Assembly (NCBI GenBank): GCA_037481815.1
Contig: JBBFKX010000001.1
Location: forward strand, 1,373-65,372
Source of the DNA: a candidate division WOR-3 bacterium
GTDB lineage: Bacteria > Hydrothermota > 32-111
Direction: 5' to 3'
Length of the DNA: 64,000 bases
Within the stretch, counting starts at the first letter, position 1; every line of letters begins with the position of its first letter. Below are positions 1-64,000 of this stretch, one piece after another. The translations under genes were made by a program, and so were the position numbers. The notes under the pieces are model-generated. The model did no database searches. It had not been told where the DNA came from and was given only the letters and a program-made list of their open reading frames with translations.

Positions 1-663
1 TATGTTTATGTTGATCTTCATGATAAAAATATCCTTGATTCAACAGGTCTTACACCAACAAATCGAGGTTACTGTTATAGTGCCAACTTAACATATGATC
101 CTTACACAGAAGAAATTTATGTGGTATACCTTGATTATCTGACTTCAAAAACGAGTGTTGAGATGTTAAGGTTTGCAAGTGATAAAAATATTTACAGAGC
201 AACAGTGATTCCAAATGCGAATCTTATCAGTGTTGAATGTTCAAAATATATAGTCGACAATGATGGAATAAATGGTTTTCTGCATATCTCAGGTGTGGCT
301 GGATCACTCGATTCGGTTTACTGGAAAATTATAAATGTGTTTGATCCTTCCTTTGTGTGGGACTCGGTTGGATATTGGGGCAGTTTTTATGGAATAGGAA
401 ATAAAAACAAAGTTAATAACTGTTTATCAATAAAATTGTTATCAAATATTTTAAAAGAAGAAAATAGTTTGAAACTTCTTGTTGAAGAAGAAGGGATTTA
501 TGATATAAAAATTTTTGATAAAGCAGGCAGAGTATTTTATAGTAAAAGTATCTTTTTGAAAAAAGGTGTGAATGTGGTTAAGTTTGAAATAAAAAATGGA
601 GTTAATTTTATTTCTGTGAGAAAGGAAAGTAGAACTTTTAATGGGAAATTTTTAAAGATATAA
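1..663 (+). CDS. Hypothetical secreted or surface protein, C-terminal part; the ORF is open from before the window.
   Basis: Frame 1 is open from nt 1 with no stop until 663. The C-terminal ~80 aa look like a beta-sandwich sorting or Ig-like domain. No recognisable catalytic motifs. Confidence 0.4.
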   Translation, partial: YVYVDLHDKNILDSTGLTPTNRGYCYSANLTYDPYTEEIYVVYLDYLTSKTSVEMLRFASDKNIYRATVIPNANLISVECSKYIVDNDGINGFLHISGVAGSLDSVYWKIINVFDPSFVWDSVGYWGSFYGIGNKNKVNNCLSIKLLSNILKEENSLKLLVEEEGIYDIKIFDKAGRVFYSKSIFLKKGVNVVKFEIKNGVNFISVRKESRTFNGKFLKI

Positions 664-679
664 TTTTTTACTTCACTAT

Positions 680-708
680 TTGACTTTACCTTTTCATAAT
701 GATATAAT
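680..708 (+). promoter_or_regulatory. Sigma-70 type promoter: TTGACT, 17-nt spacer, TATAAT.
   Basis: TTGACT at 680-685, a 17-nt spacer, TATAAT at 703-708. An AAGGGAG ribosome-binding site (RBS) follows at 715-721, 3 nt before the ATG at 724. Confidence 0.6.
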
Positions 709-723
709 TCAATAAAGGGAGTT

Positions 724-1587
724 ATGAATAAACTTTTATTCGATTTAATATTAATCTTACATTTAATGTTACTTATCCCACTTATCGATAGAATTGCTGA
801 TGTTAAGAAAAAAAGATGGCAGATAGTGTTGGGTTTTGTTTTTTCTTTTATTGCTCTTGCGACGATGAGGTTTTCATGGAAATTAGCAGAAGGTGTTGTT
901 TACGATGGTAGATCTATCGTTCTTGGTTTTGCTGGTTTTTATGGTGGTTTTATCCCTCTTATTTTGACCATATTTTTTGCCACATTGTATAGAATTTATA
1001 TTGGAGGGAATGGGATATTAGCAGGGATATTAACGATAATTCTATGTGGTTTTGCAGGTTATGTTTTCAGAAGATTTTTTTATAAGAAAGTTATCAGATG
1101 GGGATTTTGGAGAAACCTTTTTGTTTCAATTATTTTTTCATATGTATTATCTTTTGCGATGCTATTTTCGCAAATTTTTATTTTCCCTTTCTTTTCCGGA
1201 TTTTCAAAAATCAAAATAATATTTTTCCCTTTGATGACTTTTTATCCACTGACCACAATGATAAGTTTTCTTATCACAAACTATGTTTTAAAATATAATT
1301 TCACAAAAAGAGAACTTGAAAAAAGAATTTCACTTCAAAAAGAGATAATAGATAAAGCAAACATTATCTATGTAGAACTTGATAGAGATGGGAACATCGT
1401 CAATATGAACGAGGAATCAGAAAATGTAACAGGTTATAAGAGAGAAGAGGTTTTAGGTAAAAACTGGTTTGAAACTTTTATCCCCGATGAGTATAAAAAA
1501 AACGTTGATGAAGTTTTCAATGATTTCAAACAATTTAAAATTATCAGAGAAACCTATGAAAATCCCATAAAGAGTAAAAGATGGTAG
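724..1587 (+). CDS. N-terminal fragment of a sensor kinase: 5-6 TM membrane domain of 5TMR/LytS type plus the first PAS domain. It ends at an in-frame TAG caused by an apparent frameshift.
   Basis: Hydrophobic N-terminus with multiple TM helices, then PAS-like sequence (ELDRDGNIVNMNEESENVTGYKREEVLGKNWFETFIPDEY). A different frame (open from 1571) continues the PAS core as KDGSLKYILWRNSIKRDGDKILGTISFGIDITEKK. Confidence 0.6.
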   Translation: MNKLLFDLILILHLMLLIPLIDRIADVKKKRWQIVLGFVFSFIALATMRFSWKLAEGVVYDGRSIVLGFAGFYGGFIPLILTIFFATLYRIYIGGNGILAGILTIILCGFAGYVFRRFFYKKVIRWGFWRNLFVSIIFSYVLSFAMLFSQIFIFPFFSGFSKIKIIFFPLMTFYPLTTMISFLITNYVLKYNFTKRELEKRISLQKEIIDKANIIYVELDRDGNIVNMNEESENVTGYKREEVLGKNWFETFIPDEYKKNVDEVFNDFKQFKIIRETYENPIKSKRW

Positions 1588-4360
1588 TTTAAAATATATA
1601 CTCTGGAGAAACAGTATTAAGAGAGATGGGGATAAAATTTTAGGAACAATTTCTTTTGGTATAGATATAACCGAAAAAAAGAATTTGGAAAAGCAGATTC
1701 TTGAAAGTGAAGAACTTTTCAGAAAGTCGTTTAAAGAACATAACACTGTTAACCTTTTGGTTGATTCAGATACTGGAGAAATGGTTGATTTCAACGATGC
1801 TGCTTTACAATTTTATGGTTATACTTACGATGAGATGAAAAAGATGAATATAAACCAGATAAACATACTTCCAGATCGAGAGATAAAGAATAGGATGAGG
1901 GAAGCAAGGGAAAGGAAACAGAACTTTTTCATTTTTAAACATAGATTGAAGGATGGAAGGATAAGGGATGTTGAGGTTTACTCAAGAGGTTATGATTATA
2001 AAGGTAAACACTTTTTACATTCAATAATTTTTGATGTAACTGAAAAACTCGAATATGAAAATAGATTAAAAGAAACAACGGAATATTTGAAACATATTTT
2101 TGATTCTCTAACAGATGCTTTGGCTATTCATGATGAAAATTACAGAATAATTGATGTGAACAAAAAGACATGCGAAATGTTTGGTTACTCTTACGAAGAA
2201 GTTTTAAATGCATCGATAAATGATCTAAGTTATGGTAAACCACCATACTCGATGCAAGATGCAATAAAACACCTGAACGAAGCAAAAGAGAAAGGGGAAA
2301 CAACCTTTGAATGGTTTTCGAAGAGAAAAGATGGAACATTTTTTTTCTCTGAAGTAAGTATAAGGTTTGTTGAGATAATGGGGTTTAAAAGGTTTATAGT
2401 TCTTGTAAGAGACATAAGTAAAAGAAAGGAGTTGGAAAAGAGTTTAAAAGAATCAGAGGAAAGGTTAAAACTTGCACTTGAAGGAAGTGAAGAGATCGTC
2501 TGGGATCTTAATATCGAAACAGGCAAGATAGATTATTCTGAAAGGTTGAATGAGATTTTAGGTTATGATGAAAATGAGATAGAAAAAAATATTGAGCAAT
2601 GGAAAATTTTACTCCATCCTGACGATTATGAAAGTATGATTGACACTTTCAACATGTATTTGTCTGGAAGAATAGACAAATATGATGTTGAGTACAGGTT
2701 AAAAAAGAAAGATGGTGATTATGTCTGGTTTAAATCTTCAGGAAAAATTTTTGAATACAATGAACATGGTAAACCATCAAGAATGGTTGGAACACTTATA
2801 GATATAACATCGAAAAAATTGCTTGAAGAGGAGATTAAAAGAAGAGAGAGATTTTACAGGGAACTTTTTGAGTCAGCACCTGATGGTGTTTTGATCCTTC
2901 AAAATGATGTGATCATCGATTGTAACAAAAAATCGCAGGAGATTTTCGGTTTACCGAAAAAGTTTATGGTTGGAAAAACACCTTACGATCTTTCACCAGA
3001 ATATCAACCTGACAATATACTTTCAAAAGAAAAAGCAAAATACTGGATAAAAGGTGTTCTTGAAGGCGAAAATAAAATTTTTAACTGGATACATAAAAGA
3101 GATGATGGAACAAATTTTGAATGTGAAATAAGTTTAACTTTACTCGATAAAGAACAGAAGATCATACTTGCTTTTGTAAGAGATATAGATGAGAAAGTAA
3201 AGAGAGAAAAGGAAATTAAAAATCTTCAGGATCAATTGTACCAATCACAAAAACTTGAAACATTTGGAAAATTTGCAGGTGGTATAGCACATGATTTTAA
3301 CAATCTTTTAAGTGTGATAATGGCTAACGCTGAACTTTCTCTTGAAAAGGTTGAAAACGATGATCTTTTAAAAAGAAATCTTGAAACGATCGTTAATGTT
3401 GCAAACGATGGAGCAAAACTTTCAAAAAAACTTCTCATTTTTGGTAAAGAGCAGGTTGCAAATCCTGAAGTGTTAAATCTAAATCTATTTTTCAAAGATA
3501 TTATTCCTTTTTTGAAAAAACTTATCGGAGAGAATATAGAAATCTTTTTCTATCCAGAAGAGAATCTGGGGAATATTATTATTGATAGGATTTATCTTGA
3601 ACAGATCTTTATGAACCTTGCTGCAAACGCAAGGGATGCTATAGAAGGTAATGGAAAGATAATCATTCAAACAAAGGAAGTTAACCTTGATGATGAATAT
3701 GTAAAAAAACATTATGGTGTAGATGAAGGTAGATATGTGATGGTCTCCTTTTCTGATACTGGGAAAGGGATTGAAAAAGAAATAATGTCAAAAATTTTTG
3801 ATCCGTTCTTTACAACAAAAGGTGAAAAAGGTACCGGACTTGGACTTTCAGTTGTTTATGGAATAGTAAAACAGGCAAAAGGATATATAAATGTTTACTC
3901 TGAAAAAGGTGTGGGAACAACATTTAAAATCTATTTCCCATTAACTGATAAAAAAATTGAAACTTTCAAAGAGACAAAAACGGATGCTAAATTAAAAGGT
4001 TCTGGAAATAAAATCCTTCTTGTTGAGGATGAGGAGTTTTTGAGAAATGCTGTGTATGAAATATTGACAAAAAATGGATACATTGTTGATATCGCAAAGG
4101 AGGGAGAGGAAGCGCTGGAAAAATTTAGAAATAATTTTTATGACCTTGTTATCTCCGATATGATAATGCCTAAAATGAATGGACACCTTCTGTATAAAGA
4201 ATTAAAAAGTATAAGAGGTAATCTTAAAATCCTTTTTATGTCAGGATACACTGACAATGCGTTTAAAGATAATGGTATAGATCTATCAAACATACCTTTC
4301 ATTTTAAAACCGTTCAGGAGTTTTGACCTTTTGAAAAAAGTGAAAGAATTACTTGGATAA
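1571..4360 (+). CDS. C-terminal part of a hybrid sensor histidine kinase: multiple PAS domains, HisKA, HATPase_c and a C-terminal receiver. Reading-frame continuation of 724..1587; the annotated ATG ORF is 1685..4360.
   Basis: Several PAS/PAC repeats and a coiled-coil. H-box HDFNNLLSVIMANAELSL. G-boxes DTGKGI and GTGLGLS. Receiver KILLVEDEEFLRN...DLVISDMIMPKMNG. Confidence 0.75.
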   Translation, partial: RVKDGSLKYILWRNSIKRDGDKILGTISFGIDITEKKNLEKQILESEELFRKSFKEHNTVNLLVDSDTGEMVDFNDAALQFYGYTYDEMKKMNINQINILPDREIKNRMREARERKQNFFIFKHRLKDGRIRDVEVYSRGYDYKGKHFLHSIIFDVTEKLEYENRLKETTEYLKHIFDSLTDALAIHDENYRIIDVNKKTCEMFGYSYEEVLNASINDLSYGKPPYSMQDAIKHLNEAKEKGETTFEWFSKRKDGTFFFSEVSIRFVEIMGFKRFIVLVRDISKRKELEKSLKESEERLKLALEGSEEIVWDLNIETGKIDYSERLNEILGYDENEIEKNIEQWKILLHPDDYESMIDTFNMYLSGRIDKYDVEYRLKKKDGDYVWFKSSGKIFEYNEHGKPSRMVGTLIDITSKKLLEEEIKRRERFYRELFESAPDGVLILQNDVIIDCNKKSQEIFGLPKKFMVGKTPYDLSPEYQPDNILSKEKAKYWIKGVLEGENKIFNWIHKRDDGTNFECEISLTLLDKEQKIILAFVRDIDEKVKREKEIKNLQDQLYQSQKLETFGKFAGGIAHDFNNLLSVIMANAELSLEKVENDDLLKRNLETIVNVANDGAKLSKKLLIFGKEQVANPEVLNLNLFFKDIIPFLKKLIGENIEIFFYPEENLGNIIIDRIYLEQIFMNLAANARDAIEGNGKIIIQTKEVNLDDEYVKKHYGVDEGRYVMVSFSDTGKGIEKEIMSKIFDPFFTTKGEKGTGLGLSVVYGIVKQAKGYINVYSEKGVGTTFKIYFPLTDKKIETFKETKTDAKLKGSGNKILLVEDEEFLRNAVYEILTKNGYIVDIAKEGEEALEKFRNNFYDLVISDMIMPKMNGHLLYKELKSIRGNLKILFMSGYTDNAFKDNGIDLSNIPFILKPFRSFDLLKKVKELLG

Positions 4361-4372
4361 AAAATCACCATA

Positions 4373-4400
4373 TTGATAAAAAAATTAATCCTGTTATAAT
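4373..4400 (+). promoter_or_regulatory. Sigma-70 type promoter (TTGATA, 16 nt, TATAAT) for tRNA-Leu.
   Basis: TTGATA at 4373-4378 and TATAAT at 4395-4400, ending 13 nt before the tRNA 5' end. Confidence 0.6.
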
Positions 4401-4413
4401 ACACCTGATGAGA

Positions 4414-4498
4414 GTCGAAGTGGCGGAATCTGGTAGACGCGTTAGATTCAGGTTCTAATAGGGGCAACTCTGTGGGGGTTCAAATCCCCCCTTCGACA
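4414..4498 (+). tRNA. tRNA-Leu (anticodon CAG), type II with a long variable arm.
   Basis: Manual fold: 7-bp acceptor GTCGAAG/CTTCGAC, D-arm GCG..CGC, anticodon stem TTAGA/TCTAA with loop TTCAGGT (CAG), long variable arm, T-arm GGGGG-TTCAAAT-CCCCC, discriminator A. CCA is not encoded. Confidence 0.85.
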
Positions 4499-4507
4499 GA
4501 GGGGTTT

Positions 4508-7500
4508 ATGGATAAAGAAAAAGAATTTTTGAAAGCATCACTTGAATCCTTTAAAAAATATCTCCCGAAAAGAATTGTGGAAAAGATACTTTCAAATCCT
4601 TATGAGGTAAAAGTTGATTCTGAAAGAAGAGTTGTAACGGTTCTTTTTGGTGACATTTCCGGATTTACCGCATTGTCTGAACGTCTTGATCCTGAGGATG
4701 TTATCAAAGTCATAAACAAATATTTTAAAAAGATGGTCAGAATTGTTGATAAATATGGTGGTGATGTTGATAAATTTATAGGTGATGCAGTTCTTGTTGT
4801 TTTTGGAGCCCCGGTTGCACATTCAGATGACCCTGAGAGAGCAGTAAGGGCTGCACTTGAGATGCAAAAGGAGATGGAAACGATTGAACCTGTTTATGCA
4901 AAAGGTGAGTATGTTAAAGTTACGATGCATATCGGTATCAATACTGGTGAGGTTGTTGCTTTAAATATGGGTGTTGATGACAGGATGGAATATACGATAA
5001 TGGGAGATAATGTTAACCTCACATCACGACTCGAAGGGATTGCAAAATCAGGAGAAATAATAATATCTGAAAATACATATAAACATGTAAAGGATATCTT
5101 TGATTTTGAAAAACTTGAACCTGTTATGGTAAAAGGGAAAAAAGACCCGATACAGATATACAAAGTTTTATCTCTGAAAAAAGGTCTTGTTAGAGAGGAA
5201 GATTTGAAATTTGTTGGGAATGAGGATATAAAAAAATTACCTGAGGTTCTTGTTGAAAAATTTGTAAAAGATAACCAGAATTTTTCCCTTTTTATACAGG
5301 GTGATGAGGGATGTGGAAAGACGAAATATTGTTCGCTTCTTTTTGACATATTTGATAGAAAAAATGTGAAAATCTTTAAGTCAGGCGGTCAAACATTTTT
5401 TCAAAATGTTCCTTTCAAAAAACTCAAAGATTTTGTTGAAGAACAGTTAAAAATAGATGAAAGTGATTCAAATGAAACGATAAAAAACAAAATAGATAAT
5501 TTTCTTTTACCTGATGAAAGGGATGGTTTTTATCTTCTTTTTAACCTTGATGATTCTTATGATGAAAAAGTTTTTAATTTAAAAGTTTTTGAAACCTCAA
5601 AAAGGTTTCTTGAAAAATCGATTGGCTCAGATAAAACTCTTTTTTTAATAGATGATTTTGATCTTTTTGATGATCATTCAAAAAACATATTTTTGAAACT
5701 ATTAAACAATCTTTTAGAAAGAAATAATTTTTCAGTGATCCTTAGTTCAAAAGAAAATATTGATTTTAATTTTACAGATAAAGTTGTTCTGAAGTCACTT
5801 GATTTTGAAAAGTTTAATGAACTTGTTGAAATTAAAAGTTCAAAAAAATTTGACGATGAGGATCTAAAATATCTTTTCAAAAGAAGTGAAGGAAACCCGA
5901 AAAAATTTGTTGAGATCTTGAAATTTTTGAATGATAAAAATTTTCTTGAGGAAAAGGATGGTAAACTTTTCATAAAAGAGGAAGGGAAAAAAGTTATTCC
6001 CGATTCACTCAAATCGATTTTTGTTTCCAAAATAGATAGTTTAAAAGAGAATGATAAAAAAGTGATCCAGTACACTTCACTTTTAGGTTATAGGTTTAAA
6101 AAGAGTGAAGTCACACAATATTTCAATTTTTCTCCAAAAGATATTGATGAGAGTTTTAAAATTTTAACGGACAGAGGTTTTCTGGAATTTTATGATAAGG
6201 AGACATACTATTTTTCATCAGAACTTTTTTATGAATCGGTCTATAATTCATTATCTTTTGATAAAAGAAAAGCGTTACATAAAAACATTGGTGATTATAT
6301 AGAAAAAAAATCTCTTGATAAGAATGAAGAAATTTTAAGAAAACTTTCTTTCCATTATTCAAAAAGTGATGATTTTGAAAAGGCATCCTTCTACCTTGAA
6401 AAGGTTGGAGATTTAGATTCAAAACTTTTCTCATACAAACAATCTGTTGAAAATTACAACAACGCAATAAGTTTACTTCAAAAGGAAAAAAGATTTGACA
6501 GGATGATCCCGGTTGTGATAAAACTTATAAATGTGTTAATCCAGATTGGATCATTCAACAGGGCTTTAGAACTTTTAAAAGAAAAAAGAGAAGTATTTCT
6601 TTACGATGATGAGAGAGAAATAGATTATCTCCTTCTTGAGGGAATGATATACGACCGTATCGGTGATTACAATAGATCAGAAGAGATATACAAAGTAGCA
6701 TTGAAAAAATCTTTAAATTTAAAAAATAAACAGATTTTATCAAAAATCTACAATTCACTTGGAATACTTAAATCTTTTGAAGGGAAATATGATGAATCAC
6801 TTGAATATTATAATCTTTCGCTCGATATAAATATCAAAGAAAACAACAAAAAGGATACAGGTGCATTATATATTAATATAGGTAAAATATATTTAGAGCA
6901 AAACAGGTTTGATGAAGCAAAAAAATATTTTGAACTTTCCTTTGATCTTTTCAAGGAAATTGATGATAAAAAAAAGCAACTTCTTTCACTCATAAATCTT
7001 GGAACAGTTTATGATTTAACTGGGAATTATGATAAGGCAGAGAATCTTTACAAGGAAGCTTTAAAACTTTCATTACTTGTAAAAGATGAGATAGAAACTG
7101 CAAGGATCGAAAATAATCTTGGGACTATAAAATTTTTGACAGGGAAATATGATGATGCAATTACAAGTTATCAAAATTCAATAAAAATATTTGAAAGGTA
7201 TGAAGAGTTGAAGGGACTTTCAGAGATATATTCAAATATGGGGGAGATAAATTTTCTTTTAGGTGAGTTTGAAATATCAAAAGGGTATTATGAAAAAAGT
7301 TTGAACCTGTGTGAAAAAATATCACATAAACACCTTAAAACATACACCTCTCTCAATTATGCTAACCTTCTGTCGTTTTTAGGTTATCTTGAAAAAAGTG
7401 AAGAGATGATTTTAACAAACAAAGATTATATAGAAAAAAACAATCTCGTTGATTTAAAAATTATCTCTTTAAATATACTCGCAAAGATCAACGGCTTGAA

Positions 7501-8296
7501 ATCCTATCTTGAAAAGGAGAAAGAACTTGTTCTTGAAGGAGTAAACCTTGCAAAAAAATATGGAATTAAAGAACTTGAATATAACCTCTATTCTACTCTG
7601 ATAAAAACTCTGATAGAGGAAAATCAACTTGAACAGGCAAAAATTCTTGCAAATGATGTTTTAGAATATGCTGAAAAAAATAAAAATGAAATACTTGCTG
7701 CTGATGTTTTAGCGTCACTTGCAGATATCCATATTAGAACTCAGGATATCGAGAGTATCTCGGAAATATCATCAAAATCTTTTGAGATAGCACAGAAAAC
7801 CAAATCAAAACTATCACTTTTGAGAACTTATATATCACTTTCAAGATTTTATCTTTTGACAGAAGATTTTACAAGTTGTGAGGATATTTTAAAAGAGGCG
7901 GAAAAGATTGGAGAAAGTATCGGATCACTCGAACATATTTTGATAATCAGAAAGATAAGTGATGATCTCTATACGAAATTGAACAAGGATGATCTAAGGT
8001 ACATATCACTTCTTAAAGGTGTTTCGACAATCGAAAAATATATTGCTCGTGCTGGAGAGGTCAACAGAGAAAATCTTATACATAAAAGAGGTTTTATAAA
8101 TTTTTATAAACATCTTTTTAACATAATGGTAAAAATCTTTGAAGTTGATTTTATTGTTAATGTTGTGAAAGATTTTGATAACAGTATCGTTATTGAAGTT
8201 TTGAAAGATTTTTATAAAATAGAAAACATAGATAAAACAAAAATTAAAGATCTGGTAAAATTTTTTGGAGAGATTCAAGATGAAAAAATTGATTAA
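4508..8296 (+). CDS. Class III adenylate/guanylate cyclase (CHD domain) fused to a P-loop ATPase and a long TPR-repeat region: a STAND/MalT-like signalling ATPase.
   Basis: CHD signature VTVLFGDISGFTALSE...FIGDAVLVVFGAP...GINTGEVVALNMG. A central NTPase region. C-terminal degenerate TPR repeats (YNNAISLLQ..., LGTVYDLTGNYDKAENLYKEALK). The track ORF starts at 4472 inside the tRNA, so the ATG at 4508 (MDKEKEF) was chosen. Confidence 0.75.
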   Translation: MDKEKEFLKASLESFKKYLPKRIVEKILSNPYEVKVDSERRVVTVLFGDISGFTALSERLDPEDVIKVINKYFKKMVRIVDKYGGDVDKFIGDAVLVVFGAPVAHSDDPERAVRAALEMQKEMETIEPVYAKGEYVKVTMHIGINTGEVVALNMGVDDRMEYTIMGDNVNLTSRLEGIAKSGEIIISENTYKHVKDIFDFEKLEPVMVKGKKDPIQIYKVLSLKKGLVREEDLKFVGNEDIKKLPEVLVEKFVKDNQNFSLFIQGDEGCGKTKYCSLLFDIFDRKNVKIFKSGGQTFFQNVPFKKLKDFVEEQLKIDESDSNETIKNKIDNFLLPDERDGFYLLFNLDDSYDEKVFNLKVFETSKRFLEKSIGSDKTLFLIDDFDLFDDHSKNIFLKLLNNLLERNNFSVILSSKENIDFNFTDKVVLKSLDFEKFNELVEIKSSKKFDDEDLKYLFKRSEGNPKKFVEILKFLNDKNFLEEKDGKLFIKEEGKKVIPDSLKSIFVSKIDSLKENDKKVIQYTSLLGYRFKKSEVTQYFNFSPKDIDESFKILTDRGFLEFYDKETYYFSSELFYESVYNSLSFDKRKALHKNIGDYIEKKSLDKNEEILRKLSFHYSKSDDFEKASFYLEKVGDLDSKLFSYKQSVENYNNAISLLQKEKRFDRMIPVVIKLINVLIQIGSFNRALELLKEKREVFLYDDEREIDYLLLEGMIYDRIGDYNRSEEIYKVALKKSLNLKNKQILSKIYNSLGILKSFEGKYDESLEYYNLSLDINIKENNKKDTGALYINIGKIYLEQNRFDEAKKYFELSFDLFKEIDDKKKQLLSLINLGTVYDLTGNYDKAENLYKEALKLSLLVKDEIETARIENNLGTIKFLTGKYDDAITSYQNSIKIFERYEELKGLSEIYSNMGEINFLLGEFEISKGYYEKSLNLCEKISHKHLKTYTSLNYANLLSFLGYLEKSEEMILTNKDYIEKNNLVDLKIISLNILAKINGLKSYLEKEKELVLEGVNLAKKYGIKELEYNLYSTLIKTLIEENQLEQAKILANDVLEYAEKNKNEILAADVLASLADIHIRTQDIESISEISSKSFEIAQKTKSKLSLLRTYISLSRFYLLTEDFTSCEDILKEAEKIGESIGSLEHILIIRKISDDLYTKLNKDDLRYISLLKGVSTIEKYIARAGEVNRENLIHKRGFINFYKHLFNIMVKIFEVDFIVNVVKDFDNSIVIEVLKDFYKIENIDKTKIKDLVKFFGEIQDEKID

Positions 8297-10838
8297 AATA
8301 ATTTTGATAATAATTGTTCTGTTGATTTTAATCTACATTGGTGGATTTTATATTATCAAGAGTTTTTTAACAGAAGAAAGGATAAAAGATTTGGTTTATC
8401 AGAATCTTTCAAAAGCAGGATTTTTGGTTCAAATAAAAACTTTATCCTATGATCTGGGATTGTTTAGTTCATCTGTAATTTTGAAAGAAAGTTGGATAGA
8501 AAACGATATTCTTTCGGTAAAGGCAAAGAATGTCAAATTGAGTTTTAATCCTTTCAAGATAGTTTTTAAAAAAGAACTTGAACTCAAAAGAGTTGATATA
8601 TCAGATTTTGAGATTCTTGTTAAAAGTCAAAAAAATGAGAATGAAAAAGATCATGGAGGAAAGGATAATGAAAAAAAAGAAGGTATAAGTATATTTTCGA
8701 ACATATATTTCAAAAATGGAAATATAACATATGATACTTTCAACCTGAAAAATTTAAACGGTTTTTTGAAATTCTCATACAATAAAAATTTTAATTTTGA
8801 AACGAACTTTATTTTTAATTTTATTTATAAAGGCAATAATTTGAGTAACAATTTATTAACAGCAAAAGGTGTTATAGATTCAACAATAGAAATAAAAAAG
8901 ATAACTCTGAAAAATCAACTTGCTGAAATAGATGGAAATTTAACAAAATCGAGTGATAAGGTGTATTATTCGTTCAGTTTTAAGACATTATCCTTTGATA
9001 AGATTTTAGATATATTCTATAAACACGAACACTTGAATGTTTTTGGAAATACACTGGGCATCGTAAGAGGGGAATATTCTTTCAATGAGGATTTCAAAAA
9101 TCAGATCGATCGAATTGTGAAAGAACTTGAAGTTCATTTTTCATCTTTTGGATTTACTTTTAAGGATGATAGTATCTTTATTTTTGAAAACTCTATTCTC
9201 AACAAACAACTCGATAAACTTGTATTTTTTGGTAATGTTTCATTCAACAATGATACATCAGATCTAGATATCACTTTTACACCCAAAAAATTTTTTAACG
9301 ACACTTTAGATCTTGTTGTAAATCTTGGAGGAGTAAACTTAAAAAATACGGAAAGATTTCTAAAAGAAAAAAAATTAAAAATTTCAGGTAAAGCAAAGAT
9401 AAATTTTAAAATTCTGTGTGATAGCAAGGATCTAAAAAACACGGACACTCTCTTATTAAAAAGTTATATAAAGTTCAATTCTCCGTTTGTGAAACTTGAT
9501 TATGATACTTTAAATCTAATATTAAAGCAAATAGAACTAACATCGGATGAAGGTATGATAAAAGGTTTTTCCAGGATTGAAGATGATAAAACAAATGGAA
9601 CATTATCGATCTCTGGGGATTACTCAAAACAGATTGTTGAAATATCAGCACTATCAACATTGAATGTCCAGAAATTTTTCAAAAACTATAATGGGGATGG
9701 TGAGGTAAATGGAAATGTAAAATTCTTTTTGAAAGAGAAAAAAAATTCAGGATTTTTCAGTTTGAGGTTAAAAAATGTGAAGATCCCGAACATCAACGAC
9801 AATTTTAATGTAAACCTTCAGGAAGCAAAATTTAAAAATTTCGCTGAAAATCTGGAATTTAAAAACCTTCTGATAGATGGCAAGAATATCTCTGGAATAA
9901 TCAAAATTTTAAATATAAACTATAACAAGAGTTTTATAAAATTTTCCGGTGAAGTGAACGCTGATTATTTGAACTATGATTCACTTTTTATTCCCACACC
10001 AAAAGTTGACCAGAAGAGTAAGTCGAAACCTCCCAAAATTGATGAAAAACTGAAAGGGAATTTGAAGGTCTCTGTTAAAAGGTTATATTTCAAAGATGAA
10101 TTTCTTGAGAATATAGTTTTGAATCTCAAAGTTGAAAATGGAATTTTGACAGTTGATCCTGTTAACGCTGATTTTTTGAAAGGGAAAATAGGTGGTAAGT
10201 TTGTGTATGATTCAAAAAAGGATGGATATATAAATTCTAATTTTGAAGGTAAAAAAGTGGTACTTGATGATTTTATGAAAAGAAAAAAATATCTTCCTTT
10301 TGATATGGGAGCAAAAGTTGATGTTAAGTCAGATCTGAACTTTTATCAGGATAGAGTGAAAGAGAGTTTGAACGGTAGAATCGATATTACAGCAAAAGGT
10401 GGATGGGTTCATTTTACAGGAATAATCGCAAAAATATCATCGATTTTAAATATACCACTTTCAGATACATTCTATTTTGATGATATGTATGGTGAATTTG
10501 AAATAGATTCACAAAAAGTGAAATTTGAAGATTTTGAGATGGAGAAGAATGGACATAGTATTCTATACAGTGGAACGGTTGATTTTAACAGGAATATGAA
10601 CATAAAAGGGAGATACACCATCGATATGAATATCGCTGATACTGGCTTACTTGAAAAGATCCTTGAAATGACCAACTATCCTTCAGAAACGATTTATGTT
10701 GATTTTGAGATAGGTGGTACATATTCAAAACCTGATATAAAGATAAAATACAACTCTGTTGGAGAATACCTTAAAGATAGAACGAATGAAAGTGTGAACC
10801 AGATGATCGATAATCTAAAAAATATGTTTAAGAAATGA
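8280..10838 (+). CDS. AsmA-family outer-membrane biogenesis protein (N-terminal TM anchor, large periplasmic beta-rich domain).
   Basis: N-terminal MKKLIKIILIIIVLLILIYIGGFYII TM helix followed by about 830 aa of low-complexity beta-rich sequence typical of the AsmA/TamB-like family. Start overlaps the upstream gene by 17 nt. Confidence 0.5.
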   Translation: MKKLIKIILIIIVLLILIYIGGFYIIKSFLTEERIKDLVYQNLSKAGFLVQIKTLSYDLGLFSSSVILKESWIENDILSVKAKNVKLSFNPFKIVFKKELELKRVDISDFEILVKSQKNENEKDHGGKDNEKKEGISIFSNIYFKNGNITYDTFNLKNLNGFLKFSYNKNFNFETNFIFNFIYKGNNLSNNLLTAKGVIDSTIEIKKITLKNQLAEIDGNLTKSSDKVYYSFSFKTLSFDKILDIFYKHEHLNVFGNTLGIVRGEYSFNEDFKNQIDRIVKELEVHFSSFGFTFKDDSIFIFENSILNKQLDKLVFFGNVSFNNDTSDLDITFTPKKFFNDTLDLVVNLGGVNLKNTERFLKEKKLKISGKAKINFKILCDSKDLKNTDTLLLKSYIKFNSPFVKLDYDTLNLILKQIELTSDEGMIKGFSRIEDDKTNGTLSISGDYSKQIVEISALSTLNVQKFFKNYNGDGEVNGNVKFFLKEKKNSGFFSLRLKNVKIPNINDNFNVNLQEAKFKNFAENLEFKNLLIDGKNISGIIKILNINYNKSFIKFSGEVNADYLNYDSLFIPTPKVDQKSKSKPPKIDEKLKGNLKVSVKRLYFKDEFLENIVLNLKVENGILTVDPVNADFLKGKIGGKFVYDSKKDGYINSNFEGKKVVLDDFMKRKKYLPFDMGAKVDVKSDLNFYQDRVKESLNGRIDITAKGGWVHFTGIIAKISSILNIPLSDTFYFDDMYGEFEIDSQKVKFEDFEMEKNGHSILYSGTVDFNRNMNIKGRYTIDMNIADTGLLEKILEMTNYPSETIYVDFEIGGTYSKPDIKIKYNSVGEYLKDRTNESVNQMIDNLKNMFKK

Positions 10839-11636
10839 TCACTGTAAAATTTTTATATCATCAAATCTCTCGAGGATGATTTCATATCCATATTTGGTAT
10901 CATATTTTAAAAAACCTTCAACATAAACATTTTTGTTTTTGAAGTAGAGTATGTTCACATTTTTTTTAAAAAACTCTTTGCTTAGATTTTTAAAGATCAC
11001 TATCGTAAAGTTTTTATCACCTTTCAACTTTATAAAATAGGTATCACTTTTTTTCGATTTATATACATCCTCTACATACGCTTTTAATTTTACCCATTGG
11101 TTTTCGTACTTTTTATAATTTTTCGAGAGCAAGTTAAAGTTCAAAGTATCTGAGATTGAATCTATAGAAAATGAATTTTTTCTTATTATGAAAAACCTTT
11201 TTAAAACTTTTTCAAACATAAAAGTATCTGAAGCATTTATGAAGAAGAGATTTTTTGAATTTTTTTTGGGTTGTATAGGTTTGTTGCAAACTATAAAATT
11301 TTTTGATGAGTTGAAAACTATCGTGTAATCAAGAAGTGAATCATCAACAAAAAGTATCGTATCAACAAAGATTGAAAGAGAATCTTTGAGAGAGTAATTT
11401 TTTGTGATTGAACTTTTTGAAAGTATTACAATTTTTTTTATCTTCGTGTTTTCCTTTAAAATTTTTAAAAAAGTTTTATCTGTAAAATCTTTCGAAAGAA
11501 TCGTTATATCCACGGTGCTCGATTGTACCAGTTTTTGAAAAGAATCTTTGAAATCTTCGTAATCAAAGCCGATTTGATTTGAAAATAAAAAATTTGAAAT
11601 TAAAAGTGAAAAGAGAAAAAGTTTTTTAATCATCTG
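10839..11636 (-). CDS. Hypothetical secreted protein (signal peptide).
   Basis: MIKKLFLFSLLISNFLFS signal peptide. No recognisable motifs. Start chosen at the internal Met that carries the signal peptide. Overlaps the glcD-like 3' end by 11 nt. Confidence 0.45.
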   Translation of the reverse strand, partial: QMIKKLFLFSLLISNFLFSNQIGFDYEDFKDSFQKLVQSSTVDITILSKDFTDKTFLKILKENTKIKKIVILSKSSITKNYSLKDSLSIFVDTILFVDDSLLDYTIVFNSSKNFIVCNKPIQPKKNSKNLFFINASDTFMFEKVLKRFFIIRKNSFSIDSISDTLNFNLLSKNYKKYENQWVKLKAYVEDVYKSKKSDTYFIKLKGDKNFTIVIFKNLSKEFFKKNVNILYFKNKNVYVEGFLKYDTKYGYEIILERFDDIKILQ

Positions 11637-13020
11637 GGAATATTTTCCCCGGGTTAAAAAGGTTTTCAGGATCAAAAAGTTTTTTTATGTTCTTTTGAAT
11701 TTTTATTTCCTGATCGGTGAAAACTAATTTCATAAATTTCTTTTTATAGATACCTATTCCATGCTCTCCGGATAATTTACCACCTAGTTTAACAGAAAGT
11801 TCCATTATCTCTTTTAACACATTCTCAATGTTATTGTCAAAATTTTTATCTTTTTCATCAAGTTTTAAAATGTTTATATGAACATTACCATCACCTGCAT
11901 GACCGAAGGTGATAATCGGTATTCTGTATTTGTCTTCTATCTTATGGATATTTTTTATAAGATCTGGAAGTGAGTTTACTGGAACGACAACATCCTCTCT
12001 TTCCCTTTTGACAGACATCATCACCATCGCGTCATGTAAAGATCTTCTCGCTTTCCAGATTTTTTCCTGAAAATTCTTATCCTCAGCAACGAGTATATCA
12101 ACACACTTTAAATTCGATGAAATTGCATCTATGGTTTCTATATTTCTGTTGACCAGATCTTTTTCAAACCCATCGATTCTCAAAAGGATCTGGGCTTCAC
12201 CTTTCTGTGATGCCATCTGGTTCCCAAGAAAATTTTTTGCCGCTTCGAGTGCTTTTTTTTCCATAAATTCTATCGATGATGGTAATATCCCCGAATGTAT
12301 TATTTTCACAACCGCATTTGTTGCATCATCTATCTTTTCAAAAGCGAGTAAAAGATCAATACTGTATTTTGGTAAAGGTAGAAGGGATAGTGTTATTTCC
12401 GTTATAAACCCAAGTGTTCCTTCTGAACCGATGAAAATATCTTTTAGGTTGTATCCTGTGGCGTTTTTTCTAACCTTCCCACCAAATTTTAAAATTTCAC
12501 CTTCAGGTGTTATAACTTTTATACCTTTAACATAGTCCTTTGTAGTTCCATATTTTACAGCAGAAGGTCCACCTGAATTTTCTGCAACATTACCACCGAT
12601 CGAACAGGAATCGAGAGATGCAGGATCTGGTGGATAGAAAAGATCGAACTCTTCGACACGCCTTTTCAAATCACCTGTAATGATACCTGGTTGTGTTTTT
12701 ACTGTAAAATTTTCTTTGTCGATCTCGATTATCCTGTCTAAAAGTTCAGTTGAAATTATTATTGATGGAACAACAGGTATCGCTCCACCTGAAAGTCCGG
12801 TTCCTTTTCCTCTTGGTACAACAGGTATTTTTTCTTTATAAGAAAATTTTATTATTTCAACAACCTCTTCTTCGTTTTCTGGCAAACATGCAACTAACGG
12901 AACAGAAAATTTTCCCCCGGATTCATCTGTTGAATATTTTTCAAGTAACTGCTCATCGTATATTAATCTGTTTTCAGGTATTATTTTTTTTAACTCGTTA
13001 AAGATTAAGTTTCTTTCCAT
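11626..13020 (-). CDS. glcD: FAD-linked oxidase: glycolate oxidase subunit GlcD / D-lactate dehydrogenase family (FAD-binding PCMH domain).
   Basis: N-terminal FAD-binding motifs (VVPRGKGTGLSGGAIP), central GSEGTLGFITEITL, C-terminal HAGDGNVH motif typical of GlcD / FAD-dependent D-LDH. Confidence 0.75.
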   Translation of the reverse strand: MERNLIFNELKKIIPENRLIYDEQLLEKYSTDESGGKFSVPLVACLPENEEEVVEIIKFSYKEKIPVVPRGKGTGLSGGAIPVVPSIIISTELLDRIIEIDKENFTVKTQPGIITGDLKRRVEEFDLFYPPDPASLDSCSIGGNVAENSGGPSAVKYGTTKDYVKGIKVITPEGEILKFGGKVRKNATGYNLKDIFIGSEGTLGFITEITLSLLPLPKYSIDLLLAFEKIDDATNAVVKIIHSGILPSSIEFMEKKALEAAKNFLGNQMASQKGEAQILLRIDGFEKDLVNRNIETIDAISSNLKCVDILVAEDKNFQEKIWKARRSLHDAMVMMSVKREREDVVVPVNSLPDLIKNIHKIEDKYRIPIITFGHAGDGNVHINILKLDEKDKNFDNNIENVLKEIMELSVKLGGKLSGEHGIGIYKKKFMKLVFTDQEIKIQKNIKKLFDPENLFNPGKIFPDD

Positions 13021-13114
13021 TCTTAAAATATATTGTCTTAAAAATATCTGTCAATAGAAGTTGGTTTATTTACTTTGAATAATTTTTTATATATAATAAA
13101 ACTTTGGAGGTTTT

Positions 13115-16093
13115 ATGGACAGGGAGCAGATAGTTAAAAAATTTGTTCAATCTTATACATCCTACAAAAACAACATTGAAATATTCCATGATCTTTCAAC
13201 TTTCAAAGTCAAAGAGATTTTACTTGTTGCGACATTTTACGATGGTTTCATCCTTGAGGAAGAGGGAAGATTGGCTGAAAGAATTTTTGGGGAGTATCAT
13301 AAACTGTCCTTGCCTGATGCACCGAGAGTCACAAATGCGATAAACGGTGAAGAGGCATGTGAATGGCTGAAAAAAGAACATTTTGATATGGTTATTTTGA
13401 CTATGAGAATCGACGGAATGTCCCCCTATCAGTTGAAAGAAAAGATAAGAAGTGTGAACAGGGATATACCGATAGTTATACTTTTAAACGACAATGGAGA
13501 GATTCCATTGATCAAAGATCAACTCGAAAAGGATAAGGATAAGGATCTTGTTTTTGTATGGAATGGTGATTCAAAAGTTTTTCTTGCGATGATAAAATAT
13601 GTTGAGGACAAAAAGAATATCGAAAGAGATACTCTGATTGGAAATGTGAGAGTGATACTTCTTGTTGAAGATTCGATAAGATACATATCAAGGTACCTTC
13701 CGATACTTTACACTGAGATTCTGAAACAGACTCAGAGGTTGATAATACAGGAAAAACTTGATGATATGAAGAAACTACTCCGTTTGAGAGCAAGACCAAA
13801 AGTGATAATCGCAACGAATTATGAGGATGCGATTTTTTATTTTGAAAAATATCGAGAGAATCTTTTAACTGTGATTTCGGATATGAAATTCCCGAAAAAC
13901 AATGCGACGAACTACAATGCGGGTTATGAATTGATTAAGTTTATAAAAGAAACTATGCCGGAACTGCCCTGTCTTTTACAGTCATTTGAAAAAGAAAATC
14001 TAAAAAAAGCGAAAGAGTTAAAAGTCCCATTCATAAACAAAAACAGTGATAAATTGAGTCAGGAGTTGAGAAACTTTATTTTCAACAACCTTGGATTTGG
14101 TTCTTTCGTTTTTAAAGATAGAAAAGGAAAGGAGATAGTCAAAGCGAGTAACATTGAATCTTTCAGAAAAATTCTTTTGACGATCCCCTCAGAATCTTTA
14201 ATTTTCCATGCCAATTTAAACCAATTCTCAGCATGGCTGATGGCAAGAGGTGAAATCAAGATTGCAAAAAAACTACAAAAGTTAAAAGTTTCAGATTTTA
14301 AATCCATAGAGGACTTAAGAAAATATCTTATAGATATAACACTCGATATTGATAAGGAATCAATAAAGGGAAAAGTTGTAAAATATTCAGATAATCTAAA
14401 AAAAGATGAGGAAGTGATAGTTCAAATCGCTGATGGAACACTTGGTGGCAAGGGAAGAGGTATCGCTTTTGTAAACAATATTCTTCAGAACACTGATATC
14501 TTTAACTCTTTTGAAAATGTAAAAATAACCGTTCCTAAAACGATGCTTATAGGTTCTGAGGAGTTTTCGAACTTTATAGAAAAAAATAATCTTTCTTATT
14601 ACATTTTAAGGGAAAACGATTACAACAAATTACGAAAAAGATTTTTAAAAGGTAAACTTTCAAATGAACTTCTTTATAAGTTAAGGAAAAAACTTAAAAG
14701 TTTTACAAAACCCATTGCGATAAGATCTTCAAGTTTGTTTGAGGATTCAATCTCACAATCATTTTCTGGAGTTTTTGAAACCTATATGCTTCCGAACAAC
14801 GATGATGACTTTGAAAAAAGGATGAAGGATGTTGAGGATGCTATAAAACTTGTTTTTTCTTCCGTATTTTCACCATCAGCGAGGGCATATTTTAATGCGA
14901 TAAATTATAAGATCGAAGAGGAAAAGATGGCGGTGATAATACAGGAAGTTGTTGGACATAATTATGGAAAATACTATTATCCATCTTTTTCAGGTGTTAT
15001 GCAATCGGACAACTATTATCCGATTTCTCATCTTAAAAGGGAGGATGGAATATGTGAGATCGCTGTTGGGCTTGGAAAATATGTTATAGATGGAAACGAT
15101 TCTTTCAGGTTTTGTCCCAAATATCCTGAAATCGATATAAACATAAACAACAAAACACAAAAATTCTTTTATGCTATAAACCTTGGTGATAGAAAAAATT
15201 TTAATCTTATCGAAGGAGACAATTCGACTCTTGAACTTATAGATATAAATGTTGCAAGGGAGAATGGGAGTTTAAACTATATAGGATCTGTACTTGATGT
15301 GTTCAATGGAACTTTGACAGATGATCTTTCAGCAAAAGGTCCACTTGTGATAAACTTTAACTCAATAATTAAATATGAATATTTCCCTCTCTCAAAAATA
15401 TTAAACCAGGTGAGTGCGATTATAAAATTCGCTATTGGATCTCCATGCGAAATAGAGTTTGCTGTTGATCTGAACCCTGATGAAAACCACAGGATGACTT
15501 TTTATATCTTACAGATAAAACCTATAATCAGAAAGAACTCTGAAGTTGATGTTGACATTGAGAGTATCCCAAGAGAAAAAATCCTGTTCTTTTCCGATAA
15601 CGCTATGGGAAACGGCTTTATAGATAACATTAACGATATAATCCTTGTAAATCCAGAAAAGTTTGATAGGATGAAAAGTGTCGAACTTGTGCCCTTGATC
15701 GAGGAGATCAACAGAGATTTTGGGAAAAAGGGAAAGAAATATATTATTGTTGGACCGGGCAGATGGGGAACAAAGGATCCATTTTTAGGAATACCTGTTT
15801 TATGGTCTTCGATTTCAAATGTTAAAGTTATAGTAGAGATCGAGATGAAAGATATGTTGATAGAACCATCACTCGGCTCACACTTTTTTCATAATGTTGT
15901 AACGATGAATGTATTCTATTTAACGATTTTCAGCCATAAAAGATCGGATTCTTTTATCGATTGGGATCTTCTGTTTAAAGAAAAAAATATAAAAAAATTT
16001 AACGATATAATATTACACTTTGAATTTGAAAAACCTTTAAAAGTTTTGATTGATGGAAAGAGAGGAAAAGGCGCCATAATCAAAACCGATTAA
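13115..16093 (+). CDS. Multidomain protein: N-terminal receiver-like domains fused to a PEP-utilising / pyruvate-phosphate-dikinase N-terminal (ATP-grasp nucleotide-binding) domain.
   Basis: Receiver-like segments (ILLVEDSIRY...). A central region similar to the PEP synthase / PPDK N-terminal domain (IADGTLGGKGRGIAFVNNIL, IAIRSSSLFEDS, FSGVFETYM). RBS GGAGG upstream. Confidence 0.55.
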   Translation: MDREQIVKKFVQSYTSYKNNIEIFHDLSTFKVKEILLVATFYDGFILEEEGRLAERIFGEYHKLSLPDAPRVTNAINGEEACEWLKKEHFDMVILTMRIDGMSPYQLKEKIRSVNRDIPIVILLNDNGEIPLIKDQLEKDKDKDLVFVWNGDSKVFLAMIKYVEDKKNIERDTLIGNVRVILLVEDSIRYISRYLPILYTEILKQTQRLIIQEKLDDMKKLLRLRARPKVIIATNYEDAIFYFEKYRENLLTVISDMKFPKNNATNYNAGYELIKFIKETMPELPCLLQSFEKENLKKAKELKVPFINKNSDKLSQELRNFIFNNLGFGSFVFKDRKGKEIVKASNIESFRKILLTIPSESLIFHANLNQFSAWLMARGEIKIAKKLQKLKVSDFKSIEDLRKYLIDITLDIDKESIKGKVVKYSDNLKKDEEVIVQIADGTLGGKGRGIAFVNNILQNTDIFNSFENVKITVPKTMLIGSEEFSNFIEKNNLSYYILRENDYNKLRKRFLKGKLSNELLYKLRKKLKSFTKPIAIRSSSLFEDSISQSFSGVFETYMLPNNDDDFEKRMKDVEDAIKLVFSSVFSPSARAYFNAINYKIEEEKMAVIIQEVVGHNYGKYYYPSFSGVMQSDNYYPISHLKREDGICEIAVGLGKYVIDGNDSFRFCPKYPEIDININNKTQKFFYAINLGDRKNFNLIEGDNSTLELIDINVARENGSLNYIGSVLDVFNGTLTDDLSAKGPLVINFNSIIKYEYFPLSKILNQVSAIIKFAIGSPCEIEFAVDLNPDENHRMTFYILQIKPIIRKNSEVDVDIESIPREKILFFSDNAMGNGFIDNINDIILVNPEKFDRMKSVELVPLIEEINRDFGKKGKKYIIVGPGRWGTKDPFLGIPVLWSSISNVKVIVEIEMKDMLIEPSLGSHFFHNVVTMNVFYLTIFSHKRSDSFIDWDLLFKEKNIKKFNDIILHFEFEKPLKVLIDGKRGKGAIIKTD

Positions 16094-16148
16094 ATTTCAC
16101 TTGACAAAAATTCCCCATATGTTTTAATTTTTACAATAAGGAGGAATT

Positions 16149-16976
16149 ATGTATCAGATATTGGAACATCAAAAAATTGGTCAAAATATCCACAAACTGG
16201 TGATAAAAGCCCCACTGATCGCAAGAGAAGCAAAACCCGGACAATTTGTTATCCTAAGGTCTTATGAAAATGGAGAGAGAATCCCCATAACTATATGTGA
16301 CAAGAATCCTGAAGTGGGGAGTATTACCCTGTTTATACAGGAGGTTGGAAAATCGACAGCAAAAATTGGAAGTTTCAAAGAGAATGATTATATTCTTGAT
16401 GTTGCAGGACCACTTGGAAAACCTGCACATATCGAAAAGGTTGGAACTGTTGTTACAATAGGTGGTGGTGTTGGTTGTGCTATAACTTATCCTGAAACGA
16501 AAGCCTACAAAGAAGCAGGAAACTATGTGATCGGAATAATGGGTTTTAGAAATGTATCGTTTAAAATACTTGAAGATGAGATGAAAAATATATGTGATGA
16601 ACTTTATATCACAACAGATGACGGTTCTTATGGACAGAAAGGTTTTGTATCGGATAAGTTGAAAGAACTGATAAAAGAGGGAAGAAAAATCGATGAAGTT
16701 CTGGTGATAGGTCCTGCGATCATGATGAAAGTTGTTTCAGATATCACAAAGGAGTATGGAATAAAAACGATAGCATCACTTAACTCGATCATGGTTGATG
16801 GAACTGGTATGTGTGGTGCGTGTAGAGTTGAGGTTGGTGGAAAGACAAAATTCGCGTGTGTCGATGGTCCGGAATTTGATGCTCATCAGGTTGATTTTTC
16901 GCTTTTGATGAAAAGATTATCGATGTATAAAGATGAAGAAAAACTCTCATACGAAAAATATATTAACGAGAGGTGA
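16149..16976 (+). CDS. nfnA: Ferredoxin-NADP+ oxidoreductase small subunit (NfnA/SudB/PyrK-like; FAD/NAD-binding with a C-terminal 2Fe-2S).
   Basis: PyrK-like fold with a C-terminal Cys cluster GTGMCGACRVEVGGKTKFACVDGPEF. AAGGAGG RBS. Confidence 0.7.
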   Translation: MYQILEHQKIGQNIHKLVIKAPLIAREAKPGQFVILRSYENGERIPITICDKNPEVGSITLFIQEVGKSTAKIGSFKENDYILDVAGPLGKPAHIEKVGTVVTIGGGVGCAITYPETKAYKEAGNYVIGIMGFRNVSFKILEDEMKNICDELYITTDDGSYGQKGFVSDKLKELIKEGRKIDEVLVIGPAIMMKVVSDITKEYGIKTIASLNSIMVDGTGMCGACRVEVGGKTKFACVDGPEFDAHQVDFSLLMKRLSMYKDEEKLSYEKYINER

Positions 16977-20085
<3,109 letters not shown>

Positions 20086-20089
<4 letters not shown>

Positions 20090-21441
20090 TGGAAGAGAAA
20101 AAATATAAGATTCTTATTGTTGATGATGTTAAGGATAGTATTGAACTTGTGAGCAGGAATCTTCAACAGGCAGGTTATATAACTTTTACAGCAACTTCGC
20201 CTATAAAGGGATCCGAGATCTTAAAAAACAACGATATAGATCTTGTGATCACAGATCTAAGAATGCCTGATATAGATGGAATTGCTTTTACAAGATACAT
20301 AAAAGAGAATTATAAAAATATTGAAATCATCATGATCACAGGTTACCCATCTATAGAAAGTGCTGTTGATGCTGTAAAAACCGGTGTCAGCGAGTTTTTA
20401 CCAAAACCTTTCACGGATGATGAACTGTTTGCAACCGTTGAAAAAGTCCTTTTTAAACTCAAAATCAAAAATGTGTTAAACAAAGAGGATAAAACTAATC
20501 TACCTGTTTATCATGGAATTCTAGGTAACAGTGATAAAATGAAAAAAGTTTTTGAACTTATCAATAAAGCGTCGCAGACTTCGGCAACGGTTTTGATAAC
20601 AGGAGAGAGTGGAACAGGAAAAGAGATGGTCGCAAGAGCGATACACTATTCATCACCAAGAGCGAGTCAGAGTTTTGTTCCCGTTAACTGTGGAGGTATA
20701 CCTGAAGAACTGCTCGAAAGTGAACTTTTTGGATATGTTAAAGGATCTTTTACAGGTGCAAACGAAACAAGAGCAGGGTTTTTTCAGACAGCGGATGGTG
20801 GAACAATATTCCTTGATGAAATCGGAGAAACGAGTTTGTCGATGCAGGTGAAACTTTTAAGAGTTCTACAGGACAAAACCGTTTATATGATCGGATCAAG
20901 AAAACCACAAAAAATAGATGTGAGAGTTATCTGTGCCACGAACAAGAATCTTGAAGAACTTGTTAAAAAAGGGGTTTTCAGAGAGGATCTTTACTTCAGG
21001 TTAAATGTGATCAACATTGAAATACCTCCGTTAAGAGAAAGAAGAGAGGATATCCCATTGCTTCTTGAGCATTTTGCAACAAAATACAGCAAAGAACTTG
21101 GAAAGGAAAAACCGACTTTTACAGAAAATGCTATTAGAAGTTTAAGTGAATATTTCTGGCCAGGTAATGTCAGAGAACTTGAGAATGTTGTTCAGAGATT
21201 GATAATAATGAAAGAGGATAACATTATAGATGTGCCAGATCTTCCATCGTTGATGAGATTCAATTTACCATATAAAACAGACCTTACAAGAAAACTTTCA
21301 GAAGTTGAATGCGAATACATTAGAGATGTTTATGAGAGTCAGGGAAAGAACAAAACAAAAACGAGCGAAATTCTTGGAATAGATCGAAAAACATTGAGAG
21401 AAAAGTTAAAAAAATGCCAGATTGATAATGAAGAAGAGTAA
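20086..21441 (+). CDS. Sigma-54-dependent response regulator (NtrC/AtoC family: receiver, AAA+ sigma-54 activator, Fis-type HTH).
   Basis: Receiver ILIVDDVKD...DLVITDLRMPDIDG. Walker A GESGTGKE. GAFTGA-type motif GSFTGA. ESELFGY. C-terminal HTH TSEILGIDRKTLREKLKK. Confidence 0.9.
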
Positions 21442-21546
21442 AATCTCCCCATTGAGGAGAAAATCCCCGTTTATTTTCAGGTAAAATTATCTTTCTCTAA
21501 AGAATAAGATCCCTTTAAAAAATAACTTATATATTTTTTTGATTTC

Positions 21547-21561
21547 TGGCATACTTATTGC
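21547..21561 (+). promoter_or_regulatory. Sigma-54 (RpoN) -24/-12 promoter: TGGCAT-N5-TTGCT.
   Basis: cTGGCATacttaTTGCTtt matches the TGGCAC-N5-TTGCW consensus. Located 33 nt upstream of the ATG at 21594 and 106 nt downstream of the NtrC-like gene. A direct repeat GAGtAAAATCtCCCC / GAGaAAAATCCCCG at 21436-21469 may be the upstream activator site. Confidence 0.7.
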
Positions 21562-21593
21562 TTTATTAGTTGGTAAAAAGAAAAGGAGGTCTT

Positions 21594-21908
21594 ATGATGA
21601 CGATAAAAGAAAGAATCGAAAAAAAGAAGGAAACAGGTTTAAAGAATTTTGAAGGACTCTGTGTAACATGTAAAAATAGCAAAACATGTATCTTTCTTCA
21701 GAATTCAACAAAATCAATCATCAGTTGCGAGGAGTTTGAAAATATTGAGACAGTGGAAAAAACAAAAGATGATTTAAAAGAAAATCTTGTTTCGAAAGTT
21801 AAAGGATACGATCTAAAAATAGGTCTTTGTGCAAACTGTGAAAACAAAATCGATTGCAAATTTGAAAAACCTGAAAGTGGTGTCTGGCATTGTGAAGAAT
21901 ACAGATGA
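21594..21908 (+). CDS. Small cysteine-rich protein with an internal tandem duplication of a 4-Cys motif (putative zinc-ribbon-like protein).
   Basis: Two repeats, C-x2-C-x5-C-x11/12-C-EE(F/Y): CVTCKNSKTCIF...SCEEFE and CANCENKIDCKFEKPESGVWHCEEY. AAGGAGG RBS at 21581-21587. The track ORF starts at an upstream in-frame Met at 21570. Confidence 0.55.
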   Translation: MMTIKERIEKKKETGLKNFEGLCVTCKNSKTCIFLQNSTKSIISCEEFENIETVEKTKDDLKENLVSKVKGYDLKIGLCANCENKIDCKFEKPESGVWHCEEYR

Positions 21909-21914
21909 TGTTCT

Positions 21915-23144
21915 ATGGATATTTTAAACTATTCTTCTTACCTTGAAGATGATGATCTTTTAAGAGTAAAGGGATTCAGAGAATTCATCGATAAAACAAC
22001 TTTTGATAAGGATATGCGCGCTATCCTTATCAGACCATCAAAGGTCGTTAGAAACTCTGAACATATTTTAAATGAAAACCAAAAGTTAACCTTGAAATCA
22101 ATATTCATAAAGCATAACTTTTTAAATGACACCGATGTGACTTCACTTTTCTTTGAGAAAGAGGAAGATTTTGAAAATTTATTTTTGCAATCTTTTTACT
22201 CTTCTTTAAAGTATTCGTTTCTCGATATCCCTTTTGGTGGCTCTACACTCGGGTTAATTTTACATGAAAATTTAAATTTATATGATGAAAAGGTAAAGAG
22301 AAAGTTGGGATCACTTCTTGTAAAAAATTTTTCGGAGATACTTGATGAACAGAACTATTTAAAAATCAAGGACTATGAAGAAGAACGAAAGGATTCGATA
22401 GTAAAACTTATTGAAAATCTTGATAGACCAAGAATATCAAAAAGGTTGAAGTTCCTTTTGAAGAACCCTTTGAGAAAAAAAATAGTGAAAGAAAAATATG
22501 AACTTATATGGTTAAAAAGTTTGGTCAAATACTTTTTTAAAGGAAACAGGGTGAGGGTTATCATAGATACGATAAACAAAAGATCTCTTGAATTCTTAAA
22601 GGAGATGGTAAAAGATGAATTTTTTGTTGTTGTTGGAATAGGTTCAAAAGATTATTCCTATTATTCTTCAAAGGGTATTGACTGGAACGACATGAATATC
22701 ATCGAAAATATGGGAAACTCTCAAAACTCTATTGATTATACTGACCTGTTGAAAAAAGAAACTGAAATATTTTTAGAGTTTGGTTCAAATTATAATTTCA
22801 ATGAAACGATGTCCAAACTTGTCAACTGTCGTATTTTTGGTGAATTTGAAGATCTCTCAACATCTTTTCAGAGTATTAAAAATTTAACCAACAGAAAAAT
22901 AATCTATCTTCCATCATTACTTCTTGATTCTGTTGATCAGATTTTCGATTATTTTGAGATAATCGAAAGAAAAAGGGAAGAGATAATGAGTGTGGATGAA
23001 ATAGAATTAAGGTTTGAAACATATATCAAGTTTGTTCTGTCCTACTTTGATTCTTTTCTTGAAGACGAGCAAAAAGTGTTTGAAATCTTTTTGTCAAGAG
23101 CGTTTGAAAATTACAGAAGAAAGTTTTCTCTTGTTTACGGGTGA
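21915..23144 (+). CDS. Hypothetical protein, 409 aa; possible very divergent Glu/Leu/Phe/Val-dehydrogenase-like fold.
   Basis: No clear motifs. Weak resemblances to GDH: FLDIPFGGSTLGLIL vs [12 protein letters not shown], and FFVVVGIGSKDY vs VAISGFGNVAWG. Tightly linked to the next gene in the sigma-54 operon. Confidence 0.4.
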   Translation: MDILNYSSYLEDDDLLRVKGFREFIDKTTFDKDMRAILIRPSKVVRNSEHILNENQKLTLKSIFIKHNFLNDTDVTSLFFEKEEDFENLFLQSFYSSLKYSFLDIPFGGSTLGLILHENLNLYDEKVKRKLGSLLVKNFSEILDEQNYLKIKDYEEERKDSIVKLIENLDRPRISKRLKFLLKNPLRKKIVKEKYELIWLKSLVKYFFKGNRVRVIIDTINKRSLEFLKEMVKDEFFVVVGIGSKDYSYYSSKGIDWNDMNIIENMGNSQNSIDYTDLLKKETEIFLEFGSNYNFNETMSKLVNCRIFGEFEDLSTSFQSIKNLTNRKIIYLPSLLLDSVDQIFDYFEIIERKREEIMSVDEIELRFETYIKFVLSYFDSFLEDEQKVFEIFLSRAFENYRRKFSLVYG

Positions 23145-23148
23145 AAAT

Positions 23149-24354
23149 ATGGTTGAAGAAAAAGTTCTAAAAGAAAAATCAAAAGATTTAAACATTCTTG
23201 AATCATTTTTAAATGATTTGAACGAAAAGGAAAAAGAACATTTATTGAATCTTCTAAATTATAAAGAAACATATGTGAACATACCTTTAAAAGGTGCAAA
23301 TGGTGATTTTAAAAATATAACAGGTGTTAAAGTGGATAATTTTTTGGTTTATAACGACACATTTTCTAATCTTAGAATTCATCCATATTTTGATATAGAT
23401 TACTTTAAACGGTTTTCACTCTTGAACACAATAATGTTCTCACTTTTTGAAATTCCAGTAAATGGAAGTTTCTCATCTATTCTTGTTGATCCTTTCGATT
23501 TATCGATCGAAGAGAAAGAAGAACTTTTTAAAATGTTTTCTTCTCTTTTAAAAAATGAAATTCCAGAAAAAAATTATTTTTTCTCTTCAGATCTAAACTC
23601 AAATTTGAACGATTTAAAAATTTTCTGTGAATCGTTTCATTATGAAGATAAGGATAGAAAAAGAATGATAAGTTTTGTTGACCAATACAGTGATATAAAA
23701 AAAGAGATAGATGTTGAAAGGATAAATGAAATTTCCACTTATTATTCGATAAAAAAATTCTGTGAAATCAAAAGAAAAAATTTTGATGAACTATCTGTTG
23801 TTGTTTATGGATTTGGAGAAAAGCCCTGCTATCTTTCAAAAATGTTAAGAAAGGAAGGTTTTAACATCGTTGGAATTTTGACACATCAGGGTTCTTTCTA
23901 TGATCCTTACGGAATTGAAATCGATGAATTTTATAAAAATTATCTTTCAAGTTCCCCGGACAAAAATGAAACAAGATACAAAAAAATAGATCTTTATACA
24001 TTTGAAAACATCAGATCGGATATCACCATTTTCTATATAGATCTTTTTAAAAAGGATTTCTTAACTAATATAAACACATCCTTGGTAGTTGAAGGTCGAA
24101 GGATGATATTTACAGATGAAGATTTTCTGATGATGAAAAATAAAGGTGTTGAATGTTTGCCCTGTGAATTCACATGCTCTGGAGAGATACTCCTTTATGA
24201 TGAACTTAGGAAGAACAGGATTCCGAAAAAAGTTGAAACGATGATCCAGAAGGAGATCTATCATAAAATCGATCAGATCTTTGCCTTTGAAGGTGAAGAT
24301 GTTAAATCAAAGATTATTAAAATTGCTTTAAGAAATATTCTTGAAAATTTTTAA
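23149..24354 (+). CDS. Degenerate glutamate-dehydrogenase-like protein, 401 aa (ELFV-dehydrogenase N and C domain signatures present but lysine-containing active-site motifs substituted).
   Basis: GVKVDNFLVYNDTFSNLRIHPY aligns to [24 protein letters not shown] with the K lost. IPVNGSFSSILVDPFDL aligns to [16 protein letters not shown] with the K lost. VVVYGFGEKPCYLSKMLRKEGFNIVGILTHQGSFYDPYGIEIDEF aligns to VAISGFGNVAWGAAIKANELGAKVVTLSGPDGYIYDPDGV (Rossmann). Start at MVEEK (GTGAAAAT ATG); the upstream in-frame extension from 23014 overlaps the previous gene and was rejected. Confidence 0.55.
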   Translation: MVEEKVLKEKSKDLNILESFLNDLNEKEKEHLLNLLNYKETYVNIPLKGANGDFKNITGVKVDNFLVYNDTFSNLRIHPYFDIDYFKRFSLLNTIMFSLFEIPVNGSFSSILVDPFDLSIEEKEELFKMFSSLLKNEIPEKNYFFSSDLNSNLNDLKIFCESFHYEDKDRKRMISFVDQYSDIKKEIDVERINEISTYYSIKKFCEIKRKNFDELSVVVYGFGEKPCYLSKMLRKEGFNIVGILTHQGSFYDPYGIEIDEFYKNYLSSSPDKNETRYKKIDLYTFENIRSDITIFYIDLFKKDFLTNINTSLVVEGRRMIFTDEDFLMMKNKGVECLPCEFTCSGEILLYDELRKNRIPKKVETMIQKEIYHKIDQIFAFEGEDVKSKIIKIALRNILENF

Positions 24355-24378
24355 GAAACGCTCATATACCTCAAAAAA

Positions 24379-24408
24379 GAGGGGAGAGTTTTTAACTCTC
24401 CCCCTTTT
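24379..24408. terminator. Bidirectional rho-independent terminator between convergent genes.
   Basis: GAGGGGAGAG-TTTTTAA-CTCTCCCC stem-loop flanked by an A-tract on the left and a T-tract on the right. Confidence 0.7.
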
Positions 24409-24432
24409 CCAGAACGATTTAAAAATAAATTT

Positions 24433-25850
<1,418 letters not shown>

Positions 25851-25870
25851 AACTTAAAACTTTTAATCCC

Positions 25871-25898
25871 TTGACTTTTAATTTTAATGGTGTAAAAT
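25871..25898 (+). promoter_or_regulatory. Sigma-70 type promoter for gdhA copy 2 (TTGACT, 16 nt, TAAAAT).
   Basis: ccTTGACTtttaattttaatggtgTAAAATacc, 40 nt upstream of the AGGAGG RBS and the ATG at 25939. Confidence 0.55.
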
Positions 25899-25938
25899 AC
25901 CGCTGTTTTTACAAATCAAATATATTCAGGAGGATAAA

Positions 25939-27279
25939 ATGAATAGTTATGTTGCACAGGTAATAGAAGAAGTAAAACAGAGATACTTCTGGGAAAAAGA
26001 GTTTATTCAGGCGGTTACAGAGGTTTTAGAGTCCCTATCACTTGTTATGGATAAAGAACCGAAATACAAAAAGTACAGGATTCTTGAAAGAATCGTAGAA
26101 CCGGAAAGAATAATATTCTTCAGAGTTCCATGGACGGATGATAAGGGAGAGATCCATATCAACAGAGGTTACAGGGTTGAGTTCAACTCAGCACTTGGTC
26201 CTTACAAAGGAGGACTGAGATTCCATTCTTCTGTAACACTTTCAATTCTAAAGTTTTTGGGATTTGAGCAGATTTTCAAAAACTCCTTGACAGGTCTTCC
26301 AATGGGTGGTGGTAAAGGTGGAAGCGATTTTGATCTCAAAGGAAAATCTGAAGGTGAAGTTATGAGGTTCTGTCAGTCATTTATGACCGAACTTTATAGA
26401 CACATCGGTGCTGATACTGATGTCCCGGCAGGAGACATTGGAGTAGGTGCAAGAGAGATTGGATACATGTTTGGACAATACAAAAGATTGAAAAATGAGT
26501 TCACAGGTGTTTTGACAGGTAAGGGCTTAAACTGGGGTGGTTCTTTGATAAGACCTGAAGCAACAGGATTTGGTGTTGTCTATTTTGCAGAAGAGATGTT
26601 GAAAACGAAAAAGGATTCACTTGAAGGAAAGACTGTTGCGATCAGTGGTTTTGGTAATGTTGCCTGGGGTGCTGCAATAAAAGCGAATGAACTGGGTGCA
26701 AAGGTTGTGACTCTCTCAGGTCCTGATGGATACATCTATGATCCGGATGGAGTGAAAGGCGAAAAGATAGATTATATGCTTGAGATGAGAGCAAGTGGAA
26801 GGGATTGTGTGAAAGATTATGCTGATAAATTCAAAGTGAAATTTGTTGAAAACAGAAGACCATGGGAAGTTAAAGTTGATGTCGCACTTCCTTGCGCAAC
26901 CCAGAATGAGATCGATGGAAACGATGCGAAAACATTGATAAAGAACGGATGCAAATGTGTTGTTGAAGGTTCAAATATGTCCTCAACACCTGAAGCAGTT
27001 GAAGCATTCCTTAACAACAATATCCTTTACTCTCCAGGCAAAGCATCTAACGCAGGTGGAGTTGCAACAAGTGGTCTTGAGATGTCACAGAATTCGATGA
27101 GATTACAGTGGCCAAGAGAAGAAGTTGATAAGAGGTTAAGAGAGATAATGGTAAAAATACATCAGTCATGCGTTGATGCAGCAAAAGAGTATGGAACACC
27201 TGGAAACTATGTGAACGGAGCGAATATCGCAGGATTTAAGAAGGTCGCAGATGCTATGATCGATCAGGGTGTTGTATAA
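25939..27279 (+). CDS. gdhA: NADP/NAD-specific glutamate dehydrogenase (copy 2).
   Basis: [49 protein letters not shown]. Confidence 0.9.
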   Translation: MNSYVAQVIEEVKQRYFWEKEFIQAVTEVLESLSLVMDKEPKYKKYRILERIVEPERIIFFRVPWTDDKGEIHINRGYRVEFNSALGPYKGGLRFHSSVTLSILKFLGFEQIFKNSLTGLPMGGGKGGSDFDLKGKSEGEVMRFCQSFMTELYRHIGADTDVPAGDIGVGAREIGYMFGQYKRLKNEFTGVLTGKGLNWGGSLIRPEATGFGVVYFAEEMLKTKKDSLEGKTVAISGFGNVAWGAAIKANELGAKVVTLSGPDGYIYDPDGVKGEKIDYMLEMRASGRDCVKDYADKFKVKFVENRRPWEVKVDVALPCATQNEIDGNDAKTLIKNGCKCVVEGSNMSSTPEAVEAFLNNNILYSPGKASNAGGVATSGLEMSQNSMRLQWPREEVDKRLREIMVKIHQSCVDAAKEYGTPGNYVNGANIAGFKKVADAMIDQGVV

Positions 27280-27302
27280 ATTTATATTTAAAAAATAGTT
27301 AT

Positions 27303-27335
27303 AAAAAAGGGTGGCTTTTGCCACCCTTTTTCTTT
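27303..27335. terminator. Rho-independent terminator after gdhA copy 2.
   Basis: AAAAAAGGGTGGC-TTTT-GCCACCC-TTTTTCTTTT. Confidence 0.85.
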
Positions 27336-27418
27336 TAAAGGGACTTGACAAAAAAGGTTTGAAAATTAAATTATAGGTGACCAAAAAAAACAAATAAACT
27401 TAGAAGGAGGTGGGAGTT

Positions 27419-27868
27419 ATGAAAAAGGAACTTCAGAAATTTTCACCTTTCTCAGAACTGTTTGATTTAAGGAAAGAAATCGATTCACTTTTCGATGACA
27501 GATTCTTTGGTAAAATGTTGCAGCCCTACTATGAATCGAATTGGACTCCTTCTATGGATATTTCTGAAACCGACAAAGAGTTTCTTGTAACAGTTGAACT
27601 TCCTGGAATGAAGAAAGAGGATATAAACCTTTCAATAGACAACAATGTGTTAACCATAGAAGGGGAAAGAAAGAGTGAGAAAGAGGAAAAAGGTAGAACC
27701 TTCCATAGAATTGAAAGATCGTATGGTAAATTTTATAGATCTGTGACATTACCGAAAAAAGTTGATGAGGAAAATATAAAAGCGACATTCAAAGATGGTT
27801 TGTTGAATATAACTTTACCAAAAGTTGAAAAGGAAAAAGTTAAAAATATCGAGATTTCAGATAAGTAA
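27419..27868 (+). CDS. Hsp20 / alpha-crystallin family small heat-shock protein.
   Basis: Alpha-crystallin domain: DISETDKEFLVTVELPGMKKEDINLSI...LTIEGERK...FHRIERSYGKFYRSVTLP...DGLLNITLPK. ATG at 27419 with AGGAGG 8 nt upstream; the track's GTG start at 27410 was rejected. Confidence 0.85.
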   Translation: MKKELQKFSPFSELFDLRKEIDSLFDDRFFGKMLQPYYESNWTPSMDISETDKEFLVTVELPGMKKEDINLSIDNNVLTIEGERKSEKEEKGRTFHRIERSYGKFYRSVTLPKKVDEENIKATFKDGLLNITLPKVEKEKVKNIEISDK

Positions 27869-27891
27869 GTGAGGTTTTCCTCACTTACTTA
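27862..27891. terminator. Long hairpin (13-bp stem) between convergent hsp20 and epimerase genes; both stop codons lie inside the stem.
   Basis: TAAGTAAGTGAGG-TTTT-CCTCACTTACTTA. No strong U-tract, so rho-independent function is uncertain. Confidence 0.45.
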
Positions 27892-28857
27892 TATCTCGTA
27901 TTCGATTTTTTCTAAATCTTTTGAATTTTGATAAAACCAAGTATAGGTTTTTTCAATACCTTCCTCAAATGAAATTTTTGGTTCATATCCAATAAGTTTT
28001 TTTGCAAACGTGTTATCTCCAAGAAGTTTTTCAACCTCACAGGAAGATTTTCTGATTCTTTTATTTTCAACAACAATTTCAAGATTTTTCTTAGAGATCT
28101 TTTCGATGATCTTTATTATTTGTTTTATAGAAAAAGATTTACCTGAACAGATGTTGAAAGTTTTTCCATAGGTTTTCTCATTGTAAACTATTTTTTTGAA
28201 CGCATCGATTAGGTCATCTATGAAAGTGAAATCTCTTTCGGTCTTTAGATTTCCGATTTTAACCTTATTCGATTTTATAGATTGCATGATTATCTGCGGT
28301 ATAACAGACCTGAGAGATTGTCTTGGCCCATAAACATTGAAAGGTCGAACGACCGTTACAGGCAGATCGAAAGCCCTTTGGTATGAGATCGCTAACTGAT
28401 CCTGTGCAATCTTTGTTGCAGCGTAAGGCGACTGTGCATTTAAAGGATGTTTTTCATCCATTGGAACATATTGTGCACTACCATAAACTTCAGAAGTTGA
28501 CATTATTATCGTGTGTTTTATTTTTCTTGTTTTTGAAATCTCAAGTATATTTTTCACCCCTTTTATGTTGGTTTCGATATATGAATCGACAGCTTTGAAA
28601 GAGTAAGGTATCGTTATCAACGCTGCAAGGTTTATGATACAATCAACATCTTTTGTTAAATCGTAAAGTAGAGAATAATCTCTGATGTCACCCTTTACGA
28701 CCTCAATGTTTTTGAAACTTTTTAAAAATTTTAAATTACCAATATCGTTGAAACTGTTATAGTAAACGAGTGCTTTAACCTTAAAATCCTGTGATAATTT
28801 TTCAACAAGATGACTTCCGATGAACCCACAACTTCCGGTTACAAAGATTTTTTTCAT
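27889..28857 (-). CDS. NAD-dependent nucleotide-sugar epimerase/dehydratase (extended SDR family).
   Basis: N-terminal Rossmann VTGSCGFIGSHLVEKL. Catalytic YAATK (YxxxK). 322 aa. Confidence 0.8.
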   Translation of the reverse strand: MKKIFVTGSCGFIGSHLVEKLSQDFKVKALVYYNSFNDIGNLKFLKSFKNIEVVKGDIRDYSLLYDLTKDVDCIINLAALITIPYSFKAVDSYIETNIKGVKNILEISKTRKIKHTIIMSTSEVYGSAQYVPMDEKHPLNAQSPYAATKIAQDQLAISYQRAFDLPVTVVRPFNVYGPRQSLRSVIPQIIMQSIKSNKVKIGNLKTERDFTFIDDLIDAFKKIVYNEKTYGKTFNICSGKSFSIKQIIKIIEKISKKNLEIVVENKRIRKSSCEVEKLLGDNTFAKKLIGYEPKISFEEGIEKTYTWFYQNSKDLEKIEYEI

Positions 28858-29892
28858 CTATCCCCCAAAAACTCTGCTAATTTTTTCATATGATTCTCTG
28901 TTTCCAACATCATACCAGAATCCACTATGTAAATAGTAACCCACTTTTTTCTTTTCTATTATCTTTTTGTTCAACAGTTCGTCCATATTTATAAAATCAT
29001 CTTTTTTTAAATTTTTTAAAACATTTTTTTGAAAAATGTTGATTCCGGAAAGTATGAAAAATTTTAAAACAGGTTTTTCAAAGATATTCAAAATATTTTT
29101 TTTGTTTACTGAAACAACACCATATTCGATTTCTATATTTTGTGGGATAACTACCGATGTGATATCATTCTTATTCATTTTGTGGGATTTGATCACCGAA
29201 GAGAAATCGATATCACTTATAATATCAGCGTTATGAACGATTAGCGTGTCCTCTTTTATATTTTTCATATAGAATAGAGCGCCTGCTGTTCCAAGTGGCT
29301 TTTTCTCTTTTATGAAGGATGATCTATCAAATATATCCGGATATTTTGAAATCAATTTTTTTTCGATCATTTCTTTTTTGTAATTTAAAGAGACATAAAT
29401 ATTTTTAAAACCATCAAGTATGAACTTATCTATGATGTTTTCAATTAAACTTGTTTTTCCAATTTCAAGGAGTGGTTTTGGTTTTTTTTCAGTTAAAGGA
29501 AGCAACCTTTTGCCTCTTCCACCTGCCATTATGAGTACTGCAACATTTGAAAAATCTTCCCCTTTCTTTTCGTATTCAAAAATTTTCAAGATCCTACCTT
29601 TATTATCAAGTAATGGAACAAATTTTATCTTAAATTTTTCCATCAACTTTTTTGCTTCATGTTCCGAATCGTTTAAAATATATATAAAATCTTTTTTTGC
29701 TATCTGTTTTGCTTCATCGTTAATGTTGAACCCTTTTATCAACGCTCTTCTTATATCACCATCAGTTAGAGAACCTTTTGCTTTCTTTTTATCATCGACA
29801 AGAAAAAGGATTTTCCCACCTTTTTCGTTTAACTTTTTTAAACACTCTAATATAGTCGAGTTTTCTTCTATAAGAAAATCATTTATATTCAT
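28858..29892 (-). CDS. CBS-domain sugar-phosphate nucleotidyltransferase (PtmE / GlmU-N-like).
   Basis: N-terminal CBS pair, then NTP-transferase signature LIMAGGRGKRLLPLTEKKPKPLLEIG. 344 aa. Confidence 0.7.
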   Translation of the reverse strand: MNINDFLIEENSTILECLKKLNEKGGKILFLVDDKKKAKGSLTDGDIRRALIKGFNINDEAKQIAKKDFIYILNDSEHEAKKLMEKFKIKFVPLLDNKGRILKIFEYEKKGEDFSNVAVLIMAGGRGKRLLPLTEKKPKPLLEIGKTSLIENIIDKFILDGFKNIYVSLNYKKEMIEKKLISKYPDIFDRSSFIKEKKPLGTAGALFYMKNIKEDTLIVHNADIISDIDFSSVIKSHKMNKNDITSVVIPQNIEIEYGVVSVNKKNILNIFEKPVLKFFILSGINIFQKNVLKNLKKDDFINMDELLNKKIIEKKKVGYYLHSGFWYDVGNRESYEKISRVFGG

Positions 29893-30910
29893 TTTTACTC
29901 CTTAAAACAAGTTTTATTTTTTCTATTGTTCTTTTGAGATCGTTTTTTGAGTATTCCTCATCAACAGGTATATTCAAAATTTTTTCGGAAAGTTTGTTCT
30001 GGCATCTCCATAATATAGGAAGAAAGATTTTGAATTTCTGGAGTTCTGTTTTCACGAAATCTCTGTTTTCTATGGTTATCGGAAAAGATTGTGGAACAAC
30101 ATTTTCGGGTAAATGTTTAAAAATCGCTTTTTCATATATAAAATCATCTGTGAGTAAGAAATTAAAATTTTCTCTTCTTTTCTGTGAAGATCTTTTTTGA
30201 TCGTAAATTTTGAGAAAATTCATAGAGAATCTTGAAATATTTTTGGGTATTTCACCAATCTCTTTTTCACTTTTCTGTGAGTAATAAACATACATTTTTT
30301 CAAAATAATCTTTTTCATATCCATAATTTTCAAATATTTCTCTGTAAAGTTTTGATAAGATTTTTTCTATATAATAATCTTCAAATGAACTCTTTCTAAT
30401 TTTTTTAAAATTTTTTAGGTCTGTAAAAAGGACTCCACCATCAGGAAGAGGAAACATTTTTCTTAAACTTCCAACAACTATATCTGAAGAAGAAAATTGA
30501 AATTCCGATAAGAGAGAGTGTGTGATATCCCTGACGATTAAAAATCCCTTTTCCTTTGAAAGTTTTAAGAGAAGTTCATCCTGAAAACCGAAATAATCTG
30601 TTATGAATATCGCTGTTTTTTTACTTTTCTCTTTGGTCAAAAAATCTATATCAGATGATAGATTATTTTTGATCTTATAAAATTTTATTTTCAAATTTTC
30701 TTCGAGAAGTGGTCTTAACATCTCTTCACAAAAGTAGTCAGGGAAAAAAACTTGGTAATCGTTTTCCTTTAAATGGTATGCAACATTTTTTAAAGCACCT
30801 CTTCCAGATGAGAAGAAATATTTTTTCTTGAATTCAAAATTTTGAAAAGGTTCTTCAAAATCCTCTTTTAAGTTATCGAAAAGGATTCTTTCACTTCCGA
30901 CTATTTTCAT
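29879..30910 (-). CDS. Probable DegT/DnrJ/EryC1/StrS-family PLP-dependent sugar aminotransferase (divergent).
   Basis: SSGRGALKNVAYHL...; KTAIFITDYFGFQDE...; SLRKMFPLPDGGVLFTD resembles the DegT SxxK (PLP lysine) and DGG motifs. Low overall similarity. Confidence 0.45.
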   Translation of the reverse strand: MKIVGSERILFDNLKEDFEEPFQNFEFKKKYFFSSGRGALKNVAYHLKENDYQVFFPDYFCEEMLRPLLEENLKIKFYKIKNNLSSDIDFLTKEKSKKTAIFITDYFGFQDELLLKLSKEKGFLIVRDITHSLLSEFQFSSSDIVVGSLRKMFPLPDGGVLFTDLKNFKKIRKSSFEDYYIEKILSKLYREIFENYGYEKDYFEKMYVYYSQKSEKEIGEIPKNISRFSMNFLKIYDQKRSSQKRRENFNFLLTDDFIYEKAIFKHLPENVVPQSFPITIENRDFVKTELQKFKIFLPILWRCQNKLSEKILNIPVDEEYSKNDLKRTIEKIKLVLRSKNEYK

Positions 30911-32000
30911 CTTTAAATTTTACCTTTATATTCAATTCTTTAAGATATGAAATTATTGTTTTAAATTTTTTCTGATCGAATCCGATGACTTCTGGTGGAA
31001 CGACCCCTGTTTCAATTTTATTTGTTAGAAGGATGAATGAGAATATTCCGAGAGAAAAGCCGGTTGTTCTTTCCATCGCTGAATGTTTTTCATCTCCTCG
31101 ATCAACGAGTTCGTAGGTGATTATTTTTTTCCTTTTATTTATTTTCCCTTCACCTATTACCCTTAAAAGCAAGACATCTTTTATCTGAGGATATTTTATA
31201 CTTTTCAAAATTTCTATCGTTACCTCTTTTGGTTTTTTTCCGTTCAATTCCTCTTTAAAATAACCCAGATCTTTTAAAAATTTTATTTTTTCTATATGTC
31301 CTTTATACCTTAAAGTTTTTTCTTCAAGATTTTTAACATCTTTTAAAGTTTTCAAAAGTGTTCTTAGTCCATCCGTGTAAAAACCTTCAAGTTGTTCAAA
31401 ACCTTTAAATTTAACATTTTCAAGACCTGTTAAAGGTTCAACGATTTTAATTTTTCGATTTTTTAGAATTTTTACTTCTCTTTCATACTCAGATATAAGA
31501 TCTTCAGGTGACCATGTTATCGTGTATCCAAGAGGGGGAATATTTTTTTCAGGCATTCCCCCGACATAAATTTTTATACTTTCACATTTTTCAAAACTTT
31601 TATATATTCTACCTGCAAAAAGGTTACTCAAACCAGGTGCTACTCCACCATCTGGAATTATTGTGATACCTGCTTTTTTCGCCTCTTCATCAAGTTCAAA
31701 AGGATCATTTTCAGAATATGAAACATCAACGATATTCTTTTGTGCAAGGATCGCTCCCTTTTGTGCGATTCTTCCAAGTTTTGCAGGTAATGCTGATATT
31801 ATCAGATCGAATCCCTCTGAAAGTTTTTGGATTTTTTCAGGTGAATCGATATTTTCTTTGATCGTTTTAAAACCAAGTTGAGAAAGATAGTTCAGATTTT
31901 CATTGTTGATATCTACAAAAGTTACATCAACATTTTTTTTAAAAAGGAATTCACCACATGCGATTCCCTGCCTTCCTCCACCGAATACTATACATTTCAT
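30891..32000 (-). CDS. Saccharopine dehydrogenase-like NAD(P)-binding oxidoreductase.
   Basis: N-terminal Rossmann MKCIVFGGGRQGIACGEFL. Size of about 370 aa is typical of the saccharopine / carboxynorspermidine dehydrogenase family. Start set at MKCIV with an AAAGGAG RBS. Confidence 0.55.
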   Translation of the reverse strand: MKCIVFGGGRQGIACGEFLFKKNVDVTFVDINNENLNYLSQLGFKTIKENIDSPEKIQKLSEGFDLIISALPAKLGRIAQKGAILAQKNIVDVSYSENDPFELDEEAKKAGITIIPDGGVAPGLSNLFAGRIYKSFEKCESIKIYVGGMPEKNIPPLGYTITWSPEDLISEYEREVKILKNRKIKIVEPLTGLENVKFKGFEQLEGFYTDGLRTLLKTLKDVKNLEEKTLRYKGHIEKIKFLKDLGYFKEELNGKKPKEVTIEILKSIKYPQIKDVLLLRVIGEGKINKRKKIITYELVDRGDEKHSAMERTTGFSLGIFSFILLTNKIETGVVPPEVIGFDQKKFKTIISYLKELNIKVKFKDENSRK

Positions 32001-32108
32001 AAAAACTCCTTTTTTTAATTCTATTTCTTTAACACTATTTGTCAACAACACTTTTATTTTTGTTGACATTTCTCATGATACTGATAACATTAAAAAAAAG
32101 GAGAAGAT

Positions 32109-32600
32109 ATGAAGGATGAGAGAGATCTTGTTAAACTGATTTTTGGAATACTTATGGTTTTAATCGGCGGGATGATATTTCTTTCAACATTTTTTAACAT
32201 TTCGATTCCAATATTTAAAACCGTGGTTTCCTTTCTTTTAATTTATTTTGGAATCACAATGCTTCTTGGTAAAAGGTCTTTATTCTTTGTAACCGATAAA
32301 GTGGATCAGAAAAGAAAAGATTATCTTGTGCTTTTTTCTTCAAGCCATATAGATGCATCGGAAGTTGAGGGAAAGAAAATTCTGAATGTGGATGTAATTT
32401 TAGGTCAGGGTGTTATCTATATAAAAAGAGGTATGAACTGCAAGATATATGCAACATCAGTTTTTGGACAACTCACTACTCCACATGGAGATAACATAGT
32501 TTTTGGAAATAAGGATATGAAAATGGGAGAAAATCCCGAGGAAGGATTGATCATAATTGCAACTGTTGTTCTGGGAGCACTGGAAATAGTTGAAAAATAG
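32109..32600 (+). CDS. Hypothetical membrane protein (two N-terminal TM helices, C-terminal beta-rich domain; LiaF / toastrack-like?).
   Basis: Hydrophobic segments LIFGILMVLIGGMIFL and VVSFLLIYFGITMLLG. AAAGGAG RBS. Confidence 0.45.
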   Translation: MKDERDLVKLIFGILMVLIGGMIFLSTFFNISIPIFKTVVSFLLIYFGITMLLGKRSLFFVTDKVDQKRKDYLVLFSSSHIDASEVEGKKILNVDVILGQGVIYIKRGMNCKIYATSVFGQLTTPHGDNIVFGNKDMKMGENPEEGLIIIATVVLGALEIVEK

Positions 32601-32605
32601 GAGGG

Positions 32606-33118
32606 GTGTATATGGGACTTCTTCTTGTAACATTATTTTCAATTGTAATCTTTATCGGTGGAATAAAAATAATTTTTGGCAAGAACAGGGCGCTTGAAAA
32701 TTTTTTTGATAGTTTTATTCTTATCATTCTTGGAACATTTCTTCTTTTTTACAACTACACAAAAAATTCTGAAAACTTTTTCTCTTTTAGAGAGGATGAA
32801 ATAATTTTGAAAAATCAAAACAAAAAATATATTATAATCTTTTCAAAACCTGATCTTGATCTATCATCACTTGAATCTCTAAAAGATTCCCAGGAGTATG
32901 AGATAAAAATTTTCTTTTCAAATGTTAAAATAAAGCAGAATACAACCTCTCCCTTTGATTTTAATATAAAGGGTTTCTTATATTCTTCAAAACTTCATTC
33001 CGGGAAAGGATTTTTAACAGGTCAGGTTGATGAAAACCTATCAGGTGATTCTCTGGATCTTTCTGTTAAGGTAAAATTTAAACTCTATTTCAGTAGTCTG
33101 GAATTTTCAAGAGAATAG
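32606..33118 (+). CDS. Hypothetical membrane protein.
   Basis: Two N-terminal TM helices. GGAGG RBS. No motifs. Confidence 0.4.
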   Translation: MYMGLLLVTLFSIVIFIGGIKIIFGKNRALENFFDSFILIILGTFLLFYNYTKNSENFFSFREDEIILKNQNKKYIIIFSKPDLDLSSLESLKDSQEYEIKIFFSNVKIKQNTTSPFDFNIKGFLYSSKLHSGKGFLTGQVDENLSGDSLDLSVKVKFKLYFSSLEFSRE

Positions 33119-33693
33119 TGTTGAGAAAATATTTTGTAGTTTTATTTTCTCTTTTTTATATGTTGATCTTAAATGCGCAGATAAAGGAGGGTAAATTTGC
33201 CTTTATCGAAAAAGATAATAAAAAAATTTTTCAATTAATAGTTGAACAAAAGGTTGATTCTCTGGTGCTTTTTCTGAAGGGTGATAAACTTATCTATTCT
33301 GAAAAATATATAGCATCCAACGATTCTTTTTTTCTTCTCAAAAGAGTTTTTAAAGTTGGACTTTTAACATACGATTTAAACTACTCTCCAATAAGGTTAA
33401 GGTTTATCCTTCCTTTTGAAAGAGATCAGAAATGGGAATATGAGGGAATTGAGAAATCTACAATCCATAAAGCGAAAATAAAATCTTATGGTTTTGTATC
33501 TGAGGATGAAACAGGATTCAGAGTTTTCAATATAACTTTCAGAAATGATTCTCCTGATACTTCGATAATAGAGTTTAACAGGGACTACAAGATAAAAAAA
33601 ATTTTTATTGAACTGCCAGAAATTTTTCTGCTCAGACAGTTGTTGGGTTTTAAAACGAATAGATTGGTTTTTGAAAATTATGGAAAAGAATAA
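33118..33693 (+). CDS. Hypothetical secreted protein (signal peptide).
   Basis: Signal-like VVLFSLFYMLILNAQ. No motifs. Confidence 0.4.
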   Translation: MLRKYFVVLFSLFYMLILNAQIKEGKFAFIEKDNKKIFQLIVEQKVDSLVLFLKGDKLIYSEKYIASNDSFFLLKRVFKVGLLTYDLNYSPIRLRFILPFERDQKWEYEGIEKSTIHKAKIKSYGFVSEDETGFRVFNITFRNDSPDTSIIEFNRDYKIKKIFIELPEIFLLRQLLGFKTNRLVFENYGKE

Positions 33694-35737
33694 TCTATTT
33701 GATAACATCAAATATTTAAAAGGTGTTGGTCCTAAGATGGCTGAGATTTTGAATCAGATGGGAATATATACAAAATACGATCTTTTAACATATCCTCCTT
33801 TCCGATATATTGACAGAAATATTATAGAAGAGGATAAAATCGAAGATGGAAATTATATAACAATCTTTGCACAGGTTATCGATTGTGGTGAAATTTTTAC
33901 CAGAAAAAGAAAATATATTTTTCAGGCACTCGCAAAAACAAAAAAAGAAAATTATTTTTTTTTAACATGGTTCAACAACAGGTTTATAAAAAACAGTATA
34001 AAGAAAGGTGATATAGCACTTTTCAGTGGAAAAGTTCGTATCAAAAGGGGAGGTTTTGAGATTTTACATCCAGATTTTGAGATTTTTCAGGATGATTTTT
34101 TTGAACTCATAAACACAGGGAAAATTGTTCCCGTCTACCATACAAAATCAAACTTAACTCAAAAATATTTAAGAAAACTTGTTTTCAATCTTCTGAAAAA
34201 TATCGATCAGATCGAAGAAGATTTGCCTCCCAATCTTTTAGCACAAAAAAATCTTATCGATTTAACACAGGCAATAAAAAATTTACATTTCCCTGAGAAT
34301 GAGAAAAAGAAGGATGAAAGTTTGAGAAGGTTGAAATATGGTGAACTTTTTTATGCCGGATTACTTGTCGCAAAAAGAAAGATTGAAAATAGAGAAAGGA
34401 GAGTAGAAAAGAATTATCTTTCAAGCAGTGTTCTTGTTGATAGATTTCTTTCATCACTTGATTTTGAATTAACAGAAGATCAGAAAAAAGTTGTTGGGGA
34501 AATTTTGAATGACCTGAAGAGTGATAGACCTATGAACCGACTTTTGATGGGTGATGTTGGTGTTGGTAAAACTGTTGTTGCAACAATTGCGATGCTTTAT
34601 GCTGTTGATAGTGGTTACCAGACGGCACTTATGGCACCAACCGAGATACTCGCTCAACAGCATTACCTTAAAATCAAAAATTGGGTTGAAAATCTTGGAG
34701 TTGATGTTGAACTTTTAACATCATCGATTACAGAAAATAAGAGAAGATATGAACAGATCAGGAATGGTGATATAAAAATAGTAATTGGAACGCACGCTTT
34801 GATCGGTGAAGATGTTGTTTTCAAAAATCTGAAATTTGTAATCGTAGATGAACAGCACAGGTTTGGTGTTATCCACAGATCCTCATTAAAGGAGAAAGGT
34901 GTTGATGTTGACTATCTTGTTATGACCGCAACACCTATTCCGAGATCTTTATCTCTTGCGATCTACGGGGATATGGATCTATCGGAGATACGACAGAGAC
35001 CTTCAATGCAAAAAGAGATAAAAACAAAATGGGTTTCTCCAGAAGGGATCGTGAAGATGTATGAATTCATCAGAAAAAGGATTGATAACAGAGAAAGAGT
35101 TTTCATCGTTTGTCCTGCTATCGAAGGTGGCGAAGAGGCTGATTATGAATCAGTCAAGAAGGTTTATGAAAATCTTTCAAAGACATATCTTAAAGGGTAT
35201 AAACTTGGAATAATCCATTCAAAGTTGAGTCCAAAAGAAAGGGAAAAAATCATGTATGAACTTAAAGAGGGTGTTATAGATGTTCTCGTTGGGACCACGA
35301 TAATTGAGGTTGGAATAGATATTAAGGAAGCAACGGTGATGGTGATCCTTTCTGCTGAAAGGTTCGGATTGTCTCAATTACACCAGTTGAGAGGAAGAGT
35401 TGGAAGGGGAGATAAACAATCGTTCTGTTTTGTTGTCTCATCTGAAGATATAACAGATGATGCTAAAAAACGTCTTCAGGTTTTTTCCAGATACCACGAT
35501 GGTTTTAAAATCTCTGAATACGATCTGAAACTGAGAGGTCCAGGTGAAATCTGGGGAAAGAAACAGAGTGGTATACCAGTGTTCAAATTTGCAAACTTTT
35601 TTGATGATTTTGATCTGATGAAGGAAGCGTTTAAAGACGCTGAGGATTTTTTGTATACAGATATGAATCTATTGAAAAAAGAAAATAGGGTTGTTAAAAT
35701 AAATATTGAGAGGAGATTGAATGAAAAAGTTGATTAA
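33680..35737 (+). CDS. recG: ATP-dependent DNA helicase RecG.
   Basis: Wedge domain followed by helicase motifs: I LMGDVGVGKT, II VIVDEQHRFG, III TATPIPRS, VI QLRGRVGRG. TRG motif present. Start at MEKNNLF; the track's upstream extension from 33608 was rejected. Confidence 0.9.
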   Translation: MEKNNLFDNIKYLKGVGPKMAEILNQMGIYTKYDLLTYPPFRYIDRNIIEEDKIEDGNYITIFAQVIDCGEIFTRKRKYIFQALAKTKKENYFFLTWFNNRFIKNSIKKGDIALFSGKVRIKRGGFEILHPDFEIFQDDFFELINTGKIVPVYHTKSNLTQKYLRKLVFNLLKNIDQIEEDLPPNLLAQKNLIDLTQAIKNLHFPENEKKKDESLRRLKYGELFYAGLLVAKRKIENRERRVEKNYLSSSVLVDRFLSSLDFELTEDQKKVVGEILNDLKSDRPMNRLLMGDVGVGKTVVATIAMLYAVDSGYQTALMAPTEILAQQHYLKIKNWVENLGVDVELLTSSITENKRRYEQIRNGDIKIVIGTHALIGEDVVFKNLKFVIVDEQHRFGVIHRSSLKEKGVDVDYLVMTATPIPRSLSLAIYGDMDLSEIRQRPSMQKEIKTKWVSPEGIVKMYEFIRKRIDNRERVFIVCPAIEGGEEADYESVKKVYENLSKTYLKGYKLGIIHSKLSPKEREKIMYELKEGVIDVLVGTTIIEVGIDIKEATVMVILSAERFGLSQLHQLRGRVGRGDKQSFCFVVSSEDITDDAKKRLQVFSRYHDGFKISEYDLKLRGPGEIWGKKQSGIPVFKFANFFDDFDLMKEAFKDAEDFLYTDMNLLKKENRVVKINIERRLNEKVD

Positions 35738-36740
35738 ATTTTCGTTTCTATTTTTTTTAGTGATTCTGACCATTTTTTCTATCTCATGTGAGAAAAAGAA
35801 AAGGATCAAAGATTTTGCTATAGGAAAAGTTGAAGAGATTGTTGTAGCAGCGAGTGAACCGGTTTATGCAAATGTTGAAAAAGAGTTGCTCGATGCTTTA
35901 TACATTCAGATAGATCTTCCGGTAAAAGAATCGATATTTTATACCGTGTATTCACCTCTTGAAAAACTTCACATACATAAGAAGAACAAAAACATTGTTT
36001 TTATCACAAACATCAACAGAACTGATGAATATTCAAAAATAATAAATGAATTTTTAAACAAAGATGATATTGAACTTGTAAAGAAAGAAAAGGTCTCCTA
36101 TTTTAGAGTTTTTGATGGTTTTGCTGAAGGACAGAATATCCTTATCATAGCGGGAACAGATGAAAATCTGATAAAAGAGTCGATAAAACAGAATAAAGAA
36201 AAAATTCAAAAATTCTTTCTTGAAAATTCATATAGATCTGTTGAGATGATGGTTTATTTCACAGGGGAAAATAAAAGGGTATCCTCTATGATTTATGAAA
36301 AACTTGGAATAAAAATAAAAGTTCCATCGGATTTTCAAACATCTTTCTATGATAAGAATCTTAACTCTTATGCGATAGTTGGCAGATATCCTGATAGGTT
36401 TATTACGATTCTGAAAACAAAAGATTTAAAAAATTTCAACTTTGATTTCATGATAAAAACAAGAAATATGATCGGAAAAGAAAAATATTATGGTGATTTT
36501 ATTGATACATCTTTTATCCCATTGAAAAGAGAGGAAGTTGATTTTAAAGGTTTCAAAGCACTCTATATGATGGGAGTTTATTCGAATGATAAAGAAAATT
36601 TAGGCGGCCCATTCTTCACATATCTCATAAATACGGGAAAAGAACTTGTATATGTTGATGGTCATATCTTCTATCCTGGTGAAAGGAAATATTTCAAACT
36701 TATGGAGTTAAAAGCGATAGTCAACACCTTGGAGTTTTGA
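35721..36740 (+). CDS. Hypothetical lipoprotein.
   Basis: Lipobox LTIFSISC after a hydrophobic signal. No motifs. Confidence 0.45.
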   Translation: MKKLIKFSFLFFLVILTIFSISCEKKKRIKDFAIGKVEEIVVAASEPVYANVEKELLDALYIQIDLPVKESIFYTVYSPLEKLHIHKKNKNIVFITNINRTDEYSKIINEFLNKDDIELVKKEKVSYFRVFDGFAEGQNILIIAGTDENLIKESIKQNKEKIQKFFLENSYRSVEMMVYFTGENKRVSSMIYEKLGIKIKVPSDFQTSFYDKNLNSYAIVGRYPDRFITILKTKDLKNFNFDFMIKTRNMIGKEKYYGDFIDTSFIPLKREEVDFKGFKALYMMGVYSNDKENLGGPFFTYLINTGKELVYVDGHIFYPGERKYFKLMELKAIVNTLEF

Positions 36741-36991
36741 TGAAAAAAGTTACCCTTCTTGTCGGGAACTGGTCTAAAGAATCTCAGGAAGTCAAAGAGA
36801 TCTGGTTGCGGTTAAAAAAAAGTAAAAAATTTGAACTTAAAATACTTGATGTTTCAACAAAAGAGGGTGCAGAAGTTATGGATAGATATGAGATCTCTGT
36901 AATCCCTATAACTATAATCGATGATGAAATCAAATTTATCGGAATACCTGATCTAAAAAAAATAGAGGAGATTTTTGATGAAGAGGATTAG
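36737..36991 (+). CDS. Small thioredoxin-fold-like protein lacking the CxxC motif.
   Basis: Topology similar to Trx/Grx-like proteins (VTLLVGNWSKES...VIPITIIDDEIKFIGIP) but no redox cysteines. Confidence 0.3.
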   Translation: MMKKVTLLVGNWSKESQEVKEIWLRLKKSKKFELKILDVSTKEGAEVMDRYEISVIPITIIDDEIKFIGIPDLKKIEEIFDEED

Positions 36992-38558
36992 TTTTTTTCT
37001 TTTTCTGCTGTTGATTTTTCTGTTGTTGTTCCCTAACGAAAAATCGATGATAGAATCATTGTCTTACCTTTCTTTGAAGACAGAGAACCTTTCAATACCA
37101 ATCGAAAATCTGAAAAGAGATAGTTATGCTTTCTTTGTTAACGATCTTTTGTTGAAATATCCTCAAAAAGGGGAAGAGTGTTCTGAAAATTTAAAGTTTT
37201 TGATCGAAAACAGAATGTTTTTCAATCTTTTCGACTATGTTGACAAAGGTAAATTTTCCAGAAAAAATAAAAAATTTGAAAAAGATTTTTCATATTCAAC
37301 TCCTTTTCTAGATTATGAATATCCTTCATTCATTTATGATACTATGATAAACGATTCTGTATATTTTCTTGAAGCAGAAAAGTTTCTGAAAGGTTGTGAT
37401 TCATATTTTTCAAAAAACGATATAGAAATTTTGCTGAGAGAGGTTGACAGGTTGTTTTCGTTCACTCCTGATATCCTTTTAGATTATCTTAAAAAGAATA
37501 TAGAAAATTATAAAAGAAATGGAGTAGAGATAATCATCGATAGTTTAAAAGAGGATAATGTTTATTACATCGATAAACCGAATATTTTAATTTTTGATAT
37601 TGGAGGTAGCGATACATATATAGCAAAAAAACAAGGATGTCTTGCAACCGGGTTAAAAGGTCTTGGAGGAATAATCGATGTTGATGGAGATGACAGATAT
37701 TATGGAAAAAGTTTTGACATTGGAACTGGAGTTTTTGGAGTTGGGTTTGTATGGGATATGAAGGGTAACGATATCTACAAATCAGATTTTGCTAATATCG
37801 GTGCTGGTTTTGCAGGTATTGGTTTTGTTTTCGATGAGGAAGGTAACGATAATTTTATATCTGAAGGTTTTTCCCAGGGATTCGGTTTTACAAAAGGAAT
37901 CGGATTTATATATGATAAAACTGGAAACGATGTGTATCTTGTTCAAAACGGTTGTATTGATCATCGAGAGATGAATTACCATTCACATCTTTCTCAGGGA
38001 TTCGGGTTTGGTATAAGAGATATCGCATCAGGCGGAGTTGGTGTGATTCTGGATCTTCAGGGAAACGATTTTTACAAGGGAGAGTATTTCGTTCAGGGTT
38101 CTTCCTACTGGTTTGCTTTAGGGCTCTTGTACGACAGCACCGGAAACGATGTTTATTCAAGTAGAAGATACAGCCAGGGTGCAGGAACCCATTATACAAC
38201 AGGTGTTTTGATCGATAGGGAAGGTGATGATGCACACTATTCATGGGGAGTTTCACTTGGATGTGGACACGATTTTTCATCCGGGTTTCTGTTCGATTAT
38301 AAGGGAAACGATGTTTACTATTCTGACTGGTTGAGTATTGGTGCCGGGAACGCTAACGGTAATGGAATTTTGATAGATTTTGAAGGAGATGATTCTTATT
38401 TTTCAAAAAAGCAGGATTGTATGGGTTATGGGAATCCAGATAGAAACACTTTTTCGATCGGTGTTCTGTTCGATAAAAAAGGAAACGATCTTTACAATGG
38501 CAAAAATCAGAAAACAGGTGTGAAATCTGAAATGGGAGTATTGATAGATGAAGAGTAA
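36975..38558 (+). CDS. Secreted repeat protein with about 12 tandem ~23-aa GNDxY/GxGxxxGxG repeats (beta-solenoid-like).
   Basis: Signal peptide MMKRISFFLFLLLIFLLLF. Repeats such as DMKGNDIYKSDFANIGAGFAGIGFVF, DEEGNDNFISEGFSQGFGFTKGIGFIY, DKTGNDVY..., DLQGNDFY..., DSTGNDVY..., DYKGNDVY..., DFEGDDSY..., DKKGNDLY. Confidence 0.5.
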   Translation: MMKRISFFLFLLLIFLLLFPNEKSMIESLSYLSLKTENLSIPIENLKRDSYAFFVNDLLLKYPQKGEECSENLKFLIENRMFFNLFDYVDKGKFSRKNKKFEKDFSYSTPFLDYEYPSFIYDTMINDSVYFLEAEKFLKGCDSYFSKNDIEILLREVDRLFSFTPDILLDYLKKNIENYKRNGVEIIIDSLKEDNVYYIDKPNILIFDIGGSDTYIAKKQGCLATGLKGLGGIIDVDGDDRYYGKSFDIGTGVFGVGFVWDMKGNDIYKSDFANIGAGFAGIGFVFDEEGNDNFISEGFSQGFGFTKGIGFIYDKTGNDVYLVQNGCIDHREMNYHSHLSQGFGFGIRDIASGGVGVILDLQGNDFYKGEYFVQGSSYWFALGLLYDSTGNDVYSSRRYSQGAGTHYTTGVLIDREGDDAHYSWGVSLGCGHDFSSGFLFDYKGNDVYYSDWLSIGAGNANGNGILIDFEGDDSYFSKKQDCMGYGNPDRNTFSIGVLFDKKGNDLYNGKNQKTGVKSEMGVLIDEE

Positions 38559-39441
38559 AATTTTGTTTTTGATTTTTTTATTTTCTTCGATAAAAATTTT
38601 TCCATCTTTTGAAGAGTTGGTAAAAAAACTTGACTATTTCGAGGATTCATTGCAGGTTCAAATCGATTCTACACTTTTATCGGATTACAACGAAAGAACT
38701 ATCGATTATATGATAGAAAAGTTAAACTCTCCCGACTGGTTTTTTAAAAATATCTCGATAAGGATTCTTAAAAAAGTTAAAGATAAAGAATCGCTTTTAA
38801 CAAGACTTCAGGAGAGAAATGTTGATAGAATTTTTATTATGAAAATTTTTGAAAATGATTCTGGTTTTACACTTTATGATAATTTGAAAATTGAAGATCT
38901 GAAAATTTATGAGATAAACACCTATATCTCTTTTCTTGAAAAAAAGAAAAGATTGAAAACAATTTATGAAATTATAGATAAAAATTATAATGACTATATT
39001 GTAGTAAAAGCGTTGCAATCTCTGAACGATGCTGGTCTTAAAGATCCGTTTTGCAGAGATGAGATTTTAAAAAACAAAAGAACTATTGAAAACCTGATCG
39101 CAAAAAAGAATTTAAGGGTAAACAAAAGTTTATCTATTTTAATTTCAAATTTTTTTGCTGATTCTATTGAAAAATTTTTTAACTTAAAACAAATAAACGA
39201 TATTCCAACATTTTCTCTCTATATCGAAAGTGTAACTTTATCAGGTAAAAAAATTGAACCTGAAACGATCGAAAAATTTTATAATAACTTCAGAACAAAA
39301 GATTTTTACTATCTTGATTCTGTTGTTAAAGAATATTTTCAAACATTTTCAAAAGAAGAACTTGAAAAAATACAAAATAAGGTTGAAAACAAATTTTTAA
39401 AAGTTATAATTAAAGAAGTGATAGGGGAAGATAATGGATAA
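38548..39441 (+). CDS. Hypothetical protein (signal peptide; alpha-helical).
   Basis: N-terminal hydrophobic [18 protein letters not shown]. No motifs. Confidence 0.4.
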
Positions 39442-39901
39442 GAGACCTTCCTGGGATGAATATTTTATGGAGATAACAAAACTTGTTGCTTCAAGAGCAA
39501 CATGTCTCAGAAGAAAAGTTGGTGCGATAATCGTTAAAGATAGACACATCCTTTCTACAGGGTACAATGGACCACCAAAAGGTGTGAAACATTGTGATGA
39601 ACTTGGTGGTTGTTTGAGAGAAAAATTGAATGTTCCTTCTGGAGAAAGAATGGAACTTTCAAGAGCGGTTCATGCTGAGCAGAACGCTATAATACAGGCA
39701 GCAAAACTTGGGATCAACATCGAGGGTGCTGATATGTATGTTACAAACCAGCCATGTTTTATCTGTGCAAAGATGATAATAAACGCAGGTATTAAAAGGG
39801 TTATAATAAATGAGGGTTATCCTGATAAGTACGCTGAAGAGATATTGAAAGAAGCGAATGTTGAACTTATAGTTCTGAATACAAAAAAGGAGGAAAAATG
39901 A
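39434..39901 (+). CDS. comEB: dCMP deaminase (ComEB-type deoxycytidylate deaminase).
   Basis: CMP/dCMP deaminase zinc motifs HAEQNAI and PCFICAKMI. 155 aa. Confidence 0.85.
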
Positions 39902-40944
39902 AGAGAATTTTATCTTTTGTTCTGGTGATCTTTTTGTTGTTTCTGCTCGGTTGTTCACTTGTGGCTATAAAACCTGTAAAGAGTGTTTCTGTTGTTGGAA
40001 CACCTTATGTTTTATCAACATTTTACACTGATGGAAAATTTGTGTTGAACATTCTTGCTCTCGATGGTGACTCAAACCCTGTTGAGTTGAACTCTTCAAA
40101 TGTTAAGATAATAATCGATTCTGTAGTAGATTATTATGGAACGAAAACCAAAGGGTTCGATGTAAAAGTTGTAGATTTTCAAAAGATAGTTTTTGAGGAC
40201 GGAGATATGGGACTCGCGATGCTTTTTGATGGTTCAGGTAGTATGTCATCTTCTGATCCATATTGGCTCAGAAAGGATGCTGCGACGAAAATGATAGATT
40301 ATCTTGCCTCTGACAGGCCTAATTCTATGGTTGGAATTTTTGATTTTGCAGTTGGTTATGATACTCTATACTATTTCAGAACTTTGCAGGATTTTGTTGA
40401 AGTTGGAACGAACAAAAATCTTTTGATCGCTGCATTGGATTCACTTGCCAACTCAGGTGCAACACCTCTTTACGATGCGATGGTTTTGGGATGTAGGAAA
40501 CTTGAAAGGGATATAAACAGTGCTGAATACAACAGAGTTTTGATGACTTTAACAGATGGTGGAGATAACGACAGTTATCTTTTGAACTCAACAGCACAGA
40601 GTGTTCTTGCTGAAGCGAAGGCAAAAGAAGTTACACTGATAAACATCGCTTTCGGTGATTATGCTTATACCCCAGATCTTATGATGCTTGCTGATTCAAC
40701 AGGTGGAATTTTTGTGAAAGCACAGGTTGCCGAGGACCTTGAGGATCTGTTCTATCAATTAGGTGTTGGAACGAAGGGAGCAATCCAGAAAGTTACAGCA
40801 CAGTTTACAGATACGATACCTCCATACTATTCAACTGTTTATGGAAGGGTTGAAATCTATAAAGGTGTTTTGCCAGTTCTGAATGTGGTTTCTGCAACAT
40901 TTAAGATGAATGTAATTTCAACCAAAGGTAAACTTGAAGATTAA
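39898..40944 (+). CDS. von Willebrand factor type A domain lipoprotein.
   Basis: Lipobox LLGCS. MIDAS motif MLFDGSGSM plus a downstream T...D. vWA fold. Confidence 0.7.
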
Positions 40945-40946
40945 AA

Positions 40947-41384
40947 ATGGCTAACATAAAAAAAGTTTGTGTTGAAAGTTTTTTAAAAGAAAATTTTACA
41001 GTCGAGTCAGATATAAGAGGCCATAAAATTTTTGTTGACCAGCCAGAAAATATGGGTGGAGTTGACAAAGGTCCAACTCCACTCGAATACCTTTTTGTTT
41101 CATTGGGTGGTTGTATCGCATCGATAGCAAGAATAGTCGCAAATCAAAAAAGGTTGAACATAAAAAATTTGAAAGTGGTTGTGAGTGGTGATATCGATAC
41201 TGATATTCTTCTTGGGAAATCGAATGATAAAAGGCCGGGATTTTTAAAGATCACTGTAAAAGTTTCTTTTGATAGTGATATGACGAAAGAGGAAAAGGAG
41301 AAATTTTTAAAGGAAGTTGATTCAAGATGTCCGATATCTGACAACATTTTAAATTCAACTCCAGTCGAGATAATCTTAGAGTGA
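40947..41384 (+). CDS. OsmC/Ohr-family peroxiredoxin-like protein.
   Basis: OsmC-like pattern GGVDKGPTPLEYLFVSLGGCIA...C-terminal CPIS. 145 aa. Confidence 0.65.
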   Translation: MANIKKVCVESFLKENFTVESDIRGHKIFVDQPENMGGVDKGPTPLEYLFVSLGGCIASIARIVANQKRLNIKNLKVVVSGDIDTDILLGKSNDKRPGFLKITVKVSFDSDMTKEEKEKFLKEVDSRCPISDNILNSTPVEIILE

Positions 41385-42304
41385 ATCTAAAAAATTTTCT
41401 TCTTATCGTTTTAACTTTTTTTCTTCTTTGTTCATGTACAAAAGAGAATATGACAAAAGAGAATAATTTTCGAAAATTAACACCTGAAGAGGAGTTTGTA
41501 ATAGTTCATAAGGGAACCGAAAAACCTTTTTCAGGTGAATATAATGATTTTTTTGAAAAGGGGACATATCACTGTAAAAGGTGTAATGCTCCCCTTTTTA
41601 GATCAGAGTCAAAATTCAGGTCAACATGTGGATGGCCAAGTTTTGATGATCAGATAGAAGGTGCTGTAAAAAGAGTCCCTGATAAAGATGGAGTCAGGAT
41701 TGAGATTCAATGTGCAAACTGTGGAGCACATCTTGGGCATGTTTTTGAAGGGGAAGGGTTTACAGAAAAGAATGTAAGATACTGTGTCAACTCAATATCA
41801 CTTGTTTTTGTACCCGATAAAAATTTGAAAAAAGCGTATTTTGCAGGAGGATGTTTCTGGGGTGTTGAGTTTCTTTTTGAAAAAAAAGAAGGTGTTGTTG
41901 ATGTTGTTTCAGGTTATATGGGAGGAAATGTTGAAAATCCTTCCTACGAGCAGGTTTGTACAGGTAAAACAGGTCATTATGAAACTGTTGAAGTTACCTA
42001 TGATGCAACGAAAACAAATTTTGAAGAACTTGTGAAATATTTTTTTGAGATACATGATTTCTCACAGGAGAATGGACAGGGCCCAGATATCGGAGAGCAA
42101 TACAAATCTGTAATATTTTACAATGATGAAAATGAAAAAAATCTTGCTTTAAAAACCATCGAAACTTTAAAATCGAAAGGTTATAAGGTTGCAACAAAGT
42201 TAAAACCTGTCAGCAAATTTTTTATTGCTGAAGAATATCATCAAAACTATTATGAAAAAAATAAAAAGAAACCTTATTGTCATTTTCATAGAAAAATTTT
42301 TTGA
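41381..42304 (+). CDS. msrAB: Bifunctional methionine sulfoxide reductase MsrB-MsrA fusion with a lipoprotein signal.
   Basis: MsrB Zn/catalytic motifs CKRCNAPLF, CGWPSF, CANCGAHLGHVF, followed by the MsrA motif FAGGCFWGVE. N-terminal LLCSC lipobox. Confidence 0.85.
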   Translation: MNLKNFLLIVLTFFLLCSCTKENMTKENNFRKLTPEEEFVIVHKGTEKPFSGEYNDFFEKGTYHCKRCNAPLFRSESKFRSTCGWPSFDDQIEGAVKRVPDKDGVRIEIQCANCGAHLGHVFEGEGFTEKNVRYCVNSISLVFVPDKNLKKAYFAGGCFWGVEFLFEKKEGVVDVVSGYMGGNVENPSYEQVCTGKTGHYETVEVTYDATKTNFEELVKYFFEIHDFSQENGQGPDIGEQYKSVIFYNDENEKNLALKTIETLKSKGYKVATKLKPVSKFFIAEEYHQNYYEKNKKKPYCHFHRKIF

Positions 42305-42409
42305 ATTAAAAGATTCTAAATTTATTTTTAATTTACTGCATTTAAAAAAGTAGAAATTTTTTTAATAAGTAGGGATTCAAAAAGAATTTGAAATGAAAAA
42401 AGTCAAAAA

Positions 42410-42429
42410 GTCAAGCACCGTCCCCGAAA
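42410..42429. repeat. Left copy of a ~29-bp imperfect inverted repeat flanking the R-M / DarTG island (core GTCAAGCACCGTCCCCGAAA).
   Basis: Reverse complement TTTCGGGGACGGTGCTTGACtttttgact matches the right copy TTTTGGGGACGGTGCTTGACaatttgaca at 48874-48902: core 19 of 20 nt, extended about 25 of 29. Confidence 0.75.
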
Positions 42430-42574
42430 TATACTTATAATTTTTTTTATCCAGAATTTTTACATAGAAATATTGTTGAAAAGTAAAAATATTTTTAATA
42501 TAATAAAACTAAAAATGAAAAGTAAAAAAACATTTTAAACTATTGATTAGAATGAATTTTTTGGATGAAATCAA

Positions 42575-45271
42575 ATGAAATTAACTTTTGAGTCAAATTT
42601 AGATTTTCAATTAAAGGCAGTCAATTCTACAGTGAATCTTTTTGAGGGACAACAAAGGGGTGCCGGTACTGTTAAGTTTACCTTTAATAAAAATGATCCT
42701 GAAGAATTATTTTCGGGAATAAATAGTATTGGTAATCGTCTTGCAATCTCAAATGAACAAATTTATAAAAATCTTTCCGAAATACAGAAAAATAATGAAA
42801 TAAGTGTTGTCACAGAAGAAGAATTTAAAGATAATGGATTGAATTTTACCGTAGAAATGGAAACCGGTACGGGTAAAACTTATGTGTACCTTCGAACTAT
42901 TTACGAACTTAATAAAAAATATGGCTTTAAAAAATTCGTCATCGTCGTACCTTCTATTGCTATCCGGGAAGGAGTTTTGAAAAACCTTGAAATTACCTTT
43001 GAACATTTTCAAAATCTTTACGATAATGTGCCCGTAAATTATTATGTTTATGATAGCAGTAAAGTTTCTTCTTTGCGTTCTTTTGCAACCAATAACAGCA
43101 TTGAGATTCTGGTAATCAATATTGATTCCTTTGCTAAAGATGAAAATATCATCAATCGTCCGAATGATAGATTAAGCGGTCTGGAACCTATAAAATTTAT
43201 TCAAGCCACAAATCCCATTGTGATAGTGGATGAGCCGCAAAATATGGAGACTGAAAAAAGAAAAAATGCGATTAACAGTTTAAATCCACTATGCACGCTT
43301 CGTTATTCAGCAACTCATAAGAATTTGTACAACCTTGTCTATAGCCTAAATCCAGTAAAAGCATATGATCTTGGTCTTGTAAAACAAATTGAAGTGGACT
43401 CCGTAGTGGAAGAAAATGCGCATAATGATGCTTACATTGCCGTTGAAGAAATCAAATCTCAGAAAACAAAAATAACAGCACGGCTATCTATCTATTCAAG
43501 CGTACCCAATGGAATTATAAAAAAAAGCATTACCGTAAAAGTGGGTGATGACCTTTTTCAATTGTCCGGGAATTATCAACCATACAAAGATAGATTCATA
43601 GTTGAAGAAATAGATGTAGCCAATCAAACCATTACCTTTTCCAATGGTATCACTTTGAATAGCGGCTCATCACGCGGCGGAATGGCCGATGAAATTATGC
43701 ATTTTCAGATACAACGAACCATAGAAGAACATCTCAAAAAAGAACTAAAATTATACAAACAAGGCATCAAAATACTTTCACTATTTTTTATTGATCGTGT
43801 TGCCAGTTATCGCTACTACGATGAACAGGGAAATCCACAAAAAGGAAAAATTGCACAATGGTTTGAGGAGGAATATAGAAATAGTATAAATAGAAATGAA
43901 TTTTTAGAACTAAAAAAACTTTTTCATCCTGATGATAAAATAGACATAGAAAAAATCCATAACGGCTATTTTTCGCAAGACAAAAAAGGAAGACTCAAGG
44001 ATACTCGCGGAGAAAGTGAAGACGACCTTAATACCTATGATTTAATAATGAAAGATAAAGAAAAATTGCTAGATATACAAACACCATTACGTTTTATTTT
44101 TTCTCATTCTGCTTTGCGTGAGGGCTGGGACAACCCGAATGTATTTCAGATCTGTACACTAAACGAAACAAAATCAGAACTCAAAAAACGGCAGGAAATT
44201 GGTAGAGGACTCAGACTTGCAGTCAATCAAAACGGACAAAGGATTTATGATAAAAACATCAATCGATTGACAGTAATTGCCAATGAATCGTATGAATCTT
44301 TTGCCAAACAATTACAAACCGAGATTGAAGAAGAGTGTGGTGTAAGCTTTAAAGGTAGAATCAAAAACAAACGCGAACGAATTGCCATCAAATACCGCAA
44401 AGGTTTTGAAGTCGATCCAAAATTCCTTGAAATATGGGAAAAAATTAAATATAAAACTCGATACAGAGTGGAATATCAAACCACAGAATTAATAAATAAT
44501 GCTGCTGAAGAGATTCAATTTTTGCCACCGACTCCGTCTCCATCGATCAAAGCCACAAAAGTAAAAATGGATATTACCGACGAAGGTATCGATACATCGT
44601 TAGTGGGCGAAAGACGGGAAAAATATGGAAATAAACATTTATGGCTATTACCTGATATGATTGAATATATTCAGCAAAAAACAGAACTGACAAGAAATAC
44701 TATCAAAGAAATTCTTGATAAAGCCAATCGCTGGAACAATTTTTTTGTCAATCCACAATATTTTTCTGATCAATGTGTGTCTGTTATCAAAAGAACACTT
44801 GCAGAATTTTTAGTAGATGGCATCAAGTACGAAAAAATTAGCGGACAATACTATGAAATGCGTCTTTTTGAAATGCAAGAACTGGAAACCTATCTGGATA
44901 CTTTTACCTTCCAAGTGAACAACAAAGAAAAAACCATTTATGAAGAATATATTCCTCTGGACTCAAGCGTAGAAAGTCAATTTGCAAAAGATTGCGAAAC
45001 AAGTGAAAATGTGGAGTTCTATTTCAAACTTCCCGGTTGGTTCAAAATTCCAACACCGATTGGTTATTACAACCCCGACTGGGCAGTAGTTTTGAAAAAC
45101 GAAAAGAAAATCTACTTTGTAGCCGAAACCAAAGACACAGGTGGCGATAAAATCGATATCTCAAAACTTCATCCCGATGAACAGATGAAAATCAAATGTG
45201 GCGAAAAACATTATAAAGTGTTTAATGGTGTGGAATATAAAGTAGTGAAAAGGGTGAGTGATTTGATATGA
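42575..45271 (+). CDS. res: Type III restriction enzyme Res subunit (SF2 helicase plus C-terminal PD-(D/E)xK nuclease).
   Basis: Helicase motif I METGTGKTY, motif II VIVDEPQNM, motif VI QEIGRGLR. C-terminal nuclease core YNPDWAVV...YFVAETK. 898 aa. Confidence 0.8.
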   Translation: MKLTFESNLDFQLKAVNSTVNLFEGQQRGAGTVKFTFNKNDPEELFSGINSIGNRLAISNEQIYKNLSEIQKNNEISVVTEEEFKDNGLNFTVEMETGTGKTYVYLRTIYELNKKYGFKKFVIVVPSIAIREGVLKNLEITFEHFQNLYDNVPVNYYVYDSSKVSSLRSFATNNSIEILVINIDSFAKDENIINRPNDRLSGLEPIKFIQATNPIVIVDEPQNMETEKRKNAINSLNPLCTLRYSATHKNLYNLVYSLNPVKAYDLGLVKQIEVDSVVEENAHNDAYIAVEEIKSQKTKITARLSIYSSVPNGIIKKSITVKVGDDLFQLSGNYQPYKDRFIVEEIDVANQTITFSNGITLNSGSSRGGMADEIMHFQIQRTIEEHLKKELKLYKQGIKILSLFFIDRVASYRYYDEQGNPQKGKIAQWFEEEYRNSINRNEFLELKKLFHPDDKIDIEKIHNGYFSQDKKGRLKDTRGESEDDLNTYDLIMKDKEKLLDIQTPLRFIFSHSALREGWDNPNVFQICTLNETKSELKKRQEIGRGLRLAVNQNGQRIYDKNINRLTVIANESYESFAKQLQTEIEEECGVSFKGRIKNKRERIAIKYRKGFEVDPKFLEIWEKIKYKTRYRVEYQTTELINNAAEEIQFLPPTPSPSIKATKVKMDITDEGIDTSLVGERREKYGNKHLWLLPDMIEYIQQKTELTRNTIKEILDKANRWNNFFVNPQYFSDQCVSVIKRTLAEFLVDGIKYEKISGQYYEMRLFEMQELETYLDTFTFQVNNKEKTIYEEYIPLDSSVESQFAKDCETSENVEFYFKLPGWFKIPTPIGYYNPDWAVVLKNEKKIYFVAETKDTGGDKIDISKLHPDEQMKIKCGEKHYKVFNGVEYKVVKRVSDLI

Positions 45272-45918
45272 ATAGCCAATTAGAAGATATAAAATTATAC
45301 AGAATGACTCACATAGAAAACATACCACATATTTTACAACATGGTATTGCGCATAAAAATTCAAAGTTTGCTAATGCAGAATATAAAAATATTGGGGACT
45401 TTTCATTGATATCAGCGCGTGAAAGAAAAACAATAAATATTACAAATGGTAATAATAATATCATAAAGACAATAATCTTAGGAGATTTCATCCCTTTTTA
45501 TTTCAATGTAAAAATGCCCATGCTTTATGTTATCCAGCATGGAGGCAACTTTACCACAAAAACTTCATCATCGGACATAGTTTACCTGGTATGTTCCCTT
45601 TATAAAATAGTTCAATTAGATAATATTGAATGCTACTTTTGTGATGGGCATGCCACTGATAACTTAACAACTTTTTATGATAGTAGTTTTATTAAGCAAA
45701 TAGGAAATATTATTGATTGGACGGCAGTCACATCTCAATACTGGGGCGGTGAAAATAATTTAGAGGTAAAAAGAAAAAAACAGGCTGAATTTTTAGTAAA
45801 GGGAGATTTACCTGTTGAAGTAATTGAATATTTTATTTGCTATGATGAGATAGCAGAGGAAAAACTAAAAAAATTTGGTGTTAAATCAATCAGGATAGAT
45901 AAAAATGCCTATTATTGA
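45268..45918 (+). CDS. darT: DarT (DUF4433) ssDNA thymidine ADP-ribosyltransferase toxin.
   Basis: LYRMTHIENIPHILQHGI, PFYFNVKMPMLYVIQHGG, CDGHA, and the catalytic-glutamate motif KQAEFLV closely match the characterised DarT family (e.g. Thermus aquaticus DarT). ATGA overlap with the res stop. Confidence 0.85.
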   Translation: MNSQLEDIKLYRMTHIENIPHILQHGIAHKNSKFANAEYKNIGDFSLISARERKTINITNGNNNIIKTIILGDFIPFYFNVKMPMLYVIQHGGNFTTKTSSSDIVYLVCSLYKIVQLDNIECYFCDGHATDNLTTFYDSSFIKQIGNIIDWTAVTSQYWGGENNLEVKRKKQAEFLVKGDLPVEVIEYFICYDEIAEEKLKKFGVKSIRIDKNAYY

Positions 45919-45929
45919 GGAGGTTGATT

Positions 45930-46982
45930 ATGATAAAATTCACAACAGGAAATATTCTTGAAAGCGAGGCACAGGCTCTGGTTAATACTGTTAACACCGT
46001 TGGAGTTATGGGAAAAGGCATTGCTTTGCAATTCAAAAAATCCTTCCCGGATAATTTTAATGCCTATGCAAAAGCCTGCAAAAGTAAGGAAATTGAAATT
46101 GGTAAAATGTTTGTATTCAAAGAAAATACCCTTTCGGGCGAAAAAATCATTATCAACTTCCCCACCAAAAAAGATTGGCGAAAACCCTCTGAATACGAAT
46201 ATATTGAAAAAGGACTGGACGACCTGATTCGTGTTATCAAAGAATATAATATCAAAAGTATTGCTATCCCCCCTTTAGGCGCTGGAAGTGGCGGACTCTT
46301 GTGGGAAAAGGTAAAAACTATTATTCAAAATAAATTAGGCAGTTTAGATATAGATATTTTCGTTTATGAACCCTCAAGAGAAATACAGGAAAAACTAAAA
46401 AAAGAAAGAGTAAAACTAACAGATGCAAGGGCTTTGATGCTGTATGTGCTTTATGAACTGGTACGACAGGGCGAATATGTATCCGAATTCTCTGCTGAAA
46501 AAGTTTGTTATTTCCTTCAAAAATTTGGTGCGGAGGAATATTTCAAACTAACATATAAACCCAACTTTTATGGTCCTTATTCCGGGAAGGTTAGATATGT
46601 GCTTAACTATTTAAATGGTAGTTACATCATGGGATATAGCGATATAACTAAAAAACCTTTTGAACCCCTTTTACTTATAGCCGATCGATACGATGAAGTG
46701 AACCGATACATACAATCCAATAAAAAATTACAAAATATTGCTCAAAAAACCATACAATTTCTTGATGGTTTTTTTTCCGATTTTGCACTTGAACTATTGT
46801 CCACAGTTGACTGGATAATGAAAGAAAAACAAACAGATAATTTTGATGTAATTAAACAAGAAATCACAAACTGGAACTACAAAAAACGAAGTAAATTCTC
46901 TAATGACAAATACATTCAAATAGCCATTGAACATATAAAAAATTTTCATAAAAGGATAACCCTATGGACGGACAAAACTTAG
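45930..46982 (+). CDS. darG: DarG macrodomain antitoxin (N-terminal macro domain plus C-terminal DarT-binding domain).
   Basis: MIKFTTGNILESEAQALVNTVNTVGVMGKGIALQFKK...INFPTKKDWRKPS...IAIPPLGAGSGGL is a canonical DarG macrodomain. GAGGAGG RBS. Starts 11 nt after the darT stop. Confidence 0.85.
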   Translation: MIKFTTGNILESEAQALVNTVNTVGVMGKGIALQFKKSFPDNFNAYAKACKSKEIEIGKMFVFKENTLSGEKIIINFPTKKDWRKPSEYEYIEKGLDDLIRVIKEYNIKSIAIPPLGAGSGGLLWEKVKTIIQNKLGSLDIDIFVYEPSREIQEKLKKERVKLTDARALMLYVLYELVRQGEYVSEFSAEKVCYFLQKFGAEEYFKLTYKPNFYGPYSGKVRYVLNYLNGSYIMGYSDITKKPFEPLLLIADRYDEVNRYIQSNKKLQNIAQKTIQFLDGFFSDFALELLSTVDWIMKEKQTDNFDVIKQEITNWNYKKRSKFSNDKYIQIAIEHIKNFHKRITLWTDKT

Positions 46983-48829
46983 ACATAAAAAAAGACATTC
47001 TCAACAAACTCAAAGAACTTATTCCCAATTGTTTTACCGAAGGTAAAATCGATTGGGAAAAACTCAAAGTATTTTTGGAAGATAACATTGAATTTCAAAA
47101 CGAACGCTATCACCTTAATTGGGCTGGCAAAACCGATGCCTTTCGTTTGTTGCAGTCGCCTACATACAAAACATTAAAACCCTGCCGTGAAGAAAGCGTT
47201 AACTTTGACGAAACCGAAAATCTCTTTATAGAAGGCGATAATCTGGAAGTGCTGAAAATTTTGCAAAAATCCTACTTTGGTAAAATCAAAATGATATACA
47301 TAGACCCGCCTTACAATACGGGAAATGATTTTATCTACAAAGATGATTATACAGAAACCCTTGCCGGATACAAAAGAAAAGTTGGCGATGTGGACGAAAA
47401 CGGCAATGTTACCCGTGCAGAACTTTTCCGTAATACAAAAGAAAACGGGCAATACCATTCTAATTGGCTTACTATGATGTACCCCCGACTTTTTCTTGCC
47501 CGCAACCTATTGCGTGATGATGGCGTAATCTTTGTAAGCATCGACGACAACGAAGTCCACAACCTGCGACTTATGATGGATGAAATTTTTGGAGAGGAGA
47601 ATTTTATTGTTAATGCTATTTGGGAAAAAGTTAAAATTAGAAAAAATTCTGCGGTCTGGTTTTCTGATTCTCATGATCATATCCTCATTTATGTTAAAAA
47701 TAAAGAATTATCAAAAAGAAATTTATTACCAAGAATAGATACTAGAATGTATAAAAATCCAGACAATGATCCAAGAGGACCATGGATACCAATACCTATA
47801 CATGCTAACCATAAATATGATGCAAATTATAAAATTGTAAAGCCTAATGGTATAGTTTTAGAAAGACCCAAAAATAACTATTGGAGGTTAAGTGAAAAAA
47901 AATTTAATGAATATGTAAAAGATAATAGAATATGGTGGGGCGAAGGATCTAGTTATCCTATGATTAAAAAGTTTTTATCAGAGGTTCAACAAGGGTTAGT
48001 TCCCAAAAGTATATTTTATTATGATGAAGTTGGAGGTAATCCTCATGGTGATGCGGAATTAAAAAAACTATTTGAAGGTAAAAAAATTTTTGAAAATCCA
48101 AAATGTATTAAATTAATAAAAACATTTTTACAAATTTCCACTTCTCCCTCCGACCTTATCCTTGACTTCTTCGCCGGCTCCGGCACCACTGCCCATGCGG
48201 TGATGGAACTCAACAAAGAAGATGGGGGAAATCGTAAGTTTATCCTTGTCCAACTACCCGAACCCACAGCCCCCGATAGTGAAGCATTCAAAGCAGGCTA
48301 CAAAACCATTGCCGATATTGCCAAAGAACGCATCCGCCGTGCCGCAAAGAAAATTCAGGGTGAACTCGATGAAGAAAAAAAGAAAAAAGGAGAAGAACTG
48401 CCATTAGAACCAACCCAACAAAAAAAATTAGACCTTGGTTTCAAAGTATTTAAACTGGATGAAAGCAACTTCAAACAATGGCGCCCCTTTGTGCCTGAGA
48501 GTGAAGAAGAGATAAAACAAGCTGTACTGGATTTTACCGAAAATATCAAGTTTGAAGCTACTGTGGAAAACATTCTTTATGAACTGATACTCAAAAACGG
48601 CAAAAAACTTACAGACGAAATTGAAAAGAAAAATGGATATTATGTTGTAAACAACAATGAACTTGTTTTGCTACTGGAAAGTGTGGAAAAATCGGTAATA
48701 GACGAAGTATTATTGCTTAAACCTCAAAAGGTAGTGGCACTGGATAAGTTATTTAATGGCAATGACCAATTAAAAACAAATACTGTGTTGCAATTTAGAG
48801 ATGAAGGAATAGAGTTTAAGAGTGTATGA
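46964..48829 (+). CDS. mod: Type III R-M Mod subunit: N6-adenine DNA methyltransferase (beta class).
   Basis: Motif IV IYIDPPYNTGNDF precedes motif I DFFAGSGTTAHAV (beta-class order). Central AT-rich variable (TRD) region. Overlaps the darG end by 19 nt. Confidence 0.85.
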   Translation: MDGQNLDIKKDILNKLKELIPNCFTEGKIDWEKLKVFLEDNIEFQNERYHLNWAGKTDAFRLLQSPTYKTLKPCREESVNFDETENLFIEGDNLEVLKILQKSYFGKIKMIYIDPPYNTGNDFIYKDDYTETLAGYKRKVGDVDENGNVTRAELFRNTKENGQYHSNWLTMMYPRLFLARNLLRDDGVIFVSIDDNEVHNLRLMMDEIFGEENFIVNAIWEKVKIRKNSAVWFSDSHDHILIYVKNKELSKRNLLPRIDTRMYKNPDNDPRGPWIPIPIHANHKYDANYKIVKPNGIVLERPKNNYWRLSEKKFNEYVKDNRIWWGEGSSYPMIKKFLSEVQQGLVPKSIFYYDEVGGNPHGDAELKKLFEGKKIFENPKCIKLIKTFLQISTSPSDLILDFFAGSGTTAHAVMELNKEDGGNRKFILVQLPEPTAPDSEAFKAGYKTIADIAKERIRRAAKKIQGELDEEKKKKGEELPLEPTQQKKLDLGFKVFKLDESNFKQWRPFVPESEEEIKQAVLDFTENIKFEATVENILYELILKNGKKLTDEIEKKNGYYVVNNNELVLLLESVEKSVIDEVLLLKPQKVVALDKLFNGNDQLKTNTVLQFRDEGIEFKSV

Positions 48830-48873
48830 CGATGAGAAAAAAAATAAATAAAAAGACCATTACATTTATAGAA

Positions 48874-48902
48874 TTTTGGGGACGGTGCTTGACAATTTGA
48901 CA
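48874..48902. repeat. Right copy of the inverted repeat flanking the island (TTTTGGGGACGGTGCTTGACAATTTGACA); it also contains -35-like TTGACA hexamers.
   Basis: See the left copy. It is followed by TTGACA-N18-TAAAAT (48897-48926), a plausible outward-facing promoter toward the carbamoyltransferase operon. Confidence 0.7.
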
Positions 48903-49082
48903 TTTTTTTACAAGTTATATTAAAATTTAAACTTACATTTAAAATAAAAAATTTTTTCTTTTCATTTTATTAAGCAAAAATGTAAAGTATTTTTGAATTA
49001 ATGAAAAATCAAAATTAACAAAATTTTTAATATTGATAAAACTTTATTTTTTGTTAAAATAAAAAGTTAAAATTAAGGAGGT

Positions 49083-50900
49083 TTGATGTATATACTTGGA
49101 TTAAATATAGGGCATGATGCTACAGCGACACTTTTAAAAGATGGAAGGATTATTGCTGCAGTAGCAGAGGAAAGGATTTCAAGGGTAAAATTTCATTTCG
49201 GGTTTCCATATGGTTCTATAAAGGAATGTATTAGAATAGCAAAAATAGATGGAAAAGATATAAAAAATGTTGTTCTATCTTTTGAAAATGATATTTTGAG
49301 AAGTCCCTTTCATTATACTGATCTTATAGTGAAAAGAAGTGGAACAATTGACCCATCAAATGAGATAGATAATAGAAAAAAGTTTGATACTATAAAAGAA
49401 ATATTGTACAGAAAAATTATTGGAGAAAAAAAGTACTGGAAACTTGCATCAGAATATGCTAAAAAATCTATAACTGATGCTTTGAAAAAGTGTGGTTTGG
49501 TTGAATTTACACTTGAATCAGTTAATCATCATCTTTGTCATGCTGCTTCATGTTATTATGAAGGTGGGAAAAATAAAGCACTGATTATAACTATGGATGG
49601 AGCAGGTGATGGACTTTCTGCAACAGTTTCAATTGGAGAAGATGGTAAGATAAAAAGGATTCTTGAAGTAGAGGATATATATTCTGTTGGAAGGTTTTAT
49701 TCAGCAATAACAAAATTTCTTGGATTTAAAAGAAATAGACATGAAGGGAAGATAACAGGCCTTGCAGCATACGGTAATCCTAATAAACTTTACGATAAGT
49801 TCAAACAAATGATAGATATAACCCCAGATGGGAAAAGTTTTTATTCACCACTTGCTGGTAATCTAAAAGGAGATTCTTTGAGGTTAAAGCAGTTTAAAGA
49901 TTTTTTGAAAGGAAAATATTATGGACATAATTATACAAACCTTTATCTTGAATTTTTGAAGAAAAATTGTTCAAATGAATCAAAAGAGGATATTGCAGCA
50001 GCAGCACAGAAATTAACAGAAGATTTAGTTGTAAAATTTATAGAACCACATATAAAAAATACAGGCATAAAAGATATAGTTCTTGCAGGTGGTCTTTTCT
50101 CAAACGTAAAAGTGAATCAGAGGGTTCTTGAAATTGAAGGTGTTGAATCAGTTTTTATCCATCCAAATATGGGTGATGGTGGAACATCGACAGGAGCATG
50201 TTATATTAAATGGGCAGAAGAGGTTGAAAAGAAAGGAGAAAAATTTTTACCATTTACCATTGATAATGTTTACTATGGGCCTGAATATAATGATGATGAA
50301 ATTTTGAAAGTTTTAAAAGATTTTGAAAGTAAAGTTGAATTTAGAAAAAGTGATAATATCGTTGAAGAGACAGCGCAAATGATAAAAGATAAAGTTGTTG
50401 TTGGCTGGTTTCAAGGGAGAATGGAATATGGTCCGAGGGCTCTTGGAAACCGTTCAATTCTATTTGATCCTACTGACAAAAAGATAAACGATTGGTTAAA
50501 CAAAAGATTAAAAAGAACAGAGTTTATGCCTTTTGCTCCATCCTGTATTTATGAGGAAGCAAAAAATGTTTTTGAGAATTTCGAAAAGGGAAGTTATCCT
50601 TCTTATTTTATGACTATAACTTTTAATGTAAAAGAGGAATGGAGAAAGAAAATTGAAGCTGTTAACCATGTAGATAATACCGCAAGGCCTCAGACTGTCA
50701 AAGAAAATCAAAATCCTTTATACTATAAACTTTTGAAAAGGTATAAAGAATTGACAGGACTTCCGCTTTTTGTTAATACAAGTTTTAATATGCATGAAGA
50801 ACCTATACTTTGTTCACCTGTTGATGCTGTGAGATCGCTCCTTAATAACTGTGTTGATATTCTCGTTATAGGTAATTACATAGTCAAGCAGAAAAAATAA
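49083..50900 (+). CDS. NodU/CmcH-family carbamoyltransferase.
   Basis: N-terminal ILGLNIGHDATATLLKDGRIIAAVAEERISRVK (ASKHA / YgjD-like fold of Carbam_trans_N). C-terminal Carbam_trans_C. 605 aa. AAGGAGG RBS. Confidence 0.8.
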   Translation: MMYILGLNIGHDATATLLKDGRIIAAVAEERISRVKFHFGFPYGSIKECIRIAKIDGKDIKNVVLSFENDILRSPFHYTDLIVKRSGTIDPSNEIDNRKKFDTIKEILYRKIIGEKKYWKLASEYAKKSITDALKKCGLVEFTLESVNHHLCHAASCYYEGGKNKALIITMDGAGDGLSATVSIGEDGKIKRILEVEDIYSVGRFYSAITKFLGFKRNRHEGKITGLAAYGNPNKLYDKFKQMIDITPDGKSFYSPLAGNLKGDSLRLKQFKDFLKGKYYGHNYTNLYLEFLKKNCSNESKEDIAAAAQKLTEDLVVKFIEPHIKNTGIKDIVLAGGLFSNVKVNQRVLEIEGVESVFIHPNMGDGGTSTGACYIKWAEEVEKKGEKFLPFTIDNVYYGPEYNDDEILKVLKDFESKVEFRKSDNIVEETAQMIKDKVVVGWFQGRMEYGPRALGNRSILFDPTDKKINDWLNKRLKRTEFMPFAPSCIYEEAKNVFENFEKGSYPSYFMTITFNVKEEWRKKIEAVNHVDNTARPQTVKENQNPLYYKLLKRYKELTGLPLFVNTSFNMHEEPILCSPVDAVRSLLNNCVDILVIGNYIVKQKK

Positions 50901-52048
50901 TGAAATTTTCATCTGTAATTTGTTTTGCTGGCGGTGATTGGTGGTATCACCATCCTCATTCATACAACCATTTGATGAAAGAGTTTTCTAAAGAAAAAAA
51001 AGTTTTGTATGTTAATTCATTACCTGTTGGTATAGGTTTTAGTGCAGGGAAGAAAGGTTTTTTAAGAAAAATAAATAATAAGTTGTTAAGCATAATAAGG
51101 TTTTTAAAGAAAGAGAATAAAAATCTTTATATTTTCACTCCATTTTTTATACCTTTTAAAGATAATCATTTAATTTTAAATCTAAATACTTTACTTTTAC
51201 TTTTTCAGATTAAACTTATTGAAAAAATTTTTAAGTTTAAAGATCCAATATACTGGATAACAAATCCAAACGGATATATTTTCGTAAGAGGTATAAAATC
51301 AAAAAAAATCGTGTATCAGATTGTCGATAAAGTTCAGGAGTATAAATACGCTGGAAAATCTGTTGAAGATTTTGATAAAAGGTTATGCGAAAAATCTTTG
51401 ATCATTTTAACACCAGGGAAAATGATATATGAAGAGAAAAGAAAAGATTTTGGAGAAAAAGTTTACAGGTTGAAACATGGTGTTGATATCAAACATTTCA
51501 GTAAAATCGTGAAAGAAAAACCGGAAGATTTTCCGAAAACTGACAAACCGGTTTTTACCTATTGGGGATCGATAGATTATAAAAAGGTTGATTACAAACT
51601 TTTAAAATTTTTGGAAGAGAAAACAACAGAATTTTGTTTTCTGTTTATAGGAAAAATTTTCGATTTTAAGTATGAGGATTTTAAAGATAGTAAGAAGATA
51701 TTTTTTGTCGGTGAAAAAACATATCTGGAACTACCTTCTTATGCAACATTTTCAACAGGTTTTATAATCCCCTGGGATAGCGAGGATCAGATGAATAGAC
51801 ACGCTTCTCCAATAAAATTGAGAGAGTATCTCACAACAGGTAAACCTGTTGTAACAACATACATCCCTGAGTTTGATGAATTCAAGGATCTTATCTATAT
51901 TTCAAAAACTTATGAGGAGTTTTACAATAATTTGAACAGAGCGCTGAAAGAAGACGACAGTATAAAAAAGAGAAGAAAAAATCAAGTTTCAAACGAAGGA
52001 TGGGAGAATGTTTTTAAAGAGGTTAACACTATTATCGATAGTGTTTAA
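50900..52048 (+). CDS. Putative glycosyltransferase (GT-B fold, GT4-like).
   Basis: VICFAGGDWWYHHPHS N-terminus typical of some GT-B enzymes. Tightly coupled to the carbamoyltransferase gene (ATGA-style overlap). Weak assignment. Confidence 0.4.
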   Translation: MKFSSVICFAGGDWWYHHPHSYNHLMKEFSKEKKVLYVNSLPVGIGFSAGKKGFLRKINNKLLSIIRFLKKENKNLYIFTPFFIPFKDNHLILNLNTLLLLFQIKLIEKIFKFKDPIYWITNPNGYIFVRGIKSKKIVYQIVDKVQEYKYAGKSVEDFDKRLCEKSLIILTPGKMIYEEKRKDFGEKVYRLKHGVDIKHFSKIVKEKPEDFPKTDKPVFTYWGSIDYKKVDYKLLKFLEEKTTEFCFLFIGKIFDFKYEDFKDSKKIFFVGEKTYLELPSYATFSTGFIIPWDSEDQMNRHASPIKLREYLTTGKPVVTTYIPEFDEFKDLIYISKTYEEFYNNLNRALKEDDSIKKRRKNQVSNEGWENVFKEVNTIIDSV

Positions 52049-53333
52049 TGTTTATTTGATTATTTTCTCGCAGGAAACAACACTCATAATACCACCTTTT
52101 CAACATTCGATGGGTTATTATAAAGCGAATTCAACGATAGCAAAAATGGTGTTGAAGAAGAATGTAAAGTTTGAAAGGGTTGGAGGTATCTGTGCTTTGA
52201 AATTGAAACAACTCGATGATAGAACAACAGACAAGGATGATGCTATATTAACTTTGTTTGGTTTAAACAATCATCAGATAGTTTACAACGTTGGTTTAAG
52301 TAAAATAAAAACTTATGGTCAAAAAGGTAGAGGGGAGTCACCAGAATCTTTGTACTATCCTACTGATATAGTCGCTACAGCTGATGGTGAGATCTACATT
52401 TCCGATACTTACAATTTTAGAGTATTAAAATTTATTTACGATGAAGATTCTCTATTGTTTGAAAGGTCTTTTGGATCGTTTGGTATGGATTCTTTTTCTC
52501 TGAATATTCCAGAAGGTATAGATTATGACGGGAACGACAATCTTTTTATATGTGATAGCAGGAATGATCGAATTCTTGTGATAGATAAAAATTTTAACCC
52601 TTTTATGATCCTTGATAATATTCAGAATCCCCATTCAATCTGTGTTGTTGATCCTAAAAAAGGTTATCTGAATCTAAAAGAAAAAATTTTCCTTGTTGTC
52701 TCTTCGGATCGAAGAAGATTGCTCAAACTCGATTTTTATGGAAACATGATCAAAGAGTTTTTTTCTTTTGATATAACAAAATACAAAGATGTGGATTTCA
52801 ATTTTATCGATTACGATCAGAATGGTAACATTTATGTTACAGATACTATAAACAGTTGTATACACAAGTTTGATAGCGATTTAAAATACATAACGAGTTT
52901 TGGCAGAGAGGGAGCAGGGAAAAACCAGTTCTTAAAGCCAGAAGGTATATCGATCTATAGAAAGTATGGGCAGGTGTTTATATCTGAAAAAACTGGATTT
53001 CAATATTACTGGATAGGTGTTGATGGATATATTAAAGAGTTTACTCCTCCGGTTTTGACTGATACAACAGAAGGTTTGACGATTTCTCTTTTCACAACAG
53101 AACAATGCAGAGTCACAATAGAGATCACAAAAGATGGGAAGTTTGTTAGAGAGTTGACATCAGATCTTAGAAGGAATATCGGATTGAACTATATCGTATG
53201 GGATCTTAAAGATGACAAGGGCAACAGAATAGTTGAGAATGGGAAATATAAATTTAAAGTTATTCTTGAACCTTTATATTCTTCGAGGGGTTATTTTAAA
53301 AGGGAATTATATGGGGAGATTGAAAAGTTTTAG
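52008..53333 (+). CDS. NHL-repeat beta-propeller protein with a signal peptide.
   Basis: Repeated NHL-like blades: YPTDIVATADGEIYISDTYNFRVLKF, GIDYDGNDNLFICDSRNDRILVID, GNIYVTDTINSCIHKFD, PEGISIYRKYGQVFISE. Confidence 0.65.
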   Translation: MFLKRLTLLSIVFNVYLIIFSQETTLIIPPFQHSMGYYKANSTIAKMVLKKNVKFERVGGICALKLKQLDDRTTDKDDAILTLFGLNNHQIVYNVGLSKIKTYGQKGRGESPESLYYPTDIVATADGEIYISDTYNFRVLKFIYDEDSLLFERSFGSFGMDSFSLNIPEGIDYDGNDNLFICDSRNDRILVIDKNFNPFMILDNIQNPHSICVVDPKKGYLNLKEKIFLVVSSDRRRLLKLDFYGNMIKEFFSFDITKYKDVDFNFIDYDQNGNIYVTDTINSCIHKFDSDLKYITSFGREGAGKNQFLKPEGISIYRKYGQVFISEKTGFQYYWIGVDGYIKEFTPPVLTDTTEGLTISLFTTEQCRVTIEITKDGKFVRELTSDLRRNIGLNYIVWDLKDDKGNRIVENGKYKFKVILEPLYSSRGYFKRELYGEIEKF

Positions 53334-54096
53334 TTTTTTTGTTTTTCTTTTCTTTTTTTCTCTTTTGAACGCACAGAGGATCGTTTCATTTGCTCCAAAT
53401 ATTACAGAGACACTTTTCTTTCTATCTTACGATAGATATCTTGTTGGTCGAACATCTTTCTGTGATTATCCTGAAGAAGCAAAAAAGATCGAAATCGCAG
53501 GTTCTTTTATAGATGTTGATTTTGAAAAGTTGTTATATTTAAAGCCAGACATAGTTTTCTTTTCAGGTAATCTAACGGAGAAAACTGAAATCTTTTTGAA
53601 AGAAAAGAACATTAGATATTACAATATCAAAATGGAAAAAATAGACGATATCATAGAAGGTATAAAAAATATAACAGAGATCGTTGGGAAAGATTATGAT
53701 ACTGTGAAGGTGAACGATTTAAGAAATAGAATCTCAAATATTAAAAAGATTGATGATGGGAAGAAGGTTATCGTTGAAGTGAGTGAGAAACCTTTTATGG
53801 TTGCAACATCTTCAAGTTATATTGGCTCTCTTTTAAAACTTTCAGGTTATAAAATTGTAGAAAGTGAAAAACCTTACATAAACCTTTCATATGAAAAGAT
53901 TCTCTCTTTTAAACCAGACATTGTTGTATTTATGCATACATTTCATGATGCGAAGAACAAATATTCATTGTTGAAAAATTTTAAAAAGATGAAGTTTCTT
54001 TTTCTTGATGATGAAAAAATAGATATTTTTTCAAGACCGGGCCCAAGAGTTGTGGATGCCATAGATATAATCGAAAAGGATTTTTGTGAAAGATAA
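53311..54096 (+). CDS. ABC transporter periplasmic substrate-binding protein (class III / TroA-BtuF-like; iron-siderophore or cobalamin).
   Basis: Signal peptide, then RIVSFAPNITETLFFLS...DIVFFSG, typical of BtuF/FhuD-like binding proteins. Start chosen at MGRLKSF. Confidence 0.65.
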   Translation: MGRLKSFSFFVFLFFFSLLNAQRIVSFAPNITETLFFLSYDRYLVGRTSFCDYPEEAKKIEIAGSFIDVDFEKLLYLKPDIVFFSGNLTEKTEIFLKEKNIRYYNIKMEKIDDIIEGIKNITEIVGKDYDTVKVNDLRNRISNIKKIDDGKKVIVEVSEKPFMVATSSSYIGSLLKLSGYKIVESEKPYINLSYEKILSFKPDIVVFMHTFHDAKNKYSLLKNFKKMKFLFLDDEKIDIFSRPGPRVVDAIDIIEKDFCER

Positions 54097-55027
54097 AAAA
54101 TTTTTGATTTTCATTCTTCTGTTTGTTCTGATTTCCATATTTTATATAAACTTTAAAATATCAACTTTTGAAAATGATGTAAAAGATGAAATTTTGAAGT
54201 TAAGGGTTTTCAGATACATACTTGCTCTTTTTACGGGAATGGTTTTAACATCATCTGGTGCTACTATGCAGATACTTTTCAAAAACCCTTTGCTTGATCC
54301 TTATGTCCTGGGGATTTCAGGTGGAGGACTTTTTGGTTTTCTTCTCTCGTCGATCTATTTTAAGGGAGACCTTCTGGTTTCAATCCTTTTCTCCTTTCTT
54401 TTTTCAACAATTTCTTCATTGATTTCACTTTCATTTTCACTCAAAATAAAAGGTGATAAAAAAGTTTCGATTTTGATCTCTGGTCTGCTTGTGAACATAC
54501 TCTTTTCATCTCTTGTTATCATATTTTCAATTTTTTCAAAAAATGATATAACTTTTCTCTTCTATGCTCTGATGGGATCTTTGAATCATATTTTTATATC
54601 TTCAAATTTATACATTTACATCTTCTTGTCTTTAACTTTGATCTTAACCTTTTTGTTTGTTCTTTTCAAAACGAAAGAACTTGATATCATATCGATAGAT
54701 GAGGATATTGCCAAAACGAGTGGAGTTAATGTGAAAAGGGATTTTCTTTTGATTTTATTGGTGTTAATTTACCAGACATCTTTGATCGTTTCTTTTGTTG
54801 GAATGATAGGTTTTGTTGGAATTATAATCCCAAACATCCTCAGAATTTCTGGAGTTTTGAAAAGTCGTGACCTGATTCTCTATTCCTTTGTGGTTGGTGG
54901 ATTCTTGATCCTCTTCGCTGATTTTATAAGTAAATATTCTTTTTCATTTGAACTTCCAATTGGTGTTGTTTTATCCCTTTTTTCTTTACCTTTTCTTTTT
55001 ATGATCGTTAAAAAAAATTTTGAGTGA
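54086..55027 (+). CDS. ABC transporter permease (FecCD/BtuC family).
   Basis: Multi-TM protein containing a FecCD signature region. Confidence 0.65.
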   Translation: MKDKKFLIFILLFVLISIFYINFKISTFENDVKDEILKLRVFRYILALFTGMVLTSSGATMQILFKNPLLDPYVLGISGGGLFGFLLSSIYFKGDLLVSILFSFLFSTISSLISLSFSLKIKGDKKVSILISGLLVNILFSSLVIIFSIFSKNDITFLFYALMGSLNHIFISSNLYIYIFLSLTLILTFLFVLFKTKELDIISIDEDIAKTSGVNVKRDFLLILLVLIYQTSLIVSFVGMIGFVGIIIPNILRISGVLKSRDLILYSFVVGGFLILFADFISKYSFSFELPIGVVLSLFSLPFLFMIVKKNFE

Positions 55028-55785
55028 ATATGATAAAGATAAAAGATTTAAAATTTTCATATACAAAGGATAAGGAGTTTATTAAAATAGATCAACTGGT
55101 TATTAACGAAAAAGGAATATATTCTTTGATAGGAGAGAATGGATCGGGTAAAACAACATTTCTAAAACTTTTATGTAAAATTTTGACTGACTATGAGGGA
55201 GAAATAGATCTTTTTGGTAGAGAAATTAAAACTTTATCTGAAAATGATATCTCTCAAATTATCTCCTACATACCACAAAAGATTTACCTTTATTATGATT
55301 TTCCGGTTTTTGAATTTATAAAATATGGAAGATATTTAAAAATGGATATTTTTGGTAATCTTTCTTTGAAAGATTATCAAGAGATAAATCTTTTGATGGA
55401 AAAACTTGAAATTGGGCATTTAAAAAACAGGAACTGTTTTTCTTTGAGTGGGGGAGAGATGCAACTCGTTCAACTCGCAAGGGCTATTTTTCAAGGTGGA
55501 AAGATAATTGTTATGGATGAACCGTTCTCTAACATAGATTTCAGACACAGAAAAAAAATCATTAAAATAATCGATGAAATAAAACCTGAAAAGATTATTT
55601 TGATTTCTTCACATGATCTTGGAATATGTTTCAACATTTCTGATAAAATCATCGGGCTTAAGAATGGAAAAATCGCCGGGTTCGGAGAGAAGGAGCATAT
55701 GAAAAGTAAACTTGCAACCATTTTTGAAACAGAAATAGAATTTGTCGAGGATAAAGGAAAAATTTATTTTTATGAAGGAGTTTAA
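55024..55785 (+). CDS. ABC transporter ATP-binding protein (BtuD/FepC-like).
   Basis: Walker A GENGSGKTT. Signature LSGGEMQ. Walker B IIVMDEP. Confidence 0.85.
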   Translation: MNMIKIKDLKFSYTKDKEFIKIDQLVINEKGIYSLIGENGSGKTTFLKLLCKILTDYEGEIDLFGREIKTLSENDISQIISYIPQKIYLYYDFPVFEFIKYGRYLKMDIFGNLSLKDYQEINLLMEKLEIGHLKNRNCFSLSGGEMQLVQLARAIFQGGKIIVMDEPFSNIDFRHRKKIIKIIDEIKPEKIILISSHDLGICFNISDKIIGLKNGKIAGFGEKEHMKSKLATIFETEIEFVEDKGKIYFYEGV

Positions 55786-55786
55786 A

Positions 55787-57103
55787 ATGTTAAAAAAACT
55801 TTTTATAGTATTATCATTGGTTTTAGTTGTTTTTCTTGAAGCGGAGCATGTCAGAAATATTTCTCTTGAGAACAAAACATTTACAAAAGAAGATTTTATT
55901 AAAAAACAAATGACATTCTATTCTTCTGAAACTGTTGATAGTGCTGATATTGAGAAGAGTAAACTTAACCTTTTGAAAACTGAACTTTTTGGTGAGGTTG
56001 TGATAGATGTTTTTAAAGTTGATAGTGGTTTTGAAGAGAAAATTGATCCTGAATTGTTAAGAAAGGATAATATTGATGACACAGTTGATGTTAGAATAAC
56101 AGCAAAAGAGATGCTTGTCTTTCTACCATCACTTGGATTTTCAACAACAAAACCATACTCGATAACTCTTGGTGCTTCTTATGGAAACCTTTTTGCCCAG
56201 AGGCATAAGATAGAACTCGCATTTACTTTTCTTGATGTGAAAGGTGTTTACCTTCTGTACTCTATTCCAACAGTTTATTCAAGAAAATACTCTGGTGAAT
56301 ATAAGATTTTTTATACTCAGAACAACAGGGATATCCTTGATATAGTTGAATACCATAAAGGTGTATATCTTGGAACAGGTTATTCTTTCATTCAGGATCT
56401 ATCAACGCAACTGATCCTTGGTTTTGATCGTGTGAGTTTTAAAGATGATACTTTCTCTTTGTCTTACAAGAGTGGTGACCTTAAAGGTTATGATGAGTTT
56501 CTGCAATCAGGTGTAAAGTTGACTCTGAATAAAAAGAATGATCCATTCTTCCCAACTTCTGGAAATTATGATGAATTAATATTTTTGTATGAAAAGAATT
56601 TCTGGGGGACAGATATTGAAAGAATAAAATTCAGTTTCAACAATGTGAACTTTTTTAAATTCTTCAAGGGAACCATTGCTTTTCGTAACAAATTTTTGTT
56701 ACAGAATGGAACTTTGACCTATTATAATCTCTCTGAGCCAGATGCTTTTGAGAATAGGGCAGTTTCTGAAAATGATATAACCGATTTCAACAGGTATTCC
56801 GGGACTCTGGAGTTAAGATATCCTCTTTTTAAAATACCTTTTGAGTATCCTATAATTGGCAGAATTTCGTTCAACTATATTGTTACTCTTTTTGCTGACT
56901 GGACAACAACCGCAAACGATTTTAAAGATTTAAAACTGTTTCAAAAGGATAGATATTTTTACGGGTATGGAGTCGGTTTTATGTTTTTCACGGAGATCTT
57001 TGACCCTAAAGGTATACAGATTGGTTTTTCACCTGTTGATGGTTATAGTGATATTTTCAAAAAGTTGAAATACAATATATTTTTACTCTGCTGGAACTTT
57101 TGA
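55787..57103 (+). CDS. Putative outer-membrane beta-barrel protein (Omp85 / surface-antigen-like).
   Basis: Signal peptide MLKKLFIVLSLVLVVFLEA. Alternating amphipathic beta-strands. C-terminal aromatic-rich end FLLCWNF. Start at MLKKLF; the track's upstream extension was rejected. Confidence 0.4.
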   Translation: MLKKLFIVLSLVLVVFLEAEHVRNISLENKTFTKEDFIKKQMTFYSSETVDSADIEKSKLNLLKTELFGEVVIDVFKVDSGFEEKIDPELLRKDNIDDTVDVRITAKEMLVFLPSLGFSTTKPYSITLGASYGNLFAQRHKIELAFTFLDVKGVYLLYSIPTVYSRKYSGEYKIFYTQNNRDILDIVEYHKGVYLGTGYSFIQDLSTQLILGFDRVSFKDDTFSLSYKSGDLKGYDEFLQSGVKLTLNKKNDPFFPTSGNYDELIFLYEKNFWGTDIERIKFSFNNVNFFKFFKGTIAFRNKFLLQNGTLTYYNLSEPDAFENRAVSENDITDFNRYSGTLELRYPLFKIPFEYPIIGRISFNYIVTLFADWTTTANDFKDLKLFQKDRYFYGYGVGFMFFTEIFDPKGIQIGFSPVDGYSDIFKKLKYNIFLLCWNF

Positions 57104-59470
57104 TCAACTTCTGAGAGTGTAACCTTTATCTTTGATAAACTGGATGAACTGATTCTGAAATTCTGAAATCTCTTCACCTGTTAAGGTTTTCTGATCGCTT
57201 CCTATCGTGAATCTTACGGTGACTGATTCAAAGCCTTCAAGTATATTTTCTCCAGAGTATATATCGTAGATCTTAAAATCTTTCACAAGTTCATTTTTAA
57301 ATTCTTTGATTTTTTGTTCAAAATCTATGAACAACTCTTTTTTATTTTTCAGTATTGAAAAATCAAGAATCGTTTGTGGGAATGTTGAAAATTGTTTGAA
57401 GAGGATACTTTTTTCAAATCCGTATATTTTTTCAATTTCGATTTCTGTAAAAGCGATAACGACTTTTTTATCAAGTAATGAGTTGATCTTTGGATGTATT
57501 ATTCCAAGGTATCCAACAGGTTCATAATTTTTGTCATCTAAGGAAAAGTATATATCAGCAGAAATTGATGGATTTATCAGTTGATGTTCTGTTGGATTTC
57601 TATACACAGGTTCTTTTCCTGTCAGCCTTTCAAATATATCGTTTAGAATCGATTTCAATTTGAAGAAAGATTTTTCTTCCTGGTTCTTTATCTTTTTATC
57701 AACAGAGATTATTCCCAATCTTTTGATTTCAGTGTTTTGATGGAATGTCTTTCCGATTTCGTATAAAGCGAACTGATCAAAATATTTCAGGTTTTCAAAT
57801 GAAAATTTCAAAAGTGTTGGAAGGAGTGTTGTTCTTAAGAGTTTGTTATCAATCGTTATCGGATTTTTTATCTCGATTTCACCACCTGTTTTGAAACCAA
57901 TTTTTTTGTTGAATTTATCATCATACCAGGGATGGGAATCTACTTCATTCAAATTATACTTGTAGGTTAAAAGGTCTTTTACAAGATTGTCCTTTTCGTT
58001 CTCAACATTCTTTATAGTTGCGCTGATCTGAAGTTTCGGAAGTACAGGTTTCACATTGTCGAAGCCATAGATCCTTACAACCTCTTCCACTATATCCTCT
58101 TTTATAGAAATGTCCTTTGTGCTTCTATATGTTGGTGCTGTTATTTTTATTCTATCCTTATCCTCTTCAACTTCAAACTCCAAAGATTTTAAAATACTTT
58201 TGATTCTCTCATTTTCAATTTCTATTCCTATGGTTTTTTTTATGTATGAATAGTCAGTATAGATGACATTTCTTTTGAAAGGATTGTAATTTTTATCAGT
58301 TATTGAACTTTCGATTTTTATATCTTTCTGGTTCTCTTTCAAGAGTTGAACATATCTCAAGCATCCGATAAGTGCATTTTCAGGATCAAGTGATTTTTCA
58401 AATCTTGCACTTGAATCAGTTCTGAGAGAGATCCTTGTGCTCATCTTTCTGATATGTGAAGCATCAAAATTTGCACTTTCAAGGAAGAGTGTTTGTGAAT
58501 CATCCCTTATGTCAGAGTTCCCACCACCCATTATTCCTGCAATTGCAACAGGTGTATCCTCGTTTTTTATCAGAAGAATTCCTTTTGGGAGTTTTCTATC
58601 GACCTTATCGAGAGTTTTGAAAACGAAATCCTCTTTTGCAGAATCGACAACGATTTTCTTGATACTGTTTCCATCAAAAGCGTGAAGTGGTTGCCCGATT
58701 TCCGTCATAACATAATTCGTAAGATCAACGATTATATTTCTTGGGACATGTCCTGTATTTGACAATCTTATCTGGATATTGAGCGGGGAGTGTTCAACTT
58801 TAATATTCCCGATCTTAACTCCCACATATCTATAACATTTTTCTCTATCGATTATCTCTATTGGAAATTCAGGCAGATCTTTTACATTGTTTTTATCAAA
58901 GATTTTTGGTTCTCTGTTGTCTCTTCCAAGAATCGCTTTGATCTCTCTTGAGAAACCAAAAATTCCCCAGAGGTCTGGTCTATGTGTTAAAGATTTGTTG
59001 TCGATTTCGATCACATAATCGTAATAATCTGTGAATTCGCCGATTTCGATTCCTGTTTTTATATCATGTGGTAGTTCAAAAAGACCTGAATGATCATTGT
59101 TGATCCCGAGTTCTTTTCCAGAAAGCAGCATACCTTCGGAAACTTCACCTGAAAAAGATTTTGTTGTTATCGTTTCACCATCAAGTTTTCCACCTGGTTT
59201 GATATGGAAGGTTTTTAAACCTTTTCTTGTGTTTGGAGCACCGCTAATAACCGTATACTCTTTGTCAGAAACAACTCTACATTTGAAATGTTTTTCATCT
59301 ATTTTTACTGCTTCTAAAATTTCACATGTGTATATATTTGAATAGTCCTGATTTTTTGAATACACTCCCTCTGTTTCAGCGGTCTTCATCGTTAAAAGTT
59401 GAGAGAGTTCAAAAGGATCAATATCATCAACTTTTACAAAATCGTTTAACCATCTTAAAGATATTTTCAT
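57104..59470 (-). CDS. pheT: Phenylalanine--tRNA ligase beta subunit.
   Basis: 788 aa. tRNA-binding N-terminal, B3/B4 and B5 domains and a C-terminal anticodon-binding region characteristic of PheT. Immediately downstream of pheS. Confidence 0.85.
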   Translation of the reverse strand: MKISLRWLNDFVKVDDIDPFELSQLLTMKTAETEGVYSKNQDYSNIYTCEILEAVKIDEKHFKCRVVSDKEYTVISGAPNTRKGLKTFHIKPGGKLDGETITTKSFSGEVSEGMLLSGKELGINNDHSGLFELPHDIKTGIEIGEFTDYYDYVIEIDNKSLTHRPDLWGIFGFSREIKAILGRDNREPKIFDKNNVKDLPEFPIEIIDREKCYRYVGVKIGNIKVEHSPLNIQIRLSNTGHVPRNIIVDLTNYVMTEIGQPLHAFDGNSIKKIVVDSAKEDFVFKTLDKVDRKLPKGILLIKNEDTPVAIAGIMGGGNSDIRDDSQTLFLESANFDASHIRKMSTRISLRTDSSARFEKSLDPENALIGCLRYVQLLKENQKDIKIESSITDKNYNPFKRNVIYTDYSYIKKTIGIEIENERIKSILKSLEFEVEEDKDRIKITAPTYRSTKDISIKEDIVEEVVRIYGFDNVKPVLPKLQISATIKNVENEKDNLVKDLLTYKYNLNEVDSHPWYDDKFNKKIGFKTGGEIEIKNPITIDNKLLRTTLLPTLLKFSFENLKYFDQFALYEIGKTFHQNTEIKRLGIISVDKKIKNQEEKSFFKLKSILNDIFERLTGKEPVYRNPTEHQLINPSISADIYFSLDDKNYEPVGYLGIIHPKINSLLDKKVVIAFTEIEIEKIYGFEKSILFKQFSTFPQTILDFSILKNKKELFIDFEQKIKEFKNELVKDFKIYDIYSGENILEGFESVTVRFTIGSDQKTLTGEEISEFQNQFIQFIKDKGYTLRS

Positions 59471-59473
59471 ATT

Positions 59474-60511
59474 TTACCTGAACTGTTTTAAAAATCTTAA
59501 ATCACCGCTGTTTAAAAATCTAATATCGTTTATCTTATATCTCATCATAGCCAATCTGGTTAGTCCAAGTCCAAAAGCGAATCCATTGTATCTTTCCGTA
59601 TCTATTCCTCCATACTTTAAAACATTTGGATGGACCATTCCGCAGGGCACGAGTTCAAGCCATCCACTATGTTTACATGTAGAACAACCTTTACCATTAC
59701 ATATTATACATTTTATATCGAGTTCAAAACCTGGCTCAACGAACGGGAAGTATCCAGGTCTTAATCTAACATCTATATCTTCTTTATGGAAAATTTCTGA
59801 AAGAAGTGTCTTCATCGTTGCTATCAGGTTTGCGATCGTGATATTTTCATCTACAAGAAGTCCTTCAACCTGATAGAATGCGGTTTCATGTGAAGCATCT
59901 ATGGATTCATACCTGAAACATTTCCCTGGAGCGAATATTCTCAGTGGTGGTTTGAATTTTTCAAGTGTTCTTGATTGACAACTTGATGTGTGTGTTCTCA
60001 GGATCATTCCATTTAGCAGGAAGAATGTATCCTGCATATCCCTTGCAGGATGAGTGGAAGGAATGTTCAGTGCTTCGAAGTTGTAGTACTCTGTTTCCAT
60101 CTCTGGACCTGTGACAAGAGAAAATCCCATTCCAGTCAATATCCTTTCAACATCCCTTTTGATGAATGTTATCGGATGCAAAGATCCATCTCTATCTGAA
60201 AATACAGGTTTTGTGAAATCGATGCTCTGCTCTTTTAATTTTTTTTCAATCTCTTTCTTTTCAAAACTATCTTTTAAACTCTTTATTTTTTCTTCGATTT
60301 CAACTTTTTTTCTGTTTATTAAAAAACCCGCCTCTTTTTTCTCTTCGGGTGTTTTAAGTTCTCCTATAAACTTTAGAAATGAATGTAACTGGCTTTTTTT
60401 GCCAAGATATTTTATCTCGATCTCTTTGAGTTTTTCTAAAGAATTTATGGTCTCTATCTCTTTTTCGAATTCTTTAAAAAAAAGGTCAAGATTCTCTTTT
60501 AAATTTTTCAT
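59474..60511 (-). CDS. pheS: Phenylalanine--tRNA ligase alpha subunit.
   Basis: Class II aaRS motifs (FRxE region FRYESIDASHE, motif 3 GLGLTRLAMM). 345 aa. Confidence 0.9.
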   Translation of the reverse strand: MKNLKENLDLFFKEFEKEIETINSLEKLKEIEIKYLGKKSQLHSFLKFIGELKTPEEKKEAGFLINRKKVEIEEKIKSLKDSFEKKEIEKKLKEQSIDFTKPVFSDRDGSLHPITFIKRDVERILTGMGFSLVTGPEMETEYYNFEALNIPSTHPARDMQDTFFLLNGMILRTHTSSCQSRTLEKFKPPLRIFAPGKCFRYESIDASHETAFYQVEGLLVDENITIANLIATMKTLLSEIFHKEDIDVRLRPGYFPFVEPGFELDIKCIICNGKGCSTCKHSGWLELVPCGMVHPNVLKYGGIDTERYNGFAFGLGLTRLAMMRYKINDIRFLNSGDLRFLKQFR

Positions 60512-60548
60512 AACTTTACAATTGTATATAATTAAGAAATTTTTTCAA

Positions 60549-60580
60549 GTGGGAAGCCCCCTTTGTTTAAAGGGGGCAAA
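60549..60580. terminator. Hairpin (GCCCCCTTT-gttt-AAAGGGGGC) between the Lrp-RAM gene and the pheS promoter region.
   Basis: 9-bp GC-rich stem. A T-tract follows on the plus strand; on the minus strand the U-tract is poor, so function is uncertain. Confidence 0.45.
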
Positions 60581-60584
60581 TTTT

Positions 60585-60824
60585 TTAATCTCCGTTAACA
60601 ACTATACATGTAACGGTTCTCTGTATCCCATCAATTTTCTGAATTCTGTTGACTATCTCATCTGCAAGATGTTTTGTGGAATCAGCGTTCACAAGTGCGA
60701 TTATGTCATGGAGTCCGGTAACAACATGTGCGCTTTCAACTTCTTTCAATTTTTTTAATTCTTTCAAAACCATCAACGCTTTTCCTGCTTCGGTGTTGAT
60801 CAAAAGATAGGATAAAATTTTCAT
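60585..60824 (-). CDS. Stand-alone Lrp/AsnC-type RAM (ligand-binding) domain protein without an HTH.
   Basis: 79 aa. The alpha/beta sandwich pattern ALMVLK...VESAHVVTGLHDIIALVNADS resembles the C-terminal domain of AsnC/Lrp regulators. Confidence 0.5.
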   Translation of the reverse strand: MKILSYLLINTEAGKALMVLKELKKLKEVESAHVVTGLHDIIALVNADSTKHLADEIVNRIQKIDGIQRTVTCIVVNGD

Positions 60825-60834
60825 AAAACCTCCT

Positions 60835-62388
60835 TTATAAGAGAATTGTTACTTTTGTTCCTTTTGGTTCTCTATCTTTTATTTCTATGTATCCTCCAAC
60901 AGTATCAAGAATCTCTTTCACTATCGTGAGTCCAAGGCCTGTTCCAATTTTTGTGTGAACCTTTTCATCGTCCCTTTGAAATGGCTCAAATATTTTCGAT
61001 TTAATCTCTGTTGGTATTCCTGGTCCTTCATCTTCAATACTTATGATTTTTTTCCATTTGTTTTCAACAAGTCGTGTTCCTTCGTAGATGATCTCAACTT
61101 TTCCACCTTCAGGTGAAAATTTTATCGCGTTATCGATCAGTTGATGAAAAATATGTTTTATAGCGTTTGAATCCGCTCTGATGAGTATCTCTGAATCGAA
61201 GTTTGTTAACTTAAAGTGTATGTCCTTTTTAAAGATCTTCATCGTAAAGATGTTCCCTATCTCTATCAAAAGTTTTGATATATCGATCTCTTCCTCCTTC
61301 AATCCAAGCAGATCAGATGATTCTTTGTAATCGAGTATTGTTGAGAATATTGTTGAGAATCTTTCAGTTTCATTTTTTAAAATTGTTAAAAATTCTTTTT
61401 GTGTTGGGGTGAGTTCTGTTCCTTCAAAATCAGCAAGGAGTATCTGAACCGATCCTAAAATCGCGGTCATCGGTGTTCTGAGTTCGTGGGAGAGGTTTGT
61501 AACTATTTTTTGTTTTTCTTCGTTGATATCCTCTGTGTTTATAAAGTAGAAAAGAATGTTATGGATCATCTTATCTGGATTTATGTATTTTATTGTGAGA
61601 TTGTAGATTTCATCGAAATTATTGTTGATTCTGACATTTTTTAAAATTTTTTCTGTTGCTTTTGTTACTACCTCTTCAAAGATCTCTTTTAGTTCAACCT
61701 CTTCACCTGTATTCTTTGTTATTTTGAAAACTTCAAAGACATCCTTACCTAAAAGGTCGGATCTTTTTAAAACATTTTTTGTTTTTTCTGAAAAGTTTTC
61801 AATCTTTCCTGTTGTACTTGTCAAAAAGAAGGGGAATGGGAAACTTTCGATAATAGTTTTGTTGATAAGAAAAAGTTTCTTTTCAAAAAACTGGAATCTG
61901 TTTCTGTTCTGATCTAAAAATTCTCCAATTTTTAAAGACAAAGATTTTAAAACTTTTAAATCATCCTGTGTGAAAAGAGTGTTCTTTTCTCTGTTGAAAG
62001 ATATCAATCCACCTATCGTTTTGTTGCCTGAAAGAATGGCTGTTCCAACTATAGTTATCGGCATCACCGAAATCGCTGAGGATGAGTTTGGTTTAAAATG
62101 TTCAAATTCAAGAGATTTCGGAATCAAAACATCGTTGTTTTTGAATATATAACCTTCAACCGATTCATCCTCAAGTAAAGATTGGTAAAGAAGAACATTA
62201 TCGTTTTTACCGTATGTTGCAATATAAACCAATCTGTTTTCTATGTTTAAAAATATTCCAGAGGTCTGTGCTTTTATTATTCTGTTTATAGCAGCAAGAA
62301 TATATGTTAAATCGAAAGGACTGACGAGAGAAAGGTTTTCGATCTTTGAAAGAAGTGCTTTTGGATCATTTTCCTGTTCAAAAATCAT
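60835..62388 (-). CDS. Sensor histidine kinase with GAF and PAS sensory domains (cytoplasmic).
   Basis: H-box NLSHELRTPMTAILGSVQIL. N-box HQLIDNAIKFS. G-boxes DEGPGIP and GTGLGLTIV. No TM segments. Confidence 0.85.
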   Translation of the reverse strand: MIFEQENDPKALLSKIENLSLVSPFDLTYILAAINRIIKAQTSGIFLNIENRLVYIATYGKNDNVLLYQSLLEDESVEGYIFKNNDVLIPKSLEFEHFKPNSSSAISVMPITIVGTAILSGNKTIGGLISFNREKNTLFTQDDLKVLKSLSLKIGEFLDQNRNRFQFFEKKLFLINKTIIESFPFPFFLTSTTGKIENFSEKTKNVLKRSDLLGKDVFEVFKITKNTGEEVELKEIFEEVVTKATEKILKNVRINNNFDEIYNLTIKYINPDKMIHNILFYFINTEDINEEKQKIVTNLSHELRTPMTAILGSVQILLADFEGTELTPTQKEFLTILKNETERFSTIFSTILDYKESSDLLGLKEEEIDISKLLIEIGNIFTMKIFKKDIHFKLTNFDSEILIRADSNAIKHIFHQLIDNAIKFSPEGGKVEIIYEGTRLVENKWKKIISIEDEGPGIPTEIKSKIFEPFQRDDEKVHTKIGTGLGLTIVKEILDTVGGYIEIKDREPKGTKVTILL

Positions 62389-62771
62389 TTTTGCTCAGGA
62401 TTCAATGCTTTGTTTATCCTTGAAACAAGGTCTTTTAAGTTGAAAGGTTTAACAACATAATCGTTGATTCCTATGTTGAAACCTTTATTTTTATCTTCAA
62501 CATTGGATTTTGCTGTGAGAAAGATTATAGGAATATTTTTTGTGTTTTCGTTCTGTCTTAGATTCGCTGCGAGTTCAAACCCATCCATTACAGGCATCAT
62601 TATATCTGTTAAAACAAGATCAACATGTTCCTTGTTTATAATATCGATCGCTTCCTGCCCGTTGTGTGCTTTGATGATATCGAAACCGTTTTGTTTCAAA
62701 GTGAATGCCATTATATCGACGAGAAATAGATCATCATCAACTATCAACAGGGTTTTCTTTCTTTCTTCCAT
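62385..62771 (-). CDS. Single-domain response regulator (CheY-like receiver).
   Basis: LLIVDDDLFLVD...DLVLTDIMMPVMDGFEL...IIFLTAK...KPF. ATGA overlap with the kinase start. Confidence 0.9.
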   Translation of the reverse strand: MEERKKTLLIVDDDLFLVDIMAFTLKQNGFDIIKAHNGQEAIDIINKEHVDLVLTDIMMPVMDGFELAANLRQNENTKNIPIIFLTAKSNVEDKNKGFNIGINDYVVKPFNLKDLVSRINKALNPEQK

Positions 62772-62910
62772 TTAAACTCCCACTTTTTACATTATTATAA
62801 ATTCAGTTTCCCTTTTGTCAACAAGTTAATTATAAATTTATTGATAAAAAAAATCAATAGGTAATTTTATCTCTTTACAACACAGAAAAAAATGATAATA
62901 TATAAAACCT

Positions 62911-64000
62911 ATGAAAATAATCAGGAATTTTTCGATCATAGCACATATAGATCATGGGAAAAGCACCCTCTCCGATAGGTTTTTGGAGTTATCTGAAAAT
63001 TTTGATATGAGAGAGTTTCGAGAACAGGCACTTGATTCGATGAGTGTTGAAAGGGAGCATGGAATAACCGTTAAAGCCCATCATGTCAGGATAAACTTTA
63101 AATGGAAGGGGAATGATATTCAGTTCAATCTGATAGATACACCCGGCCATGTTGATTTTTCCTATGAGGTTTCGAGATCTCTTGCTGCATGTGAGGGTGC
63201 TGTTTTACTCGTTGATGCAACACAGGGGGTTGAAGCACAATCGATAAGCCATCTTCATGAGGCACTTGCAAACAATTTACCGATAATTCCGGTTTTGAAC
63301 AAAATAGATCTACCCGCTGCTGATATTGAACTTTCAGGTAAAGAGATAATGGAACTTTTAGGGTGTGAAGAAAATGATATCATTCTAATTTCAGCGAAAG
63401 ATGGAACCGGTGTTGATCAGTTGATAGATGCGATAATCGAAAAATTTCCACCTCCCAAAATAGATCTTGAAAGTCCTTTGAAGGCACTGATTTTTGATTC
63501 AACTTACGACAATTACAGGGGAGCGATTCCCTATGTCAGGATATTTGATGGTGAGGTAAAAAAGGGAGATATGATAACATTCATTTCAACAAAGAGTATT
63601 TATGAGGTTGGAGAGGTTGGAGTTTTTTTACCAAAGATGAAGCCAGTTGAGAAACTCGTTTCAGGTGATGTTGGCTATATCATTTGTAATATAAAAAATA
63701 TCGATGAGATTCATATAGGAGATACGATTACTTTAAAAGGAGTGGATGTTCAGCCACTAAAAGGTTATAGGGAAGTTAAGCCGATGGTCTTTTCCGGCTT
63801 CTATCCTTCAAACGGTGAGGACTATGAAAAGTTGAAAGATGCTTTAAAAAAGTTAAAGTTGAACGATGCGGCGTTCACTTTTATACAGGAAAACTCCGAA
63901 GCGTTGGGATTTGGCTTCAGATGCGGTTTTCTTGGAATGTTGCACATGAAGATAGTCCAGGAACGTCTTGAGAGTGAGTTTGGACTCGATATAATTGCGA
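62911..64000 (+). CDS. lepA: Elongation factor 4 (LepA), N-terminal part; continues beyond the window.
   Basis: NFSIIAHIDHGKSTLSDR (G1), DTPGHVDF (G3), NKIDL (G4), then LepA-specific domains. The frame is open to the window end. Confidence 0.9.
   Translation, partial: MKIIRNFSIIAHIDHGKSTLSDRFLELSENFDMREFREQALDSMSVEREHGITVKAHHVRINFKWKGNDIQFNLIDTPGHVDFSYEVSRSLAACEGAVLLVDATQGVEAQSISHLHEALANNLPIIPVLNKIDLPAADIELSGKEIMELLGCEENDIILISAKDGTGVDQLIDAIIEKFPPPKIDLESPLKALIFDSTYDNYRGAIPYVRIFDGEVKKGDMITFISTKSIYEVGEVGVFLPKMKPVEKLVSGDVGYIICNIKNIDEIHIGDTITLKGVDVQPLKGYREVKPMVFSGFYPSNGEDYEKLKDALKKLKLNDAAFTFIQENSEALGFGFRCGFLGMLHMKIVQERLESEFGLDIIA

Follow-up and report, generated by a model that had tools for sequence, protein, structure and literature searches.

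A putative sigma-54 switch and its glutamate dehydrogenase-fold target proteins in a candidate division WOR-3 bacterium

Introduction

A 64 kb stretch from the genome of a candidate division WOR-3 bacterium (the whole stretch analysed, here called the window) contains a -24/-12 element upstream of three genes, which raises the question of what regulator acts there and what the genes encode. An earlier note on this DNA had proposed a sigma-54 promoter with activator-binding repeats, governed by an adjacent NtrC-type two-component system and driving three unannotated proteins in a nitrogen or redox regulon. Promoter, repeats, two-component system and nitrogen or redox link are supported, and the comparative sequence data strengthen them much further. 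The locus is best explained as the form taken in WOR-3 by a regulatory module of the glutamate node that is widely conserved and apparently undescribed, and it is in our judgement quite probable that it joins a sigma-54 switch to non-catalytic effectors with a glutamate dehydrogenase (GDH) fold.

Results

The promoter and the upstream sites

The control region and the first gene comprise the following features:

21436..21452, plus strand: candidate activator site unit 1, GAGTAAAATCTCCCCAT (17 nt; 20.8 bits by PWM, the top score in the window)
21454..21470, plus strand: candidate activator site unit 2, GAGGAGAAAATCCCCGT (17 nt; PWM score 15.4 bits)
21522..21529, plus strand: ATAACTTA block, conserved within the AT-rich spacer that separates activator sites from promoter
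21547..21562, plus strand: predicted sigma-54 -24/-12 promoter, TGGCATACTTATTGCT
21583-89: RBS AAGGAGG, ahead of the ORF1 ATG at 21594
21594-24354, plus strand: three-gene operon (ORF1, ORF2, ORF3)
21594..21908, plus strand: ORF1, 104 aa, unannotated eight-cysteine family

The predicted promoter consists of TGGCAT (21547-21552) and TTGCT (21558-21562) with N5 between them, and the distance from GG (21548-9) to GC (21560-1) is the canonical 10 nt; the element is present as proposed, but its true end is 21562 and not 21561. Scanning the 64 kb window on both strands for TGGCAY-N5-TTGCW gave this single full-consensus match (0.05 expected; at least one match in 4 of 100 shuffles). A pattern allowing one mismatch was not enriched in the window (12 versus 6.2 expected), thus the promoter statistic from a single window is moderate and the weight is borne by conservation. 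In an alignment of eight WOR-3 lineages, TGGCA and TTG are invariant inside a variable AT-rich spacer, the -12 dinucleotide being GT instead of GC in the most distant lineages (L008 and L013, and in the wider locus set also L021, whose ORF1 protein is identical to that of L008). Synteny, TGGCA/TTG and the repeats are all kept in these lineages, in which ORF3 identity falls to 44%. Transcription would start near 21572-21574, and the ATAACTTA block, visible as conserved alignment columns, could be IHF-like or involved in bending.

The feature previously described as a direct repeat (21437-21469) is indeed made of two units, 18 bp apart, but each unit is an imperfect palindrome, which argues for two tandem dimer-type sites instead of a plain direct repeat. 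Unit 1 overlaps the stop codon of the activator gene (21439-41), and its columns are invariant in the eight lineages even where this stop codon is displaced. Repeats and -24/-12 element are conserved in the alignment, the AT-rich spacer otherwise poorly so, and the pair at 21436-21470 provides the only strong activator sites in the 21-kb loci of the clade. Since the PWM was trained on the same regions that it scores, its score enrichment is circular; the spacing is not.

The two-component system and the neighbouring genes

The operon is flanked by the following features:

16149-16976, plus strand: nfnA-like gene (Pfam DHODB_Fe-S_bind)
16980-18380, plus strand: nfnB/GltD-like gene (Pfam Fer4_20 and Pyr_redox_2)
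18371..20089, plus strand: sensor histidine kinase (Pfam HisKA and HATPase_c)
20086..21441, plus strand: sigma-54 enhancer-binding response regulator (Pfam REC, AAA+, Fis-type HTH)
24375..24408, no single strand: bidirectional terminator hairpin common to ORF3 (plus) and the convergent gdhA (minus)
24433-25806, minus strand: intact gdhA, all catalytic residues present
25939-27279, plus strand: intact gdhA, all catalytic residues present

Pfam domains confirm both the kinase and the sigma-54 activator. The activator matches Response_reg (1e-26), Sigma54_activat (E 2e-72), HTH_8 (2.5e-9) and AAA_lid_14, and its dN/dS is 0.015-0.026. In the equivalog check it scored 414, under the NtrC cutoff of 558.6, and the kinase scored 119, under the NtrB cutoff of 240. 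The loop that contacts sigma-54 reads GSFTGA, as in 9 activator orthologues, GAFTGA being present in 48; the Desulfovibrio vulgaris activator DVU3220 also has a GSFTGA loop and has been assigned a sigma-54 regulon (PMC4641369).

Pfam detected no membrane or periplasmic sensor domain in the kinase, which is built from an N-terminal region, an unannotated domain of ~140 aa (residues ~205-345), HisKA and HATPase_c. The unannotated domain has the motif RERVKELxCLY with an invariant Cys; in an alignment of 38 orthologous kinases L217, E219, R220, K222, E223, C226, L227 and Y228 are invariant, and 15 of the 38 contain a GAF domain. Short kinases from Planctomycetota consist of this domain and the kinase core and nothing else. 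Searches of PDB and NCBIfam with the ~140-aa domain returned no match.

The location beside nfnAB and two gdhA genes was confirmed. The nfnA-like, nfnB/GltD-like, kinase and activator genes are probably co-transcribed; a 3-nt gap separates the first two, the following overlaps are 10 and 4 nt, and the order is identical in all related loci. The two gdhA products (446-457 aa) have all five catalytic or substrate-binding residues as well as GGGKGG. Upstream of these two genes (24433..27279) we found neither a sigma-54 site scoring at least 6 nor an activator-site pair.

Within the operon the gaps are 6 nt (ORF1-ORF2) and 4 nt (ORF2-ORF3). The hairpin behind ORF3 (-20.6 kcal/mol, z = -4.65) shows compensatory changes across the lineages; the strong terminator claimed earlier stands as a conserved hairpin. 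It is, however, shared with the convergent gdhA and weaker on the plus strand, where just four U follow; the terminator scan assigns it to the minus strand for gdhA, hence its description as bidirectional.

The same module in other phyla

We compiled 80 non-redundant ORF1 loci, in which genes were called crudely as longest ORFs and classed by BLAST against the window proteins. A strong -24/-12 site lies upstream of the ORF1 homologue in 52 of the 80. Counting sites with a score of 6 or more out of 7, this upstream sequence has 1.67 per kb and the remainder of the loci 0.021 per kb, a density ~80 times the background. The paired site (GGGGA-N5-TCCCC, twice) was found in 61 of 77 ORF1 loci, and in 59 of these 61, from many phyla, the two sites are 18-19 bp apart, a spacing that was not imposed by the search. 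Paired sites number 60 in 34.5 kb of upstream sequence versus 50 in 1.84 Mb elsewhere, and in 42 loci the pair is located 99-199 nt upstream of the sigma-54 site. An activator gene lies upstream in 55 of 66 ORF1 loci, 46 of which also have the kinase gene. This recurrence, together with the conservation in the eight WOR-3 lineages, supports the sigma-54 promoter, the repeat as a plausible activator-binding site and the kinase-activator pair as cognate to the promoter; DNA binding and sigma-54 dependence in vivo are what we infer from it.

Transcription might instead reach the operon by read-through from nfnAB, kinase and activator genes or from a sigma-70 start, the repeats being an RNA hairpin or terminator-like element. 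A sigma-70-like TTGGTA-17-TATGAT is present at 21570-21598, and rpoN was not found within the 64 kb window; however, sigma-70-like matches show no excess (14 versus 15.9 expected from shuffles). A short hairpin can form in the repeat region, which the scan assigns to the minus strand, but it lacks a U-tract on the plus strand, and lineages L005 and L011 keep the units but not the palindrome that lies between them. It would also be hard to explain why activator gene, site pair and -24/-12 element are found together across phyla, and we regard transcription without sigma-54 as very improbable.

Downstream of ORF1 homologues we found either GDH genes, frequently one intact copy paired with one that lacks the lysine, or glutamate-synthase-like genes linked to NuoEF, in support of a nitrogen or redox regulon. 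In other phyla all ORF1-linked tandem GDH pairs consist of one intact paralogue and one with K125 replaced.

The proteins encoded by the operon

Behind ORF1 the operon contains two further genes:

21915..23144, plus strand: ORF2, 409 aa, GDH fold (profile and predicted structure)
23149..24354, plus strand: ORF3, 401 aa, degenerate Glu/Leu/Phe/Val dehydrogenase (Pfam)

Of the three proteins described as unannotated, only ORF1 remains so. It has two internal repeats, GLC-x2-C-x5-C-x(11-12)-CEE[FY], and the C-terminal end GVWHCEEYR; the eight Cys and G-V-W-H-C-E-E-Y are invariant in family alignments. There are 409 relatives in many phyla among GTDB species genomes, and dN/dS is 0.06-0.13. Pfam and PDB searches with ORF1 gave no match, a SPASM-region match was weak (E 0.004), and the structure model has low confidence (pLDDT 46). 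Most likely ORF1 binds metal (Fe-S or Zn) and acts as a partner within the regulatory module.

ORF3 matches ELFV_dehydrog_N (1.4e-9) and ELFV_dehydrog (2.3e-5) in Pfam, and its profile finds GudB/RocG in PDB (1.6e-17). The ORF2 profile finds the GDH 3k8z (6.7e-7), and its AlphaFold2 model (pLDDT 80, pTM 0.82) retrieves GDH structures with Foldseek at ~1e-23 to 1e-20 (TM 0.66-0.81). ORF2 is a more diverged paralogue of ORF3 (hhalign of the families, 93.5% probability). In ORF2, Thr replaces the K125 equivalent, K89 and D165 are gone and TINKRS stands in place of GxGxxG; in ORF3, Phe replaces both K89 and K125, Met replaces K113 and S380 is gone, D165 is kept and the nucleotide loop reads GFGEKP. 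With the catalytic lysine lost in both, the two are predicted to be catalytically dead GDH-fold proteins. A neighbour-joining tree with long branches places them inside the ORF1-linked class of ~420-aa GDHs and outside the class of the adjacent gdhA, which argues against mixed hexamers with the adjacent GDHs.

Purifying selection acts on both proteins (dN/dS ~0.1): values are 0.08-0.14 for ORF2 and 0.06-0.25 for ORF3, window versus lineages down to 58% identity. They might instead be decaying relics of a GDH pair, redundant beside two adjacent gdhA genes, in an operon that matters for ORF1 alone. Their dN is ~2-11 times that of the neighbouring gdhA and activator, and the family is extremely rare, ORF3 having 11 clusters among 5.8e9 proteins and only 2 representatives at <1e-30 among 1.84e9. 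However, the ORFs are full-length in seven (ORF2) and eight (ORF3) sequenced lineages at identities down to 43-44%, dN/dS lies far under neutrality, and each family alignment has numerous invariant columns. Decay is the least probable of the explanations weighed here.

It might also be possible that ORF2 and ORF3 are still enzymes, a neofunctionalised amino-acid dehydrogenase fold with new catalytic residues and ORF1 as Fe-S electron carrier. Purifying selection fits this, as do strongly conserved family-specific motifs (IVGI-TH-GSFYDPYGI and RYKKID in ORF3), the retained D165 equivalent and the partial Rossmann loop GFGEKP. The Cx2Cx5C...C spacing in the ORF1 repeats resembles some [4Fe-4S] sites, the weak SPASM-region match being the sole one in support, and Fe-S-rich NuoEF-type operons lie downstream of ORF1 in other phyla. 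Yet all three active-site lysines and S380 are gone from ORF3, ORF2 is without K89, K125, D165 and the entire GxGxxG loop, and ORF1 also heads ordinary NAD(P)-dependent GDH genes that need no Fe-S partner. We consider this enzyme unlikely, though less so than decay or transcription without sigma-54; if real, it would be a new redox enzyme and not a regulatory pseudoenzyme complex.

Discussion

The module resembles NtrB/NtrC (GlnL/GlnG) at glnAp2 in its two-component kinase, its REC-AAA+-Fis-HTH activator, the paired upstream dimer sites ~100-200 bp from a -24/-12 promoter and its targets at the glutamate and ammonium node. It differs in that activator and kinase do not reach the equivalog cutoffs of NtrC and NtrB, the kinase has the unannotated sensor domain with or without GAF, and the target operon always opens with the gene for the small eight-cysteine protein. 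The NtrC site is TGCACC-N5-GGTGCA, whereas the module site is GGGGA-N5-TCCCC with units 18 bp apart.

For the target proteins a close parallel is the hetero-hexameric GDH of Thermus thermophilus (PDB 3AOE), in which a catalytically inactive regulatory subunit, GdhA (PMC9570180; bioRxiv 10.1101/2025.10.31.685773), is encoded beside the related catalytic GdhB. The ORF2 model fits the 3AOE chains with TM 0.75-0.80, and the ORF1-linked pairs of other phyla are exactly of this intact plus lysine-less type. In the WOR-3 clade, by contrast, both paralogues appear dead, ORF2 also lacks the nucleotide loop, and the only neighbouring intact GDHs are members of a different subfamily; any parallel in hetero-oligomer formation or leucine sensing would be hypothetical.

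In Geobacter sulfurreducens, a predicted RpoN promoter precedes GSU1235-1239, encoding in order two hypothetical proteins, a pyridine-nucleotide-disulphide oxidoreductase, an Fe-S protein and a gltB-related protein (PMC2725144). Compared by gene order, this GOGAT operon matches the ORF1-linked NuoE/NuoF-GltD/Fe-S/Glu_synthase operons. Geobacter gdhA is RpoN-dependent (PMC2995071), as proposed for GDH transcription by the module; its regulatory system is GnfLM, and GnfM, the master regulator of nitrogen fixation, is encoded apart from its targets, whereas the module activator adjoins them. The Geobacter RpoN literature cited here describes neither the family of small cysteine-rich proteins nor the domain found in the kinase nor the paired site.

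The best PDB matches of the ORF2 and ORF3 profiles are RocG/GudB of Bacillus subtilis (3k8z, 3k92, 7mfm), identity to solved GDHs being 11-17%. RocG transcription depends on SigL (sigma-54) via RocR, and the RocG protein has a second function in regulating GltC. Unlike ORF2 and ORF3 with their lost catalytic residues, both Bacillus proteins are active enzymes.

In the mechanism we propose, a signal would reach the kinase, possibly through the ~140-aa domain that all orthologues have, and the kinase would phosphorylate the NtrC-type activator. Activator dimers would then bind the two adjacent palindromes at 21436-21470 (family consensus GGGGA-N5-TCCCC, 18 bp apart, with their centre ~95 nt ahead of the -24 element), and the assembled activator would drive open complex formation at 21547-21562. 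ORF1, ORF2 and ORF3 would be made as one transcript ending at the common hairpin. The module would drive GDH in other phyla, often an intact enzyme with a paralogue lacking the catalytic lysine, and in still others a NuoEF-linked glutamate-synthase-like complex. In the WOR-3 clade the two dehydrogenase-like proteins have apparently both lost catalysis, yet purifying selection still preserves them. Most likely, by analogy, ORF2 and ORF3 form a non-catalytic hetero-oligomer that binds a ligand or regulates another protein, and its target would be either the signalling system or the pair of intact GDHs encoded alongside.

Promoter, activator sites and two-component system thus recur in conserved form in many phyla, probably as a switch for genes of glutamate metabolism. 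In this WOR-3 bacterium, the target of the switch would be a small cysteine-rich protein and two GDH copies without catalytic residues.

Predicted promoter and activator sites

The operon of ORF1 (21594-21908, + strand, 104 amino acids), ORF2 (21915-23144, + strand, 409 amino acids) and ORF3 (23149-24354, + strand, 401 amino acids) is preceded by three predicted elements.

21436-21452, + strand, predicted activator-site unit 1, the 17-mer GAGTAAAATCTCCCCAT, overlapping the TAA stop codon of the activator gene
21454-21470, + strand, predicted activator-site unit 2, the 17-mer GAGGAGAAAATCCCCGT, related to unit 1
21547-21562, + strand, predicted -24/-12 promoter, TGGCATACTTATTGCT, all scored positions matched

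An earlier note on this DNA had proposed a sigma-54 promoter served by activator repeats and an NtrC-type regulator pair; the observation is confirmed and its interpretation is supported by our data. All promoter elements are present, although the earlier coordinates were off by one base: TGGCAT (21547-21552) and TTGCT (21558-21562) are separated by N5 with a GG-to-GC distance of exactly 10 nt, and a ribosome-binding site, AAGGAGG, is found at 21583-21589, followed by the ORF1 ATG at 21594. The full consensus TGGCAY-N5-TTGCW has one match in the window against 0.05 expected, but its one-mismatch version is not enriched there, so the single-window statistic alone is unconvincing. We aligned the spacer between the activator gene and ORF1 from eight WOR-3 lineages, with ORF3 identities between 44% and 100%. 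Upstream of ORF1, TGGCA and TTG are unchanged in all eight, and the -12 dinucleotide is GC in six of them and GT in the two most distant ones.

A scan with the C-terminal peptide of ORF1, using one genome per GTDB species, retrieved 409 relatives from many phyla, and the module statistics refer to the best 80 non-redundant loci of these. In 52 of the 80 loci a -24/-12 site matching at least six of seven positions is located within 400 nt upstream of the ORF1 homologue, and the density of such sites is 1.67 per kb in these upstream regions versus 0.021 per kb in the remainder of the same loci. We infer from these sequence comparisons that transcription of the ORF1 operon would start from the predicted sigma-54 promoter. 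The window ORFs of 150 or more amino acids for which a scan or recorded Pfam families were available contained no Sigma54 (rpoN) domain, and a literature search pairing WOR-3 with sigma-54 returned no paper.

A second exact match to TGGCA-N6-TTGC (19621-19636, - strand) lies antisense within the kinase gene and is probably due to chance. The most divergent clade members (related loci L008, 8287-8475, L013, 8283-8475, and L021) retain TGGCA and have TTGT for TTGC at the -12 element; the promoter may be weakened or a variant there, or the change may be tolerated.

The repeats had been regarded as a plausible activator-binding site, and this suggestion gains from their recurrence upstream of ORF1 homologues. 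The core of both units and the ribosome-binding site are likewise invariant in the eight lineages, whereas the AT-rich DNA separating the conserved elements is variable. In two lineages the stop codon of the activator gene has shifted into the second unit and the repeats are still conserved, showing that the constraint acts on the DNA. The family consensus of the paired site, GGGGAAAATCTCCCC, is an imperfect palindrome, GGGGA-N5-TCCCC, located just 3´ of the activator gene. Two units were detected in 61 of 77 ORF1-family loci, with a spacing of 18-19 bp in 59 of the 61, a distance that was not imposed by the search. Upstream of ORF1 homologues 60 pairs were counted in 34.5 kb, compared to 50 in 1.84 Mb elsewhere, the latter count including reverse-strand echoes. 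In 42 loci the pair is located 99-199 nt upstream of the sigma-54 site. The two window units are the top-scoring sites of the window and the sole strong ones across the loci of the clade; judged by sequence, they are the predicted paired site of the family in an AT-shifted form, to which the activator would bind.

A reading of the repeat region as a terminator or hairpin was rejected: the palindrome between the units lacks conservation, and there is no U-tract after it. Neither sigma-54 sites nor paired sites were found in the window at the adjacent gdhA genes (24433-25806, - strand, and 25939-27279, + strand) or at the nfnA-like gene (16149-16976); control of these genes via the same sites was rejected, as only weak single matches were present, inside the nfnA coding sequence. 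A lone near-perfect activator-site palindrome, GGGAATATTTTCCCCGG, is located at 11636-11652 (18.5 bits on the + strand, 16.1 on the - strand), at the junction of an ORF (10839-11675, - strand) and a FAD-linked oxidase gene (11626-13020, - strand). With no sigma-54 site nearby, it may be a chance occurrence or a second target.

The regulator pair and the ORF1 family

The NtrC-type two-component pair reported directly upstream was verified at the domain level: Pfam assigns HisKA and HATPase_c to the kinase (18371-20089, + strand) and REC, Sigma54_activat (E 2e-72) and HTH_8 to the activator (20086-21441, + strand). Both proteins score below the equivalog cutoffs for NtrC and NtrB, the activator with 414.2 against 558.6 for TIGR01818 (NtrC) and the kinase with 119.2 against 240 for PRK11073 (NR-II). 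In the translated activator the sigma-54 contact loop reads GSFTGA, keeping the F and T residues; a D. vulgaris activator to which a sigma-54 regulon has been assigned has this loop variant too (PMC4641369). The nfnA-like, nfnB-like, kinase and activator genes are probably one transcript since they abut or overlap. In the related loci, the activator is among the three genes preceding the ORF1 homologue in 55 of the 66 with enough upstream DNA, in 46 together with the kinase.

The kinase contains a domain of about 140 amino acids (residues ~205-345, window 18983-19405) with the motif RERVKELxCLY and an invariant cysteine, found in 38 of 38 module kinases; in Planctomycetota kinases it is the sole sensor domain. 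It had no Pfam or NCBIfam match, and a PDB profile search gave only spurious matches to designed repeats.

ORF1 consists of two internal repeats, GLC-x2-C-x5-C-x(11-12)-CEE[FY]. The window protein matched nothing in Pfam, and only weak, scattered matches were seen among 76 family members; the best NCBIfam hit had an E value of 0.004 with a score far under its cutoff, and the family profile had no PDB match at E values up to 10. Assignment of ORF1 to an annotated family such as ferredoxin, zinc ribbon or SPASM found no support, as no curated profile or solved structure matched significantly. An AlphaFold2 model from a nine-sequence alignment was unusable (pLDDT 46). ORF1 stays with kinase, activator and promoter regardless of the enzyme set that comes after, and we therefore favour, from context, a role in the regulatory module over that of an enzyme subunit. 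ORF1 presumably contains metal.

ORF2 and ORF3 have a glutamate dehydrogenase fold

The operon had been described as encoding three proteins with no clear annotation. This holds for ORF1, which has no significant match, but not for the other two, which have the fold of glutamate dehydrogenase (GDH). ORF3 matches both ELFV (Glu/Leu/Phe/Val) dehydrogenase domains of Pfam above the gathering score, and its family profile retrieves B. subtilis GudB/RocG-type GDH structures from the PDB (1.6e-17). ORF2 has no Pfam match; hhalign identifies it as a paralogue of ORF3 (93.5%), and its profile finds GDH in the PDB at 6.7e-7. The AlphaFold2 model of ORF2 (pLDDT 80, pTM 0.82) matches GDH structures, including the Thermus hetero-hexamer, with E values of about 1e-23 to 1e-20 and TM scores of 0.66-0.81.

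For residue mapping, the catalytic set of C. symbiosum was transferred onto the window's own intact gdhA. In ORF3, K89 is replaced by F, K113 by M and K125 by F (VNGSFSS), S380 is lost in a gap and D165 is kept. In ORF2, K125 is replaced by Thr (FGGSTLG), K89 by V, S380 by D and D165 by K or N, and the K113 position is K. The K125 replacement is conserved across each of the two families. The GxGxxG/A dinucleotide-binding loop reads TINKRS in ORF2 and GFGEKP, with Pro at the third position, in ORF3. Both proteins are excluded as conventional GDHs. Their maintenance is indicated by full-length frames in seven (ORF2) and eight (ORF3) sequenced lineages and by dN/dS values of 0.06-0.25, compared to 0.004-0.03 for the adjacent gdhA and activator genes.

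A profile search of 1.84 billion representatives revealed one further relative below 1e-30, also without the lysine, and otherwise ordinary GDH. By neighbour joining, ORF2 and ORF3 fall, on long branches, with the ORF1-linked GDH class of about 420 amino acids, apart from the adjacent gdhA products of 446-457 amino acids. By the simplest account, the window clade would have inherited a GDH pair of this class, and catalysis was then lost from both copies, with the adjacent gdhA genes supplying the activity.

Operon organisation and putative terminator

The intergenic gaps are 6 nt (ORF1/ORF2) and 4 nt (ORF2/ORF3). Homologues of ORF3, named candidate division WOR-3, form just 11 clusters among 5.8 billion proteins, and a protein-cluster search gave eight clusters for ORF2. 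The gene order on contigs with ORF2 and ORF3 is invariant: REC-PPDK_N, nfnA, nfnB, kinase, activator, ORF1, ORF2, ORF3, gdhA (- strand), gdhA (+ strand), HSP20. The first gene of this order (window 13115-16093) encodes a 992-amino-acid protein with a receiver domain and a PPDK_N (ATP-grasp, PEP-utilising) domain, an unusual output for a response regulator, and is located directly upstream of nfnA in every related locus.

The strong terminator that had been assigned to the operon stands in part. The hairpin 3´ of ORF3 is strong (-20.6 kcal/mol, z = -4.65) and conserved with compensatory changes, but on the + strand it is followed by UUUU only, and the full U-tract is on the - strand. It is probably a bidirectional terminator that ORF3 shares with the convergent gdhA. 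An Rfam search of the region detected no known RNA families. Between the ORF3 stop codon and the hairpin, the block CTCATATACCTCAAAAAA (window 24361-24378) is invariant in seven of seven lineages compared, exceeding the hairpin in conservation. The U-tract of the convergent gdhA terminator accounts for a part of this block, but not for its GAGGTATATGAG portion (as read on the - strand).

Elsewhere in the window (42575-48829), a type III restriction-modification pair, res (42575-45271) and a DNA methylase gene (46964-48829), encloses genes for a DarT ADP-ribosyltransferase (45268-45918) and a macro-domain DarG-like protein (45915-46982), all four overlapping as a single operon.

Genes downstream of ORF1 in other phyla

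GDH genes are located downstream of ORF1 homologues in 19 loci, and an operon for NuoE-like, NuoF-like, 2Fe-2S/4Fe-4S and Glu_synthase FMN-domain proteins in 36, the NuoF-like protein often being fused to a GltD-like domain; two loci have both gene sets. The same gene order as in the NuoE/NuoF-type operon is found in Geobacter sulfurreducens GSU1235-1239 (hypothetical, hypothetical, oxidoreductase, Fe-S protein, gltB-related), upstream of which an RpoN promoter was predicted (PMC2725144). In Geobacter, gdhA depends on RpoN and is a binding target of the activator GnfM (PMC2995071). In some phyla a single ORF1-led operon carries a GDH gene together with NuoE/NuoF-GltD glutamate-synthase-like genes (L039, 3544-10335; L043, 7806-10705; L095). 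In L095, NfnA-like and NfnB-like genes directly 3´ of ORF1 tie Nfn-type genes to the regulon, as in the window synteny.

Where GDH genes are present as a tandem pair, the first gene always encodes all catalytic residues, whereas in the second the catalytic lysine is replaced by A, M, S or N, with the binding residues usually and the GxGxxG-type loop always kept. Such an inactive and active pair of the same subfamily is found in nine other ORF1-linked pairs (L025-L027, L048, L057, L060, L069, L070, L072, L094), whereas the window clade has two inactive copies, next to active GDHs of a different subfamily. The intact and lysine-replaced pairs follow the same pattern as the Thermus hetero-hexamer of catalytic GdhB and inactive, regulatory GdhA (PMC9570180; bioRxiv 10.1101/2025.10.31.685773).

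Discussion

We regard the module as a variant of NtrC-type sigma-54 control whose pseudoenzyme cargo is unusual and whose unannotated small protein family is widespread. It is present in WOR-3, Planctomycetota, Verrucomicrobiota, Spirochaetota, Desulfobacterota, Zixibacteria, Ignavibacteria and other phyla. The ORF1 family, the RERVKELxCLY domain of the kinase and the paired site were described in none of the literature searched. As a tentative joint reading, possible rather than probable, the kinase, activator, paired GGGGA-N5-TCCCC site, sigma-54 promoter and ORF1 might form an unrecognised regulatory cassette for GDH and glutamate-synthase-like enzymes. ORF1 might then serve as a co-sensor with Fe-S or Zn, or give feedback to the unannotated kinase domain, in a role analogous to that of PII for NtrB, and we infer for ORF2 and ORF3, the WOR-3 pair made up of pseudoenzymes only, that they might act as a pure regulator of the neighbouring GDH/Nfn module.

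Control of the glutamate node (GDH, GOGAT and the NAD(P)H/ferredoxin balance) is largely unknown outside Proteobacteria and Firmicutes. From this locus a testable cassette emerges, with recurrences in hundreds of uncultured genomes. Its parts are a defined DNA site, the type of promoter, a family of kinases that carry a new sensor domain, and an unannotated small cysteine-rich family. Across lineages the GDH genes form a graded series, from a single intact GDH via an intact enzyme with a lysine-less partner to the fully non-catalytic pair of the window clade, which points to a wide distribution of hetero-oligomeric GDH containing a pseudoenzyme subunit, so far known from Thermus. The WOR-3 pair is a natural case for what the GDH scaffold does after catalysis has been lost.

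Follow-up and report, generated by a model that had tools for sequence, protein, structure and literature searches.

The window analysed here, a 64,000-nucleotide stretch of DNA from a candidate division WOR-3 bacterium, carries two consecutive open reading frames beside two complete glutamate dehydrogenase (GDH) genes. This raises the question of whether the products of the two frames are themselves derived from GDH and, if so, what such proteins might do next to authentic enzymes. An earlier sequence-only reading had placed the frames at 21915..23144 (pseudo-GDH 1 or ORF1, 409 aa) and 23149..24354 (pseudo-GDH 2 or ORF2, 401 aa), which is where we find them, both on the forward strand. It took ORF2 for a catalytically degenerate relative of the Glu/Leu/Phe/Val (ELFV) dehydrogenases and ORF1 for a protein with 'weaker echoes' of the same fold.

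Relationship of the two proteins to glutamate dehydrogenases

ORF2 starts 4 nt past the stop codon of ORF1, and its ATG at 23149 is the start common to all ORF2 homologues, which begin with MVEEK and are 399–402 aa long. Residues 41–162 match Pfam PF02812 (E 1.4e-9, 38.2 bits, cut-off 25.3) and residues 198–263 match PF00208 (E 2.3e-5, 24.7 bits, cut-off 23.4), the best preserved Pfam match being the N-terminal oligomerisation domain. The ORF2 family profile matches solved GDHs over its full length (E 1.4e-17), and the AlphaFold model (pLDDT 75.7, pTM 0.81) superposes in Foldseek on hexameric GDHs with TM 0.78–0.80 and E 4e-24, the top fold match being PDB 7mfm. By profile and by model, then, ORF2 is a full-length homologue of the hexameric GDHs of about 420 aa.

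ORF1 is more degenerate. Single-sequence tests fail for this protein, and its homology to GDH is visible only with profiles on both sides: the Pfam search gave no ELFV match above threshold, the ORF1 family profile scored E 0.33 against a single gdhA sequence, and BLASTP against ORF2 returned a 33-residue match only. Searched against solved structures, the ORF1 family profile found significant matches to GDHs only (3k8z, E 4.3e-6), with residues 22–364 aligning to 26–377 of 3k92. An hmmsearch of 1.84 billion representatives with the ORF1 profile gave 21 matches, and all ten of the full-length ones that were examined are ELFV dehydrogenases. Aligned by hhalign with a GDH profile that carries a mild selection bias, having been built from ELFV proteins first found with the ORF1 profile, ORF1 scored E 9.7e-20 (probability 99.2 %, 346 columns) and ORF2 E 1.6e-27 (probability 99.8 %, 355 columns). 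The AlphaFold model of ORF1, made from 8 close sequences, reached a pLDDT of 46, and its fold matches lend weak support only. Judged by the profile comparisons, ORF1 is a GDH homologue. The HMM–HMM comparison and superposed structure prediction for which the sequence-only reading had called thus give significant similarity to GDH, upholding the ELFV fold that it saw in ORF2 and turning its echoes in ORF1 into real homology.

Both proteins have lost the residues on which GDH chemistry depends. K125 (C. symbiosum numbering), the catalytic lysine of the GGxKGG loop, is replaced by F108 in ORF2, and the position is F or Y in all nine family members; in the alignment the ORF2 segment PVNGSFSSILVD is the counterpart of this catalytic-lysine motif. 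The substrate-carboxylate lysines K89 (GPxKGG) and K113 are absent as well, K89 having become F72 in NDTFSNLRIH, the counterpart of the K89 motif, and K113, which lies in FKNSL of GDH, having become M96. That the lysines of GGGKGG and PYKGG are missing had been noticed from the letters alone, and the motif equivalences proposed at that point agree with those given by the alignments. D165 of GDH is retained as D148. In the nucleotide-binding region of ORF2, GFGEKP aligns with GFGNVA of GDH and YDPYG with YDPDG; relative to GxGxx(G/A/S) the last position is an invariant Pro, and the beta-alpha-beta register is kept. In ORF1, K89 is replaced by V75 and K125 by T111 (T, I or S across the family), only the K113 equivalent being kept (K99), and DTINKR stands where the GxGxxG nucleotide loop would be. 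Because the catalytic and substrate-carboxylate lysines are replaced, neither pseudo-GDH is predicted to be able to run the ELFV dehydrogenase reaction. K125 is also absent from some other GDH homologues, for example P0023, P0027, P0032 and P0033.

Invariant residues of ORF2 are concentrated in the segments that form the cleft of GDH (46 of 86 positions, versus 60 of 315 elsewhere; Fisher p 9e-10), and 15 of the 17 positions of IVGIxTHxGSFYDPYGI do not vary. The folding core may partly explain this conservation. The automatic name of ORF2, 'Glu/Leu/Phe/Val dehydrogenase dimerization domain-containing protein', could lead metabolic reconstructions of WOR-3 genomes to count it wrongly as another GDH beside the two real ones. 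ORF1, annotated only as 'hypothetical', gains a function-level lead.

The neighbouring gdhA and SudB/SudA-type genes

The two authentic GDHs, recognised as such in the sequence-only reading, are encoded at 24433..25779 on the reverse strand (gdhA1, 448 aa from an ATG behind GGAGG) and at 25939..27279 on the forward strand (gdhA2, 446 aa). Both are complete, match the two Pfam domains at E about 1e-93 and 1e-52, retain every motif and share 70 % identity. They are of the E. coli-type class of about 450 aa, whereas the pseudo-GDHs resemble the GudB/RocG/archaeal class of about 420 aa (E 1e-17); against the E. coli-type class the pseudo-GDHs gave E 0.04 with NCBIfam PRK09414, and their PDB matches included no E. 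coli-type structure. We considered the pseudo-GDHs as recent duplicates of the adjacent gdhA genes and rejected this origin on the difference in GDH class.

Further upstream, at 16149..18380 on the forward strand, lies a gene pair of the SudB/SudA family (NfnA/NfnB, 'GltA-type NADPH glutamate synthase'), with NCBIfam matches above the cut-offs to PRK06222 (418 bits) and TIGR01316 (611 bits). It directly precedes and overlaps a histidine kinase gene and is syntenic in all related loci.

Operon structure, promoter and regulators

The kinase (18371..20089, forward strand) has HisKA and HATPase_c domains and is conserved in all related loci. Its N-terminal sensor region of about 340 aa is uncharacterised, and a scan for membrane segments found no hydrophobic 19-mer above 1.6, consistent with a cytoplasmic sensor. 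The gene overlaps that of a sigma-54-dependent response regulator (20086..21441, forward strand; Pfam Sigma54_activat E 2e-72, Response_reg, HTH_8), which is laid out as a receiver, an AAA+ sigma-54 interaction domain and a Fis-type HTH and is presumed to activate the operon downstream. The end of the activator gene is separated by 105 nt from a sigma-54 type −24/−12 promoter element, TGGCATACTTATTGC (21547..21561, forward strand), which lies about 35 nt before the first ATG. This element (TGGCAT-N6-TTGC) has one mismatch to TGGCAC-N5-TTGC, and its TGGCA and TTG do not vary among five loci whose pseudo-GDHs have diverged to 45 % identity. About 85–105 nt upstream of the −24 element, two copies of the direct repeat AAAATC[T/C]CC lie 20 nt apart (21440..21468, forward strand); the repeat is conserved in L007, L005, L008 and L001 and is a candidate enhancer (UAS) for the activator. 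The sigma-54 control suggested in the sequence-only reading thus gains a promoter that lies immediately after a sigma-54 activator gene and is conserved across diverged loci, and the best explanation of these signals is that bases 21594–24354 form one sigma-54-dependent operon.

The first gene of this operon (21594..21908, forward strand; RBS AAGGAGG) encodes a soluble protein of 104 aa with eight cysteines in two CxxCx5C...C repeats and an invariant C-terminus, VWHCEEY. It matched no Pfam family and presumably binds metal or Fe-S. Its distant relatives are encoded next to, and upstream of, genes for NuoE/NuoF-like Fe-S flavoproteins, not GDH-like genes. At the other end, a GC-rich hairpin at 24380..24404 lies between the convergent ORF2 and gdhA1 and is their shared terminator. 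Both gdhA genes have sigma-70 promoters of their own (TTGACT-17-TATAAT for gdhA1 and TTGACT-16-TAAAAT for gdhA2). With the intervening hairpin, these promoters and gdhA1 on the opposite strand, the signals indicate that the pseudo-GDH operon is transcribed separately from gdhA.

Distribution and selection

The trio of 104-aa protein, ORF1 and ORF2 occurs in 5 of 185,579 species representatives, all from one WOR-3 lineage and all with the same gene order; this supplies the phylogenetic distribution that the sequence-only reading had wished to see. In every locus the pseudo-GDHs adjoin two gdhA genes and the cysteine-rich gene is in the same operon. A search for distant loci with another gene context found the five syntenic loci only in the genome scan and none in the first metagenome scan; a back-translated GSFYDPYG pattern recovered two contigs, one of them equal in length to the contig recorded for family member P0006. 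Since the lineage is narrow and the gene order fully conserved, the proximity to gdhA and nfnAB may reflect common descent rather than a functional tie. The very narrow distribution, in one lineage of uncultured bacteria present in oil-reservoir, hot-spring and digester samples, limits the impact of the finding. A literature search on GDH pseudoenzymes and on WOR-3 with GDH found nothing on the present family, and a role in defence was rejected as PADLOC gave no match.

ORF1 and ORF2 are under purifying but relaxed selection, with dN/dS values of 0.08 and 0.14 (dS about 0.4–0.6), compared with 0.056 for the 104-aa protein and 0.004–0.015 for the gdhA genes. These values reject a pseudogene reading of the two frames, which are intact in all five species representatives and in the metagenome contigs. 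In the most distant locus the pseudo-GDHs retain 43–45 % identity versus 90–93 % for gdhA, and such fast evolution relative to the neighbours fits a loss of catalytic constraint. Across loci the identities of ORF1 and ORF2 fall in step (90/87, 70/68 and 43/45 %) and the genes lie 2–5 nt apart, as would fit stoichiometric partners. Each pseudo-GDH family has more than 100 invariant columns; the GC content of the two ORFs, 0.28, is below that of the neighbouring genes, and their identity to any GDH is about 16–20 %.

Possible functions

The sequence-only reading left three roles for such a protein (a regulatory subunit, a decoy or an enzyme with new chemistry), among which sequence evidence cannot decide. 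Our leading reading, to which we give a probability of roughly 0.45, is that the pseudo-GDHs associate in a hetero-oligomer which is built like GDH but has no catalytic role, and which serves to sense or regulate the glutamate/NADP(H) node. The operon at 21594–24354 would be switched on by the cytoplasmic kinase and the sigma-54 activator encoded beside it, yielding the eight-cysteine protein, which may bind metal or Fe-S, and two GDH-derived proteins that are probably translationally coupled. ORF1 and ORF2 would assemble with each other. ORF2, with its conserved cleft and recognisable beta-alpha-beta nucleotide-binding segment, may be the subunit that senses a dinucleotide or metabolite, and ORF1, which has lost the nucleotide segment too, could have a structural or docking function. 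Through protein–protein contact with GdhA1/GdhA2, with the NfnAB-like oxidoreductase or with the two-component system itself, the assembly would then modulate the node. A purely regulatory model leaves the role of the cysteine-rich protein unexplained. If the model is right, a pair of GDH-derived pseudoenzymes, maintained by selection and fitted with a two-component/sigma-54 switch of its own, would offer a clear natural example of how an enzyme scaffold can be turned into a regulatory device.

The conserved cleft of ORF2 could equally mean a new catalytic activity, in which case the GDH scaffold would have been adapted to another reaction or substrate, with D148, N150-S151-N152, T245-H246 and the family-specific RYKKID motif as candidate new cleft residues. 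Nowhere is ORF2 more conserved than in its cleft segments, and the cysteine-rich protein, always co-transcribed and with distant relatives upstream of NuoE/NuoF-like genes, could carry electrons, donate metal or itself be the substrate. We nevertheless regard such an enzyme as unlikely: a dN/dS 5–35 times the gdhA values and an inter-locus identity of 43–45 % are unusual for a tight active site, ORF1 is without any nucleotide loop, and the Pfam, NCBIfam and PADLOC searches detected no known catalytic motif of another family. We are just as doubtful of a broader proposal, in which the two GDH-fold proteins and their cysteine-rich partner would jointly make up an undescribed machine on a dead GDH scaffold. 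It might be a complex that senses redox state or a metabolite and gates the NADPH/glutamate node by docking on GdhA or on the NfnAB-like enzyme. Or it might be a new enzyme in which the catalytic residues have shifted to other positions of the former cleft, with electrons or metal supplied by the eight-cysteine protein.

That one or both proteins mix into GdhA1/GdhA2 hexamers and tune their activity or allostery is less probable still. The invariable proximity to two gdhA genes and the well-preserved oligomerisation domain of ORF2 would fit such subunits, for which GdhA–GdhB of Thermus thermophilus offers a precedent (PMC9570180; bioRxiv 10.1101/2025.10.31.685773). Against it stand the difference in GDH size class, the lack of a significant match to E. 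coli-type structures, the identity of about 16–20 % with any GDH, the other type of promoter and the terminator that separates the operon from gdhA1. The least credible explanation, for which we see hardly any room, is that ORF1 and ORF2 are non-functional remnants of duplicated GDH genes nearing loss. The lost catalytic residues, fast evolution and lower GC content are what decaying relics would show, but the frames are intact in every genome, dN/dS is well below 1, each family keeps over 100 invariant columns, and the dedicated promoter and RBS are conserved.

Comparison with known systems

Canonical ELFV dehydrogenases (PF02812 and PF00208) share their two-domain architecture, order of secondary structures and length with the pseudo-GDHs, and ORF2 passes both Pfam thresholds. 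In contrast to these enzymes, both pseudo-GDHs are without the catalytic lysine, and ORF1 stays below every Pfam threshold and is devoid of a glycine-rich nucleotide loop. The closest solved relative of ORF2 is GudB/RocG of Bacillus subtilis (E 1.4e-17 by sequence, 4e-24 by Foldseek). The cleft of GudB is the docking site for glutamate synthase (bioRxiv 10.1101/2021.04.12.439528; PDB 7mfm, the GudB–GltAB counter-enzyme complex). Unlike ORF2, GudB has all its lysines and is fully active, and unlike the GudB–GltAB system the WOR-3 locus lacks a large glutamate synthase subunit, having a SudA/NfnB-type homologue of the small subunit only.

The closest precedents for the pair are two Thermus proteins. 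The gdhA and gdhB genes of Thermus are close paralogues in one operon. In the hetero-hexameric GdhA–GdhB GDH of T. thermophilus, PDB 3aoe, GdhA is the subunit that regulates and does not catalyse (PMC9570180; bioRxiv 10.1101/2025.10.31.685773). In size class, transcription units and sigma factors, the pseudo-GDHs show neither the close paralogy nor the co-expression with a catalytic subunit that mark the Thermus gene pair. Thermus has one pseudo-subunit, whereas the WOR-3 locus has two, far more diverged from any GDH (about 16–20 % identity), differing in size class from the neighbouring active GDHs, and placed under separate sigma-54 transcription with a cysteine-rich protein. If the regulatory reading is right, the system would go beyond the GdhA precedent in having two such subunits, one of them without even a nucleotide loop.

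The second protein, T. thermophilus ADLP, is an alanine-dehydrogenase-like pseudoenzyme with a replaced catalytic lysine; it retains NAD(H) binding and acts as the regulator of a second enzyme (bioRxiv 10.1101/2025.10.31.685773). Its parent is AlaDH, whereas ORF2 derives from the ELFV family, and its NAD(H) binding is demonstrated, whereas that of ORF2, with its GFGEKP loop, is conjectured. Like ADLP, ORF2 descends from an amino-acid dehydrogenase whose catalytic lysine has been replaced, and the cofactor-sensing regulatory role of ADLP is the mechanism that we propose for ORF2.

Both ORFs are homologous to glutamate dehydrogenase

We compared the product of ORF2 (23149-24354, 401 aa) with the Glu/Leu/Phe/Val (ELFV) dehydrogenases, the group from which the sequence-only reading had derived it. 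ORF2 scored above the cut-off for both Pfam ELFV models (PF02812, 38.2 bits against 25.3; PF00208, 24.7 bits against 23.4), with the PF00208 match spanning just the first 66 positions of the model. A family profile built from nine members gave full-length matches to solved glutamate dehydrogenases (GDHs), with B. subtilis GudB (7mfm/3k8z) at E 1.4e-17 to 5e-17 and Pyrococcus GDH at E 3e-14, and aligned with a GDH profile over 355 columns (probability 99.8 %, E 1.6e-27). Superposition of the AlphaFold model (pLDDT 75.7, pTM 0.81) on approximately 50 chains from solved structures of hexameric GDHs gave TM 0.74-0.81. Taken together, these comparisons confirm that ORF2 is an ELFV-type protein.

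A Pfam search of the preceding ORF1 (21915-23144, 409 aa) gave no match, and its predicted model was poor (pLDDT 46); the strong structural matches were nonetheless GDHs only. Searched against the PDB, the ORF1 family profile matched GDHs alone (E 4e-6, one alignment covering residues 22-364), and among 1.84 billion representatives it retrieved 21 proteins, the full-length ones tested being ELFV dehydrogenases in 10 of 10 cases. It aligned with a profile of the GDHs so retrieved over 346 columns (probability 99.2 %, E 9.7e-20), and in register with the ORF2 profile over 223 columns (E 5.6e-5). The ‘weaker echoes’ of the GDH fold noted earlier in ORF1 thus reflect real homology. Judged by sequence, both pseudo-GDHs descend from the ~420-aa GDH class; the gdhA genes beside them belong to the ~450-aa class and are not their source.

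Both proteins have lost the catalytic lysine

Key residues were mapped in a multiple alignment with the window’s own gdhA2 as reference, using C. symbiosum GDH numbering, which we take to be established for K89, K113, K125 and D165. In ORF2 the catalytic K125 is replaced by F108 (F or Y throughout the family) and K89 by F72, bearing out the proposed loss of the GGGKGG and PYKGG lysines; K113 is replaced by the variable M96, D165 is kept as the invariant D148, the GxGxxG loop reads GFGEKP, and T245-H246 stands at the end of beta-2. In ORF1 the corresponding residues are V75 for K89, T111 (T, I or S) for K125 and a retained K99 for K113; the D165 position is not conserved and the nucleotide loop is additionally gone (DTINKR). 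No ELFV enzyme is known to work without K125, the residue that both proteins lack.

Every GDH motif is kept in the neighbouring gdhA1 (24433-25779, minus strand) and gdhA2 (25939-27279, plus strand), which are authentic GDH genes, as originally stated. The two (24433-27279) are divergently transcribed and 70 % identical, each with a conserved, near-consensus sigma-70 promoter (11/12 and 10/12 consensus matches, respectively); they differ in a segment reading SGSGNVS...LSDSNG in gdhA1 and SGFGNVA...LSGPDG in gdhA2.

Four metagenomic GDH homologues matched by the ORF1 profile (P0023, P0027, P0032 and P0033) have strong Pfam ELFV scores, yet lack the catalytic lysine: their versions of the GGxKGG motif read GGSFGG, GGGAGG, GGGIGA and GGAMGG; K89 is also missing from P0023 and P0027. 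Pseudo-GDHs may thus be more widespread than the WOR-3 lineage of the window.

Selection on the pseudo-GDH operon

We estimated dN/dS between the window and one relative at dS ~0.4-0.6. The values were 0.08 for ORF1, 0.14 for ORF2 and 0.056 for the 104-aa product of the first gene of the operon, versus 0.015 for gdhA1 and 0.004 for gdhA2. The three operon genes are under purifying selection, which excludes ORF1 and ORF2 being decaying relics, but this selection is far more relaxed than that on the real enzymes. Identity to the most distant locus was 43-45 % for the pseudo-GDHs versus 90-93 % for the gdhA genes. Invariant positions in ORF2 are concentrated in the stretches lining the GDH cleft (46/86 versus 60/315 elsewhere; Fisher p 9e-10), and 15 of 17 positions are invariant within the segment IVGIxTHxGSFYDPYGI; the folding core may partly account for this conservation.

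Gene order and control of the operon

Across 13115-27279, genes for a 992-aa receiver and PPDK_N protein and a SudB/SudA oxidoreductase pair are followed by those for a histidine kinase and a sigma-54 response regulator. After an intergenic region come the 104-aa cysteine-rich ORF, ORF1, ORF2, a hairpin terminator between ORF2 and gdhA1, gdhA1 (minus strand) and gdhA2 (plus strand). The small-protein ORF starts at 21594, preceded by AAGGAGG; its stop lies 6 nt from the ORF1 start, and 4 nt separate ORF1 from ORF2. In the most distant locus the small-protein gene and ORF1 overlap.

The -24/-12 element at 21547-21561, TGGCATACTTATTGC, has a core that is invariant across five loci, in agreement with the proposed sigma-54 control of the pseudo-GDH genes. 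Located 85-105 nt upstream of it is a conserved direct repeat, AAAATC[T/C]CC, with 20-nt spacing, a candidate enhancer for the sigma-54 activator. No membrane segment was found in the histidine kinase sequence, which argues that the signal sensed is intracellular.

The SudB/SudA (NfnA/NfnB, ‘GltA-type NADPH glutamate synthase’) pair (16149-18380) is immediately 5′ of the kinase gene, which the SudA-type gene overlaps; this arrangement suggests that an NADP(H)-linked oxidoreductase is co-transcribed with the two-component system presumed to control the pseudo-GDH operon. The 992-aa protein (13115-16093) joins a response-regulator receiver to DUF5752 and to PPDK_N, an ATP-grasp-like, PEP-utilising domain; in all related genomes its gene stands first in the conserved locus. 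Elsewhere in the window (G+C ~30 %) are a dense signalling region at 724-8296, which encodes a 5TM-LYT/PAS protein, an 891-aa hybrid histidine kinase with multiple PAS domains and an adenylate/guanylate cyclase of 1274 aa that is fused to TPR repeats, and a type III restriction-modification-like cluster at 42575-48829, which encodes an 898-aa Res helicase ending in an endonuclease domain and a 621-aa N6/N4 DNA methylase.

Distribution of the pseudo-GDHs and the cysteine-rich protein

Among 5.8 billion proteins the ORF2 family comprises 11 clusters, and the ORF1 and small-protein families 8 each. The pseudo-GDHs occur in 5 of 185,579 species representatives, with identical gene order in all five, and metagenome scans added no locus demonstrably of different gene context. 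Proteins identical or nearly identical to those of the window are annotated as belonging to a candidate division WOR-3 metagenome-assembled genome (MAG). One contig, L014 (DYMB01000012.1), carries a WOR-3-type locus with an ORF1 100 % identical to that of L001 (GCA_973313645.1) and is labelled ‘Acetofilamentum sp.’, a name that NCBI taxonomy gives to a genus of Bacteroidota; the organism label of this MAG looks wrong, or else a GTDB-style name collides with the NCBI one.

The 104-aa protein (21594-21908) has eight cysteines, two GLCxxCx5C...C repeats and an invariant C-terminal VWHCEEY, and matches no Pfam family. In two distant relatives (L003 145-486; L004 1159-1446) the gene directly precedes genes for NuoE-like (2Fe-2S_thioredx) and NuoF-like (Complex1_51K) proteins, in one case right after a sigma-54 activator gene. 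The protein is therefore not tied to the pseudo-GDHs; its association is with redox modules of the NAD(P)H/Fe-S type, and its gene may recur at the head of sigma-54 redox operons.

A proposed non-catalytic GDH-like module

Collectively, our results show the finding to be real and support the original reading. The best-supported interpretation is that the pseudo-GDHs form a non-catalytic, probably hetero-oligomeric, GDH-like module. Its production would require activation of the adjacent cytoplasmic two-component system, and it would act on the glutamate/NADP(H) node through ligand sensing and protein contact. ORF2 may still bind a nucleotide, and the identity of the regulated partner and the role of the cysteine-rich protein are inferences. 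Since conservation in ORF2 is highest in the cleft, a neo-functionalised enzyme on the GDH scaffold is a serious rival to a regulatory module. Mixed hexamers of the pseudo-GDHs with GdhA are less likely, because both the GDH class and the transcription unit differ.

Each step proposed for a regulatory module has a precedent. In Thermus, GdhA serves as an inactive regulatory subunit and ADLP keeps NAD(H) sensing with its catalytic lysine replaced (PMC9570180; bioRxiv 10.1101/2025.10.31.685773). The GudB cleft serves as a docking site for glutamate synthase (bioRxiv 10.1101/2021.04.12.439528). The WOR-3 pair, restricted to one uncultured lineage, would be a variant of a known theme, the regulatory use of a pseudoenzyme derived from an amino-acid dehydrogenase; it stands out for its paired, highly degenerate subunits and its dedicated, predicted sigma-54 switch.

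Follow-up and report, generated by a model that had tools for sequence, protein, structure and literature searches.

Type III restriction-modification (R-M) systems are encoded by adjacent mod and res genes, classically in the order mod-res; the Mod subunit methylates host sites, and Res cuts incoming unmethylated DNA. DarT, the toxin of DarTG systems, ADP-ribosylates single-stranded DNA, aborting infection once the restraint imposed by DarG is lost. A DarTG2 pair embedded in a Type I R-M operon is a documented functional arrangement in the RRDM island of enteropathogenic E. coli (PMC12255303). A different point of comparison is provided by the short REP and REPIN repeats and their REP-associated tyrosine transposases (RAYTs), as defined by Bertels and Rainey (2011; PMC3116915) and Bertels et al. 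(2017; PMC5581495).

Here we describe a Type III R-M/DarTG island that lies between two inverted repeats in a 64,000-nt stretch of DNA (the window) from a candidate division WOR-3 bacterium (GCA_037481815.1, JBBFKX010000001.1, positions 1,373-65,372 of the forward strand). The segment is probably (at a rough probability of 0.6) an ordinary horizontally acquired defence island, with the repeats being solo REP-like copies and not its own transposon ends. The features on which the argument draws are as follows, in window coordinates; loci in other genomes carry L numbers.

41381-42304, plus strand: msrAB, the left chromosomal flank (PF01625 and PF01641)
42298-42309, plus strand: left member of a 12-nt direct-repeat pair (TTTTTGAATTAA), lying across the msrAB stop codon
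42305 to about 49001, no strand: inserted foreign segment of about 6.7 kb, delimited by empty sites, alignment and GC skew, with the right boundary uncertain within about 49001-49018
42396-42430, minus strand: left REP-like copy (nhmmer E=2e-10 against the family profile; core 42410-42425)
42476-42504, plus strand: promoter-like site of the res-darT-darG-mod operon (TTGAAA-17-TATAAT, 11/12, a consensus match only)
42575-45271, plus strand: res, Type III restriction endonuclease/helicase subunit (PF04851, PF00270 and PF19778; ResIII and RE_endonuc)
45268-45918, plus strand: darT, predicted single-stranded DNA ADP-ribosyltransferase toxin (PF14487, E=1e-42)
45915-46982, plus strand: darG, macrodomain antitoxin, a predicted DNA ADP-ribosyl glycohydrolase (PF01661)
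46964-48829, plus strand: mod, Type III DNA methyltransferase (N6_N4_Mtase; PF01555)
48873-48907, plus strand: right REP-like copy (nhmmer E=3e-11 against the family profile; core 48878-48893)
48897-48926, plus strand: outward promoter-like site (TTGACA-18-TAAAAT, 11/12), partly within the right repeat and partly adjoining it
48990-49001, plus strand: right copy of TTTTTGAATTAA, partner of 42298-42309
49033-49060, plus strand: promoter-like site (TTGATA-16-TAAAAT with TG) native to the carbamoyltransferase operon and conserved in empty-site genomes
49083-50900, plus strand: carbamoyltransferase gene, the right chromosomal flank (PF02543 and PF16861)

The initial annotation held that the repeats enclose exactly the res-darT-darG-mod block, and domain, PADLOC and NCBIfam matches agree that these four genes alone lie between them. 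It was also right that no integrase or transposase is enclosed: gene and domain annotation reveals neither recombinase nor transposase genes between the repeats, and no recombinase in or beside the segment. The 898-aa res product has the SF2 helicase motifs and C-terminal endonuclease domain of a Type III Res subunit and matches PADLOC REase_III at 1014 bits, although its score against NF012027 (344.6 bits) is under the equivalog cutoff of 564. The mod product is an N6/N4 methyltransferase with a variable middle part, presumably for target recognition, that matches PADLOC MTase_III over its full length (689 bits). Between them, a DarT gene is followed by an overlapping DarG macrodomain gene, as in DarTG systems; darT passes NF048013 (159.8 bits; cutoff 150) and matches PADLOC DarT, while darG passes NF048014 (411.5 bits; cutoff 250) and matches PADLOC DarG at 408 bits. 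Since the adjacent open reading frames of res, darT, darG and mod all overlap, they form a single operon; at the position equivalent to its promoter-like site, the res gene of L085 is preceded by TTGACA-17-TATAAT.

The gene order, with two genes between res and mod, departs from the classical adjacent mod-res arrangement, and the same res-X-mod order is found in L116, L212 and L215-L217. The slot is occupied by DarTG in the window and L216, and by an OLD/AAA_15 gene in L212, L215 and L217; in L213 a GmrSD gene follows res and the contig ends before any mod. A Chryseobacterium plasmid has the order mod-PDDEXK-res. The island thus resembles the RRDM island (PMC12255303) in having DarT/DarG genes between, and predicted to be co-transcribed with, those for R-M subunits, in its horizontal acquisition and in a slot that holds alternative cargo in other genomes. 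It differs in being of Type III (res ... mod) rather than Type I (hsdS/hsdR), in having no RptR-like regulator gene, and in being flanked by REP-like singlets instead of IS elements.

The repeats lie in long non-coding spacers of 270 nt (42305-42574) and 253 nt (48830-49082), much as first described. They had been reported as inverted repeats of about 29 bp with a perfect 16-nt core; the arms prove slightly longer, at 35 nt and 89% complementarity, and the core GGGGACGGTGCTTGAC is confirmed at 42410-42425 (minus strand) and 48878-48893 (plus strand). With up to three mismatches allowed, the core has just these two matches in 64 kb, where shuffled sequences lead one to expect 0.06, and a profile built from 87 family members finds no further degenerate copies in the window. 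A detail absent from the initial annotation is that both GGGG ends point inward and the TTGAC..TGAC tails outward: the left copy directs its tip toward res and its tail, TTGACTTTTTGACT, toward msrAB, and the right copy its tip toward mod and its tail, TTGACAATTTGACA, toward the carbamoyltransferase gene. The two tails are different sub-variants. Being tips-in and 6.4 kb apart, the copies do not constitute a hairpin doublet, and the left copy, as single-stranded DNA, does not fold by itself (dG about 0).

In other genomes the repeat, with the pattern GGGGACGGTGCTTGAC-TGACnnnT-TGACnnnT, is dispersed and multi-copy. The family comprises 87 copies in 67 loci of WOR-3, TA06, Aminicenantes and allied MAGs, mostly adjoining housekeeping genes. 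Exact 16-mer copies number at least 15 in STB_17, at least 8 in DPZ-2, at least 6 in UBA6260 and at least 5 in TA06 32_111, these per-assembly counts (at least 3-15) being lower bounds; sampled genomes carry about one exact copy in every 100-400 kb, and the source genome has two copies in the 64 kb examined. Two copies of so sparse a repeat framing exactly one island would be very unlikely under random placement, a point against the reading favoured here. The supposition that the repeats are private to this cassette does not survive, given a dispersed, multi-copy family that has a RAYT-like partner. The initial annotation had itself named a common dispersed repeat as the outcome that would tell against a mobile cassette, and this is largely what the motif, multi-copy in WOR-3, TA06 and Aminicenantes, turns out to be.

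Among inverted pairs of family members no more than 1.5 kb apart, 12 are tips-out and none tips-in, and nine of the 12 are spaced by 57-270 nt; the doublet at L005 folds at -39.1 kcal/mol (z = -12.9). Inverted doublets forming hairpins, as in REPINs, therefore occur in these other genomes. Single copies are not the imperfect palindromes of a REP unit; their folding energies, 0 to -0.6 kcal/mol, do not improve on those of shuffled sequences. Similarity between non-orthologous copies ends 0-4 nt from the GGGG tip. Inverted copies also bracket a gene for a RAYT-like protein of 308-322 aa in L081 (1437-2363), L103 and L016 (6638-7606), and the same gene adjoins a copy in L101, L036, L034 and L065. 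The protein matches PF01797 (E = 1e-8) and its translations contain HYH and Y..LNPVR..L...W.WSS motifs, but it scores 53-56 bits against NF047646, under the cutoff of 80. A repeat-flanked gene with an HUH motif and catalytic tyrosine is thus seen in related genomes, and none is encoded within the 64-kb window. Together, the hairpin doublets and the bracketed RAYT-like HUH/Y1 gene identify the repeat as a REP/REPIN-type element.

The likeness to the systems of Bertels and Rainey (2011) and Bertels et al. (2017) lies in a short extragenic repeat with several to many copies per genome, in WOR-3 and allied lineages often arranged as inverted doublets that fold into long hairpins, and in the RAYT-like HUH/Y1 gene between inverted copies; the at least 3-15 exact 16-mers per assembly compare with 12-31 reported for RAYT groups 1, 4 and 5. 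Unlike those systems, the single unit is non-palindromic and has no fold of its own, it carries a tandem 8-mer tail that co-varies between genomes, its identical 16-nt core is common to several phyla, the approximately 310-aa protein is below the NCBIfam RayT cutoff (55.9 versus 80 bits), and the window holds only two singlets and no RAYT.

That the segment is acquired, as first proposed, is borne out by empty sites in relatives and by a break in GC skew, which is about 0 inside the island versus +0.2 to +0.3 in the flanks. The msrAB-carbamoyltransferase interval had been suggested as the place to look for an empty site, and at the sites located through carbamoyltransferase orthologues in L118/L119 and L120-L122 the carbamoyltransferase ATG follows the msrAB stop after only 68-71 nt. 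No repeat is present within about 20 kb of these empty sites, which indicates that the repeats arrived together with the island. The insertion point lies only a few bases from the msrAB stop codon, and the native promoter/RBS stretch of the empty sites aligns to the window from about 49008-49018 on. Relative to the empty sites, the insertion therefore reaches past the repeats, by about 86-91 nt beyond the left copy and about 82-110 nt beyond the right. The pair of TTTTTGAATTAA copies is a candidate target duplication or microhomology; taken alone it is not significant, since about 11% of shuffled versions of these AT-rich zones contain an exact repeat of that length.

The later history of the island can be followed in L212, from a second species, where it occupies the same msrAB site in the same orientation. 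The two sequences are 100% identical over 42396-45270 (res being 100% identical at the nucleotide level) and about 99-100% identical over 48200-49043, whereas their flanks are about 78% identical. The closest relative of L212 is L118, whose site is empty, and in a four-way alignment the last approximately 120 nt of L212 msrAB resemble the window rather than L118. This end of msrAB was co-transferred between the window and L212 lineages, as the identity profile and the alignment both show, and since the identity tract begins inside msrAB, the recent spread took place via homologous recombination in the flanks. The cargo is mosaic: L212 has an OLD-family gene in place of DarTG, and the middle of mod (47600-48100), presumably the target-recognition region, is unalignable with its L212 counterpart, although both ends are 93-100% identical. 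The island has thus moved between species of the genus by homologous recombination in flanking core genes, and its inner cargo and the middle of Mod have been exchanged by recombination within res and mod.

These features are those of defence-island hotspots, where a given site may be empty in one close relative and filled in another, species differ much less in the island than in their core genes, crossover falls inside a flanking gene and the cargo is mosaic. Unlike such hotspots, this island carries its own pair of dispersed repeats, and at one other locus shared DNA gives way to variable DNA at a repeat tip, not inside a core gene. At that locus, which is not the msrAB site, the two strains L044 and L213 are 100% identical through flank and repeat and diverge 3 nt beyond the GGGG tip, into hsdM-fic-hsdS in L044 versus res-GmrSD in L213. 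A synteny break also coincides with a repeat in L053/L055, there beside non-defence DNA. In L085 and L213 the repeat, oriented as here, precedes by 150-165 nt a res gene of 77% identity whose chromosomal context is different, which suggests, against the reading favoured here, that the link between repeat and island is not accidental within WOR-3. The repeat is absent at the closer res relatives L214 and L215, and the motif was not found at the res-X-mod modules of L116, L214-L217 and 80 metagenome loci, which tells against the repeats being the island's own ends.

It was originally suggested that the repeats are the ends of a non-autonomous cassette, and a version of this, in which a RAYT-like Y1 transposase encoded elsewhere would move the island or exchange its contents at the GGGG tips, is unlikely yet has several observations in its favour. 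The repeats came with the island, they are the cognate sequence of the RAYT-like transposase, their tip is a sharp element boundary, the same repeat-res junction recurs in another genomic context, and in L044/L213 different islands follow an identical flank and repeat. The arrangement is also superficially that of composite or non-autonomous transposons and MITEs, with inverted copies of a transposase-family sequence framing transposase-less cargo and an empty site in relatives. However, all 12 doublets and RAYT-flanking pairs face the opposite way, which places the island outside the repeat element and not in cargo position; the copies are different tail sub-variants, whereas the arms of working doublets match; and no RAYT is present in the window. 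Inserted DNA runs on for about 90-110 nt past both repeats, and a transposon or MITE with terminal inverted repeats is not supported on this ground. Nor is there a significant target duplication (P about 0.11 for TTTTTGAATTAA), and the sole traceable transfer crossed over in msrAB by homologous recombination. A role of the repeats as cassette ends or att sites is thus not supported, since they are not terminal and face the other way (tips-in, against 12 tips-out and 0 tips-in) from paired members of their family.

The initial annotation offered two further readings of the repeats. As outward promoters, or as regulator-binding sites, they would insulate the island or drive its neighbours. This has some appeal, in that TTGACA-18-TAAAAT at the right copy reads toward the carbamoyltransferase operon, in that at RAYT loci the corresponding stretch of the repeat precedes the RAYT start codon by about 25 nt and a -10-like hexamer follows the first TTGACA by 16 nt, and in that the tandem TGACnnnT-TGACnnnT tail resembles a protein-binding array. 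The left copy, however, lacks a -10 partner and runs antisense into msrAB at its 3' end, and the same is true in L085 and L213; promoter-like sites in the region are no more numerous than in shuffles; the carbamoyltransferase gene retains its own conserved promoter, also in empty-site genomes; and hairpin doublets would set two such promoters head-on. A regulatory role is thus quite improbable. Scarcely credible is the other proposal, that a site-specific switch inverts the entire 6.4-kb segment by crossover at the repeats; all that favours it is that the two near-identical 35-nt sequences are inverted relative to each other. There is no recombinase gene in or next to the segment, the dispersed family is devoid of the dyad-symmetric core typical of invertase and tyrosine-recombinase sites, and orientation is constant, both between the window and L212 and, at the other locus, between res and the upstream repeat in L085 and L213. 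Inversion would moreover switch nothing obvious, since the operon promoter lies inside the segment.

The preferred reading remains that of an acquired island with solo REP-like copies. A Type III R-M operon under its own promoter, with a DarT/DarG pair in the slot between res and mod, was inserted almost at the msrAB stop, only a few bases away, and has since spread by homologous recombination. Its repeats would have come with it from a repeat-rich WOR-3 donor and would serve at most as some 35 nt of perfectly conserved portable homology where neighbouring DNA is exchanged, with the right copy perhaps adding an outward promoter. REP-like singlets may, in this capacity, act as recombination breakpoints. 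A bolder proposal, and a distinctly doubtful one, is that inward-tipped REP-like singlets mark exchangeable defence-island slots in WOR-3, with whole R-M-based islands swapped at the tips through recombination across the perfectly conserved 35 nt of the repeat or through cleavage and joining by the cognate RAYT-type HUH enzyme.

The gene content provides a further example of guilt-by-embedding, and because the slot between res and mod varies, holding DarTG or an OLD-family nuclease, with GmrSD after res in one genome, it is a useful place to seek new defence genes. The repeats expose a REPIN/RAYT-like system in the little-studied WOR-3, TA06 and Aminicenantes, with a non-palindromic unit and a core conserved across phyla. 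On present evidence the island is an ordinary acquired one that spreads by homologous recombination. If repeat tips were indeed preferred junctions for exchange, as L044/L213 hints, REP-type repeats would be tied to the turnover of defence islands, and RAYTs would gain a testable cellular role, with a domesticated repeat/transposase pair acting in that turnover.

The res-darT-darG-mod block lies between msrAB on one side and a carbamoyltransferase gene on the other, as four overlapping reading frames among which no recombinase or transposase gene was annotated; on both points the initial annotation stands. The inverted repeat that it placed around these genes was recovered by a repeat finder and extends to 35 nt with 89% complementarity. 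The features are:

42396-42430, minus strand: left repeat arm
42575-45271: Type III Res subunit (ResIII, DEAD and RE_endonuc domains; PADLOC REase_III, 1014 bits)
45268-45918: DarT (159.8 bits against an NCBIfam equivalog cutoff of 150)
45915-46982: DarG (411.5 bits against an NCBIfam equivalog cutoff of 250)
46964-48829: Type III Mod methyltransferase
48873-48907, plus strand: right repeat arm

In a published functional defence island (PMC12255303) DarTG2 sits within a Type I R-M operon, and the arrangement in the window is its Type III counterpart. The window (64 kb) holds two occurrences of the perfect repeat core, GGGGACGGTGCTTGAC, a number that does not rise when up to three mismatches are allowed and compares with 0.06 predicted from shuffles; searching the window with a profile of 87 repeat relatives turned up no additional degenerate copy. 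In both copies the GGGG end is turned toward the enclosed genes and the TTGAC-N4-TGAC tail away from them. The tail sub-variants differ between the two (left TTGACTTTTTGACT, right TTGACAATTTGACA), and among the sampled copies such sub-variants are largely genome-specific. A known RNA family in the spacers was rejected, as no Rfam family matches either one; the sole RNA gene detected in the window, tRNA-Leu(CAG) at 4414-4498, lies far away from the island and has no connection with the insertion site.

That the island is acquired mobile DNA, as the initial annotation proposed, is borne out by empty sites, reached by tracing carbamoyltransferase orthologues (88-89% identity) to their contigs. 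In these relatives (L118/L119 and L120-L122) the entire neighbourhood is syntenic with the window (RecG, DUF4837, deaminase, VWA, (OsmC), MsrAB, carbamoyltransferase, glycosyltransferase, NHL and further genes), the carbamoyltransferase start codon follows only 68-71 nt after msrAB, and the repeat motif is absent within ~20 kb. From ~49008-49018 onward the window aligns with the promoter/RBS stretch native to the empty sites, and the insertion point lies no more than a few bases from the msrAB stop codon; together these delimit the inserted DNA as ~42305 to 49001-49018. The repeats are thus subterminal, ~86-91 nt and ~82-110 nt inside its ends. GC skew, +0.2 to +0.3 on either side, is ~0 across 43-49 kb. 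The insertion junctions could be marked by a 12-nt direct repeat at 42298 and 48990, TTTTTGAATTAA; as a target duplication it is not significant (P ~0.11, its length being reached in 11% of AT-rich-zone shuffles). The notion that the empty site is a terminator hairpin with the island inserted in its loop was rejected, since the motif has no copy at the empty sites.

The repeats are not private to the cassette. A 16-mer scan of one genome per species returned at least 115 stretches; about one third of the matches listed are chance occurrences within genes of GC-rich organisms, and among the matches listed there are 87 other copies at 67 loci that have in common the extended form GGGGACGGTGCT-TGACnnnT-TGACnnnT-TTT, in WOR-3, TA06, Aminicenantes, Stahlbacteria and allied MAGs. 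In the same scan, exact copies per assembly numbered from at least 3 to 15. Nine inverted pairs, 57-270 nt apart, form long hairpins (the doublet at locus L005 folds at -39.1 kcal/mol, z = -12.9), and a single copy has no predicted fold of its own. Inverted copies ~980-1020 nt apart bracket a 308-322-aa protein at loci L081, L103 and L016. This protein matches Y1_Tnp (PF01797), scores 53-56 bits against the REP-associated tyrosine transposase (RAYT) model NF047646, under its cutoff of 80, and shows an HUH motif (HYH) and a Y..LNPVR..L...W.WSS signature; the same RAYT-like gene adjoins a repeat copy at L101, L036, L034 and L065. Similarity between non-orthologous copies starts 0-4 nt from the GGGG tip and continues into the tail side, and the tip is therefore the outer end of the element. 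The defining traits of REP/REPIN-RAYT systems (PMC3116915; PMC5581495) are features seen in this repeat family, which differs from them in that its unit is not itself palindromic. The genes adjoining repeat copies are mostly housekeeping genes.

Several further observations concern the family at large. The tail is a tandem 8-mer whose variable positions change jointly between genomes (copies from L003 to L115), as in TGACATTT-TGACATTT, TGACTCTG-TGACTCTG, TGACTTTG-TGACTTTG, TGACAATT-TGACAATT and TGACTTCT-TGACTTCT; unlike this co-varying tail, the 16-nt core is identical across several phyla. Short tandem arrays of the repeat, or of its GGGGACGG head, with 30-44 nt spacing occur in Aminicenantes and in certain other MAGs (L110 7447-7536; L015, L020, L057, L038, L073). 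Near repeat copies at three loci (L067, L073 and L093) a second motif, GGGGTCAGGTCT, recurs, and L110 has a variant of it that differs at one position, GAGGGTCAGGTCT. A family-type copy in an archaeal MAG (Thermoplasmatota archaeon CSMAG_2770, L047 1057) has the tail variant TTGACTCTGTGACTTT, also found on one copy in the bacterial MAG CSMAG_2763 from the same study (L035 1059); a binning artefact or transfer between domains could explain this. A viral origin of the motif was rejected because the viral matches are coincidences in coding sequence. The motif bears some resemblance to sigma-54 promoters (GG-N10-GC), but has TTGA where those have TTGC.

The idea that the two repeats are the ends of the cassette is not supported. 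Inverted pairs no more than 1.5 kb apart number 12, three of which surround RAYT genes; every one has its tips outward and tails inward, whereas the island is tips-in; topologically it is outside the repeat element and not in the cargo position, and on this ground the island as cargo of a REPIN/RAYT element was rejected. Also against this idea are the subterminal position of the repeats, by about 90-110 nt, and the different tail sub-variants of the two copies; the window, moreover, encodes no RAYT. It was also considered that the insertion ends might be complete ~125-145-nt halves of a long doublet (such as L023 2243-2528), as if a circle had been opened at the doublet centre; this was rejected because any resemblance between the arms past their first ~36 nt does not exceed that of shuffled AT-rich sequence, and the outer spacers have no significant inverted similarity (local score 24 versus 21.9 +/- 4.3). 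Nor is the motif an intrinsic part of res-X-mod modules: it is absent from those of L116 and L214-L217, whose Res proteins are 75-86% identical to that of the window, and from 80 metagenome loci with Res at 37-67% identity. With L214 and L215 the window shares homology only from around the res start, in L215 up to the mod stop codon; the L214 contig ends shortly after res.

Two other roles had been suggested for the repeats. An inversion switch is not supported. Regulatory, outward-promoter elements would account for the TTGACA-18-TAAAAT promoter-like site that the right copy supplies toward the carbamoyltransferase operon and for the position of the repeat just upstream of the start codon at RAYT loci, but no -10 partner accompanies the left copy, which points at the msrAB 3' end, promoter-like sites are no more numerous than in shuffles, and the carbamoyltransferase gene retains its own conserved promoter.

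The route of recent spread is indicated by a second occupied genome, L212 (GCA_030017465.1), in which the msrAB/carbamoyltransferase site is also occupied by the island, both repeats included, and the flanks are only ~78% identical to those of the window. By flank identity L212 is closest to the empty L118 (82-85%, compared with 78% for the window and 71-73% for the outgroup L120), and island presence therefore does not track the core-gene tree. Identity between the window and L212 is 96% over 42185-42395, 100% from 42396, the outer edge of the left repeat, to the res end at 45270, and 93% at the mod start. Mid-mod (window 47600-48100) is unalignable with L212 15098-15707, and 48200-49043 is again 99-100% identical except for a 29-nt indel at 48842-48870, where AAAATAAATAAAAAGACCATTACATTTAT, located after the mod stop codon and before the right repeat, is missing from L212. 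The unalignable part is presumably the target-recognition/specificity region, and its divergence despite a 100% identical res implies that specificity changed recently. Over its last ~120 nt, msrAB of L212 resembles the window and not L118; the recent interspecies transfer was therefore homologous recombination, with a crossover inside msrAB. The repeats were not required for this transfer.

The interval between res and mod also varies. In L212 an OLD-family AAA_15/TOPRIM gene (12721-14475) replaces darTG, and the res-OLD-mod layout recurs in L215 (OLD gene 12719-14440) and L217 (4173-5894); L216 has res-darTG-mod, and in L213 a GmrSD_N gene (12723-13744) follows res on a contig that ends before any mod. 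Since it holds differing genes across loci, the res-mod slot is a cargo site, and for Type III R-M systems the slot between the subunit genes seems to be a general one. A Chryseobacterium plasmid (L218) has the order mod-PDDEXK-res. In L116 (11037-19561), from a non-WOR-3 genome, additional defence-type genes come after res-darT-darG-mod (a C5 DNA methylase, an HATPase_c_3 protein, an HhH-GPD glycosylase and a second N6_N4 methylase) and form a larger island with it.

It is unlikely that chance placed two copies of so sparse a repeat around exactly this island. In L085 (WOR-3 MAG DPZ-2) and L213 (JBDRZT), the same repeat lies in the same orientation 150-165 nt upstream of a 77%-identical res, in a chromosomal context that differs from the window (parAB, M42 peptidases, bactofilin, a SpaA-like gene). 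L044 (SRBZ-2) and L213 are 100% identical across flank and repeat and diverge 3 nt beyond the GGGG tip, where L044 has a different island, consisting of hsdM-fic-hsdS and a short Y1-like gene. Between the related genomes L053 and L055, synteny breaks exactly at a repeat adjoining non-defence DNA, a 23S rRNA gene. The simplest reading is that the perfectly conserved 35-nt elements would serve as portable homology or as breakpoints where neighbouring DNA is exchanged, and that the island would have been imported along with repeats that had framed it in a repeat-rich WOR-3 donor; it is conceivable, though no more than that, that a RAYT acts as catalyst at the repeat tips. A general enrichment of defence genes at the tips (7/72 tip-side versus 0/48 tail-side genes) is not claimed, because the res search contributed 3/7 and housekeeping genes predominate among the neighbours.

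Two of these loci have features of their own. The Y1-like gene of L044 (2831-3421, minus strand), directly after hsdS, encodes a 196-aa Y1/HUH transposase-like protein with HFH and Y..NNP motifs and a weak PF01797 match, of a different subfamily from the ~310-aa RAYT-like protein flanking the repeat. In L055 (2400-4600) the repeat copy lies ~550 nt upstream of the 23S rRNA gene, which contains a LAGLIDADG homing-endonuclease ORF (4582-5085).

At this locus a Type III R-M island with an embedded DarTG is framed by singlets of a REPIN/RAYT-like repeat family and has spread by homologous recombination. What is worth following is the repeat family itself, together with the hint that repeat tips coincide with island junctions.

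What the first reader, a model, noticed from the sequence alone, without database searches (positions are those of the whole stretch)
47590..48125. Abrupt compositional mosaic inside the mod gene: AT-rich target-recognition-domain cassette between GC-richer conserved methyltransferase motifs
Roughly 47590-48120 within mod is markedly AT-richer (long A/T runs, codons like AAA/AAT/ATA) than the flanking 5' part (motif IV DPPY region) and 3' part (motif I FFAGSGTTAHAV region, e.g. CCGGCTCCGGCACCACTGCCCATGCGG). The boundaries are sharp.

This is the signature of TRD swapping by recombination, the mechanism that generates allelic specificities in Type III mod genes. The specificity domain was probably acquired from a lower-GC donor.
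Basis: seen in the sequence. Interest (0 to 1): 0.55.

Follow-up and report, generated by a model that had tools for sequence, protein, structure and literature searches.

The report
Swapped specificity domain in mod gene
The AT-rich stretch is the DNA-recognition module of a Type III restriction-modification methylase, and it has been exchanged by recombination between conserved gene arms, a well-known way of changing specificity; its AT-richness is shared by the whole gene family and says nothing about a donor.

Summary
Inside mod (46964-48829), third-codon-position GC (GC3) drops from about 0.41 to 0.13 and rises again. Maximum-likelihood change points fall at 47600 and 48136.

The block is the target-recognition domain (TRD), and it is exchangeable. 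Twelve of the 15 closest full-length homologues keep arms 80-95% identical in protein but carry TRDs only 18-31% identical. A syntenic relative (L001) has a 100% identical res gene and a 99% identical mod 3' arm. Its mod 5' arm is 93% identical, its TRD is unrelated, and a different gene fills the res-mod gap. DNA homology breaks at 47605/47606 and returns at 48119-48145, matching the compositional steps.

The "lower-GC donor" inference is not supported. In 62 of 62 family loci, with host GC3 from 0.10 to 0.70, the TRD is AT-richer than both arms. In 60 of 62 it is AT-richer than host codon usage predicts. This holds even where TRD and arms have diverged together to synonymous saturation. The arms here are also abnormal, being GC-richer than the host.

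This is a new member of a known kind (modA, modH-type allelic TRD variation). No simple-sequence repeat is present, so it is not a phasevarion.

The parts
46964..48829 (+). mod, the Type III beta-class N6-adenine DNA methyltransferase (621 aa)
   Evidence: PF01555 at E 4.7e-35. Matches solved Mod structures 6k0w (E 3e-82) and EcoP15I Mod 4zcf (E 5e-70). DPPY lies at aa 114-117 and FAGSGTT at aa 403-409.
46964..47605 (+). mod 5' conserved arm (N-terminal domain plus methyltransferase motifs IV-VIII), ending in ...DEIFGEENF
   Evidence: GC3 is 0.39-0.42. Protein identity is 80-95% in homologues whose TRDs differ. It is 93% nt identical to L001, with 44 differences spread evenly. Identical runs of 29-65 nt with L001, L006, L008 and L010 (22 nt with L011) are the kind of stretch homologous exchange is thought to need.
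47606..48118 (+). Exchangeable TRD cassette (aa 215-385); its compositional bounds are 47600-48136
   Evidence: GC3 is 0.14. It cannot be aligned with L001, L006, L008, L010 or L011. Protein identity is 18-31% in 12 of the 15 closest full-length homologues and 84-94% in P0001-P0003. It spans the region that does not align with EcoP15I Mod (query 250-362), whose TRD is aa 263-384 (PMC4490356).
48119..48214 (+). 3' junction: return of homology, motif I (LDFFAGSGTTAHAVMEL) and a short very GC-rich shoulder
   Evidence: Differences from L001 are dense to 48145, sparse to 48190 and absent from 48191. GC3 is 0.73 in 48137-48214.
48191..48829 (+). mod 3' arm (motifs I-III and C-terminal domain), nearly identical to L001
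   Evidence: Only 5 differences in 48191-48840. dS is 0.044 for codons 464-621.
42575..45271 (+). res, the Type III restriction subunit (898 aa)
   Evidence: Pfam ResIII, DEAD and RE_endonuc. It is 100% nt identical to L001 over 42396-45219, with dS 0.006.
45268..46982 (+). darT and darG, an accessory cassette in the res-mod slot and part of the tract replaced relative to L001
   Evidence: PF14487 DarT at E 1e-42 and PF01661 Macro at E 1.3e-24. L001 has an OLD-family nuclease in the same place.
42396..42430 (.). Left arm of the 35-nt inverted repeat that brackets the res...mod island
   Evidence: 89% complementary to 48873-48907. The core GGGGACGGTGCTTGAC occurs only at these two sites in the window, with 0 expected by chance. 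It is also at both ends of the island in L001 and upstream of res in L011. The 100% identity to L001 begins at 42396.
48873..48907 (.). Right arm of the inverted repeat
   Evidence: It lies 44 nt after the mod stop codon. Near-identity to L001 continues to 49043.

Best explanation
The AT-rich block encodes the target-recognition domain of a Type III Mod methyltransferase, together with short adjoining pieces of the methyltransferase fold including motif X. The TRD sets which DNA sequence the Mod2Res1 enzyme methylates and restricts.

In this family the TRD behaves as a replaceable cassette. The two arms stay similar enough between alleles for homologous recombination; in the closest clade, identical runs with W reach 29-65 nt in the 5' arm of four alleles. 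A crossover in each arm replaces everything between them.

In this window's lineage, or in that of its syntenic relative, one such replacement covered about 2.9 kb. It ran from the 3' end of res to the motif I region of mod (about 45270-48190). It changed the accessory defence cassette, the mod 5' arm and the TRD together. The rest of the island stayed essentially identical.

The compositional mosaic is real, but it belongs to the gene family. TRD-coding DNA is AT-richer at synonymous sites than the arms and the host in essentially every member. It therefore marks the cassette boundaries but does not identify a donor.

Shown: the composition step, the domain identity, the allelic TRD diversity on conserved arms, the DNA breakpoints and the family-wide bias. 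Inferred: that the mechanism was RecA-type homologous exchange, that one block rather than two was replaced, and the direction of the change. The recognition sequence is unknown.
For: Composition:
- GC3 is 0.145 against 0.43 and 0.51, outside the 1st and 99th percentiles of other genes. Change points lie at 47600 and 48136.

Domain identity:
- PF01555.
- EcoP15I Mod aligns only outside query residues 250-362. Its TRD is aa 263-384, between motifs IV-VIII and X, I-III (PMC4490356).

Allelic diversity:
- P0004 is 95/95/24/94/99% identical over residues 1-110, 111-209, 210-388, 389-463 and 464-621.
- P0005-P0015 have arms 80-92% identical over 1-110, 111-209 and 389-463, and TRDs 18-31% identical.
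- P0001-P0003 share the TRD at 84-94%.

Syntenic comparator L001:
- Flanking housekeeping genes have dS 0.7-2.7.
- res has dS 0.006.
- The mod 5' arm has dS 0.18-0.50.
- The TRD is unalignable.
- mod codons 464-621 have dS 0.044.
- Differences map the breakpoints to 45220-45270, 47605/47606 and 48119-48190.

The TRD has moved between backbones:
- Between W and L002, the proportion of synonymous differences (pS) is 0.34 in the TRD and 0.60-0.67 in arm codons 1-214 and 464-621.

Family-wide bias:
- The TRD is AT-richer than both arms in 62/62 loci.
- It falls below the host codon-usage expectation in 60/62, by a mean of 0.17.
- TRD GC3 tracks host GC3 with slope 0.49; the arms track it with slope 0.85.

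Controls:
- In res, the least and most conserved thirds differ by only 0.03 in GC3.
- Accessory cassettes in the slot are 0.065 below the host, and the TRD is a further 0.10 lower.

Precedent:
- The modA12 recognition domain has significantly lower GC than the 5' and 3' regions (PMC3311624).
- H. influenzae mod has a hypervariable central region with a recombination breakpoint next to it (PMC1557822).
Against: - No donor allele with near-identical sequence was found for the replaced block, so the event is inferred from one pairwise comparison plus more distant alleles.
- The 5' arm is 93% rather than about 80% identical to L001. Several partial conversions, rather than one event, could produce the same pattern.
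- Most sequences are from metagenome-assembled genomes. Chimeric assembly across a conserved arm could mimic a swap. This is unlikely for W, because an independent Logan assembly carries an identical mod protein and three other contigs carry the same TRD.
- The pS comparison between an AT-skewed TRD and balanced arms is biased, because saturation levels differ.
- The cause of the family-wide AT bias was not established.
Confidence: 0.8

Rival explanations
1. The TRD of this allele was imported recently from a lower-GC organism. Its AT-richness is the donor's composition, not yet ameliorated.
For: TRD GC3 is 0.14, below the host's 0.27 and below the 1st percentile of host genes. The same TRD type occurs in L003, whose neighbouring genes have GC3 0.20. 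TRD GC3 follows host GC3 with only half the slope of the arms, as expected for shorter residence. The same reading was given for modA12 (PMC3311624).
Against: - The TRD is AT-richer than the host expectation in 60/62 loci, including hosts already at GC3 0.19-0.26. Random donors could not produce a one-sided deviation.
- W-type TRDs in L003 and L004 have diverged as far as their arms (TRD 84-85% protein identity, arms 71-89%, synonymous sites saturated). They still have GC3 0.13-0.19 against 0.23-0.33 in the arms.
- The unrelated TRD of L001 has the same GC3, 0.16.
Confidence: 0.15
2. A recombination-dependent composition model. The arms are recombination-hot and are kept GC-rich by GC-biased repair of heteroduplex. 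The TRD has many non-homologous alleles, seldom meets a homologous partner, and drifts towards the AT-rich mutational equilibrium.
For: - Across 37 loci the GC3 order is arms 0.495, host 0.448, slot cassettes 0.383, TRD 0.285.
- In the close clade GC3 is highest next to the TRD: 0.46-0.55 in codons 111-214 against 0.30-0.43 in codons 1-110, and 0.73 in the 26 codons after the TRD.
- Arms stay at GC3 0.4-0.55 in low-GC hosts despite dS of about 0.7-1.7 between them.
- Divergence from L001 rises towards the TRD on both sides.
Against: - It has not been tested directly. My attempt to polarise substitutions was uninformative because of saturation.
- In the wider family the segment after the TRD is often not GC-richer than the C-terminal part.
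- The strength of GC-biased conversion in bacteria is itself debated (my own knowledge).
Confidence: 0.15
3. There was no exchange. The composition step only reflects amino-acid content and weak constraint in a fast-evolving domain.
For: The TRD is the least conserved part of the protein. In mod, the least conserved third of columns has lower GC3 than the most conserved third in 81/82 sequences.
Against: - After correcting for amino-acid content with host codon tables, the TRD is still 0.17 below expectation.
- In res the same conservation contrast is only 0.03.
- TRDs at 18-31% identity sit on arms at 80-95%. The abrupt loss of DNA alignment at 47605/47606 next to 93% identical sequence is replacement, not gradual divergence.
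Confidence: 0.03
4. The arms are the foreign part. The mod backbone came from a GC-richer lineage, and the TRD is closer to native composition.
For: Arm GC3 of 0.39-0.51 is above the 99th percentile of host genes. Raw GC of the TRD is within the host range. The whole res...mod island is laterally shared with L001.
Against: TRD GC3 is itself below the 1st percentile of host genes. res, from the same island, has host-like GC3 of 0.28. The same arm-TRD contrast occurs in high-GC hosts where the arms match the host.
Confidence: 0.07

Closest known systems
Allelic modA, modB and modD genes of Neisseria and Haemophilus influenzae (PMC3311624, PMC1557822)
   Same: Type III mod genes with conserved 5' and 3' regions and a hypervariable central recognition domain. 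Alleles are generated by horizontal exchange with breakpoints next to the variable region. The recognition domain of modA12 has significantly lower GC than the flanks. The semi-conserved motif EYIxVxxK inside the variable region (PMC1557822) corresponds to HDHILIYVK here.
   Different: This gene has no simple-sequence repeat tract, so it is not phase-variable. Gene order is res...mod, with a toxin-antitoxin pair between. The hosts are uncultivated environmental bacteria. Alleles with 80-95% identical arms occur in MAGs labelled as different phyla.
Domain movement (DoMo) of TRDs between Type III mod genes in Helicobacter pylori (PMC3467074, PMC3575425)
   Same: TRD sequences move between mod genes through recombination in flanking conserved sequence. 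W and L002 share a TRD that is less diverged than their arms.
   Different: DoMo was described between non-orthologous mod genes within one genome. Here no second mod gene is present in the window, and the comparison is between orthologous loci of different genomes.
EcoP15I Mod (PDB 4zcf; PMC4490356)
   Same: A beta-class methyltransferase with the TRD inserted between motifs IV-VIII and X, I-III. The arms align at E 5e-70.
   Different: The TRD does not align. The exchangeable block here (171 aa) is wider than the structural TRD of EcoP15I (122 aa) and includes motif X (NPK, aa 378-380).
H. pylori-type Mod structure (PDB 6k0w)
   Same: The best solved relative, at E 3e-82. The alignment runs through the TRD, with shared YKNPDNDP.G.WI and WR.S motifs, so the W-type TRD belongs to a widespread TRD class.
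   Different: Identity within the TRD is too low to transfer a recognition sequence.
TRD shuffling in Type I hsdS genes (my own knowledge)
   Same: Specificity changes through recombination of TRD cassettes between conserved regions.
   Different: That involves a separate specificity subunit with two TRDs, often with site-specific invertases and silent cassettes. None of these is present here.

Membership tests
Type III R-M Mod (beta-class N6-adenine methyltransferase) | N6_N4 methyltransferase fold | tested here: met
   PF01555 at E 4.7e-35, 122 bits against a cut-off of 26.7.
Type III R-M Mod (beta-class N6-adenine methyltransferase) | Motif order IV (DPPY), then TRD, then X, then I (FxGxG) | tested here: met
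   DPPY at aa 114-117, NPK at 378-380 and FAGSGTT at 403-409. This order is the one described for EcoP15I (PMC4490356).
Type III R-M Mod (beta-class N6-adenine methyltransferase) | Sequence homology to solved Type III Mod subunits | tested here: met
   6k0w at E 3.3e-82 and 4zcf (EcoP15I Mod) at E 4.9e-70.
Type III R-M Mod (beta-class N6-adenine methyltransferase) | Partner Res subunit with SF2 helicase and C-terminal endonuclease in the same operon | tested here: met
   res at 42575-45271 has ResIII, DEAD and RE_endonuc domains. Gene order is res-darT-darG-mod with overlapping stops and starts.
Type III R-M Mod (beta-class N6-adenine methyltransferase) | Hemimethylation of an asymmetric site and ATP-dependent cleavage | not testable with these tools
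   Needs a methylome and biochemistry.
Allelic mod genes with exchangeable TRD (modA, modH type) | Conserved 5' and 3' regions with unrelated central regions among alleles | tested here: met
   Arms are 80-95% identical and TRDs 18-31% identical in 12 of the 15 closest full-length homologues.
Allelic mod genes with exchangeable TRD (modA, modH type) | Recombination breakpoints at the borders of the variable region | tested here: met
   Homology to L001, L006, L008, L010 and L011 ends at 47605. It resumes at 48065-48149, depending on the allele.
Allelic mod genes with exchangeable TRD (modA, modH type) | Lower GC in the recognition domain than in the flanks | tested here: met
   Reported earlier for modA12 (PMC3311624).
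Allelic mod genes with exchangeable TRD (modA, modH type) | Different TRDs give different methylation motifs | not testable with these tools
   Needs SMRT or nanopore methylomes.
Phasevarion (phase-variable mod) | Simple-sequence repeat tract in or before the mod reading frame | tested here: not met
   No repeat array lies in 46964-48829 apart from a 17-nt A-rich stretch of 2.1 copies.
DoMo (TRD movement between non-orthologous mod genes of one genome) | A second mod gene in the same genome sharing the TRD or the arms | tested here: inconclusive
   The ORFs listed around the island (43000-54000) include no second mod gene, but the window was not searched systematically and the rest of the genome is not available. 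L008 carries orphan mod arms 6 kb downstream of its mod.

The most novel reading that the evidence does not exclude
The AT-richness of the TRD may be a standing, recombination-dependent effect rather than a relic of import. The conserved arms exchange often between alleles and would be held GC-rich by GC-biased conversion. The TRD exists as many non-homologous alleles, is effectively never in heteroduplex, and would decay to the AT-rich mutational equilibrium in every host. If so, Type III mod genes, and perhaps other genes built from a cassette between conserved arms, would give a built-in within-gene measure of GC-biased gene conversion across prokaryotic phyla.

A second reading is also not excluded. 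The res...mod island would be a unit bounded by inverted repeats, in which the accessory defence cassette, the mod 5' arm and the TRD are exchanged as one block. Specificity and accessory immunity would then change together.
Probability: 0.15. Interest if true: 0.6.

Novelty: new member of a known kind. Interest (0 to 1): 0.3.

Why it matters
For this window, the finding means the restriction-modification system's specificity was reset by cassette exchange. Closely related genomes therefore carry different methylation and restriction specificities, and different accessory defences, at the same chromosomal site.

More generally, the family-wide result is a caution. A low-GC TRD is routinely read as evidence of foreign origin. 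Here that signal is present in every member regardless of host composition and residence time, so it cannot be used that way.

The one-sided bias is unexplained. The order is arms, then host, then accessory cassettes, then TRD. It could be used to test ideas on what sets synonymous GC content in bacteria.

Tried and rejected
- **TRD-only protein search.** It returned only fragments of 300 aa or less, the best at 71% identity. It did not even list P0001-P0003, so it gave no information on the TRD on other backbones.
- **Metagenome scan with the TRD.** No result.
- **Viral contigs.** Only 24 loci were found, with best-segment identity to the query of 58% or less. This gives no support for a phage reservoir for this clade, but it does not exclude one.
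- **Exact-protein look-up of a housekeeping gene for host taxonomy.** Not on record. Its syntenic relative is labelled only 'MAG: bacterium'.
- **Polarising synonymous changes by singletons, to ask whether the arms are at compositional equilibrium.** Rejected as uninformative. Saturation and majority-rule bias gave an impossible equilibrium GC3 of 0.65 for a TRD whose GC3 is 0.12.
- **Phase variation.** No repeat tract.
- **Amino-acid composition and general conservation as the cause of the composition step.** Rejected.
- **Promoter and terminator scan of the island.** Counts were at the shuffled expectation, and nothing was specific to the TRD borders.
- **Antisense ORFs at 47174-47458 and 48043-48291.** Not followed up. 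I took them to be by-products of composition.
Full report
**1. The observation**

mod is the 621-codon ORF at 46964-48829. The 290 nt before it have GC 0.417 and the 225 nt after it have 0.507. The window mean is 0.321.

The step is mainly at synonymous sites. GC3 is 0.145 in the block, against 0.43 and 0.51 beside it. GC2 hardly differs on the 5' side.

Other genes of the window have GC3 of 0.19-0.36, mean 0.27. Sliding windows of the same size in those genes put the block below their 1st percentile (0.152). They put both adjoining segments above their 99th percentile.

A two-change-point likelihood fit on GC3 places the boundaries at 47600 and 48136. Its gain is 21.6, against at most 10.9 in 100 permutations.

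- The centre is not unusual in raw GC for this genome; 12% of windows are as low. The GC-rich 3' shoulder is in the top 0.05%.
- The very GC-rich part after the block is short. GC3 is 0.73 in 48137-48214 and 0.32 afterwards.

**2. What the block is**

The protein is an N6/N4 DNA methylase (PF01555, E 4.7e-35). It carries DPPY at residues 114-117 and FAGSGTT at 403-409.

It matches two solved Type III Mod subunits. With EcoP15I Mod (4zcf) the alignment covers residues 15-249 and 363-465 and skips the centre. In EcoP15I the TRD is residues 263-384, inserted between motifs IV-VIII and X, I-III (PMC4490356). The AT-rich block (residues 215 to about 390) therefore contains the TRD plus short adjoining pieces, including motif X (NPK, 378-380).

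The partner genes are present. res (ResIII helicase plus endonuclease) lies at 42575-45271. darT and darG lie between res and mod, and all four genes have overlapping stops and starts.

**3. Evidence for exchange from homologues**

I split identity to the closest database proteins into five segments: residues 1-110, 111-209, 210-388, 389-463 and 464-621.

| Homologue | Identity per segment (%) |
|---|---|
| P0004 | 95 / 95 / 24 / 94 / 99 |
| P0005-P0015 | 80-92 in segments 1, 2 and 4; 18-31 in the centre |
| P0001-P0003 | same centre at 84-94; other segments 70-97 |

In the alignment, conservation stops at ...DEIFGEENF (residue 214). It resumes fully at SDLILDFFAGSG (about residue 397). At least a dozen unrelated centres occur among 19 sequences. 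This is the pattern that defines allelic mod genes.

**4. A syntenic comparator fixes the breakpoints**

Locus L001, a 407-kb contig of GCA_030017465.1, is syntenic with window 37040-58858. The flanking housekeeping genes are far apart, with dS 0.7-2.7. The island between them is not:

| Window coordinates | Content | Comparison with L001 |
|---|---|---|
| 42396-45219 | intergenic region plus res | 100% identical; res dS 0.006 |
| 45270-46963 | darT-darG | replaced by one OLD-family ATPase/TOPRIM gene |
| 46964-47605 | mod 5' arm | 93% identical, 44 evenly spread differences; dS 0.18-0.50 |
| 47606-48118 | TRD | unalignable; L001's TRD is 608 nt long with GC3 0.16 |
| 48119-48190 | 3' junction | differences thin out |
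| 48191-49043 | mod 3' arm and downstream | identical apart from 5 substitutions and one 29-nt indel |
| from 49044 | next gene onward | background divergence resumes |

The DNA breakpoints coincide with the compositional change points within 6 and about 17 nt.

The simplest reading is as follows. The 6.6-kb island was shared recently between the two lineages. One internal tract of about 2.9 kb was then replaced in one of them. That tract comprises the accessory cassette, the 5' arm, the TRD and about 70 nt of the 3' arm. I cannot tell which lineage changed. Two separate events remain possible.

**5. The same TRD on other backbones**

L002 carries the W-type TRD in a different genomic context. 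Between W and L002, the proportion of synonymous differences (pS) is 0.34 in the TRD. It is 0.60-0.67 in arm codons 1-214 and 464-621. The TRD is therefore younger than the arms it sits in. This holds with the caveat that AT-skewed sites saturate at a lower level.

Between W and alleles with other TRDs, identical runs of 29-65 nt lie in the 5' arm (L001, L006, L008, L010; 22 nt for L011). In the 3' arm the longest runs are 17-26 nt, apart from L001, which is identical over 368 nt. Such runs are the kind of stretch homologous exchange is thought to need (my own knowledge).

**6. The donor inference fails**

I took 81 family loci from the genome collection and contig look-ups. For each I compared GC3 of the segments with GC3 of neighbouring genes.

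Sixty-two loci had enough neighbouring sequence for a host codon table, which corrects for amino-acid content:
- The TRD is AT-richer than both arms in 62/62.
- The TRD is AT-richer than the host expectation in 60/62, by a mean of 0.17.
- TRD GC3 follows host GC3 with slope 0.49, against about 0.85 for the arms.
- The arms sit slightly above the host, by 0.07 and 0.03.

Examples:

| Locus | Host GC3 | Arm GC3 | TRD GC3 |
|---|---|---|---|
| L035 | 0.65 | 0.69-0.77 | 0.25 |
| L037 | 0.70 | 0.62-0.86 | 0.33 |

Two controls were run:
- In res, the least and most conserved thirds of columns differ by only 0.03. This is not a general conservation effect.
- The swappable accessory cassettes in the mod-res gap are 0.065 below the host. 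The TRD is a further 0.10 lower.

W-type TRDs in L003 and L004 have diverged as much as their arms. Protein identity is 84-85% in the TRD and 71-89% in the arm segments, and synonymous sites are saturated. Their TRDs are still AT-richer than the arms, at 0.13-0.19 against 0.23-0.33.

A one-sided, host-independent and persistent bias cannot be the signature of a particular low-GC donor. These data argue against it for this family.

**7. What causes the bias**

This was not resolved. One candidate is a TRD pool carried by AT-rich mobile DNA. Another is a recombination-dependent effect, with GC-biased conversion in the arms and none in a TRD that lacks a homologous partner.

Some clade-level features fit the second idea:
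- GC3 peaks next to the TRD.
- The arms keep GC3 at 0.4-0.55 in hosts at 0.19-0.27 despite dS near 1.
- Divergence from L001 rises towards the TRD.

The pattern is not uniform across the wider family. My substitution-polarity test was uninformative.

**8. Comparison with known systems and novelty**

The system matches allelic Type III mod genes in its defining sequence features: conserved arms, unrelated centres, breakpoints at the borders and a low-GC centre. The comparison systems are modA, modB and modD of Neisseria and Haemophilus, and the domain movement described for Type III mod genes in H. pylori (PMC1557822, PMC3311624, PMC3467074).

It is not a phasevarion, because no repeat tract is present.

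It is a new member of a known kind. What goes beyond the known cases:
- The breadth of the AT bias.
- The spread of near-identical arms across MAGs labelled as different phyla.
- The joint replacement of the accessory cassette, the 5' arm and the TRD.

**9. Limits**

- Nearly all comparators are metagenome assemblies.
- The recognition motif is unknown.
- The direction and number of exchange events are inferred from few sequences.

Noticed in passing
window 45268-46982: A DarT/DarG toxin-antitoxin pair (PF14487 at E 1e-42; Macro at E 1.3e-24) sits inside the Type III operon as res-darT-darG-mod, with overlapping stops and starts. The syntenic relative L001 has an OLD-family ATPase/TOPRIM nuclease in exactly this slot. 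L008 has DarTG, and L003 and L014 have nothing there.
   Followed up: partly
loci L001-L088 (gap between mod and res): In 42 of 63 family loci that hold both genes, the gap carries 1-5 ORFs of at least 100 aa. Their domains are of defence or toxin type: OLD/GajA-like, AAA_21 with DUF4276 (HEC-01), GmrSD, Abi_2, HepT/MNT, Fic, RhuM, Dcm with Vsr, and Schlafen/AlbA. The operon interior appears to be a cargo slot for accessory immunity genes.
   Followed up: partly
window 42396-42430 and 48873-48907: A 35-nt inverted repeat, 89% complementary, brackets the res...mod island. Its core GGGGACGGTGCTTGAC occurs nowhere else in the window, twice in L001 at the same places, and once upstream of res in L011. 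The left arm starts exactly where 100% identity to L001 starts. These may be ends of a mobile unit or a shared regulatory element.
   Followed up: partly
window 42396-45219 and 48191-49043: res and the 3' part of mod are 100% and about 99% identical in DNA to L001, although neighbouring housekeeping genes have dS 0.7-2.7. The island was therefore exchanged recently between two clearly diverged genomes at the same chromosomal site.
   Followed up: yes
L008 17234-17860 and 17872-18525: About 6 kb downstream of its intact mod, this Cyclobacteriaceae MAG has two orphan ORFs. One equals the mod C-terminal arm, starts at MELNKEDGG, and corresponds to W residues 414-621. It is followed by one that equals the N-terminal arm and stops right after ...GENF, at the 5' TRD border. 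Both are about 81-82% identical in DNA to W. They may be footprints of, or substrates for, TRD-border recombination.
   Followed up: partly
window 42575-48829 compared with family loci: The closest clade (W, L001, L003, L008, L010, L011, L014) has the order res then mod. L004 and the rest of the family have the usual mod then res.
   Followed up: no
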